Source: an uncultured Clostridia bacterium
GTDB lineage: Bacteria; Bacillota; Clostridia; TANB77; CAG-508
DNA length: 35,377 nt
Direction: 5' to 3'
Assembly (NCBI GenBank): GCA_944386375.1
Contig: CALXAW010000001.1
Span: 1 to 35,377, forward strand
This document shows, piece after piece, positions 1 through 35,377 of this stretch (the stretch's first letter is position 1; every line of letters begins with the position of its first letter). The notes beneath the pieces are model-generated. The model ran no database searches and was not told the DNA's origin. It worked only from the letters and a program-made list of their open reading frames with translations. The translations under genes and the position numbers were made by a program.

Positions 1-66
1 TTCTTCTATATTTTTATTATTTTTTTCTATTATATTTATTTCATTTTTTATATTTCTTATTTTTTT
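1..66 (-). CDS. Open frame of 22 sense codons (KKIRNIKNEINIIEKNNKNIEE) continuing in the same frame beyond the TAA at 67-69. Possible downstream half of the YhaN-like ATPase; runs off the window.
   Basis: The reverse complement of 1-66, read in the frame of ORF 67..1200, has no stop. Composition is the same K/N/I/E coiled-coil-like type as the preceding ORF. Too short to prove coding. Confidence 0.3.
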
Positions 67-1191
67 TTATTTTTCTTCTAAATTAATTAAATTATTTTTT
101 TCTTTTTTATTTAATTTATTTTTAAATAAATAATAAAAAATTAAAACCGTTGGGACTGTAAGAAGAAAAATATAATTAAATAATTTATTTTTTATAAAAA
201 TAAATTGTAAAATATTTAATAAAATAATTATAAAAAATAAAATAATAAATATATTTTTTATTTTTTTATTTTTATTTTTTACTTCTTCATTTTTTTTATT
301 ATTTTTTTCTATTTTTTCTTTTTTATTATTTTCTAAATTTATTAAATCATTTTTTAATAAATTAATTTTTTGTGTATTATTATTTTTTATATTTTCTTGT
401 ATTTTAATTTTTTCGTTTTCTATTTTTATATTTTCTTGTATTTTTTTTATTTCTTGTAAACAATTATTTTCTTCTTCTTTTTGCTCTATTTCTTTTATAA
501 TTTGTTTTTTATTTTCTTCAATTTCATATTTTGATTCTTTATATATTTCTAATTCTTGTTTTTCTTGTTTTATTTCTTCTATTTCTCTACTTACTATATT
601 TATTGGTTTTTCTCTAGATCTTTCTGTTCCTATTTCTTCTAATTGTTTTCTATTTATTCTTTCTATTGCTCTTTTATAAGAAACATTATCTTCACCTGTT
701 CCTATTAAATTTGCTATTTTTTGTATTAATATATTTTGCATGTTTTTTTCTATTTTTACTTCTTGTTGTAAAATAGCAGATGTAGATAAAAATAAGTCTT
801 CATCTATTTTTGTTTGGTCATAAAAAAATTGATTCCCTTTTGTTTTGTCTATATTAAATGTTTTAGAAATATCTTCTAATTTTTCATTAAATATTTTTGG
901 ATTTTTTTTATTAAATTCTCTATATACTTCAAAACTTTCGCCATTGTCTAATTTATATTCTAATTTACCAGAATAATCTTCGCCATCCCATGGTTTATAT
1001 CTTTCAAAATCTGAAATGTCTTTTCCTTTTTTATTTTTAGATGTTCCATACAAACAGCCTAAAATAAATTTTAATATTGTAGATTTACCACTTTCATTTT
1101 TTCCGTATATAATATTTATATTATCTTTTAATTCTAATTCTTTATTTTGTAATTTTCCAAAAGAATTTATTTTCATTTTTTTTATTTTCAA
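67..1191 (-). CDS. yhaN: AAA/SMC-like ATPase, YhaN/SbcC-like N-terminal part: Walker A, coiled coil, then two TM helices.
   Basis: N-terminus KINSFGKL...NIIYGKNESGKSTILKFI is a Rad50/SbcC-type P-loop. A long K/E/N/I coiled-coil follows, then a hydrophobic hairpin (IFIILFFIIILLNILQFIF ... IFLLTVPTVLIFYYLF). Sits directly downstream of an SbcD-like phosphoesterase. Likely TTG start at 1191 (GGAGTGA 5 nt upstream); the ORF track extends to 1200. Confidence 0.7.
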   Translation of the reverse strand: MKIKKMKINSFGKLQNKELELKDNINIIYGKNESGKSTILKFILGCLYGTSKNKKGKDISDFERYKPWDGEDYSGKLEYKLDNGESFEVYREFNKKNPKIFNEKLEDISKTFNIDKTKGNQFFYDQTKIDEDLFLSTSAILQQEVKIEKNMQNILIQKIANLIGTGEDNVSYKRAIERINRKQLEEIGTERSREKPINIVSREIEEIKQEKQELEIYKESKYEIEENKKQIIKEIEQKEEENNCLQEIKKIQENIKIENEKIKIQENIKNNNTQKINLLKNDLINLENNKKEKIEKNNKKNEEVKNKNKKIKNIFIILFFIIILLNILQFIFIKNKLFNYIFLLTVPTVLIFYYLFKNKLNKKEKNNLINLEEK

Positions 1192-1196
1192 ATATA

Positions 1197-2279
1197 TCAC
1201 TCCAATACTTCTAGTCCTATTTCTATAGCTCCTTGTATTATTTCTTTTTCTTCTTCGTTTTCTATTTTTTTTAACCTTTCTAGCATTTCTGCTGCAAATA
1301 ACCCTTTTAATGTGTTTTCATTTGATAATTTTTCTAAATCATATTTAGGTTTTGTTTTATTTTTTATTTTAATTATTTTTTCGTCTAAATTATATTTAAA
1401 TAAATTATATGTATTTATTTCAAAATTTCTTTTTCCTGTTAATATTATTTTGTATAATGATTTTTCTTTTAAATTAATTTCATTTATTTTTTCTATTAGT
1501 TCGTCTATATCATTTATTTGTGTACAATCTAATTCTAATTCTGTAAATTCGGTTTGTTCTATTTCTGCAAATTCTATATTTATACTTTCTTTTGTTATAT
1601 CTCCTACAATCATTCCATGTGCACCTAATTCGTCAAAACCTAAAGAAACTGTAGAACCTGGATATACAATATTTTGATTTTGTTCTTCATTATAATATTT
1701 TTTATGAATATGACCTAATGCACAATAATCAAAACCTTTTTCTTTTAATGTTTTTTTAGATATTGGATTATATTCTTGTTTTTCGTCTCCGCTTCCATCT
1801 AAACTTGTATGGATAACTAATATATTTAACTTGTTTTTTTCGTCTAGTTCTAAATTTTCTATTCCACATTGTTTACAATAAAAATCTGTAAAACCATATC
1901 CATATATATTTATTCCGTCTAATTGGACTTTTTCTATTGCGCCTTTAAAAATTTTTACATTTTCGTTCCAATTAAATTGATTATAATATGAATTTTTTAT
2001 ATATGGGTCATGGTTTCCAGGTGTTATAAATATTTTAGTTTGAGGTATTTGTTTAAATAAATTATTTATATATTCAATTGTAGATTTTCGTATATATGTA
2101 TGTTCATATAAGTCTCCTGAAATAAATAAAAATGGTATATTATGTTGTTTAATATATTCTATTACCTTTGTAAATGCTTTTCTTTGTTCTAAACGTATAT
2201 TATCTCCTAGTCCTTTTCTATCTGATAAATTAGTAAAAGGGCTATCAAAATGTATGTCTGCTATATGCACAAATTTCAT
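1197..2279 (-). CDS. yhaO: Metallophosphoesterase, SbcD/YhaO-like DNA repair exonuclease.
   Basis: Calcineurin-like motifs are present: HIADIHFD, SGDLYE, GNHDP, VIHTSL, LGHIHK. RBS AAAGGAG lies upstream. The stop is adjacent to or overlaps the start of the ATPase gene. Confidence 0.85.
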   Translation of the reverse strand: MKFVHIADIHFDSPFTNLSDRKGLGDNIRLEQRKAFTKVIEYIKQHNIPFLFISGDLYEHTYIRKSTIEYINNLFKQIPQTKIFITPGNHDPYIKNSYYNQFNWNENVKIFKGAIEKVQLDGINIYGYGFTDFYCKQCGIENLELDEKNKLNILVIHTSLDGSGDEKQEYNPISKKTLKEKGFDYCALGHIHKKYYNEEQNQNIVYPGSTVSLGFDELGAHGMIVGDITKESINIEFAEIEQTEFTELELDCTQINDIDELIEKINEINLKEKSLYKIILTGKRNFEINTYNLFKYNLDEKIIKIKNKTKPKYDLEKLSNENTLKGLFAAEMLERLKKIENEEEKEIIQGAIEIGLEVLE

Positions 2280-2350
2280 AGTTTGCTCCTTTCTTTATAC
2301 AAACTTATGTATGTATTTTACTATAATTTATTTATTAAATCAATATTTAT

Positions 2351-2378
2351 GGACTAAGAAATATATATTTCTTAGTCC
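2351..2378 (-). terminator. Perfect AT-rich hairpin downstream of the T4CP gene (terminator-like, no clear U-tract).
   Basis: ggactaagaaata-ta-tatttcttagtcc is a perfect palindrome located 80 nt after the T4CP stop. Confidence 0.35.
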
Positions 2379-2392
2379 ACATTATATCTTAC

Positions 2393-2444
2393 AATAGGAA
2401 AGTTATACTTGCTAATTAGTAGAAAAGTTGCTGTGCTCCAAAAT
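2393..2444 (-). repeat. Degenerate copy (copy 3, inverted orientation) of the palindromic intergenic repeat family.
   Basis: The reverse complement attttggagcacagcaacttttctactaattagcaagtataactttcctatt aligns with the 10835-10894 and 14912-14971 copies. Shared blocks are ttggagc, actttt, tactaattag, aagtat and actttc. Confidence 0.6.
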
Positions 2445-2458
2445 TAGCACATAATCTA

Positions 2459-4210
2459 TTATTTATTATCTTCTTCTATAGGTCCAAATAATTCGTCAAA
2501 TTTGGCTTCTAGTTCTTTTTGTAAGTCATATTCGTCCTCTTCATCTTCTACATTTATATCATTTGTAGGTTCTTCTACCTCAAAAGGCATAATTGGAGCC
2601 ATTTCTTCTTCATCTTCTGTTTCTTCTATCGGAATGTCTAGTTCTTCTAAATTATCGTCTTTTTCATTTTCTTTTATTTCTAAATCTACTTCTGGCTCTA
2701 AATCTTCTAGTAGCTCTGGTTCTACATCTATATCTATTATTGGTTCTTCTTTTAGTTGTTCTATTTGTGGTTCTGGTACTTGTGGTTCGTTTTCTTCTAG
2801 TTTTAAATCTACTTCTTTTTCTGTATTTACTGGTTCTTGTTGCTTTTGTTCTTCTTGCTCTTCAAATAAATCGTCTAAAGATTCTACTTTTAGGTCATTT
2901 ACTTTTTTTACTTCTTCTTCCTCTTCTACATATGGATTGTATGGATTATATTTTCTCCATTTACCTCTATCTTTTTCTCCTATATCATTATGGCTTATTT
3001 CACATTCTGCCATTTTTCTAGCCATTGGATGTTTAAAATAATAGAATTTTTTAGCTTTAACTGGCTTTATACCCTTTTCGTATATAATACATAAGTCATT
3101 GTCTAATCTTCTAAGTTCATCTGGTGTCATAAGTGGTCTAGCCATTATTTGCTCTGATTGTTGATATCCTTGTCTCCACATTTGTTTATCTCTATTTACA
3201 GAAAAACTTTCTCTTGAAATTGTTTTTTCTCCTAATGCTTTAGAAAAATATTCAACTGTTTTATATGAGTTACTTCCTAAAAATACATGTGTGTCACAGT
3301 TACCCATTATTGTTTCATATGACTTTTCGTATACTGCCTCTAATTGGTCAACATTTTGTAAAATAACACTAAATGATATTTTTCTACTTCTACTTGTAGA
3401 TATTTTTTTATCAAAGTCTGGTATTTTACCTATATTTGCAAACTCGTCTAATATAAAAAATGTTTGCTCTTTTAGTGCTCCACCATTTTGGTCTGCATAA
3501 TCATATAATTGTTGTATCATTTGTGAGAAAAATATTGTAAGTAAAAAGTCATATGCTGTATGTGTATCTGAAGATATTACATAAACAGCTGTCTTTTTAT
3601 TTCCTATTTCTTCAAAATCTATAGTATCTGTTGATGTAAGTTCTGCAATTTCTTTTGAGTCGAATTTACCAAGCTTTGATTGCAATGAACTTAATATTGA
3701 AGAATATGTTTTTTCTGGCGCAATTTCTATAGATTTATAATACATTCTTGCTGGATGGTCATATGGTAATTGACTCATAAGCTCTGTAAGTAAGTTACTT
3801 CCACCATTTGTATTAGCTGCTCTAACTAATTCTGCACAACTTGCTAGGTTTTGTTCTTCTTCTGGCCTTGTAGCTATTAAATAATATATTAAAGATTTTA
3901 ATAATAGTTCTGCCATATCATCCCAATATGGGTCATTTGCTCCACTTTCTGATTGTTGCCCTTTTACTATTGTGTTTGCTATAACATCAACATCTAGTTC
4001 TGACGAAATATGCATAAGCGGGTTATAACCATCACTATATTGAGGTCTTACTAAATTTAATACTTTTATGTCATATCCATTTTTCTTTAAATATCCTGCT
4101 GTTCTGTCATATAATTCTCCTTTTGGATCTGTAAATACATATGACCCTAGCATTTGGTAAGCATTTGGTATTGAATATGATGCAGATTTACCAGAACCTG
4201 AACCGTCCAA
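2459..4210 (-). CDS. virD4: Type IV coupling protein (VirD4/TraG family), ATPase portion. This is the 3' fragment of a frameshifted gene, with a roughly 158-aa acidic C-terminal tail.
   Basis: GSGSGKSASYSIPN (Walker A), FTDPKGELY, FFILDEFANIGKIP (Walker B) and HVFLGSN are typical of TraG/VirD4. The frame opens only at a TTG immediately after a TAG. The TM domain is encoded in another frame upstream. Confidence 0.85.
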   Translation of the reverse strand: MDGSGSGKSASYSIPNAYQMLGSYVFTDPKGELYDRTAGYLKKNGYDIKVLNLVRPQYSDGYNPLMHISSELDVDVIANTIVKGQQSESGANDPYWDDMAELLLKSLIYYLIATRPEEEQNLASCAELVRAANTNGGSNLLTELMSQLPYDHPARMYYKSIEIAPEKTYSSILSSLQSKLGKFDSKEIAELTSTDTIDFEEIGNKKTAVYVISSDTHTAYDFLLTIFFSQMIQQLYDYADQNGGALKEQTFFILDEFANIGKIPDFDKKISTSRSRKISFSVILQNVDQLEAVYEKSYETIMGNCDTHVFLGSNSYKTVEYFSKALGEKTISRESFSVNRDKQMWRQGYQQSEQIMARPLMTPDELRRLDNDLCIIYEKGIKPVKAKKFYYFKHPMARKMAECEISHNDIGEKDRGKWRKYNPYNPYVEEEEEVKKVNDLKVESLDDLFEEQEEQKQQEPVNTEKEVDLKLEENEPQVPEPQIEQLKEEPIIDIDVEPELLEDLEPEVDLEIKENEKDDNLEELDIPIEETEDEEEMAPIMPFEVEEPTNDINVEDEEDEYDLQKELEAKFDELFGPIEEDNK

Positions 4211-4670
4211 CTACCAATACATTTACATTTCCTCGTTTATCTACTGGCAAATAATTATCTTCTGCAAGTATTATTCCTTTTTTATTGCTTAATACTCTAT
4301 ATTGCTCTCCGTTTTGGCTCCAGTCACTTGAACCATGCTCTATATCTGAATATTCGTTTTTAGGTGCACTTCTAAAAATACCAATAATCATAAAAATAGC
4401 ATATATAAAAGTTACTATAATTAATGTTTTAAAATATGTTGTCATTCCCCCCATAGAAATTAAGCCACTAAATGATGCTGCTGGATTTGCAATAGTTTTT
4501 CCAAAACTTGCTATAAATGTTTCCACATTAAAATTGCCTTCTGCGTTTGCCATAACAATAGCATTCGAAAAGGCTGATACTAATACTACGGCTATAAATA
4601 CCCATAGTATTGCAAATATTATAAAATTCTTTTTATTTTTTCTTAAAGCTCCCTCTACTCTGTAATTCAT
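4188..4670 (-). CDS. virD4: Type IV coupling protein, N-terminal two-TM fragment (5' fragment of the frameshifted gene).
   Basis: There are two hydrophobic helices, then ...EHGSSDWS...GNVNVLVVG, which ends exactly where the P-loop should start. RBS AGTAGGTGA lies upstream. It overlaps the 3' fragment by 23 nt. Confidence 0.8.
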   Translation of the reverse strand: MNYRVEGALRKNKKNFIIFAILWVFIAVVLVSAFSNAIVMANAEGNFNVETFIASFGKTIANPAASFSGLISMGGMTTYFKTLIIVTFIYAIFMIIGIFRSAPKNEYSDIEHGSSDWSQNGEQYRVLSNKKGIILAEDNYLPVDKRGNVNVLVVGRFRFW

Positions 4671-4709
4671 TTATTTCACCTACTCTTTAGTAAAATACAA
4701 TTATTTTTA

Positions 4710-4973
4710 TTATCTTGCTTTATCTTCGTTTGTTGTATTTTTATCTTTAGGTCTTCCTCCATCTTGTGCACTTATTATCATACCATATTGTAACTCATTA
4801 CTCATTACTTCTATAGCTGGTATTCTGTTATTGTTTGTAACAACTATCTCTCTATCCATTTTTTCATTTTCATTTTCTCTAAAAACTGCTGCCATATTTA
4901 TTACTGTCATATCTATTTTTCCTGGTTTTACTGGTTTTCTCTTCACTCTTTCTAGGGTTTCTTTTTTAGCCAT
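4710..4973 (-). CDS. Hypothetical small protein (87 aa) co-transcribed with the T4CP.
   Basis: Strong RBS AAGGAGGAG. Gaps to neighbours on the same strand are 15 nt and 39 nt. No recognisable motif. Confidence 0.6.
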   Translation of the reverse strand: MAKKETLERVKRKPVKPGKIDMTVINMAAVFRENENEKMDREIVVTNNNRIPAIEVMSNELQYGMIISAQDGGRPKDKNTTNEDKAR

Positions 4974-4988
4974 AGTGAATACTCCTCC

Positions 4989-5507
4989 TTATTTCTTGTC
5001 CCTTATTTCAAACGCGAAATAGGACTTATATGGTTTTAACTTACATTTTCCTTTAACTTCATTTGTTTTTTCGTCAAAATAAAGCGTTGGCTTTACTTCT
5101 TCTGTTGTTTCTGGGTCTATAATGGATATTGCCCTTTTTAAATTAGGTGTATAGTCAAACTCTTTATATTCTATATTTTCTTCTGTATGTATAGTGTTAT
5201 ATGCAAAAGGTATTGGTTTTTTTGTTATTCGTACTTCGTTTCCAATTAAAACGCCCATATTAATAACAACTTTATCTTTACCAAAAGATAAAATCACAAG
5301 TTGATTTCCCCCTTTTTGTGGGTCGTCCACAAAAAAAGTTTTTTTAACTAAATCTCCTCTAAACTCTTCTGTATAGTCTAATCTTTCTACTGTATATTTC
5401 GGATAGTCTTTGAGGAATTCTTTTTCAGTTTCGTACACTTCGTAAATAACTGTTTTTACACCTTTTGGGTCTGTTATACTAAAGTGTTTACCTTGTGCGT
5501 TTTGCAT
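4989..5507 (-). CDS. Hypothetical soluble protein (172 aa), first gene of the T4CP operon.
   Basis: RBS GAGGTG. It lies downstream of a consensus promoter. No TM segment and no recognisable motif. Confidence 0.6.
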   Translation of the reverse strand: MQNAQGKHFSITDPKGVKTVIYEVYETEKEFLKDYPKYTVERLDYTEEFRGDLVKKTFFVDDPQKGGNQLVILSFGKDKVVINMGVLIGNEVRITKKPIPFAYNTIHTEENIEYKEFDYTPNLKRAISIIDPETTEEVKPTLYFDEKTNEVKGKCKLKPYKSYFAFEIRDKK

Positions 5508-5574
5508 TTTTTACACCTCATTCCTATGACTTAATACATAGTTTATCTTACGTATAATTTTATCACTATACATA

Positions 5575-5603
5575 ATTATACTAGATAAACTGTATTCTGT
5601 CAA
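5575..5603 (-). promoter_or_regulatory. Perfect consensus sigma-A promoter for the ORF172-ORF87-T4CP operon.
   Basis: On the minus strand: TTGACA, a 17-nt spacer (gaatacagtttatctag), then TATAAT. It lies about 70 nt upstream of the ORF172 ATG. Confidence 0.65.
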
Positions 5604-5645
5604 CATTATAACTGTATTTTCCGTAGGTTTCCAGTATTTTTTATA

Positions 5646-6545
5646 TTAGCTCTTTACCATCTCACGTGGATTAAATTTTGATATTTTTTTCAATTTTTCA
5701 AATAAATCTTTTTCTTTTTCTGTTAATTGTTTAGGTACCATTACTTTTACTTCTATTATAAGGTCTCCTCTTCCGCCTTTTCCATCTTTATAACCCTTTC
5801 CTGTTATTCGCAACTTTTCTCCAGATTGAATCCCTTGTGGTACGTATATTTGTGTTTCTTCGTCTATTGATTTTACACTGGTTCTTGTCCCTAATGCTGC
5901 CTCCCAAGGATTAAGTAATAAGTCTGTATATAAATCATAACCTTTTAATTTGAATTTTCCTAAATCTGTTAATTGAACTTTTATTAATAAGTCGCCATTT
6001 CTTCCGCCATTTTCCCCTGGCTTTCCTTGGCCTATTAATCTTATTTTTTCTCCATTTGCAATTCCTTCTGGCACAGTTACATTAAATGTTTTTATTTTGC
6101 CATTTGCAGTTTTTAGCGAAATTTTTTTATCTAGCCCAAAAAAGCCCTCTGCTAAAGCTACTTTTATTTCTGTTTCTACATTTTCGCCATTAACTGGTAT
6201 TTGCTTTTTAGATATATTTTCTTGTTTTGGTTCTATATTTCCAAAGAACATATAAAAAAAGTCACTAAATATTGAACCTTGCTTTCTTCCACTTTCGGTA
6301 AAAGCTTTTTTCTTTTTTAATACATGTGAGTTCCACATTCTGTCATATCTTCTTTTAGCTGACGAATTAGATAATACTCTATATGCTTCGTTTATATCTT
6401 TTATTCTTTCTTCTGCTAAATTGTCTCCTACATTTAAGTCTGGATGATATTTTTTAGCAGAAGCTCTATATGCTAGTTTTATATCTTCTAAAGACACTCT
6501 ACTTGTCTCTAATCCTAATATTTTGTAATAATCTTTAAAAATCAT
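5646..6545 (-). CDS. cbpA: CbpA-like J-domain co-chaperone (J domain plus two DnaJ C-terminal beta domains, no zinc finger).
   Basis: DYYKILGL...AYRASAKKYHPDLN (HPD motif), then GENVETEIKV...GENGGRNGDLLIKV...GKGGRGDLIIEV. No CxxCxGxG repeats. ATG at 6545 follows GGGAGGA. Confidence 0.8.
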   Translation of the reverse strand: MIFKDYYKILGLETSRVSLEDIKLAYRASAKKYHPDLNVGDNLAEERIKDINEAYRVLSNSSAKRRYDRMWNSHVLKKKKAFTESGRKQGSIFSDFFYMFFGNIEPKQENISKKQIPVNGENVETEIKVALAEGFFGLDKKISLKTANGKIKTFNVTVPEGIANGEKIRLIGQGKPGENGGRNGDLLIKVQLTDLGKFKLKGYDLYTDLLLNPWEAALGTRTSVKSIDEETQIYVPQGIQSGEKLRITGKGYKDGKGGRGDLIIEVKVMVPKQLTEKEKDLFEKLKKISKFNPREMVKS

Positions 6546-6595
6546 TTTACATCCTCCCAAAACTTGGTAGGTTGATTATATCAAAAAAATAGAAA

Positions 6596-6620
6596 AAAAT
6601 CTACACTTTTTGTAGATTTT
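6596..6620 (-). terminator. Rho-independent terminator after the polytopic membrane protein gene.
   Basis: Minus strand: aaaatctaca-aaaag-tgtagatttt followed by a T-run. Confidence 0.6.
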
Positions 6621-6629
6621 CTCCCTTAC

Positions 6630-8267
6630 CTATTCTTTTTCTTGTTTTAAGAATGGGGCTAGTAGCACAAATGGTATTACTAATAGTAGTGTAAATACAT
6701 ATCTTAAGCTAAATGCAAGTGGTACTGCAAGCATTATTGTTCCCCAAGTGAAAAGTGCTGGTAAAAATATTATTAAATTTTTATATCTTTTTTTATAAAT
6801 TACAAAAATGGCACTAAATATCATAATAAATAAATATATTGCCGAACTAATTGGAGTATTAGGATATATAATATTTTTTATTGATACTCCTGTTGTATTT
6901 TTTATAATATCATTTTGATTTATTCCAAAAAGTAAATCTACATAGTTCCATATCTCTGGGCTTATATAACCATCAAATGTTGCTTTATTTACATCCCAAA
7001 ATCCCATTGAGTTAAGTAAATATGCTTGAATATATTTTACAGGATTTTGCAAAAGTACTTCTCCCCATATTTTTAAAAATTCAATTTTATTGTCTTCTAA
7101 ATATTGTCTATTAAATTCTTCGTCAAACTTTATAGAGTCTACTATACATGGTTTATACATTTGTTTTATGCTCTCTTCTGGATATATGTTTTCTATAAAC
7201 TCTTTTTGTTCTTGTGACAAATTCCCATCTGTTGCTACAACATAGCAAATTTGTTGTAGTGGAACCCCTAAACTTTCTACAATTGGACTATTTAAATTAA
7301 GTTTATTATATATCGGCCCTTGCACTATAAAAACAGCTACTATTCCTATTACAGACATAATCGAAAAGCATTTTAAAGTTTTAATTAATTTTTTTCTATA
7401 TACAATCATTAATATTAATGTTATAGCAACTGCAATATACAAACCATTATTTCGTAAAAATACTACAAAAAACATAAGTATAGCATATTTTATTATTCCA
7501 CTTATTTTTTCTAAGTTTTTTCCATCTTGATATATTGTTTCTGCTAAAAAAATTGTTAATGCTAATAATGCTATACAAAATGGTGTATCTTTCCAAATAG
7601 AAATTGCATACATTGGAATCAATTTAAAAAGTCCGAAAAAGGCTGTTGCTAACACTATATATGTTGTTGACACATTTCTTTTATATAGCCAAAAAATAGC
7701 ATATGAAACTACTATTGCCATAACAAGAAATTGAAATATTGTAAAAAGTTCCATACCTGTTTGTATACTTCCATTTCCTAGTTCGATAAAGGCTTTTAAA
7801 ATAAATGTATATAATAATGGATTATTATTTTTGTATTCTTTTACTCCTTCTGCTTGATTAATTGAATCTGCTGTATCTGAAAATACTCCTCCTGGAAAAT
7901 ATGATAATATATATGGTAGCCAACAAATTATAATTATTGCTAATATTAAAAAATATACCCCTTTTTTCTTTGGTTTATTTTCCTTTTTATATATTGTTTT
8001 TTCTATCTTATTTATTATAACTTGAATACATCCCAAAACAATGTATGTAATTATCCAGCAAGCAAAAAATATAATAATGTTTTTTGCTTCTATATTATTA
8101 AAATAGGTTTCAGAAATACTGCCATTTATATTCCCTGAAAATGTTATCATACTATCTAATAATATTGTTAATGCAAATATTAGTGAAACAATTATCTTTA
8201 CAAAAAAATATAATTTATGTGTTTTAAAATCTTCTATTCCTACAATATCTTTTAATATGTTTTTCAT
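6630..8267 (-). CDS. Large polytopic membrane protein (more than 10 TM), possibly a GT-C-like or DUF6020-like envelope polymer transferase.
   Basis: Hydrophobic helices run throughout, with one larger soluble loop (residues about 330-420). RBS AGGAGA. Located downstream of murF-ddl. The family call is a guess. Confidence 0.6.
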   Translation of the reverse strand: MKNILKDIVGIEDFKTHKLYFFVKIIVSLIFALTILLDSMITFSGNINGSISETYFNNIEAKNIIIFFACWIITYIVLGCIQVIINKIEKTIYKKENKPKKKGVYFLILAIIIICWLPYILSYFPGGVFSDTADSINQAEGVKEYKNNNPLLYTFILKAFIELGNGSIQTGMELFTIFQFLVMAIVVSYAIFWLYKRNVSTTYIVLATAFFGLFKLIPMYAISIWKDTPFCIALLALTIFLAETIYQDGKNLEKISGIIKYAILMFFVVFLRNNGLYIAVAITLILMIVYRKKLIKTLKCFSIMSVIGIVAVFIVQGPIYNKLNLNSPIVESLGVPLQQICYVVATDGNLSQEQKEFIENIYPEESIKQMYKPCIVDSIKFDEEFNRQYLEDNKIEFLKIWGEVLLQNPVKYIQAYLLNSMGFWDVNKATFDGYISPEIWNYVDLLFGINQNDIIKNTTGVSIKNIIYPNTPISSAIYLFIMIFSAIFVIYKKRYKNLIIFLPALFTWGTIMLAVPLAFSLRYVFTLLLVIPFVLLAPFLKQEKE

Positions 8268-8283
8268 TAATTATTATCTCCTA

Positions 8284-9339
8284 TTATTTTTCTTCTAGTG
8301 CTAGTTTTATCAATCTATCTAATAATTCACTATATTTTAATCCATATGCTTCCATCAATTTTGGATACATACTTATTTGTGTAAATCCTGGTAAAGTATT
8401 TATTTCGTTTAAATAAATCTTTCCTGTTTTATCTTCTATAAAAAAGTCCACTCTAGCTAACCCTTTTCCATCAATTGCCTTAAATGCTTTTATTGCTTGT
8501 TCTCTTATTTTTTGTGTTTGTTCTTTTGTAATATCAGCAGGTATTACTGTTTTTGATTCTTCGTTTTTATATTTTGCGTCAAAACTATAAAATTCGTCTG
8601 CAGAAAGAACTTCCCCTACACAACCAGCAATTACTTCTTCATTTCCTAACACAGCACATTCTACTTCTTTGCCTGTTATTCCATTTTCAATTAATATCTT
8701 TTTATCAAATTTACTTGCATTTTCTATTGCTTGTTTTAATTGGGTTGTGTTTATTACCTTGCTTACTCCAACAGAAGAACCTGAATTTGATGGTTTTACA
8801 AACATTGGGTAGTGTAATTCTTTTTCTATGTTTTCGCAAATTTTTTCTAAGCTTTTTATCTCTTCTGAAAAGTCCTTATTTACATATATATAATTTTCTT
8901 TATACTTTCTTATATAACAATACTGAGTTTGTTCTATTCTTGCTTTTTCCAATATTATTTTAGTATAAACTTTATCCATTCCCACACTTGAAGCTAAAAC
9001 ACCACAACCTACATATGGAATCTTTAGCAATTCTAATAAACCTTGTATTGTTCCATCTTCTCCATATAATCCATGTAATACTGGAAATATTACATCTAAG
9101 TTTTTTAGATAATTTACTATATTATCTATTTTTTCTAAATTTTCTATTTTTTGCCCCATTTCTACAGTTTTATACTCATCTTTATATATGTACCAATCCC
9201 CTTTTAAATCTATATATATTGGAAATATATTATATTTATCTGCATCTAAATTTTTAATTATATTTCTGCCAGATACTGTAGAAACTTCATTTTCTGTTGA
9301 CATTCCTCCAATTATAACACCTAATTTTAATTTATCCAT
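8284..9339 (-). CDS. ddl: D-alanine--D-alanine ligase.
   Basis: Motifs: GGMSTENEVS, FPVLHGLYGEDGTIQGLLELLKIPYVGCGV, FVKPSNSGSSVGVSKV, ARVDFF...YLNEINTLPGFT. The omega-loop reads FDAKYK, and the Lys-Tyr pair indicates D-Ala-D-Ala rather than D-Lac specificity. ATG at 9339 lies 9 nt after AAGGAGG. Confidence 0.92.
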   Translation of the reverse strand: MDKLKLGVIIGGMSTENEVSTVSGRNIIKNLDADKYNIFPIYIDLKGDWYIYKDEYKTVEMGQKIENLEKIDNIVNYLKNLDVIFPVLHGLYGEDGTIQGLLELLKIPYVGCGVLASSVGMDKVYTKIILEKARIEQTQYCYIRKYKENYIYVNKDFSEEIKSLEKICENIEKELHYPMFVKPSNSGSSVGVSKVINTTQLKQAIENASKFDKKILIENGITGKEVECAVLGNEEVIAGCVGEVLSADEFYSFDAKYKNEESKTVIPADITKEQTQKIREQAIKAFKAIDGKGLARVDFFIEDKTGKIYLNEINTLPGFTQISMYPKLMEAYGLKYSELLDRLIKLALEEK

Positions 9340-9359
9340 ACACAAAAACCTCCTTGTTA

Positions 9360-10772
9360 TTATATAACTTTTAAGTCTTGTATTAGTTTTTCTGCTAATT
9401 GAAAAAATTTCATTCCATTTGAAGCTTTTAATAAAATATTATCATTTTCTTTTATTATTTGTTTTAAAATATTTTCTATCTCTTCTAAATTTTGTGCATT
9501 ATATATTTGCTCTTTTTTCAGCCCGTTTATTTCCGCTTCTTCTGCAATATATTTTGCATATTGACCACAAGTTATTAATATATCTATATTATTTTTTACA
9601 ACTTCTATTCCTACTTTTTTATGCAATTCTTCTGAATAATTTCCAAGTTCAAACATATCTCCTAATACTGCAATTTTTCTTCCTACATTTATTCTATTTA
9701 AATATTCTAATACTGCCTTTGTAGACTCATAGCTTGCATTATAACTGTCATTTATTATTTTTATACCTTTGCAAACTTCTATTATTTCCATTCTCTTTTT
9801 GCTTAATTCTAATTCTTCTATTCCTTTTTTTATTTGCTCTGTACTTAATTCTAACATATTACCAATTAATGCAGCACATAATGAATTTAACACAAAATGT
9901 GTTCCACTTGTTGGTACTTTTACATTAAATTCTTTATTATTTAATCTACAAATAAATTCGCTACAATCTTCTTTTAATTTTATGTTTTTTGCCATTACAT
10001 CACTTTCGTTTTCAATTCCAAATGTATAAATATCTATATCATTTTTATTTTTCTCATAATAATTATGTAATAAATCATTGTCATTATTTACAACTAAGAT
10101 TTTATTTTTCATTCCTTCTAATATTTCTAATTTAGCTTTTAAAATATTTTCTCTTGATCCTAAATTTCCAATATGTGATGTTCCTATATTAGTTATTACA
10201 GATATTGTAGGTTTTGCTATGTTTGTAAGTGCTCTTATTTCGCCAAAATGGTTCATTCCCATTTCTATTACTGCAACATCTTCATCTTGTAATCTTAAAA
10301 TTGTTAAAGGCAAACCTATTCCATTATTATTATTTCCCTGTGTTTTTAAAACATTATATTTTTTAGAAAGAACACTTGCTATAATATCTTTTGTACTTGT
10401 TTTTCCTACACTTCCTGTTACAGCAACAACTGGAAAATTTTCTCCATACAATTCTCTTTTAGCTGTTGCAATTTGTGACAAAGCTTTTATTGTATCTTGC
10501 ACTTTTATTATTATTTTATCTTTATATATAGATATATTCTCATTTTCAAAATTGATGTTTTGGACTATTACGACTTTTGCTCCTTTTTGAAAAGCCTCTT
10601 CCCACAGCATATTTCCATCTGATTTTTCTCCTTTAATTCCTATGTACACATCATCTTTATTTATTTTTCTTGTATCTGTTGTAAAACCCTTACACTCAAA
10701 ATCTCTATTCCCTAGTACTAATTCACCTTTTGTGCAATTTATTATATCTTCTACAATTAAATTTCTTTTCAT
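9360..10772 (-). CDS. murF: UDP-N-acetylmuramoyl-tripeptide--D-alanyl-D-alanine ligase.
   Basis: Mur ligase P-loop VAVTGSVGKTSTKD. Also NNNNGIGLPLT, EMGMNHFGEI, ITNIGTSHIG, DSYNAS. Classic murF-ddl pairing. Confidence 0.92.
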   Translation of the reverse strand: MKRNLIVEDIINCTKGELVLGNRDFECKGFTTDTRKINKDDVYIGIKGEKSDGNMLWEEAFQKGAKVVIVQNINFENENISIYKDKIIIKVQDTIKALSQIATAKRELYGENFPVVAVTGSVGKTSTKDIIASVLSKKYNVLKTQGNNNNGIGLPLTILRLQDEDVAVIEMGMNHFGEIRALTNIAKPTISVITNIGTSHIGNLGSRENILKAKLEILEGMKNKILVVNNDNDLLHNYYEKNKNDIDIYTFGIENESDVMAKNIKLKEDCSEFICRLNNKEFNVKVPTSGTHFVLNSLCAALIGNMLELSTEQIKKGIEELELSKKRMEIIEVCKGIKIINDSYNASYESTKAVLEYLNRINVGRKIAVLGDMFELGNYSEELHKKVGIEVVKNNIDILITCGQYAKYIAEEAEINGLKKEQIYNAQNLEEIENILKQIIKENDNILLKASNGMKFFQLAEKLIQDLKVI

Positions 10773-10804
10773 ATAACTATATTCCCTTCTTTTTTATTTT
10801 ATTA

Positions 10805-10833
10805 ATTATATGCTAAAACCAAAAAATACGCAA
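10805..10833 (-). promoter_or_regulatory. Candidate sigma-A promoter for murF-ddl.
   Basis: Minus strand: TTGCGT, 17 nt, TATAAT, about 30 nt upstream of the murF ATG. It directly abuts repeat copy 1. Confidence 0.4.
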
Positions 10834-10834
10834 C

Positions 10835-10894
10835 TGCAATGTTGGAGCATAGCGACTTTTTTACTAATTAGAAACTATGACTTTCTAATTAGTA
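10835..10894 (+). repeat. Palindromic intergenic repeat, copy 1 (60 nt).
   Basis: tgcaatgttggagcatagcgacttttttactaattagaaactatgactttctaattagta matches 14912-14971 at 56/60 positions (hand alignment). It contains a long hairpin, tactaattagaaa...tttctaattagta. Confidence 0.8.
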
Positions 10895-10904
10895 ATACAA
10901 ATCA

Positions 10905-10926
10905 GAGACACCAAATTCGGTGCCTC
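10905..10926 (-). terminator. Rho-independent terminator of the SASP gene.
   Basis: Minus-strand RNA GAGGCACC-GAAUUU-GGUGUCUC forms an 8 bp stem with one G-U pair, followed by UGAUUUGUAUU. It is the only GC-rich stem in this spacer and lies 14 nt after the stop. Confidence 0.6.
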
Positions 10927-10939
10927 CGCAATAAACAAC

Positions 10940-11116
10940 TTATTTCTCTACTGCCCTATTTGCTATTTCTATGGCTTTAGAAACTATATTACCACATGTT
11001 TTAGAAGATACATTTCCCCAACTGCCACCGTCTTGTTTTACTTGGTCATAAACTCCTAATTCTCTTGCAATTTCTTCTCTTAAATTATTTGAAATTAGTT
11101 TTGTATTTTTAGACAT
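10940..11116 (-). CDS. ssp: Small acid-soluble spore protein, alpha/beta type (58 aa). Not in the supplied ORF track.
   Basis: Hand translation: MSKNTKLISNNLREEIARELGVYDQVKQDGGSWGNVSSKTCGNIVSKAIEIANRAVEK. It matches the clostridial SASP pattern (K.E.A.E.GV ... G.LSS+.CG..... +..E). RBS GGAGGA lies 5 nt upstream and it has its own terminator. Confidence 0.75.
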   Translation of the reverse strand: MSKNTKLISNNLREEIARELGVYDQVKQDGGSWGNVSSKTCGNIVSKAIEIANRAVEK

Positions 11117-11261
11117 ATTATCCTCCTATATATGGCCAACTAGATTTGAAAACTTTTTTAAGTTTTCTATAATTATTATTTGTATTTTTAATTTATTTAT
11201 TTTAGAAATTTTTTGAAAAAATTTTTTTAAATATTCAGTTTTGTAATATCTTTTAATTAAT

Positions 11262-11909
11262 TTACACACAAATTAAATCTTTCAATTCCTCAAACTTACT
11301 ATCACCTATTCCATTTACATTTTTTATATCTTCTATAGAAGCAAAATCCCCGTTTTCTTCTCTATAATTTATAATTTTAGCAGCAATAGAAGGCCCAATT
11401 CCTGGTAAAGAATCTAGTTCAGTTTCATTGGCAGTATTAATATTTATTAAACCACTTTTGCTGTTTCCACCATTTTGTGTAGTTTGTGAAGAACTTTCCA
11501 CAATTTCTACTCCATCTGTGGTTATATATTCTTCTGTATGTTCGTCATTAATACTAGGTATACGAATTTTTACACCATCTTCTAATACATATGCTAAATT
11601 TATTTTACTCATATCTGCATCTTCTGCCAAACCGCCTGCACTATTTATGGCATCCGAAACTCTTGCACCCTCATTTAATTCAACAATTCCTTCATTTTTA
11701 ACAGCTCCCATTATATGTACCACAATTTTTTCTGTATCAGTTGTTTCTTCTGTTTGTGTTTCATTTTTTACCATTATTTCCTCAGTAGAAATCTCCTCGT
11801 AATTATTGTCTTTAGAATATACATAAAAAGCAATAATTCCCACAGCAATTATTATTCCAATAATAAAAATTCTTTTTTGAGTTTGTGTTAAATTATTTAT
11901 ATCTATCAT
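11262..11909 (-). CDS. comEA: ComEA-family DNA receptor (TM anchor, SLBB-like domain, C-terminal helix-hairpin-helix).
   Basis: INTANETELDSLPGIGPSIAAKIINYREENGDFASIEDIKNVNGIGDSKFEELK is the canonical ComEA HhH tail. There is an N-terminal TM helix, and VHIMGAVKNEGIVEL is SLBB-like. Confidence 0.88.
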   Translation of the reverse strand: MIDINNLTQTQKRIFIIGIIIAVGIIAFYVYSKDNNYEEISTEEIMVKNETQTEETTDTEKIVVHIMGAVKNEGIVELNEGARVSDAINSAGGLAEDADMSKINLAYVLEDGVKIRIPSINDEHTEEYITTDGVEIVESSSQTTQNGGNSKSGLININTANETELDSLPGIGPSIAAKIINYREENGDFASIEDIKNVNGIGDSKFEELKDLICV

Positions 11910-12050
11910 CTCCTTTTAAATATTACAATTTTATTACTTTTTTATAAAATATTGAATTTTGTCTAAAAATAATATATATTATCTATATATTGTTTTAAAA
12001 ATACAGGTTGAAAACTAATTAATATATTTACTTTATTCAATTTGGAAGGA

Positions 12051-13319
12051 ATGAAATTAATTATGAAATTTAAAAATATATTTATTTTAATATTTACATT
12101 TTTATTTGTATTTAGTACTTTTAGCTTTGCTACAGACGAACCTACTGTATTTTCAGAGGCTGCAATACTTATAGATGCAAATACTGGTAAATCTTTATAC
12201 GAAAAAAATGCAACACAACAAATGTATCCAGCAAGTACTACAAAAATAATGACTGCAATACTTACTATTGAAAATTGCGAGTTAGACGAAACTGTAACAG
12301 TAAATTACAATGCAATTTCTACCATTCCATCAGGATATAGCATTGCAGAACTAGTAGAAGGTGAAGAGCTAACTGTAAAACAACTACTAGAAGTTTTATT
12401 AGTACACTCTGCAAATGATGCTGCAAATGTGCTTGCCATGCATGTTGGAGGTTCTATAGATAGTTTTGTAAGTATGATGAATAGTAAAGCACAAGAAATA
12501 GGATGCACAAATACTAATTTTACAAATACATATGGAAAACAAGAAGACACTCATTATACTACTGCAAAAGACCTAGCATTAATAGCTCAATATTGTATGA
12601 AAAATAGCACTTTTAGATCATTTGTATCTCAACCAGAATGTACAATTACAGCAACAAATAAACATGAACCACGAAATTTTAAAAACACAAATGATTTAAT
12701 ACGCCCATCTTCAGACTATTATTATGAATATGCAATAGGAATAAAAACTGGATATACAAGTGAAGCAAAAAACTGCTTAATCTCAGCAAGTAGTAAAGAC
12801 GGATTTGAAACAATATCAGTAATTTTAGGAGCAGATAAAGCTCCAGATGGTGCAAGTGCAAGATATGTAGACTCTATTAATTTATTTGAATATGCATATA
12901 ATAACTATTCTATAAAAGAACTTGCACATAAAGATGATGTTATAACACAAATAACCATCCCTAATGGAACAAAAGAAACAAAAGAATTAGATGTATTACT
13001 AGTAGAAGACATAACAGCATTAACAAATATCTCTAATACAGATGCAAACTCTCCTGCAATAACAATTAACAATAACCTATCTGCACCACTAGCAGCGGGA
13101 ACTATTGTAGGAAGTGTTACATATAATATAGATAATATAGAATATAAAGCAGATTTAGTAGCAGCACATGATGTTGAAAAGTCAGATGCACTTATTATTA
13201 TTTTGCAAATAGGTTTAGCTATATTTATATTAATTATTTTGGGTAAATTATTTCTTTCTTCTAAAACTAAAAAACATAAAAAGAAAAAAATGTATAGAGA
13301 TAATATATATAGATTTTAA
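12051..13319 (+). CDS. D-alanyl-D-alanine carboxypeptidase (PBP5/S11 family) with signal peptide and C-terminal membrane anchor.
   Basis: Motifs: SxxK (PASTTKIMTA), SxN (HSANDAA), KTG (IKTGYT). C-terminal hydrophobic helix plus a KKHKKKK tail. The start is ambiguous: 12051 or 12063 (the ORF track opens at TTG 12042). Confidence 0.88.
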   Translation: MKLIMKFKNIFILIFTFLFVFSTFSFATDEPTVFSEAAILIDANTGKSLYEKNATQQMYPASTTKIMTAILTIENCELDETVTVNYNAISTIPSGYSIAELVEGEELTVKQLLEVLLVHSANDAANVLAMHVGGSIDSFVSMMNSKAQEIGCTNTNFTNTYGKQEDTHYTTAKDLALIAQYCMKNSTFRSFVSQPECTITATNKHEPRNFKNTNDLIRPSSDYYYEYAIGIKTGYTSEAKNCLISASSKDGFETISVILGADKAPDGASARYVDSINLFEYAYNNYSIKELAHKDDVITQITIPNGTKETKELDVLLVEDITALTNISNTDANSPAITINNNLSAPLAAGTIVGSVTYNIDNIEYKADLVAAHDVEKSDALIIILQIGLAIFILIILGKLFLSSKTKKHKKKKMYRDNIYRF

Positions 13320-13324
13320 TGAAT

Positions 13325-13349
13325 GGGCGGAAAATATATCCGCCCTTTT
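13325..13349 (+). terminator. Rho-independent terminator between the convergent dac and LCP genes.
   Basis: gggcgg-aaaatatat-ccgccc followed by tttt. Confidence 0.7.
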
Positions 13350-13377
13350 AAATTATAAAAATCGCTACACTCCAATG

Positions 13378-14679
13378 TTAAAAATCTTCTCCAATTATAA
13401 TAGTTACATTTGCTGTGCTTTTAGAACTTGTTGCTGTACTAGATATTGTTCCTATTTCTAAAAGTTCTTTTATATTTGTAGTTATTTGACTATCTACATC
13501 TGTATTATTAATTATTGTTGTTGTTGGTGTTGTTTTTGTAGTTCCTGTTTTATACACATTATAACCTTTTTGTTTTAATAAATTTGTAGCATTTGTTAAT
13601 TTTCTACTATTTCCACTACCATTTAAAAGTTCTATTTTTATTTGTGAAGCTTGAGTTGTTGTTACATTTGTTGTTCCAGTATTTTCTGTTTGCTCATCTT
13701 CAGTTGTTGTTTCTGTTGAATAAAACATTTCTTGTATTAACTCTTGAGTTTCTTCTTCGTCATATTCAAAAAATGATAATTTATTAAGCATTGTAACTTC
13801 ACCTGGAAGACTATCTGTTTTTATATTGTCTGTATTAAATTCTATAGCATAAGGTAAATAATCTTTTACATCAGATAATTTTGTGTTTGTTTCTAAGTTG
13901 TCATATACTATATCTAACAGTTCTCCTATTTTCATTACATTTTTAAGTTGTATTGTTTGTTTTGCAACTGTTGTCATAAATTCTCTTTGTGTTTTCATTC
14001 TACCAATATCATTATCACCATATTCAGAATCATATGATGATCCATCATTATTATGTCTAAAACGTAATAATTGTTCTGCTTTTGCTCCATCTAACTTTTG
14101 CACACCAGCTTTTAAATTAATATGCAAATCTTGTGTAGGGTCATCATATTTCATATCTATTGGTACATTAAATTCAACACCACCAATTGCATCAACTACT
14201 TCTATTAAAGCATTATTATTGATTACCGCATAATACTTAATATCTAAACCTGTTATTTCATTTACTGCCTTTAATGTGTTTTCTGGACCTGTTTGATATA
14301 AAGCATTTATTTTGTCATAAGAATTTGCATTTGCTTTACTTTTTCCTACAAATGTATCTCTTGGGATTGAAAGTAATGCAGCTTGTTGTGTTTTAGGATT
14401 ATAAGATGCTACCATAATTGTATCTGTCAATTTAGAAGATATGTCTTCACTTACTCCCATTAATAATATTTTAAACTCGTCTAAGTCTTCGACAGTTTCT
14501 TGATTATGTCCCATCATTGTAGCTAGTAACCCTTGCCAGCCCCAACCATTTTTTAATGTACTATATGATACAAAACCACCTAATAATACTAAAAATATTA
14601 CTAAAAATGTTAATATAACTTTTAAAACTCTATGCTTCTTTTTTCTTTTTTTATCCTTACTCATTTGTTTTCTACTCAA
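13378..14679 (-). CDS. LytR-CpsA-Psr (LCP) family cell-wall polymer transferase with a C-terminal LytR_C-like domain.
   Basis: LLMGVSEDISSKLTDTIMVASYNPKTQQAALLSIPRDTFV is the LCP signature. There is an N-terminal TM helix, and IKIELLNGSGNSRKLT...LKQKGYNV is LytR_C-like. TTG 14679 is preferred (AGGAG 7 nt upstream); the ORF track start is GTG 14688. Confidence 0.85.
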   Translation of the reverse strand: MSRKQMSKDKKRKKKHRVLKVILTFLVIFLVLLGGFVSYSTLKNGWGWQGLLATMMGHNQETVEDLDEFKILLMGVSEDISSKLTDTIMVASYNPKTQQAALLSIPRDTFVGKSKANANSYDKINALYQTGPENTLKAVNEITGLDIKYYAVINNNALIEVVDAIGGVEFNVPIDMKYDDPTQDLHINLKAGVQKLDGAKAEQLLRFRHNNDGSSYDSEYGDNDIGRMKTQREFMTTVAKQTIQLKNVMKIGELLDIVYDNLETNTKLSDVKDYLPYAIEFNTDNIKTDSLPGEVTMLNKLSFFEYDEEETQELIQEMFYSTETTTEDEQTENTGTTNVTTTQASQIKIELLNGSGNSRKLTNATNLLKQKGYNVYKTGTTKTTPTTTIINNTDVDSQITTNIKELLEIGTISSTATSSKSTANVTIIIGEDF

Positions 14680-14773
14680 AATATTCACTCCTAATTTTAA
14701 ATTATACTATTTTAGTATAGCAAACTTTCTTTTAAATTTCAACAAATATACACAAAATTCACAAAACTATTAA

Positions 14774-14812
14774 AGCGACTTTTATACCATAGGAAAGTAT
14801 TACTTTCTAATT
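14774..14812 (+). repeat. Partial copy (copy 4) of the palindromic intergenic repeat.
   Basis: agcgacttttataccataggaaagtattactttctaatt aligns with the 3' two-thirds of copy 2. It lacks the tgcaatgttggagc head. Confidence 0.6.
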
Positions 14813-14911
14813 GCAGAACAAAAGCGATGTGATTAAGATATTTTAACATTTTAGCATAGTTACACATCGCGTATTTGTTCGTGCGCCAAATTTTATGAAA
14901 TAAAATTTGTG

Positions 14912-14971
14912 TGCAATGTTGGAGCGTAGCGACTTTTATACTAATTAGAAAGTATCACTTTCTAATTAGTA
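14912..14971 (+). repeat. Palindromic intergenic repeat, copy 2 (60 nt). It overlaps the last codons and the stop of cvpA.
   Basis: tgcaatgttggagcgtagcgacttttatactaattagaaagtatcactttctaattagta. There is a perfect 15-bp stem (14939-14953 with 14957-14971) and a 3-nt loop. The cvpA TAG (14962-14964) lies inside the right arm. Confidence 0.8.
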
Positions 14972-15600
14972 TAAAATAATATATTTAAAATAATGTTATT
15001 ATTGTACATCATTTTAGTTATATATGAGCTCTCTATAGCAGAAGTAATAGCAGTATTTCCATTTACAGATACAATAAAGAACAATATTGCTAAAATTACA
15101 TAAATAATAATTAATGCTTTTAAAATTCCATATATAATTCCACCAATTTCGTTAAATTGTTTTATTATAGGTAAATTACTTATTATATTTGCAACAGAGC
15201 CTAATAAAATTAGCAATAATCTAGTTACTACAAATATTAATATCATAACACCAATACCTACAATATTTATAGCAATTGCTCTTGCTGCTGTTTCTACTAC
15301 AGCATCTTGTGTTTCTGACACCATATTTTCAGCATAATTTCGTACATAAGTAGAAATACCTGTGTTTTCTTGTGTTTCTTCTTCATTTGTGTTTTTTACA
15401 ATAATAGCCTCTATATTTTCATCAATTTGAGTATTATTTATTACAAAATTAGTTATAGGCCAATATAAAATAATAGAAATTAGCAAAGATGCAATAAAAG
15501 CAAATAAACTAAATGCCACCTTAACTAGCCCTCTTCTATAACCTAAAAATATACATAAGGTTAAAATAGCAACTACAATAATATCTAAAACAATTCCCAT
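14962..15600 (-). CDS. cvpA: CvpA-family membrane protein.
   Basis: The N-terminus IVLDIIVVAILTLCIFLGYRRGLVKVAFSLFAFIASLLIS is typical of CvpA. Four to five TM helices. Confidence 0.8.
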   Translation of the reverse strand: MGIVLDIIVVAILTLCIFLGYRRGLVKVAFSLFAFIASLLISIILYWPITNFVINNTQIDENIEAIIVKNTNEEETQENTGISTYVRNYAENMVSETQDAVVETAARAIAINIVGIGVMILIFVVTRLLLILLGSVANIISNLPIIKQFNEIGGIIYGILKALIIIYVILAILFFIVSVNGNTAITSAIESSYITKMMYNNNIILNILFYTN

Positions 15601-15642
15601 ATCTTTATTTACCCTTTCTAAATAATATATATTAATTTAAAA

Positions 15643-16839
15643 CTATAAACTTAAAACATCTATTTTATCTCTATAAATTATTCCTGCTATTGAATCTGAA
15701 AAAACAAAATTACTAATTTCTTGGTTTGCCACATATCTTTTTACAAGCCATCCATTTGTATTTATAAAATGTAATTCTGCGCCTAGGTTTAAACCTACTA
15801 TATCTCCATAACTATGTACTTCTTTTGCCACATCATGAACTGTATATAAATTTTCTTTTAAAGTTGCAGTATTTATTACCATAAGTTCAGAATCCGCAGT
15901 AAATAGTCCTGATGATTTTTCTTCTACAGTAGCAATGCAATTATTTAATTTTATAGAAGAAAATGCTACTTTTTTATCAGCAAAGTTTAAAATCTCTGTG
16001 CTTTGTTCATTATGTATAGAACATATAGAATCATCATACATACATATTAGTCTATCTTTGTCTTGATATGCTATACTTGTTAACAATTTATTTTGATCTG
16101 CATTAAATATATAAGTAACAGAATTATCTACATCTGTTTGTGCATTTTCAATTGATACTATTTTTACATTTGACTGTATTACACTAGAAGAAGTATCAAC
16201 CTCTGCTAAAGCTAAATATTTATTATCATTAGATATACTTACATCTGTAACCTTTGTAGAGGCTAAAAATATTTTAAATAATTCTTTTCCAGTTTGATTA
16301 TATACACTTACAACGGTTTTATAGCTTGTATCTGATATAACAACTGCCATATACCCATTTTTATTTACTACAATATTAGTAATACTGCCTTCTATTTTAT
16401 TTTCCCAAGCAATATCTTGGCCAGAAATTAAGTAAATACTTTGTCCACCTTTTTCTGCAATACCTAAAAATCTTCCACTTGAATTAAATATAACATCATT
16501 TATTGGAACTTCTAAGGTCTTTTCTTCTTTTCCAGCACTATTATAAATATTAAAACTATTTTTACTTAAAATACCAATATATCTATCATATGCACAAATC
16601 TCTACATTTGCATCAGAATTAAACTCTATTGTAGAAACATCATCTTGTGTAACCTCTTTTTGTAAAATATGTACATCAACCCAATTTCTAAAATCTTCTC
16701 TTACCACATACAATGTACCTACAGTGATTAAGGCAATAATAACTAATGCAATAATAACACAAATAATAATTTTCTTTTTATTAACTTTTTTTTCCTCACC
16801 TAAACTACCATAGTCAAAATGATCCATTATTAACTTCAT
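15643..16839 (-). CDS. Single-pass membrane protein with a large beta-rich (propeller-like) extracytoplasmic domain, DUF5711-like.
   Basis: One TM helix (IIICVIIALVIIALITVGTLYV), followed by repetitive beta-strand-like segments. Located upstream of cvpA. The family name is a recollection, not verified. The start is ambiguous (16839 or 16827; the ORF track gives TTG 16860). Confidence 0.6.
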   Translation of the reverse strand: MKLIMDHFDYGSLGEEKKVNKKKIIICVIIALVIIALITVGTLYVVREDFRNWVDVHILQKEVTQDDVSTIEFNSDANVEICAYDRYIGILSKNSFNIYNSAGKEEKTLEVPINDVIFNSSGRFLGIAEKGGQSIYLISGQDIAWENKIEGSITNIVVNKNGYMAVVISDTSYKTVVSVYNQTGKELFKIFLASTKVTDVSISNDNKYLALAEVDTSSSVIQSNVKIVSIENAQTDVDNSVTYIFNADQNKLLTSIAYQDKDRLICMYDDSICSIHNEQSTEILNFADKKVAFSSIKLNNCIATVEEKSSGLFTADSELMVINTATLKENLYTVHDVAKEVHSYGDIVGLNLGAELHFINTNGWLVKRYVANQEISNFVFSDSIAGIIYRDKIDVLSL

Positions 16840-16927
16840 CCTTTCCAATGTATCAAACAAATTTGGAAAACCTTTCTTTCTCTTTTGCTCCTAACACCTA
16901 TATTTTACTATTTATATAAAAAAAAGT

Positions 16928-16957
16928 AAAGCTCACAGAAAATTTTCTATGAGCTTT
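16928..16957 (-). terminator. Rho-independent terminator of the DUF378 gene.
   Basis: aaagctcacagaaaa/ttttctatgagcttt is a near-perfect palindrome. On the minus strand it is followed by acttttttttt. Confidence 0.65.
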
Positions 16958-16969
16958 TCATAAATTACT

Positions 16970-17161
16970 TTATTTATCATCAAATAATAATTTAATTCCC
17001 CATAATCCAGAAATACCAACTAAACCATAAATAATTCTAGAAAGTACTGTCATATCTCCAAAGATTGCTTCAACTAAATTAAATTGAAAAAATCCAATCA
17101 ATCCCCAGTTAATAGCACCTATTATTATTAATATTAATGCAATTGTGTCTATAATCTTCAC
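16970..17161 (-). CDS. DUF378 family small membrane protein.
   Basis: LILIIIGAINWGLIGFFQFNLVEAIFG...SRIIYGLVGISGL is the DUF378 signature. GTG 17161 lies 5 nt after GGGGGTGA; the ORF track extends to 17194. Confidence 0.8.
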   Translation of the reverse strand: MKIIDTIALILIIIGAINWGLIGFFQFNLVEAIFGDMTVLSRIIYGLVGISGLWGIKLLFDDK

Positions 17162-17328
17162 TCTGCTCACCCCCTTGCTACATACTATTAACATGATTTT
17201 ATAAATATAACTAAGTAATAAAATTTACAATATATACTTATTTTCCCTTTTTAGCTAAAATTTATTCATTTTATTGAAAAAAACTTTTTTTTATGATAAC
17301 TTTGTAATATAAAAGTTGGGGTGATATA

Positions 17329-18597
17329 ATGAGAAGAAATCAAAGAAACTATAAAAGAAAAAAATTAGTAATAAAAAATAAAAAAGCATTTGCAAGGTCA
17401 GTATCAATTTTATTAATAATAATTGGTTTGTGTATGGCAATTTACTTTGGAAGATCTATATTTAAAGAAAAATTTGTTATGCCAGTATTTTCCACAGAGA
17501 CCTCACAAACTACTCAAAACGAAACCCCTGAAAATGCAGAAGAAAAAGAAGTGCCAGAAAACGCAACATTTACTATGGCAGTAACAGGTGACATTATGTG
17601 CCACAACACCCAATACAAGGACGCATATGATGCTACTACAGGAACTTATGACTTTTCATATGTATTTGAAGATGTAAAATATTATATACAAACAGCAGAT
17701 ATAGCAATTGGCAACTTAGAAACCACATTTGCTGGAAGCGAAGTAGGTTACAGCAGTTACCCAACATTTAACACACCAGAAGCATTAGCATACAACTTAA
17801 AAAATATAGGATTTGATGTATTAACAACAGCAAACAATCATAGCCTAGATAAGGGCTACTCTGGATTAGAAAGTACTATAAATTACTTAGACGACGCAGA
17901 CATTGCACATACGGGAACTTTTAACTCACCAGAGGCGCAAAACACCATTTTATATAAATATGTTAAAGGTGTAAAAATAGCATTTTTAAGTTATACCTAC
18001 GGAACAAACGGAATCCCTGTTCCATCTGGTAAAGAATATTGTATAAATTTAATTGACAAAAACTTAATAGCTAGTCAACTAGAACTTGCCAAACAAGAAA
18101 ATCCAGACTTAATATGTGTAAGTATGCACTGGGGCGAAGAATACCGCACAACACCAAATGATACGCAAAAAGAATTGGCAGACTTTTTATTTCAAAATGG
18201 TGCTGATATAATTTTAGGAAATCACTCACATGTATTAGAACCTATGGAAAAGCGTACAATCACATTAGAAGATGGCACAACCAAAGACGGCTTTGTAATA
18301 TATTCTTTAGGAAACTTTATCTCTGGACAAGTTAAAGAATTAACAAAAGACACAGCAATATTAAATTTAACAATAACTAAAAATGGAGAAACAGGAAAAA
18401 TAACTATAGATAACGCAAGTTATATACCTCTATATATGTACAAAAGCTCAGCTTCAACAAAAGCATTTAAATTATTGGACATAAACAAAGAAATTTCTGC
18501 ATACGAAGCACAAAGTCCAGAAGCAGTAAGCACAACTGTTTATAATACACTAGTTAGCGAATTAGGCAAAATAAAAAAAATATTAGGAGAACAATAG
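17329..18597 (+). CDS. capA: CapA family protein (PGA_cap metallophosphatase-like) with an N-terminal TM anchor.
   Basis: Motifs: MAVTGDIMCH, TANNHSLDKGYSGL, HWGEEY, GNHSHVLEP. RBS GGGGTGA. Confidence 0.85.
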   Translation: MRRNQRNYKRKKLVIKNKKAFARSVSILLIIIGLCMAIYFGRSIFKEKFVMPVFSTETSQTTQNETPENAEEKEVPENATFTMAVTGDIMCHNTQYKDAYDATTGTYDFSYVFEDVKYYIQTADIAIGNLETTFAGSEVGYSSYPTFNTPEALAYNLKNIGFDVLTTANNHSLDKGYSGLESTINYLDDADIAHTGTFNSPEAQNTILYKYVKGVKIAFLSYTYGTNGIPVPSGKEYCINLIDKNLIASQLELAKQENPDLICVSMHWGEEYRTTPNDTQKELADFLFQNGADIILGNHSHVLEPMEKRTITLEDGTTKDGFVIYSLGNFISGQVKELTKDTAILNLTITKNGETGKITIDNASYIPLYMYKSSASTKAFKLLDINKEISAYEAQSPEAVSTTVYNTLVSELGKIKKILGEQ

Positions 18598-18600
18598 AAG

Positions 18601-19290
18601 ATGGAAAATAAAAACTATTACGAATGGTTAGAAATAAGCAAAAATGCCTCTCCAGAAGTTATAGAAAAAGCATATAAAGCACTAGTAAAAAAATATCATC
18701 CAGACTTACAAGAAGGAGAATCAAAAAAAGAGGCAGAAGAAATTATAAAACACATAAACGAAGCATACGAGGTCTTATCAGATGCAATAAAAAGAGAAGA
18801 GTATGACCACACATTGCAAGATGATACAGTATCAAAAGAGGATTATGATAAATTAAAACAAGAACTTAATAATGTAAAAAATAATCAAAATTATAATACA
18901 AATAATATATATTACGAACAAAATCAACCTACAAATAATCCTTCTCAAGAAGATTTAAATCAAATATTACAAGAAGAACAATTTCGTAGAGAACAAGAAG
19001 AACTAGAATATAGAAGACAAGTAGAAGCTGCAAAACAAAAAGCTTACCATGATGCATATATTCAAGACCTAAAAAATAGAGGATATAAAATAAAATATAA
19101 AAAAAGTTTTAAAGATTATTTAGCTGGAATAATAACAATAGCTGTAATTATACTTGTTTTTATTATATTATGGTACATTCCACCTACACACAATTGGTTT
19201 GTAAGCTTATACGAAAGTAACCCTATTATCAAAATAATAGTAGACATTTTTAGAAGCTTTATACATACAATAACAAGTATATTTGAATAA
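18601..19290 (+). CDS. Membrane-anchored J-domain protein.
   Basis: NYYEWLEI...AYKALVKKYHPDL is a J domain with an HPD motif. An N/Q/E-rich linker follows, then a C-terminal TM helix (IITIAVIILVFIILWYI). RBS AGGAGAA. Confidence 0.8.
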   Translation: MENKNYYEWLEISKNASPEVIEKAYKALVKKYHPDLQEGESKKEAEEIIKHINEAYEVLSDAIKREEYDHTLQDDTVSKEDYDKLKQELNNVKNNQNYNTNNIYYEQNQPTNNPSQEDLNQILQEEQFRREQEELEYRRQVEAAKQKAYHDAYIQDLKNRGYKIKYKKSFKDYLAGIITIAVIILVFIILWYIPPTHNWFVSLYESNPIIKIIVDIFRSFIHTITSIFE

Positions 19291-19295
19291 GAAAT

Positions 19296-19337
19296 TCCCA
19301 TATGAACTTTACTTTTTAGTTTATAGTTCATATGGGA
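19296..19337. terminator. Bidirectional terminator hairpin between convergent genes.
   Basis: tcccatatgaac - 18 nt loop - gttcatatggga forms a 12-bp stem, followed by gtttttt on the plus strand. Confidence 0.6.
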
Positions 19338-19342
19338 GTTTT

Positions 19343-21010
19343 TTAGTTTATTTTGTTAAACAATTTACTTTGCCATTTTTTAATGCATCTATCTAATATA
19401 ATAAATGCTAATAAATATATTAAAAATTCTGCAACTAACGCAACCATTACATTAGTCTCTTTAAAAAAAGTAGCAATATACATTAATATTAGCACATTTA
19501 CAATCATAAAAGCATACTGAAAAAATTTATTATCACTTTTTTTAACAACTGCATATTCTGTATTCCAATCTAAATTAGGTCTGCGTAAGTCTACAATTAA
19601 CATTAAATAACTATTTATAAAATTAATTACAGTGGCTATAACAAATAGCATTAATATATACACCCAATTTATTTGTGGTAATACATACCAAATAACACCT
19701 AAAGCTACTATGGTTATACACAAATTAAGTACAATTTGTGGAAAACTTTTATACAAAAACTGTTTATACAATTCTACTGGAATATACTTAATAACTTTTG
19801 CATTTTTCCCTTCTCTAGATATTGCTGTTAATGACAAAGTAGACAAACTAAACAATACCTGTAATGCAATTAATATCGGACATGCAGACTCCATATTAAA
19901 CGAAAAGCTTTGTATTGCATTTTTTATTTCTTCATTTTCCATAATTTGAGACCACACAGGAAATATAACATAACCTATCCCTAAAAGTGTTATTAATACA
20001 ATAATTATAGGTAAACAACACTGCATAAAAAATATTGGCTCACGTATTAATAATTTTAAATCCTTTTGTATATATGCTTTAGCTATTCCACTAGACTTTT
20101 TTAATTCTTTTTCTTTTATTTTTTTAGTTTGTTTTTTAGTATAAGTAGACATACTTTTTAATACATCTTTTAAATATGTAAATTTTCCTATTAATACAAA
20201 TACAGCAAAACTTAATATATTAATTAACAATATTTTTGCAAAATTTGCTATTGTTTCTAAGCTTGCCGGGTTTGCTAAGATGTTTGCACTTGGATTTATT
20301 ATTAGCAAATAATTATTTACACTTTGCAAATTTTCACTTAAGTTAACTCCTTCTTCTAACTCTTGTATATTATAATTTTGCGGAATTACAGTCTGCAAAA
20401 ATACATATTCTAATACACAAACAATTGCAACCATAATAAATGTAACTGCAAATTGAAATAAGTTTTTATTTTTTATAAAACGTACAAACCTCATAATAAT
20501 TAATGTTAATATACTTATAAATGTTGCTATTAATATCGGAAACACTGCTAATATTAATAGCTCCCATATATAAAATAATAAATTTGCTTGTGTCATAAGT
20601 CCAAACAATGTAAATGGAACAACAGCACAAACCGCTTCTGTTGCATACATCATAGTTAATAATGTTGCTAATTTTGCTACAAGCAACTCTACTGGCTTTA
20701 TTGGCATATAAAATACCTTTTCTATATCCTTAGAAAAGAAAAATACATTTACACAAATAATTATTGTTTGAAATAACAATATTATTCCTATAACTAAAAA
20801 ATATAAATCCAAAAATACTCTTTCTTGACCAATTTCTATTAAAAACTTTATCATTTTATGGCTTAAATATGTTATAGCTATAAATAATAATAATATCATC
20901 CAAAAAAATATAGACCTTTTATTAAAACCGCTTTTTTCTTTATCAAATATAGGTAAACTCTGATAAAAGTCTTTAATAAAAACTTTAGATAAACTAATTA
21001 CTTTATTCAT
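19343..21010 (-). CDS. Large polytopic permease-like membrane protein (putative ABC-exporter-type permease). No partner ATPase is adjacent.
   Basis: About 12 or more hydrophobic helices in two halves, separated by a basic loop (TKKQTKKIKEKELKK). The start MNKVISLSK at 21010 follows GGAGAG; the ORF track extends to 21088. The family call is tentative. Confidence 0.6.
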   Translation of the reverse strand: MNKVISLSKVFIKDFYQSLPIFDKEKSGFNKRSIFFWMILLLFIAITYLSHKMIKFLIEIGQERVFLDLYFLVIGIILLFQTIIICVNVFFFSKDIEKVFYMPIKPVELLVAKLATLLTMMYATEAVCAVVPFTLFGLMTQANLLFYIWELLILAVFPILIATFISILTLIIMRFVRFIKNKNLFQFAVTFIMVAIVCVLEYVFLQTVIPQNYNIQELEEGVNLSENLQSVNNYLLIINPSANILANPASLETIANFAKILLINILSFAVFVLIGKFTYLKDVLKSMSTYTKKQTKKIKEKELKKSSGIAKAYIQKDLKLLIREPIFFMQCCLPIIIVLITLLGIGYVIFPVWSQIMENEEIKNAIQSFSFNMESACPILIALQVLFSLSTLSLTAISREGKNAKVIKYIPVELYKQFLYKSFPQIVLNLCITIVALGVIWYVLPQINWVYILMLFVIATVINFINSYLMLIVDLRRPNLDWNTEYAVVKKSDNKFFQYAFMIVNVLILMYIATFFKETNVMVALVAEFLIYLLAFIILDRCIKKWQSKLFNKIN

Positions 21011-21131
21011 TACAACTCTCCATATTATTAATATTGTATTAAATTTATGGCTAATATATATACTAGAACGGTTCTTGAATGTAACCATTTAATAATAATT
21101 ATAACATCTTATAATATATTTGGTCAATTTT

Positions 21132-21169
21132 ATTACGAATTTTTGACGCATCCGTCACTTTTTCGTAAT
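21132..21169 (+). repeat. 38-bp direct repeat DR1 (internally palindromic) upstream of the DUF4143 ATPase cassette.
   Basis: attacgaatttttgacgcatccgtcactttttcgtaat matches 22619-22656 at 37/38 positions. Outer 8-bp stem attacgaa/ttcgtaat plus inner 5-bp stem tgacg/cgtca. Confidence 0.85.
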
Positions 21170-21200
21170 GGTTTTATATTGGCCTGAAGATATTTTTGTT

Positions 21201-21292
21201 AAATGTTCAATAATTTCACTGATAAATGTTCAGCAAAATCACTGTTAAACGTCCACCAAAAACCTTGACAAATATTCAATCATTTAGTAATA
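21201..21292 (+). repeat. Four tandem degenerate 23-bp units overlapping the ATPase promoter.
   Basis: u1 aaatgttcaataatttcactgat, u2 aaatgttcagcaaaatcactgtt, u3 aaacgtccaccaaaaaccttgac, u4 aaatattcaatcatttagtaata. By hand alignment u1/u2 match 18/23, while u2/u3 and u1/u4 each match 14/23. Confidence 0.55.
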
Positions 21293-21293
21293 T
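21265..21293 (+). promoter_or_regulatory. Sigma-A-type promoter of the DUF4143 ATPase gene.
   Basis: TTGACA (21265-21270), 17 nt, TAATAT. An overlapping TATAAT sits at 21291-21296. AGGAGG RBS at 21300-21305. Confidence 0.5.
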
Positions 21294-21313
21294 AATATTA
21301 GGAGGTGCGTAAG

Positions 21314-22594
21314 ATGGCTCTAACTAAGCAAGATTATAAGCCACGATTAATAGATCAAAAAATAGAAAGATATATACAAGTATTTGGTGCTTTATGTATT
21401 GAAGGACCAAAATGGTGTGGAAAGACATGGACATCACTAAACCATTCAGAAAGTGTAACATATCTTACAGAAACAGAAATAAGAAACTTGGCAGAAGTAG
21501 ATCCAAAATACATTTTTAACAAATTAAGACCGCAACTTATAGACGAATGGCAACTAGTTCCAGAAATTTGGGATGCAGTTAGGCACGAATGTGATGAAGA
21601 TAATAAAAAAGGAAAATTTATTTTAACAGGTTCTACAACATTGAATAACGAAAGTTCTAAAAAAGTCTTTCATTCTGGTGCTGGTAGAATTGCAAGATTA
21701 AAAATGTATACCATGAGTTTATTTGAATCTGGTAATTCCACAGGAGATGTCGCAATTACAGACATGCTAAACTCCACAGTAAATTTAGGTTATATTAGAA
21801 AAGTAGAGCTTCAAGAACTAGCAGAGTATATTATTAGAGGCGGTTGGCCTGCTAATATTAACACAAACATAAATGATATAGACCTAATACCAAAAAGCTA
21901 CATAGATTCCATTTTAAATGCAGATATAAATGACGAAAACGGCAAGCAAAGAGACAAAAATAAGATGATGATGATACTTAAATCACTTGCTAGAAACGAA
22001 AGTACACTAGTAGGTGCTAAAACAATTATAAAAGATATAGAAGAATTTGAAAATAATGATGAATTAATAAAAAGTAGAACTACAATATTAGATTATATAG
22101 ATTGCTTAAACAGGTTACATTTAATCGAAAATCAAAATGCATTTAATTTAAACTATCGTTCTTCTGATAGAGTAGGAAAAGTTGCCAAAAGACATTTTAC
22201 TGACCCATCACTTGCCAGCGCATGCCTTAATTTAACTATAGAAAAACTATTATTAGACCACAATACTTTTGGATTATTATTTGAAGCTCTAGTTGAAAGA
22301 GATTTAAGAATTTATATGGATTATTTAGATGGAAATTTATATCATTTTAGAGATAATACCTCTGGTGATGAAATAGATAGTATATTAGAATTTAAAGACG
22401 GTGAATATGCTACTATAGAAATAAAATTAACTTCAAAAGGAATTGAAGATGCAAAAAAAAGCTTAACAACTTTTTATAATAAAGCAAATAAAAAGCCAAA
22501 ATTTATGTGCATTATAGTTGGACACTTTGAAGCAGTTATGCAAGACCCTGAAACAGGAATATACATAATCCCTATAACCTCTCTAAAGCCATAA
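21314..22594 (+). CDS. AAA_14 ATPase with a C-terminal DUF4143 domain.
   Basis: Walker A is GPKWCGKTWT. LIDEWQLVPEIWDAVR is Walker B-like, followed by FILTGS. The C-terminal GLLFEALVERDLRIY is typical of DUF4143. ATG 21314 lies 8 nt after AGGAGG; the ORF track start is GTG 21305. Confidence 0.85.
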   Translation: MALTKQDYKPRLIDQKIERYIQVFGALCIEGPKWCGKTWTSLNHSESVTYLTETEIRNLAEVDPKYIFNKLRPQLIDEWQLVPEIWDAVRHECDEDNKKGKFILTGSTTLNNESSKKVFHSGAGRIARLKMYTMSLFESGNSTGDVAITDMLNSTVNLGYIRKVELQELAEYIIRGGWPANINTNINDIDLIPKSYIDSILNADINDENGKQRDKNKMMMILKSLARNESTLVGAKTIIKDIEEFENNDELIKSRTTILDYIDCLNRLHLIENQNAFNLNYRSSDRVGKVAKRHFTDPSLASACLNLTIEKLLLDHNTFGLLFEALVERDLRIYMDYLDGNLYHFRDNTSGDEIDSILEFKDGEYATIEIKLTSKGIEDAKKSLTTFYNKANKKPKFMCIIVGHFEAVMQDPETGIYIIPITSLKP

Positions 22595-22618
22595 AGTTTG
22601 ATGTACAATACAATTTAC

Positions 22619-22656
22619 ATTACGAATTTTTGACGCATCCGTCTCTTTTTCGTAAT
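22619..22656 (+). repeat. 38-bp direct repeat DR2 downstream of the DUF4143 ATPase cassette.
   Basis: attacgaatttttgacgcatccgtctctttttcgtaat. The same caattt motif lies 1-2 nt upstream as at DR1. Confidence 0.85.
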
Positions 22657-22675
22657 ATTCTTTCATGTTATATGA

Positions 22676-22702
22676 AAAGGGCTCCTTTTATAGGAACCCT
22701 TT
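22676..22702 (-). terminator. Rho-independent terminator ending the T4SS operon.
   Basis: Minus strand: aaagggttcc-tataaaa-ggagcccttt (one mismatch) followed by tcat. It lies 23 nt after the stop of the last T4SS gene. Confidence 0.6.
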
Positions 22703-22724
22703 AGTTATTCTAATTATTTTATTC

Positions 22725-24065
22725 TTACTCAAAGCTAAATGACATTACAAAATCTGTACCCTCTTGTAGTTGCATAATTATTGTCATTGGTTTACTCTCA
22801 TTTTTATTTAATGTATTTGTTACTGTTACTTTGTATATATATGTTTCTCCCTCTTGTGAAAATTCATCATAACTAATATCATTATAACTGTATAAATTAT
22901 TTTTTATAGCATTTTCAAAATCTTGCTGTGTTTTATAATAGTTAGACTTAAACGAATCTGCTAAAAGCTTATATGCATAAGTATAGTCTTTTGTATTTAT
23001 TGCATCTATAAATAATTCAATATTCATACCCACTTTTTCTTGAGCCCCGCCTGAATTATATCTTTCTAAAAATTCTGCTTGCTGTATTGTATGTGCATCC
23101 AATAATGCCGTAAAATCCATTATACTTTTTTCATTAAATATATAATAATTGCCCTTATTGTCTATGCATATAATATTTCTTACATTATTATCATTAGCCA
23201 CTACTTGATATTTACTTAATGCTACTGAAGAAATCTCTTCTCTATTATCATTTACATACTGTGCAAATACCTCATAATTTCCAAATCGTTTTTCTTTATA
23301 TTCTGTATCTAAATATTCATATGCTAATTCAGTACGAGCTAATGTCATTCTTTTAAAGGTATTCATATATTCTCTAGCAAGATACTCATAGTTAATTTTT
23401 GCTTCTTCTATAACATTATTGTCGTTTTTTTCAATTGGATTATTATTATTAATTATTTCTATTTCATTTATGTCAGTATATTCCCTATTTATTAGTGGCT
23501 CAATAGCAAATGCTTTATTAGCTAAATCATAGTTTACCAATAAATATATATCTCTTATATAGTTATTATTAATATCTGTTAAAAATCCATATACTGCATA
23601 TTTTTCTATTTTATCTGCTCTTAATACATTCATTTTTAAAGGAACAAATATTACATCGTTATCTATTTTATCAACATAATTTCTAACATTTTCTGCGTTA
23701 ACATTGTTATTTTCTATATATTCATTACTTAATATATCACATATATATCCATTAATTTCTGCTTCACTAACAACGAGCATTCTTTCATTATTTTCATTTG
23801 TAGTATAATATCTAGAATTATTTATATTTATAATATCTAAATAACTATTAACACAATTACTTATTGTAAAAAATTTAATATTATCCACTAATTGCATTGT
23901 TGTTTCTTTTTCGTAATCTATTACTACTCCTGGGTCTCCAACCTCTGCTATATTTTCTCCATTACCATAGGAGTCTGTATTCAATTTTAATATTATTAAA
24001 ATAACTATTATAATTATTACTACTAATATACTTAATAATATTATAGCTTTTTTTAATTTTTCCAC
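22725..24065 (-). CDS. Bitopic T4SS-associated protein, a TcpC/VirB8-like candidate (TM plus NTF2-like domains).
   Basis: N-terminal TM helix (AIILLSILVVIIIIVILIIL). The C-terminal segment ELFIDAINTKDYTYAYKLLADSFKSNYY...YIYKVTVTN...IIMQLQEG has the NTF2-like cone pattern. GTG start after AGGAGG. Last gene of the operon. The fold assignment is an inference. Confidence 0.55.
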   Translation of the reverse strand: MEKLKKAIILLSILVVIIIIVILIILKLNTDSYGNGENIAEVGDPGVVIDYEKETTMQLVDNIKFFTISNCVNSYLDIININNSRYYTTNENNERMLVVSEAEINGYICDILSNEYIENNNVNAENVRNYVDKIDNDVIFVPLKMNVLRADKIEKYAVYGFLTDINNNYIRDIYLLVNYDLANKAFAIEPLINREYTDINEIEIINNNNPIEKNDNNVIEEAKINYEYLAREYMNTFKRMTLARTELAYEYLDTEYKEKRFGNYEVFAQYVNDNREEISSVALSKYQVVANDNNVRNIICIDNKGNYYIFNEKSIMDFTALLDAHTIQQAEFLERYNSGGAQEKVGMNIELFIDAINTKDYTYAYKLLADSFKSNYYKTQQDFENAIKNNLYSYNDISYDEFSQEGETYIYKVTVTNTLNKNESKPMTIIMQLQEGTDFVMSFSFE

Positions 24066-24083
24066 TTATCACATACCTCCTAT

Positions 24084-27000
24084 TTAGTTTATAAATCTAT
24101 ATACTCTAGTGAATGGATTATAATCTGATAAAGATGTTACACATATACCAGATGATGGACTAGCTGCATGTACATATTGCCCATTTCCTAAGTAAATAGC
24201 AACATGTCCAGATGACCATAGCACATCTCCAGGTTCTAGGTTATTTTCACTCAAATTTGTTGTATAATTTGAATTTCCATAATCATATGTTGTGTTTCCT
24301 GGATTAATTCCAAAAAACTGTTGATATAATCTACTTACAAAGCTTGAACAATCATAATAAAATTCTTCATATCTAAGAGCTTGGCTATATTGATATTTGT
24401 CATCATCCGCTATTCTTAATGCCTCATTTAACATTTGTATCATTCTGTTTTTATTATTTTCTGAAAGTGAAATTTCTCCAATTCTGCTGTCTGCTGATGC
24501 TCCACTTGGGGCTTCTTGGTCTTTAAACATATTATAATATTTTTGTGCTTCACTTAATCTTTCAGTCATATGGGGATCACTTGGTCTTTCAAATGTCCAA
24601 CAAAATGCAATCGTTGCTTGTTCTACTGTTGTAGCATTAAAAAAATCTGATGGTGTATATCCATTATATGATAAAAATTGATATTCTGCAAAACCATCTG
24701 CTCCTCCATATGGATTAAGCTCACCAAGTAAAAACTCTATTTGTAAATTTTCATCAGTCCAACTAGTATTTCTGCTGGCCGCAAATTCCTCTAACTTGGT
24801 TCTTCTCGGACCTGTCCATTGACATAATCCTATACCCGCACCAGAACCTATTTCTATGATAGATGGATCAAATCCACCAGATTCCCAAGCTATATTTCCA
24901 AGTACACCAGCCGCCTGTTCTTTGCTATAGCCTATATCTAATAATGCAAACCAAAGTTTTTCTTGTATACTATTTCCAACAATTCCAGAAACGTCAGAAA
25001 AATTAGCTTCTAAAAATATACTAAAATCAAAATCTGTAACACCATAATCTGTATCTGTTGCTTTATATAATAGATATTTTATTAAATCTAATATTGTACC
25101 ACTTGTTGATTCCTTATGTTCCATTATTTCAAATAACCAACTAGCTGCAGACCTTATGTTACTTCTTGTTCCCATTCTATCAGATTCATTAAATAATGTT
25201 ACAAAATTTGGTGCAGTATGTTCGTCAACTTTTTCTGTTATTATTGGCGTTCCTTTTATATATTTTCTAACTTTTATATTATTTGTTACATTATCTGTTT
25301 GTCCTACATACCTATAATAATATGTAAGGTCTATGTCTTGAGTTACTCTAGCAATAGCACTCATATCTGCTCCTTGCCCTATTCCATTTTCTCTTCTATC
25401 TTCACTCCATTTTTTCTTTACTTCTTCTTTTGCTGATTCAATTTCTTCACATGTATAGTCCTCATTTGGTCCTTGCTTTTTCTCAAGAAATTTATATTCT
25501 TGATCTTCTGGTTTTAATGTACCATTATTGTTATTTGAAGTTTCTACAGCTAAAGTATATTCTTGTCTATAATCCATCATCCACACATCTGCTCTAGTAA
25601 GAGCTATTGTAACAGTATTTGTAGTTGTAACAACTTCGTTCTGTATATAGTAATATGCAACATCATCTACTGTATCATCTGTATGCTCTACTTCACTTTC
25701 TTCTTTATTATTATTTTCGCCTTCTTCTTGTTCATTTTCAGTATTATCATTATTATCACCATTTATTATATCATCTACTTCTTCTTGAGTTGGTGGCTCT
25801 TGGTCTAAGAGATCTTCTATTGTAGTTGCTGCTATTTTTTTATTACTAACTACTTCTACTGCCGATGGTTCCAAGGATAAACTTCCTGTTTGAGTTCCAT
25901 CTGTTTCCTCGGCATTATTATTTTCCTCAGTATTTTCTCCATCTGTATTTTCTGTCTGCTCTCCGCCTCCCATAATTGGATCAGGTTCTCCCTCGTGTTC
26001 GTGTTTTTCCACTTTTACCTCAGAAGTTGTATTTCCACCAGTTGCTGTAACAGTTCCCTCTACTTCAACTTTTTCTTGATATCCATATGTCCAATTATCT
26101 ATATTAGTATTAATTGTTATATTATCAAAAATTGTTATTTCAATTGTACTATTATATGCTAAATCTGCCATATCAAATACAAAACTCTTATCCTCACCTA
26201 TTACTAGCAAAGACCATAATAAATCAAATGGCATAGTAAGGTTTTGCACATATTCTTCATAATTAACTTTAGTTATTGATATTGAAGACTTTGTTGATGT
26301 TATCGTCCCATTAACTACAGATACTTCTTCATTTGTCCCTTTTTCTGCTTCTCCATCTGCTACAACATCTATTCCCATATCCTCTGTTGCTTGTTCCCAG
26401 TTATCATCTGTCCATGTAAAACTTCCATCTACTTGTGTCCAAGTTCCAATAACTGCATAATACCCATGTGTTTTTCTCGTTGATGTTGATGTTGAGCTTC
26501 CAGAATCTCCACCTATTGCAGATATTATACTATCATACCATATTTTGTATCCCTCATCAGTCAAGTGATAACCAGTACTATCTGAATATTTAAGCCAACC
26601 ATCACTACCTTCTATGTTTGATGCAACTTCTAAAAATTCAACATTTTCTTTACCATTACAATAATTTCTTATAGTCCCATTATATGTATCTATTTTATTA
26701 TTTAACTCTGATGCAGATATATATCCTGAATAAGTACTTGCTACATGAGCCACTTCAACTACATATATTTTTTTATTTGGATATTGTTCTTTTAATTTAT
26801 CTATTAATGTTTGCATCGAAGTAGCACTATCTGGATTATTCAAACCTAAATTTAATACTATAGCACTTGCATCTGAATAATTATTAATATTTATAATGTT
26901 TCCATCATCATTTAGAAAATCATTTGCAGTTGCTCCTTGAATTCCATCAAAGTATGTTGTATCAGCTATCCCTTTGCCACTTAATCCTTGAATCCATGAG

Positions 27001-28175
27001 TCTCCTACAAAGTGTAATTTTGATGTATCTATACCACTTCCTTCAGTCCCACTTTCATTATTTTCCGCGGAGTTTTTGTCACTTTCCTCGTCTTCTTCAT
27101 TCTCTTCTTCGCCTTCTTCATAATCTCCAAAACCACCTGTTCCGCTTCCTTGTCCATTGTTATATTTAAAAGTCATTGGATCAATTGCTACTCCATTAAA
27201 TTCTATTTGAAAGTGCAAGTGATTACCTGTTGATACACCTGTACTACCAACTAATCCAATAGCTTGTCCCTTTTCTATTTCATCTCCTGCTTTAACATTA
27301 GGAGTTGTTAACATATGAAAATATTTACTTACATATCCATTTCCATGGTCTATAGTAACATAATTTCCAATTGCTGCATCGAATCCTGCAAGCTTCACTG
27401 TACCTTTCTCACATGCATATATATTTTTACCCCCAGCAGCTCCTATATCAATCCCTTCATGGTAAGAAGTTGCACCATATGCTGGTGCTGATCTATACCC
27501 AAATGGTGATGTTATGTAGACAATTTCCGGATCTACTGGCCAACACAAATTAGGTCCATTGTAATTTATTGAACCAGAAACTCCACTACTACCTTTTTGT
27601 ATCGTAAAGTGAGATAAAACTGCATCTCTGTCTGCATCACTTCCTGTCATATTATATTGTTCTACTAAATGATAAAATCTATCTGGTTCTATATATGTAA
27701 GAGTTTTTACAGTACCATCATTGTCTGCTCTTCTAAATTTAATAATTCCTAGTGGATTATCTGCATCGACTTTTTCCCATTCAATTGGCTCATCTGGATT
27801 AGGTCTCATATCTGGAAATTGCGTCACTAATTCTGCATTCATAAGTCGTGCCAATTCTTCAGGTCCATCTAAATACAAGTCTACTCTCGAACCATTTGCT
27901 ATCATTTCATCCCATATTTCTTGAGCTGTCATGTTACTTGAAATTGTTCCGTCATTACTTACAGTAATATTATTTGAATATTGATTTGATGCATAAGATG
28001 GGTTACTCCAATCATCTTCGCCTATACCATCAACCCATACAAATATATAATATGCAGCTGCTGCTAGTAATGTTGTGACAAGTGAAAAAATTAATACTAC
28101 TACTAGTAATGTCATTAAAAATGGTTTTATGAATCTTACAAAAAGATTTTTTAATACATTTTTTGCTTCTTCCAT
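24084..28175 (-). CDS. Giant membrane-anchored T4SS cell-wall hydrolase: M23 peptidase, SGNH/GDSL-like hydrolase, lysozyme-like (phage tail lysozyme type) and NlpC/P60 domains.
   Basis: M23: HEGIDIG ... GNHLHFQI. SGNH: HFVGDSW, NLGLNNP, GYHLTDEGY. Lysozyme-like: AAGVLGNIAWESGGFDP...GIGLCQWTGPRR. NlpC/P60: YYDCSSFVS, SGHVAIYLG, YVHAAS. N-terminal TM helix. The start ATG 28175 (AGGAG 7 nt upstream) is preferred over 28214. Confidence 0.85.
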   Translation of the reverse strand: MEEAKNVLKNLFVRFIKPFLMTLLVVVLIFSLVTTLLAAAAYYIFVWVDGIGEDDWSNPSYASNQYSNNITVSNDGTISSNMTAQEIWDEMIANGSRVDLYLDGPEELARLMNAELVTQFPDMRPNPDEPIEWEKVDADNPLGIIKFRRADNDGTVKTLTYIEPDRFYHLVEQYNMTGSDADRDAVLSHFTIQKGSSGVSGSINYNGPNLCWPVDPEIVYITSPFGYRSAPAYGATSYHEGIDIGAAGGKNIYACEKGTVKLAGFDAAIGNYVTIDHGNGYVSKYFHMLTTPNVKAGDEIEKGQAIGLVGSTGVSTGNHLHFQIEFNGVAIDPMTFKYNNGQGSGTGGFGDYEEGEEENEEDEESDKNSAENNESGTEGSGIDTSKLHFVGDSWIQGLSGKGIADTTYFDGIQGATANDFLNDDGNIININNYSDASAIVLNLGLNNPDSATSMQTLIDKLKEQYPNKKIYVVEVAHVASTYSGYISASELNNKIDTYNGTIRNYCNGKENVEFLEVASNIEGSDGWLKYSDSTGYHLTDEGYKIWYDSIISAIGGDSGSSTSTSTRKTHGYYAVIGTWTQVDGSFTWTDDNWEQATEDMGIDVVADGEAEKGTNEEVSVVNGTITSTKSSISITKVNYEEYVQNLTMPFDLLWSLLVIGEDKSFVFDMADLAYNSTIEITIFDNITINTNIDNWTYGYQEKVEVEGTVTATGGNTTSEVKVEKHEHEGEPDPIMGGGEQTENTDGENTEENNNAEETDGTQTGSLSLEPSAVEVVSNKKIAATTIEDLLDQEPPTQEEVDDIINGDNNDNTENEQEEGENNNKEESEVEHTDDTVDDVAYYYIQNEVVTTTNTVTIALTRADVWMMDYRQEYTLAVETSNNNNGTLKPEDQEYKFLEKKQGPNEDYTCEEIESAKEEVKKKWSEDRRENGIGQGADMSAIARVTQDIDLTYYYRYVGQTDNVTNNIKVRKYIKGTPIITEKVDEHTAPNFVTLFNESDRMGTRSNIRSAASWLFEIMEHKESTSGTILDLIKYLLYKATDTDYGVTDFDFSIFLEANFSDVSGIVGNSIQEKLWFALLDIGYSKEQAAGVLGNIAWESGGFDPSIIEIGSGAGIGLCQWTGPRRTKLEEFAASRNTSWTDENLQIEFLLGELNPYGGADGFAEYQFLSYNGYTPSDFFNATTVEQATIAFCWTFERPSDPHMTERLSEAQKYYNMFKDQEAPSGASADSRIGEISLSENNKNRMIQMLNEALRIADDDKYQYSQALRYEEFYYDCSSFVSRLYQQFFGINPGNTTYDYGNSNYTTNLSENNLEPGDVLWSSGHVAIYLGNGQYVHAASPSSGICVTSLSDYNPFTRVYRFIN

Positions 28176-28206
28176 ATTTTTACTCCTATTCTTGCTAAAA
28201 TCTTTT

Positions 28207-29172
28207 TTACACATCCACTCTAAATTCTAATCTATTTTCATAATTTAGTGTATTGTTAAACTCTTGATATGCATTTGCATCTAATATTATGTCTGAAAAT
28301 ACTATTTGTTTTATTTCTCTATCATATACATATCCAGCATAAAATTTTATTGATATATCATTTGTATGTCCTACCTGTACTGTAAGCATAGGTACTGTTA
28401 ATTCTTGAGTATATGCAGAACTTGTTGAACCATTACTATCTTCTATATATAATGATTTTATTTCTTCTCTGCTATCTAACAATATTGTATTTTCTGTATT
28501 GTTTGTTACTTTTAATCTATATTCTACATAGTCTGAATATTGATTTGCATATAACACTTCTGCTTTTATATTATCATTTTCTGTTATTCTATTTATCTGT
28601 TTACGTCCTATAAAATTGTTTATATTTAATTTATATGTATCGTCTTGTTCTACTATTGTTATATAATCTTGTATAGCAGAACCCTCATTTGATTTTCCTG
28701 TTGAAAGTAAATCTTCTACCATTCGTACTTTATATGTACTTCCTGTCCAATTTTCTACTGTACAATTCTTTTTTTGGCCATTAAAGTTATTATTATAATA
28801 TATATTTCTAAAAATATCTATATTTTCGAACATTTCTTCTTTACATTCATTTGTAAGCATATTATAAGCATTTTCTATATCTCCATTATTGCAATATGTT
28901 AAAAAGTCGTCTATTAATGTTGTTTCTCTTTGTAATTTTTCTTGGCTTATGCTTTGCCCTGTAACTACAGACCTATTTGTAGTAACTGTAGAAGAATTTG
29001 TTTGTATTTTAGGCTCTTGTGTAATATTATTTGCATTTGCTATTTCTTCCTCTGTACCTCTTTTTACAAAGAAGTTTATAACTTGTATTACTAAAATAGC
29101 AGAGGCAATAATTATTACAATTCCCCATATTTTTTTCCTGTTTTGATTATAATATCGTATAAAACTGTTCAT
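28207..29172 (-). CDS. Bitopic T4SS-associated protein, a VirB8/TraM-like candidate (TM, NTF2-like domain, Ig-like beta domain).
   Basis: TM helix IWGIVIIIASAILVIQVINFF. IDDFLTYCNNGDIENAYNMLTNECKEEMF is NTF2-like. The C-terminal part YVEYRLKVTNNTENTILL... is a beta-sandwich-like pattern. RBS GGAGG. Confidence 0.55.
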   Translation of the reverse strand: MNSFIRYYNQNRKKIWGIVIIIASAILVIQVINFFVKRGTEEEIANANNITQEPKIQTNSSTVTTNRSVVTGQSISQEKLQRETTLIDDFLTYCNNGDIENAYNMLTNECKEEMFENIDIFRNIYYNNNFNGQKKNCTVENWTGSTYKVRMVEDLLSTGKSNEGSAIQDYITIVEQDDTYKLNINNFIGRKQINRITENDNIKAEVLYANQYSDYVEYRLKVTNNTENTILLDSREEIKSLYIEDSNGSTSSAYTQELTVPMLTVQVGHTNDISIKFYAGYVYDREIKQIVFSDIILDANAYQEFNNTLNYENRLEFRVDV

Positions 29173-29193
29173 AATTATTTACCTCCGCTTATA

Positions 29194-32106
29194 TTATTTT
29201 TTATTTGGTAATCTTAAATTAGTTCTGGCTTGTCCAATATTTTTACCAGCTTTTGCATCTAGGTATGCTTGTGATGCAGTCATTACAAATTTAGTTTGTC
29301 TTTTAGCTCGTTCTTCGTCTCCACCATATGCCTTCATAAATTTTTCATTTAATGTATCTGATATTTCTGTTCTATTTTTCTTAGTCATTGTTTGTGGATT
29401 TTTTCCACCCATTAATGATTCAGTTGTATCCATAATTGCTGTTGCATCCTCTACATTTCCTGCGTATCCTTTTTCTATTAAATTATGTCCTGCTATAATA
29501 TCATCTGCACTTGTTCTACCATTTCTTATAAATTGTTCTACTGTTTTATTGTCATATAATTCTTTAGTTTTAGTTGCTCCTATTTTATTGGCTATTTCTG
29601 CTTTTAAGTCATCATCTTTTAATTTTTCTTTTACTGCCTTTTCTTGCATTGCTTCTGGTGAATCGTAATATCTGCTATCATATGCGTCTTTTACATCTTG
29701 GCTTATATAGTCAGATGGTTTAAAACTACTACTTGCTACACTTTTTCCTGCTGCATATCCTGCTGTAGCTCCAATACCTGCTGCTGCCCATACTTTGCTT
29801 GGATCACCTGCTGCAATGGCAGCGGCTGTACCTAATCCCATTACAGCTGCTCCTGCTGGAATACCTACCATTGCTCCTGCTGCAGCTTTTCCTATAGCTT
29901 TTGGGCCTTTCTCTTTTGCTACTGCTCCTACTGCGCCCATTGCTGACTTAAATCTCTTCTTAGCATTTTCTCCTCTTGATGTAGGTCTTGCTATTTTTTT
30001 CTTTTCACCCTCATTAGCTCTATTTGCTACTGGTATACCAGCTATATTAGCACTACTTGTTCCTGCATTTTCTCCTTTTAATTTTTCTGGCTCTGATTGC
30101 ATTGTATCTTCCATTGCTGCTTGTTGCTCTGCATTTGCCATACGAATTTGGTCTGCTTCTAATGCTGCTTGAGCTTGTTGAGCCGCTATAATTTTTGCTT
30201 TTTCTTCAGCATTCTTTCTTTTTTGTTCTTCAATATAATTTCTGCTGTCCTCATCTTGCTTACCTGACAATCCATTATTATATTCATCTTCCATCTCTTT
30301 TATTGTCTTTCCCTCGTCCTCTAAGAATTTTAGCCTATCTGATTGTTCTTTTTTACTCATAGTTTGTTCACTTGGTAATGATGCTAATACTGAGTCTTTA
30401 TCGAAATTATGTGTTCTTGTAGATAGTAATGCTCCTGAAGAACTACCACTTTTACTTCCTCCTGAATTACTTGCAGAGGGATGCCCCTTAAATCCTTTAC
30501 CTAGCATACTAGAAACTTTATTTACAGCTCCAAACATTACTGCTGTTCCAGCAGGACCTGCAAGTAATGGTGCTGTATCTGCTTTTTGGAATCCAAATAA
30601 GCTACGTAATAATTTTTCTGCAGGTAGCATAAATCCAATTGCTACTAAACTATATACTACATTTTCTCCTGCCAACTCGAAAGCTGATGTTACTAATATA
30701 AAATATAGCAATAAATGCATTGGTTGTATAAGCAAATTAAATATGTATTCTTTAAGCCATTTATCAAACCCTTGAGCAGATCCATCACTTACTTTATCTA
30801 TACAATATGTTAATGCTACTAATGGTGCAATTATTGTTAAAAATGCCATATATAATAACCTTTTTAAATATGTAAATGTAAACATTAATGTAAATATTAC
30901 TAATATTAGGAAACATATTGCTAAACCTATATATTGCGAACCAGATGTATTAAATTGTAATGCTAGTCTTAAGTATCCCATTAAATTTGTAGTCCATACA
31001 TAATATTCTTGTCCATTTTCATCAACAACGTGATAATCATCTTCAGAAAGTGTTGTTTCTGCTAAAAACTCTCCTAATTTATCCATCTTTTCTTTATTAT
31101 CATCATCAACCTTCATTACATATTGATATACATTTTTGTCAACTGATGTTGCAACAATATCTGTTAATTTTTGTACCATAGTAACAGAAAATGCCATTAT
31201 ATAATGCATTAAAAATAATAAACAGAGCCCCACAAACCAATCTTTAAGCATTGTTAAATATTTAGCCTTATCACTTGCTACACTTGATAACAACATTCTT
31301 ATACCAATATACACTAATACAGAAAGCATTGCTACCAAGCAAATATTTCTAATTGTACTATACCATGAACTAATTGTGGATTGTAACATTTGTGCTGAGT
31401 CTTGTTTTGAAGTTATTACTGTTTCCCCATCTTCAGTTGTATAATAATAATAATCAACTACTTGTTCTCCTGTATTATTTCCATCTTCATCAGTTATATT
31501 CGATCTATGCTCATTTATATATATAGGTTCACCAAAAAAGTCAACATTAAATAATAATATATTTCCCTTAAATATTTCTTCTGGACTATATGAATAAGTT
31601 GGTAGATATAAATCTCCAGGTGTTGCACTTCCTTGACTCATCATTGCAGCTACTGAATTTGTAATAGCACTAGATGCTGCACTTGGTATTGTAACAAAAA
31701 GAAGTGAACCTGTAGTAACTGATGCAACAGTTGTTACTGCTGCTGCTGCTGCAACTGCTAACCAACCACCAGTAAGAAACAATCCTATTCCAACTGCTGC
31801 TGCTATTATAGCTCCAATAATAAATTGAAATACATCCCACCATGCGGAATTTAAGTCTGCATGCATCAGTGAACCGTCTATTCCCATTATAGCACTGTGT
31901 AATATACTCATTATTCCATCGCCAATTGTTACCAATAGTGACATTACCGGACTTAGTAGCTTGCCACCCCATTCAATTGCTAAACTTCCATCGTCGTCAT
32001 CTGCTGCCATTATTGGGTTTGCTGCTATAAATTGGAATAATAATACAATTAATAGTATAACTGCAATTTTTTGCCATATTTTCTTGTTAGTAAAAATCTT
32101 ACTCAT
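29194..32106 (-). CDS. virB6: VirB6/TrbL-like polytopic T4SS channel protein with signal peptide and a roughly 465-aa C-terminal extension.
   Basis: Signal-like N-terminus (…FQFIAANPIMAADDDD). At least 6 TM helices interspersed with a large loop. The size and position next to VirB4 match Tn916 Orf15, TcpH and ConG analogues. RBS AGGGGGA. Confidence 0.65.
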   Translation of the reverse strand: MSKIFTNKKIWQKIAVILLIVLLFQFIAANPIMAADDDDGSLAIEWGGKLLSPVMSLLVTIGDGIMSILHSAIMGIDGSLMHADLNSAWWDVFQFIIGAIIAAAVGIGLFLTGGWLAVAAAAAVTTVASVTTGSLLFVTIPSAASSAITNSVAAMMSQGSATPGDLYLPTYSYSPEEIFKGNILLFNVDFFGEPIYINEHRSNITDEDGNNTGEQVVDYYYYTTEDGETVITSKQDSAQMLQSTISSWYSTIRNICLVAMLSVLVYIGIRMLLSSVASDKAKYLTMLKDWFVGLCLLFLMHYIMAFSVTMVQKLTDIVATSVDKNVYQYVMKVDDDNKEKMDKLGEFLAETTLSEDDYHVVDENGQEYYVWTTNLMGYLRLALQFNTSGSQYIGLAICFLILVIFTLMFTFTYLKRLLYMAFLTIIAPLVALTYCIDKVSDGSAQGFDKWLKEYIFNLLIQPMHLLLYFILVTSAFELAGENVVYSLVAIGFMLPAEKLLRSLFGFQKADTAPLLAGPAGTAVMFGAVNKVSSMLGKGFKGHPSASNSGGSKSGSSSGALLSTRTHNFDKDSVLASLPSEQTMSKKEQSDRLKFLEDEGKTIKEMEDEYNNGLSGKQDEDSRNYIEEQKRKNAEEKAKIIAAQQAQAALEADQIRMANAEQQAAMEDTMQSEPEKLKGENAGTSSANIAGIPVANRANEGEKKKIARPTSRGENAKKRFKSAMGAVGAVAKEKGPKAIGKAAAGAMVGIPAGAAVMGLGTAAAIAAGDPSKVWAAAGIGATAGYAAGKSVASSSFKPSDYISQDVKDAYDSRYYDSPEAMQEKAVKEKLKDDDLKAEIANKIGATKTKELYDNKTVEQFIRNGRTSADDIIAGHNLIEKGYAGNVEDATAIMDTTESLMGGKNPQTMTKKNRTEISDTLNEKFMKAYGGDEERAKRQTKFVMTASQAYLDAKAGKNIGQARTNLRLPNKK

Positions 32107-32125
32107 TAGGTTTGTCCCCCTTAAT

Positions 32126-34084
32126 TTAGTTCTTTCTCATTTTTGCTAATTGGTTTAAGTTTGTTTCTACAAACTCAAATTCTTTTTTCGTTGGCATAAT
32201 TTTCAAAATAGCAGTATCTGCTCCTACTTTTAGTAATCCCTCTCCTCTTTGACAGGTTACTAAAAAGTTTGCTTCTCCGTCTGAAAGTTTAAATACTTCC
32301 TTTAAATACTGTATTTCTGATTTATCTTGCGCTAAAAATAGTTTTGTGTCTGAAGATGTTAGTACTGCTTGTGCTTCTGGTTTTTCGTAAAAGTCTTGGA
32401 ACCTTTGCGAAATTATAGCAAGTGATACATTTCTTTTTCTTGCACGTCTTGCCATTTTGTTTAAAAAGTCTACGGCTTCTGGGTATGGAAGTAACATCCA
32501 TGCCTCATCAACTAACACTCTTTTTTTACTTGCTTTTGTTTTGTCTTCACTATTTTTCTTAACAAATTTTTCCCATATCCAAGAAAGCAATATTTGTTGT
32601 GCAAGTGGTCTTGCAAATCTTTCTTCTAGTTGAGAAATATCTAAGTTTATAAATGGTGCTCCATCTAAAAGTTCAAATGTAGATTGTCCATCAAAATATG
32701 CCATTTGCCCATCATATTCTCTTATGTATTGCTTCATAACTTTTAGCAAATAACTATAATGGAATTTATAGTCTTGGTTGTCATTTTCTTGTGCTTTTGC
32801 TTTTATTCTTCTGTACCAACTTCCTATTGTTGGCATTTTCTTTTTTTGTTTTGCAAGCATATTTCCTCTTGCAACACCTCTAGCATCTTGTTGATATAAA
32901 CTATTTGGGTCACTGGTTATACCAAGTGATGCATATTCTTCTGCTACTGCTTCTGCTATTATTTGTTTTGTAAGCTCATTTACCTCTACACTTCTTGTAC
33001 TACCTTTTGCCATTGTAAGTAACCCTTGTGTTACGTCTTCTACTTTATTTTCTATGTTTAACACTGTTCTGTCTTTTCCTGTTATTTCGTCTTTTATTGT
33101 TTCTGTTTCAACATCAAATATATTTATTACTGTTTTTGATGTTGGGCTTATTACTACATTTATTCCTCCAAGGCTTTCTGCAACTATTGTATACTCACCT
33201 TCTGCATCTAGTGCCAAACTTTCTATTCCCATTAGCACTGATGACCTAGATACTAAAGTTTTCATTGTAACAGATTTACCTGCACCAGATTTAGCAAATA
33301 TAACCATATTATAGTTTGTAAGTGAACTATGAAAATTGTCAAATAATATTGGTGTTCCTGTTTGCTTATTAAAACCTAGGGGTACGCCTGTTGGGTGCCC
33401 TATTTCTGATGTTGTAAACGGAAATACTGTTCCCATTGAGTTTCTGTCAAATGTATGTGTTTTCTTTAATTGGTCATCCATTAGTGGTAAATTAGATTGA
33501 AATGCTTCTTCTTGCAATCCCCATGCTGTTTTTATTCCTACTAATGTTTTTGACATTTCTGTTGCTAATAGTTTTGTGTATCTATCTAAATCTTCTAAAC
33601 TATATGTAAATAATGTTGCTACAACAGATGCTTCATATAGTTTATTAAATCCTGCTGCTATTTCGTCTCTTAGTCTTTCTGCTTCTAGTCTTTTTTGTGT
33701 TATAGTACTTTCTCTGTTTATATTACCTTTGTCCATTGCCACGATTCTTTCTGTTTCTAGCTCATTTATTACTCTATTCAATTCATTTTGTGACCTATCC
33801 TCTTTTATTGGATTTATATATACAGATGCATTTAAATCTCCAAAAAGGTACATATCTCTAAACAATTCTGGGAAAGTACACATTCTAGGAAGAGTTGATA
33901 CAAAAAAACTTCTTGCATATCTTTTAGTATTAGATATTATTTCTAAGTGATCTATATTAGAAGCGTCTATTCCAGATGGTGCAATTAAATCTTTTATTGT
34001 TTGCCCTTTTAGAAAATTTGTGTATTCTTCTTCGTTATGCTGTTGTTTTTCTTCTTCTAGTTGTTGTTTTTTGTTTTTCTTCAT
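32126..34084 (-). CDS. virB4: VirB4-family T4SS ATPase (TraE/PrgJ/TrsE type).
   Basis: Walker A FAKSGAGKSVTMK. Also LDAEGEY. Walker B KRVLVDEAWMLL. Also RARKRNVSLAIISQRFQDF. The N-terminal domain LIAPSGID...YARSFFVSTLP...ASVYINP is typical of Gram-positive VirB4. RBS GGAGGAG. Confidence 0.9.
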   Translation of the reverse strand: MKKNKKQQLEEEKQQHNEEEYTNFLKGQTIKDLIAPSGIDASNIDHLEIISNTKRYARSFFVSTLPRMCTFPELFRDMYLFGDLNASVYINPIKEDRSQNELNRVINELETERIVAMDKGNINRESTITQKRLEAERLRDEIAAGFNKLYEASVVATLFTYSLEDLDRYTKLLATEMSKTLVGIKTAWGLQEEAFQSNLPLMDDQLKKTHTFDRNSMGTVFPFTTSEIGHPTGVPLGFNKQTGTPILFDNFHSSLTNYNMVIFAKSGAGKSVTMKTLVSRSSVLMGIESLALDAEGEYTIVAESLGGINVVISPTSKTVINIFDVETETIKDEITGKDRTVLNIENKVEDVTQGLLTMAKGSTRSVEVNELTKQIIAEAVAEEYASLGITSDPNSLYQQDARGVARGNMLAKQKKKMPTIGSWYRRIKAKAQENDNQDYKFHYSYLLKVMKQYIREYDGQMAYFDGQSTFELLDGAPFINLDISQLEERFARPLAQQILLSWIWEKFVKKNSEDKTKASKKRVLVDEAWMLLPYPEAVDFLNKMARRARKRNVSLAIISQRFQDFYEKPEAQAVLTSSDTKLFLAQDKSEIQYLKEVFKLSDGEANFLVTCQRGEGLLKVGADTAILKIMPTKKEFEFVETNLNQLAKMRKN

Positions 34085-35282
34085 TTTCGTCTCCTCCTTT
34101 TTCTTTAGTCTTTTTTGTTTTTTTAGACTCTTCGTCTATTTTCTTTTTAGCTTCTTCTGCATTTTCTTTTCCTACAAAGTCTTCGTTTTCTTCTATCATC
34201 ATTTTTGCCATTCTATTTACTAAGTCGTCTAAATTGTTTTCTTTTTTACGTATTTCTCTTTCTTTTTCTCTTTCTTCTGCTACTTCATGTAATGTGTCAT
34301 TTGCTTTTCTTATTGCTTCTTCTTCTATCTTTTTATCTAGTTCTGCCATTTTTCTGTCTAATACATCTTGTGCTGTTGTATATAGTTCGTCATATTGTGC
34401 ATTTAATGCTTGCTCTAGCTGGTATACCTCTGATTCGTCTCTGTTATATGCAACATATAATAATTCTGCAAGTTCATTAGAGTTTAGTATTTTTCCATTT
34501 ATTCCACATACTGCAAGTGAACTTATTATAGATTGTCCTCTTGTGTATAATTCATTAAATGCTATGTCTTTTACTTCTTCTTTACTAAAGTTTGGATTAT
34601 TAACTTCTTCTGGTGTATATGATATTATTACATAATAATGTTTTCTTAATATATTTTTATTTAAGCTCATTCTTTCTGTAGTAGTTATTATGTCTCTACC
34701 ATATTCATACAAGTTTCTTTCTCTTACTACTTCCATATTTTCTTTTTGTATTTCTTCTTCTGTATAGTCTCCAGATGACATCATAGAATTTAATTCCATC
34801 TGTTTGCTTACTAGTCTATCTTGTATTTGTTTTAATCTATCTTTATAATTTACAATACTACTACCTAAGTTTACTGTTCTGGTTTGTACATATATTTGTA
34901 TTGGATGTCTTAATGTATTTAAAAATTGTAAAAATCCTTGTTCTACACTTACTTTTTCTACACCTGACATTAAGTCATAGTTTATACCTTGACATTCTAT
35001 TGCCATTACAAATCTTTTTCCTTTTTTGGTTATAATCATGTTATCTTCTATTCTATCAAACTGCATAAAAGAAAATATAGATTTTTTGGTATATTCTATT
35101 GGTTCTTTTTCTGGTGTTTCTCCATCTTTTCCGTTACTTTTAGTTTTATTTTTTTTAGGCTTATTTTTATTGCTTTCTTTTATTTTTAATACTGCAAATA
35201 TTATTAAAAGAATAAATAATATACCAACCATTACAATTAAAAATATTGTTAATAAATTTGTTATTTGGTCATTATTGCTCAT
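34035..35282 (-). CDS. Bitopic T4SS protein: N-terminal TM helix, a VirB4-N-terminal-domain-like region without a P-loop, and a charged coiled-coil tail.
   Basis: TM helix LLTIFLIVMVGILFILLIIFAVL. KKGKRFVMAIECQGINYDLMSGVEKVSVEQGFLQFLNTLRHPIQIYVQT resembles the N-domain of Tn916-Orf16/TcpF-type VirB4 (recollected DINYQL...F..W..FLN...Q pattern). No GxxxxGK[ST] anywhere. RBS AAGGAGGAA. It overlaps virB4 by 50 nt. Confidence 0.6.
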   Translation of the reverse strand: MSNNDQITNLLTIFLIVMVGILFILLIIFAVLKIKESNKNKPKKNKTKSNGKDGETPEKEPIEYTKKSIFSFMQFDRIEDNMIITKKGKRFVMAIECQGINYDLMSGVEKVSVEQGFLQFLNTLRHPIQIYVQTRTVNLGSSIVNYKDRLKQIQDRLVSKQMELNSMMSSGDYTEEEIQKENMEVVRERNLYEYGRDIITTTERMSLNKNILRKHYYVIISYTPEEVNNPNFSKEEVKDIAFNELYTRGQSIISSLAVCGINGKILNSNELAELLYVAYNRDESEVYQLEQALNAQYDELYTTAQDVLDRKMAELDKKIEEEAIRKANDTLHEVAEEREKEREIRKKENNLDDLVNRMAKMMIEENEDFVGKENAEEAKKKIDEESKKTKKTKEKGGDENEEKQKTTTRRRKTTA

Positions 35283-35329
35283 CTTTTATTTCCTCCTTTG
35301 TATACACATATATTCTATTTTTCTTTTGT

Positions 35330-35377: not shown

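Follow-up and report, generated by a model that had tools for sequence, protein, structure and literature searches.

A gene in the 35,377-nucleotide stretch of DNA analysed here (the window), from an uncultured Clostridia bacterium, was initially annotated as encoding a type IV secretion system (T4SS) hydrolase with four catalytic wall-degrading domains. This raises the questions of whether one polypeptide carries all these domains and what such an enzyme would do beside T4SS genes.

The hydrolase gene and its membrane anchor

The ORF list and translation show that positions 24084..28214 of the minus strand, on which all features described below lie, form a single unbroken ORF of 1376 aa. In-frame ATG codons are located at 28214 and 28175, and the CDS starting at the latter (24084..28175) encodes 1363 aa. 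The initial annotation had chosen this shorter form, rightly, because an AGGAG sequence precedes the ATG at 28175 by 7–8 nt and the database copy P0002 (1363 aa) starts at the same codon. Residues are numbered here from the ATG at 28214. P0003 (1383 aa), found in independent assemblies, shows the same domain architecture and 81% identity to the hydrolase, which rules out that the long ORF is an assembly chimera. A short basic cytoplasmic head precedes an N-terminal transmembrane anchor (residues 33–61; 28032..28118), a hydrophobic stretch (LMTLLVVVLIFSLVTTLLAAAAYYIFVWV) that was modelled as one long helix.

Catalytic modules

The presence of four catalytic domains in this ORF was borne out: all exceed the curated Pfam cut-offs, including the SGNH and lysozyme-like domains, and fall within the nucleotide ranges previously proposed for them. 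The first is Peptidase_M23, a LytM-type zinc endopeptidase domain (residues 251–346; 27177..27464; E = 4e-29; 101 bits vs a cut-off of 28.7), which contains H252/D256 (HxxxD), H300, and H332/H334 (HxH), matches PDB 6jmx (E = 3e-21), and gave Foldseek matches to ShyA, LytM, and lysostaphin. An acidic low-complexity linker (27054..27164) connects it to the SGNH module; residues 351–397 contain 16 D/E and 1 K/R, with a pLDDT of <50.

The SGNH/GDSL esterase module (residues 388–558; 26541..27053) was identified as Lipase_GDSL_2 (E = 5e-13; 50.3 bits vs 32.9) and contains S406 (GDS), G457/N459 (LGLN), and H550. Thr547 occupies the position three residues before the histidine, where the Asp of the triad is expected; this position varies across the family, and the Ser, Asn, and His are invariant across 11 aligned members. 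The nearest solved relatives are the platelet-activating factor (PAF)-acetylhydrolase-like protein 2hsj (3e-14) and the sialate O-acetylesterase 6njc (1.6e-11); the module is thus, as judged from sequence, closest to acetyl-specific sugar esterases.

The lysozyme-like module is of the phi29 gp13 type (Phage_lysozyme2; residues 1084–1230; 24525..24965; E = 8e-35; 120.5 bits vs 28.2), contains E1112 (WESGG), and matches phi29 morphogenesis protein 1 (PDB 3csr/3csq; E of about 3e-5). The NlpC/P60 cysteine peptidase module (NLPC_P60; residues 1286–1363; 24126..24359; E = 2.5e-12; 47.1 bits vs 23) contains C1289, H1337, and H1349 and matches MepS/Spr (E = 5e-11 to 1e-10) and CwlO (3e-5) in the PDB.

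A conserved scaffold

The 500-aa core had been described as unknown, beta-rich, and without recognizable motifs. The first of these descriptions holds, in that the core (about residues 580–1080) has no Pfam match above cut-off (the sole match, to BspA_v, scored 22.6 bits vs 25) and no significant Foldseek match in the PDB or BFVD, and the second agrees with the predicted structure, in which very long beta strands are combined with a helical bundle. The core is, however, not motif-less; within the family it is the best-conserved region, present in 88–97% of relatives, with shared motifs such as MPFDxLW, TKANVW, EPNFVT, and KYLLYKAT. It consists of two parts. Part A (residues 585–741; 25992..26462; pLDDT of 90–97) is modelled as beta strands, including one of 37 residues, and three short helices with MPFDxLW; it is covered in up to 97% of relatives and contains the invariant residues F663, W667, F678, L685, S689, and D697 (numbering of the first sequence plus 39). 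Part B (residues 853–1075; 24990..25658; pLDDT mostly >90), covered in 87–97% of relatives, is modelled with 24- and 28-residue strands and a C-terminal helical bundle and carries EPNFVT, WLFEI, and KYLLYKAT. A variable acidic insert (residues 744–849; 25668..25985) splits the core at the tip of a long beta hairpin; it comprises 106 residues (33 D/E and 3 K/R; pLDDT <50) and is covered in just 6% of relatives. The scaffold model is confident, with a pLDDT of at least 90 for 287 of 508 residues.

The initial annotation overlooked a second conserved non-catalytic domain, an N-terminal ectodomain (about residues 62–214; 27573..28031; pLDDT >90) that is covered in 91–94% of 120 relatives. It belongs to no known family: a Pfam search gave no match, its profile found no relative in the PDB (best E = 0.023), and a search limited to this domain returned 52 matches, all from the same hydrolase family. 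No match to the scaffold was found by tblastn in plasmid and phage records, including 50,697 phage records. The N-terminal domain and the core are not filler but the conserved signature that defines this hydrolase family.

Module shuffling in the hydrolase family

A profile of core part B detected about 830 cluster representatives among 1.84 billion. Across the 120 relatives, the N-terminal domain and core are covered in 87–97%, M23 in ~67%, SGNH in ~35%, and NlpC/P60 in ~30%. Among 119 representatives, 25 different domain combinations were found, the order of catalytic modules varies, and the exact set of M23, SGNH, Phage_lysozyme2, and NlpC/P60 occurs in three or four. The predicted SGNH domain, present in 39 of the 119, is a recurrent module within this unannotated family. 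A glycan-cleaving module accompanies it in 37 of these 39 members, a small enrichment (95% vs 85%) among members that are not independent.

Gene cluster and genome context

The hydrolase gene belongs to a tight run of genes on the same strand (o415, VirB4, VirB6-like, o321, hydrolase, and o446). Most of 79 loci, which come from different uncultured gut Clostridia, keep this gene order. The VirB4-like ATPase (32126..34084; P-loop_TraG and AAA_10) matches the conju_CD1110 family with E = 1.5e-60, below the cut-off of that model, and its best tblastn segment is 81–93% identical where found (63 of the 79 loci). The VirB6-like protein (29194..32106), a polytopic protein of 970 aa, is syntenic in 67 loci and weakly matches T4SS_pilin and the MMCAP2_0566 conjugal-transfer family. 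o321 (28207..29172), which adjoins the hydrolase in 76 loci, and o446 (22725..24065), located downstream and present in 78, have no match in Pfam, NCBIfam, or the PDB.

The same contig encodes a T4SS coupling protein (T4CP) of the CD1115 family, detected above cut-off, at a distance of 20 kb and with housekeeping genes in between, and a search of the genome for relaxases (Rep_trans, PF03432, and MobA_MobL) found none, suggesting that the machine may not be conjugative. The cluster resides in a conserved chromosomal neighbourhood of small genomes (1.1–2.0 Mb); it looks chromosomal and vertically inherited, unlike a typical conjugative element. The four-domain architecture did not prove common in annotated conjugative elements, the scaffold being absent from plasmid and phage records, and no homologous SGNH module was found in plasmid T4SS hydrolases, the sole matches being weak ones to Agrobacterium GDSL genes. 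No phage genes were found in the window, and several further M23 genes occur elsewhere in the genome.

Comparison with known systems

A 2025 review names just CHAP, SLT, MUR, and LytM as domains of Gram-positive VirB1-like hydrolases (PMC12857230). The absence of SGNH from this list agrees with the initial annotation, according to which T4SS hydrolases are not known to include such a domain, and full-text searches of the literature found nothing linking the two. PrgK of Enterococcus faecalis pCF10, a DELTA-class VirB1-like protein, is likewise a membrane-anchored multi-domain extracellular wall hydrolase encoded in a Gram-positive T4SS cluster (PMC11323569, PMC12857230), and both proteins combine M23/LytM-type, glycan-cleaving, and cysteine peptidase domains. 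PrgK, however, has three domains (LytM, SLT, and CHAP) and lacks an SGNH module, the conserved N-terminal domain, and the ~500-aa beta-rich scaffold; its LytM site is degenerate, whereas the clostridial M23 keeps its metal ligands. The glycosidase is of the gp13/Phage_lysozyme2 type in the clostridial hydrolase and SLT in PrgK, the cysteine peptidase is NlpC/P60 instead of CHAP, and no PrgK chain was matched by sequence in a PDB search with the hydrolase. The clostridial cluster is also chromosomal, with no relaxase found, whereas prgK is carried on a plasmid.

CwlT (ICEBs1) and Orf14 (Tn916), of the BETA class, resemble the hydrolase in their N-terminal anchor and short or absent cytoplasmic part, and in both elements the hydrolase gene comes after VirB4 and VirB6-like genes. 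In CwlT, a muramidase precedes an NlpC/P60 DL-endopeptidase, which is the module order of the last 300 residues of the clostridial protein. The latter is four times longer and carries M23, SGNH, and the scaffold ahead of these modules. A PDB search with the C-terminal 297 aa (E <=1) returned no chain labelled CwlT, so that the common ground shown consists of shared Pfam families. phi29 gp13 (morphogenesis protein 1) and similar tail lysins combine a lysozyme-like domain of the same Pfam family with M23 in one chain (3csq, 9m7n); gp13, however, has the lysozyme before M23, is part of the phage tail, and lacks a transmembrane anchor, SGNH, NlpC/P60, and the scaffold.

The SGNH fold and the Ser/Gly/Asn/His blocks are shared with the acetyl-specific sugar esterases Ape1 and NanS/EstA. 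Ape1 strips 6-O-acetyl groups from MurNAc and so licenses cleavage of the glycan (bioRxiv 10.1101/2021.09.23.461501). The clostridial module, by contrast, lacks the triad Asp at His-3 and is fused into a T4SS hydrolase; a search of the genome for a cognate O-acetyltransferase found none, and the PDB profile matches of the module included no Ape1 chain.

Proposed role and alternatives

The VirB4/VirB6-like synteny and the membrane-anchored four-domain structure support the original designation as a T4SS hydrolase, and the protein is probably the wall-breaching subunit of a monoderm T4SS, a functional counterpart of VirB1, PrgK, CwlT, and Orf14. Every known VirB1 homologue of Gram-positive bacteria has a membrane anchor and extracellular enzyme domains (PMC12857230). 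The cytoplasmic head and single transmembrane helix would anchor the hydrolase beside the VirB6-like/VirB4 translocon, the remainder being extracellular. The scaffold (N-terminal domain and split core) most likely docks the protein to the machine and may, as a spacer, extend the catalytic modules into the thick wall. These modules occupy two slots, before and after the core, and are freely swapped or reordered among relatives. M23 would act as a cross-link or stem-peptide endopeptidase, SGNH as an acetyl-esterase, and NlpC/P60 as a stem-peptide endopeptidase, with the gp13-type module presumably cleaving glycan strands, so that cleavage of glycan as well as peptide bonds might open a local hole.

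O-acetylation of MurNAc protects it from lysozymes, and the acetyl groups are removed before the glycan is cleaved (PMC6174289; bioRxiv 10.1101/2021.09.23.461501). The SGNH module may likewise strip wall glycans of O-acetyl (or similar) esters and let the lysozyme-like module act, a proposal to which we give slightly less than even chances. The genome, at 93.6% completeness, yielded neither an Acyl_transf_3 (OatA-type) or MBOAT (PatA-type) gene nor a further SGNH gene, leaving the esterase without any obvious O-acetylation of the producer's own wall to undo. The earlier suggestion of peptidoglycan de-O-acetylation is thus unsupported for the cell's own wall, the triad Asp also not being at its canonical position, and the ester substrate might instead lie in a different wall polymer or in a partner cell's wall.

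The latter would fit an attack enzyme, in which a relaxase-less chromosomal T4SS-like machine mediates contact with another cell and the hydrolase cuts that cell's wall. Such a role, which has been proposed for Saccharibacteria, could be epibiotic, predatory, or antagonistic. Besides the failure to find acetyltransferase and relaxase genes, the conserved neighbourhood in small genomes and the very diverse module content of orthologous, syntenic genes favour this reading. A precedent exists in Ca. Southlakia epibionticum ML1, whose chromosomal monoderm-type T4SS, without recognizable T4CP or relaxase, is essential for epibiotic growth (PMC10633639), as are genes for peptidase and lysozyme that closely follow virB4 (PMC12102498); that organism belongs to another phylum, and the likeness seen is in gene content. 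We nevertheless consider this role rather unlikely, because the transmembrane helix anchors the hydrolase in the producer's membrane and its own wall must be crossed first, the clostridial genome has a T4CP, and no immunity-like gene was identified. The attack reading is compatible with the main wall-breaching explanation. If it were true, module shuffling and the SGNH domain would be adaptations to the varied and often O-acetylated walls of other cells.

It is distinctly unlikely that catalysis is confined to one or two modules and that the others have a regulatory or targeting role, with SGNH as a binding or inactive module. The M23 metal ligands are intact, unlike those of the LytM domain of PrgK, the SGNH Ser, Asn, and His are invariant in the aligned family members, and the NlpC/P60 Cys-His-His and lysozyme Glu are present. 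Intact motifs are nonetheless no proof of four activities, because PrgK has a single active domain among three predicted hydrolase domains, the degenerate LytM and the CHAP domain, inactive in vitro, both down-regulating the muramidase (PMC11323569), and the SGNH module lacks the canonical Asp. A general autolysin or prophage tail-lysin remnant adjoining T4SS genes by chance, as the gp13-like combination of Phage_lysozyme2 and M23, the match of both modules to Gp16 (PDB 9m7n), and the other M23 genes might suggest, is highly improbable given the synteny kept in different species, the lack of phage genes in the window, and the lack of scaffold matches in phage records or BFVD.

As a wall-breaching subunit, the hydrolase would represent an elaborate form of the VirB1/PrgK-type enzyme, in which four modules are carried on a conserved, structurally unclassified scaffold.

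Gene structure and predicted anchor of the hydrolase

The hydrolase is encoded by a single unbroken ORF (24084..28214, minus strand; 1376 aa), the residues of which are numbered here from the ATG at 28214. Because an AGGAG sequence is located 7-8 nt 5' of the ATG at 28175 and the database protein P0002 (1363 aa), which is identical to the hydrolase, begins at this same ATG, the gene coordinates in the initial annotation, with 28175 as the start, are correct. Independent metagenome assemblies encode proteins 81% (P0003) and 66% (P0004) identical to the hydrolase that match its architecture fully or almost fully, which indicates that the long ORF is real and rules out an assembly chimera. Residues 33-61 form one hydrophobic helix after a basic head, and the hydrolase is predicted to be type-II-anchored through this N-terminal anchor, with its catalytic domains being extracellular.

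Catalytic modules

The proposal that four catalytic domains reside in one polypeptide was upheld, as all four scored above the curated Pfam cut-offs. The Peptidase_M23 module (residues 251-346; E 4e-29) contains H252/D256 (HxxxD), H300, and H332/H334 (HxH), i.e. the zinc ligands and the catalytic His. It matched M23 peptidases among PDB sequences (E down to 3e-21), and a Foldseek search with the AlphaFold2 model of residues 40-1235 returned M23 matches only, including LytM, lysostaphin, and ShyA. The Phage_lysozyme2 module (residues 1084-1230; E 8e-35, 120.5 bits), which covers profile positions 3-140 of 140, contains E1112 within WESGG (family consensus, MGNIxxESGF) and matches phi29 gp13 in the PDB (3csq/3csr; E 3e-5 for 3csr). 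In the NLPC_P60 module (residues 1286-1363; E 2.5e-12, 47.1 bits against a cut-off of 23), the Cys-His-His/polar triad is present as C1289, H1337, and H1349; its PDB matches are MepS/Spr (E ~1e-10) and CwlO.

The fourth module, Lipase_GDSL_2 (SGNH, PF13472; residues 388-558; E 5e-13, 50.3 bits against a cut-off of 32.9), contains S406 in block I (GDS), G457/N459 in block III (GxN), and H550 in block V, and these Ser, Asn, and His residues do not vary among 11 aligned members of the family. The canonical triad Asp (DxxH) was not found at position His-3, which is occupied by Thr547 (TGYH) in the hydrolase and by T, S, D, A, E, or M across the relatives; an Asp is located at His-5 in the hydrolase and in many relatives. 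Judging from these residues, the module would act as a Ser-His dyad or with another acid. Its profile lies nearest to solved acetyl-specific esterases: the PAF-acetylhydrolase-like protein 2hsj (3e-14) and the sialate O-acetylesterase 6njc (1.6e-11). PatB and OatA matched this profile through their SGNH domains only at E ~2e-3, and Ape1 chains were absent from its PDB matches. The module differs from an Ape-type peptidoglycan O-acetylesterase in that neither kinship to Ape1 nor, in searches of the 93.6% complete genome for Acyl_transf_3 and MBOAT genes, a cognate peptidoglycan O-acetyltransferase (PatA/PatB or OatA) was found.

A conserved non-catalytic scaffold

A search with the whole protein identified 295 relatives, nearly all of which are unnamed proteins of 850-1800 aa from gut metagenomes. 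BLAST coverage of 120 of these relatives was mapped on the hydrolase. The regions most widely covered were residues ~50-200 (91-94% of the relatives), ~650-700 (97%), and ~875-1075 (87-97%), and coverage was lower for the catalytic modules: M23, ~67%; SGNH, ~35%; lysozyme-like, ~70-80%; and NlpC/P60, ~30%. As the parts shared most widely are the non-catalytic ones, the core (part A, residues 585-741; part B, residues 853-1075) is, at the sequence level, the signature of the family. The core is divided by an acidic insert (residues 744-849; 33 D/E versus 3 K/R over 106 residues), which was covered in just 6% of the 120 relatives. The initial annotation described the core as lacking any recognisable motif; this holds with respect to Pfam, in which it has no family, but not within the family itself, where the motifs MPFDxLW, TKANVW, EPNFVT, WLFEI, and KYLLYKAT are invariant or nearly so and coverage reaches 87-97%. 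The N-terminal ectodomain (N-domain; residues ~62-214), which was not included in the initial annotation, is the second conserved piece and likewise has no Pfam family. Its profile gave nothing significant against PDB sequences (best match, DrrA; E 0.023), and a search with the N-domain alone identified no proteins outside the hydrolase family. The profile of core part B matched 830 representatives at E <=1e-3 and 559 at E <=1e-10 among 1.84 billion, so that the family defined by this scaffold, as estimated from sequence searches, is real but modest in size. In the homologue alignment, the 37th sequence carries an insertion of ~230 residues with an LFLGNS motif in a loop of the N-domain; this site could be a third slot for modules.

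An AlphaFold2 model of residues 40-1235 was built from a 104-sequence alignment (mean pLDDT, 78.8; >90 for the N-domain), and a second model was built of the core alone (mean pLDDT, 78.3; >=90 at 287 of 508 residues), the latter because the Foldseek search with the longer model had been confined to M23. The predicted core contains strands of 16, 15, 37, 13, 24, and 28 residues, in which hydrophobic and polar side chains alternate; three short helices surround the MPFD motif, and a bundle of helices lies at the C-terminal end. In the model, the acidic insert is disordered and separates the strand at 729-741 from the one at 853-876 (24 residues).

No significant structural neighbour of the core was found in the PDB by Foldseek (best E 4.6e-3, probability 0.15, TM 0.11). 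The top matches were all secretins (PilQ, InvG, and GspD) but were weak (E >=4.6e-3, probability <=0.15, TM ~0.1, rmsd >30 Å), and the likeness of the model to a secretin fold is treated as reflecting long-hairpin character only, not homology. A BspA_v adhesin domain was also rejected, since the sole Pfam match of the core scored 22.6 bits, below the cut-off of 25, and the Foldseek matches in the PDB contained no antigen I/II V-domain. A phage origin of the scaffold was not supported, as the core had no match in BFVD and tblastn gave no match in 50,697 phage records, nor were plasmid or ICE relatives of the core detected by tblastn in 72,556 plasmids. The SGNH module matched only weakly similar GDSL genes of Agrobacterium among the plasmids.

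Exchange of modules within the family

Among 119 cluster representatives of the family, 25 domain combinations were identified. Phage_lysozyme2 was found in 97 representatives, M23 in 75, GDSL_2 in 39, NlpC/P60 in 35, and VanY in 21; glucosaminidase (6), CHAP (5), and C39_2 (5) modules were rarer, and GDSL (PF00657), Phage_lysozyme, Hydrolase_2, and C70 occurred once each. At least 12 Pfam-defined enzyme modules are thus interchanged in the family. Four or more domains were present in 11 of the 119 representatives. The exact four-domain set of the hydrolase was also found in the related proteins P0003, P0015, and P0026, and in P0006 together with an extra GDSL match. The modules occupy two slots that flank the core on its N- and C-terminal sides, and their order differs between members, e.g. 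N-domain, SGNH, M23, and core in P0026 versus N-domain, M23, SGNH, and core in the hydrolase.

A glycan-cleaving module was present in 37 of the 39 SGNH-bearing representatives, none of which (0/39) carries a glucosaminidase. The corresponding proportions are 95% with SGNH and 85% without it, a small gap between sequences that are not independent, and this co-occurrence lends weak backing to a pairing of esterase and muramidase. An SGNH domain was found inside a large ORF in only 3 of 41 sampled genomes of the same genus, too few for a correlation between SGNH and OatA across genomes, which was dropped.

T4SS cluster and genomic context

The hydrolase gene is accompanied by genes for a VirB4-like ATPase, a 970-aa polytopic VirB6-like protein, and the proteins o415, o321, and o446, the last three of which had no family match. 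The VirB4-like protein matches P-loop_TraG and conju_CD1110 (E 1.5e-60, below the cut-off of the latter model), and the VirB6-like protein shows weak matches to T4SS_pilin and a Mycoplasma-ICE family. All genes of the cluster are on the minus strand and are 18-31 nt apart or overlapping. Sequence comparison revealed no VirB8-like (NTF2) protein among the neighbours.

From 163 relatives, taken from one genome per species, 79 loci were retained; these belong to uncultured gut Clostridia of humans, mice, rabbits, chickens, and goats, Clostridium sp. CAG:273 among them. The order o415, VirB4, VirB6-like, o321, hydrolase, and o446 is kept in most of the 79 loci. Three loci (L031, L055, and L083) are rearranged, with the hydrolase and o446 placed ahead of o415, VirB4, and VirB6-like, and o446 precedes o321 in three others (L038, L058, and L061). 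Between species, VirB4 is 81-93% identical over its best segment, whereas the hydrolase and the other cluster genes are 30-57 and 30-65% identical, respectively; for a T4SS ATPase, this conservation of VirB4 (32126-34084, minus strand; loci L010-L087) is unusually strong. A 581-aa permease-like gene (19343-21088, minus strand) follows the cluster in 53 of the 79 loci (L013-L087), usually directly after o446, and genes for a DnaJ-domain membrane protein (18601-19290, plus strand) and a CbpA-like DnaJ (5646-6560, minus strand) follow it in 42 and 30 loci, respectively. These genes may represent either a conserved chromosomal neighbourhood or members of the system. An AAA_14/DUF4143 ATPase gene (21305-22594, plus strand) is located between o446 and the permease-like gene; no DUF4143 gene was found in the 79 related loci, and this gene looks like an insertion specific to the source genome.

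Of the genomes sampled, the scaffold was detected in 24 of 33 from the same genus, in 38 of 77 from the family, and in only 1 of 123 from other families of the order. The source genome (1.31 Mb, 146 contigs) is 93.6% complete, and neither Rep_trans nor PF03432 nor MobA_MobL, the three relaxase families searched, was found in it. No integrase was identified within the 35-kb window. A CD1115-family T4CP (2459-4210, minus strand; 425 bits against a cut-off of 250), with 4188-4670 (minus strand) upstream of it, is encoded on the same contig as the cluster but 20 kb away, with the housekeeping wall-synthesis genes ddl, murF, and dacA, an LCP gene, comEA, and others intervening; in none of the 79 related loci was a T4CP detected within 10 kb of the cluster. 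The T4SS cluster may not function in conjugation; it has the appearance of a chromosomal T4SS inherited largely vertically, not of a typical ICE. At least six further ORFs with M23 domains are present in the source genome (contigs C17, C9, C12, and C32), three of them consecutive on C17 (11610-14519).

Comparison with known T4SS hydrolases and proposed function

Like the VirB1-like hydrolases of Gram-positive bacteria (PrgK, TraG, Orf14, and CwlT), the hydrolase is encoded beside VirB4 and VirB6 homologues and has an N-terminal anchor and extracellular catalytic domains, as predicted here. Those enzymes carry one or more glycan-cleaving domains, in most cases accompanied by a peptidase, and the hydrolase combines Phage_lysozyme2 with M23 and NlpC/P60. 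The type is further characterised by a requirement in transfer, by interaction with a VirB8-like subunit, and by residence in a conjugative element that has a relaxase and a T4CP. Judged by cluster position, anchor, and the presence of glycosidase and peptidase, it is functionally classified as a VirB1/PrgK/CwlT-type protein. It differs from this type in having four catalytic modules including an SGNH esterase, which is outside the domains listed for Gram-positive T4SS hydrolases (CHAP, SLT, MUR, and LytM; PMC12857230), two conserved non-catalytic domains for which searches found no sequence relatives outside the family or, in the case of the core, structural ones, and a location in a chromosomal cluster lacking a relaxase of the three families searched. 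A full-text literature search identified no paper linking SGNH to T4SS hydrolases. The few T4SS hydrolases studied have, to our knowledge, two or three domains. The present finding is real and well supported, is undescribed in the literature searched, and is mechanistically suggestive.

As read from sequence, four modules with intact motifs are carried on a conserved scaffold by a gene that is fixed in a T4SS cluster. By analogy with PrgK, CwlT, and TraG (PMC12857230 and PMC11323569), the hydrolase would make a local opening in the wall, for assembly or for passage, with M23 and NlpC/P60 cutting peptide links and the lysozyme-like module cutting glycan strands. The SGNH module would most plausibly remove acetyl esters from wall glycans. 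According to two sources, lysozymes are blocked by MurNAc 6-O-acetylation (PMC6174289; bioRxiv 10.1101/2021.09.23.461501), and the latter describes Ape1 as stripping the MurNAc 6-O-acetyl ahead of glycan cleavage. A step in which the esterase licenses the muramidase has, in our estimate, an even chance at best. De-O-acetylation ahead of cleavage, as put forward in the initial annotation, agrees with the acetyl specificity of the nearest solved SGNH relatives, but O-acetyl-peptidoglycan of the cell itself is unsupported as a substrate because searches of the genome (93.6% complete) revealed no Acyl_transf_3, MBOAT, or second SGNH gene. Alternative substrates would be another esterified polymer or the wall of a partner cell. 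Of the three hydrolase domains predicted in PrgK, only one is active (PMC11323569), and some modules of the hydrolase may similarly be regulatory and not catalytic.

How Gram-positive T4SSs pass through a wall of 30-100 nm is still unsettled (PMC12857230), and the scaffold is a candidate for a wall-spanning or docking element. We consider it improbable that the scaffold is itself a building block of the machine and not only an enzyme carrier, with the N-domain and the core (amphipathic 24- to 37-residue strands with an acidic tip loop) oligomerising into a wall-spanning conduit or spike of a relaxase-less, chromosomally fixed T4SS and the modules aimed at the wall of a partner cell. If true, this would make it a candidate for the missing cell-wall channel of monoderm T4SSs and would suggest a contact-dependent lifestyle for this small-genome clade of gut Clostridia.

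The design of the family differs from that of the known hydrolases in combining a fixed, structurally unclassified scaffold with two slots and swapped modules, including an acetyl-esterase. Proteins with this scaffold are currently labelled as hypothetical or after one peptidase domain only, and the scaffold merits a family model of its own for annotation. The family also offers naturally occurring module combinations with which to test what wall bonds need to be cut, and adds one more clue that the chromosomal T4SS of these abundant, uncultured gut Clostridia may serve a function other than classical conjugation.
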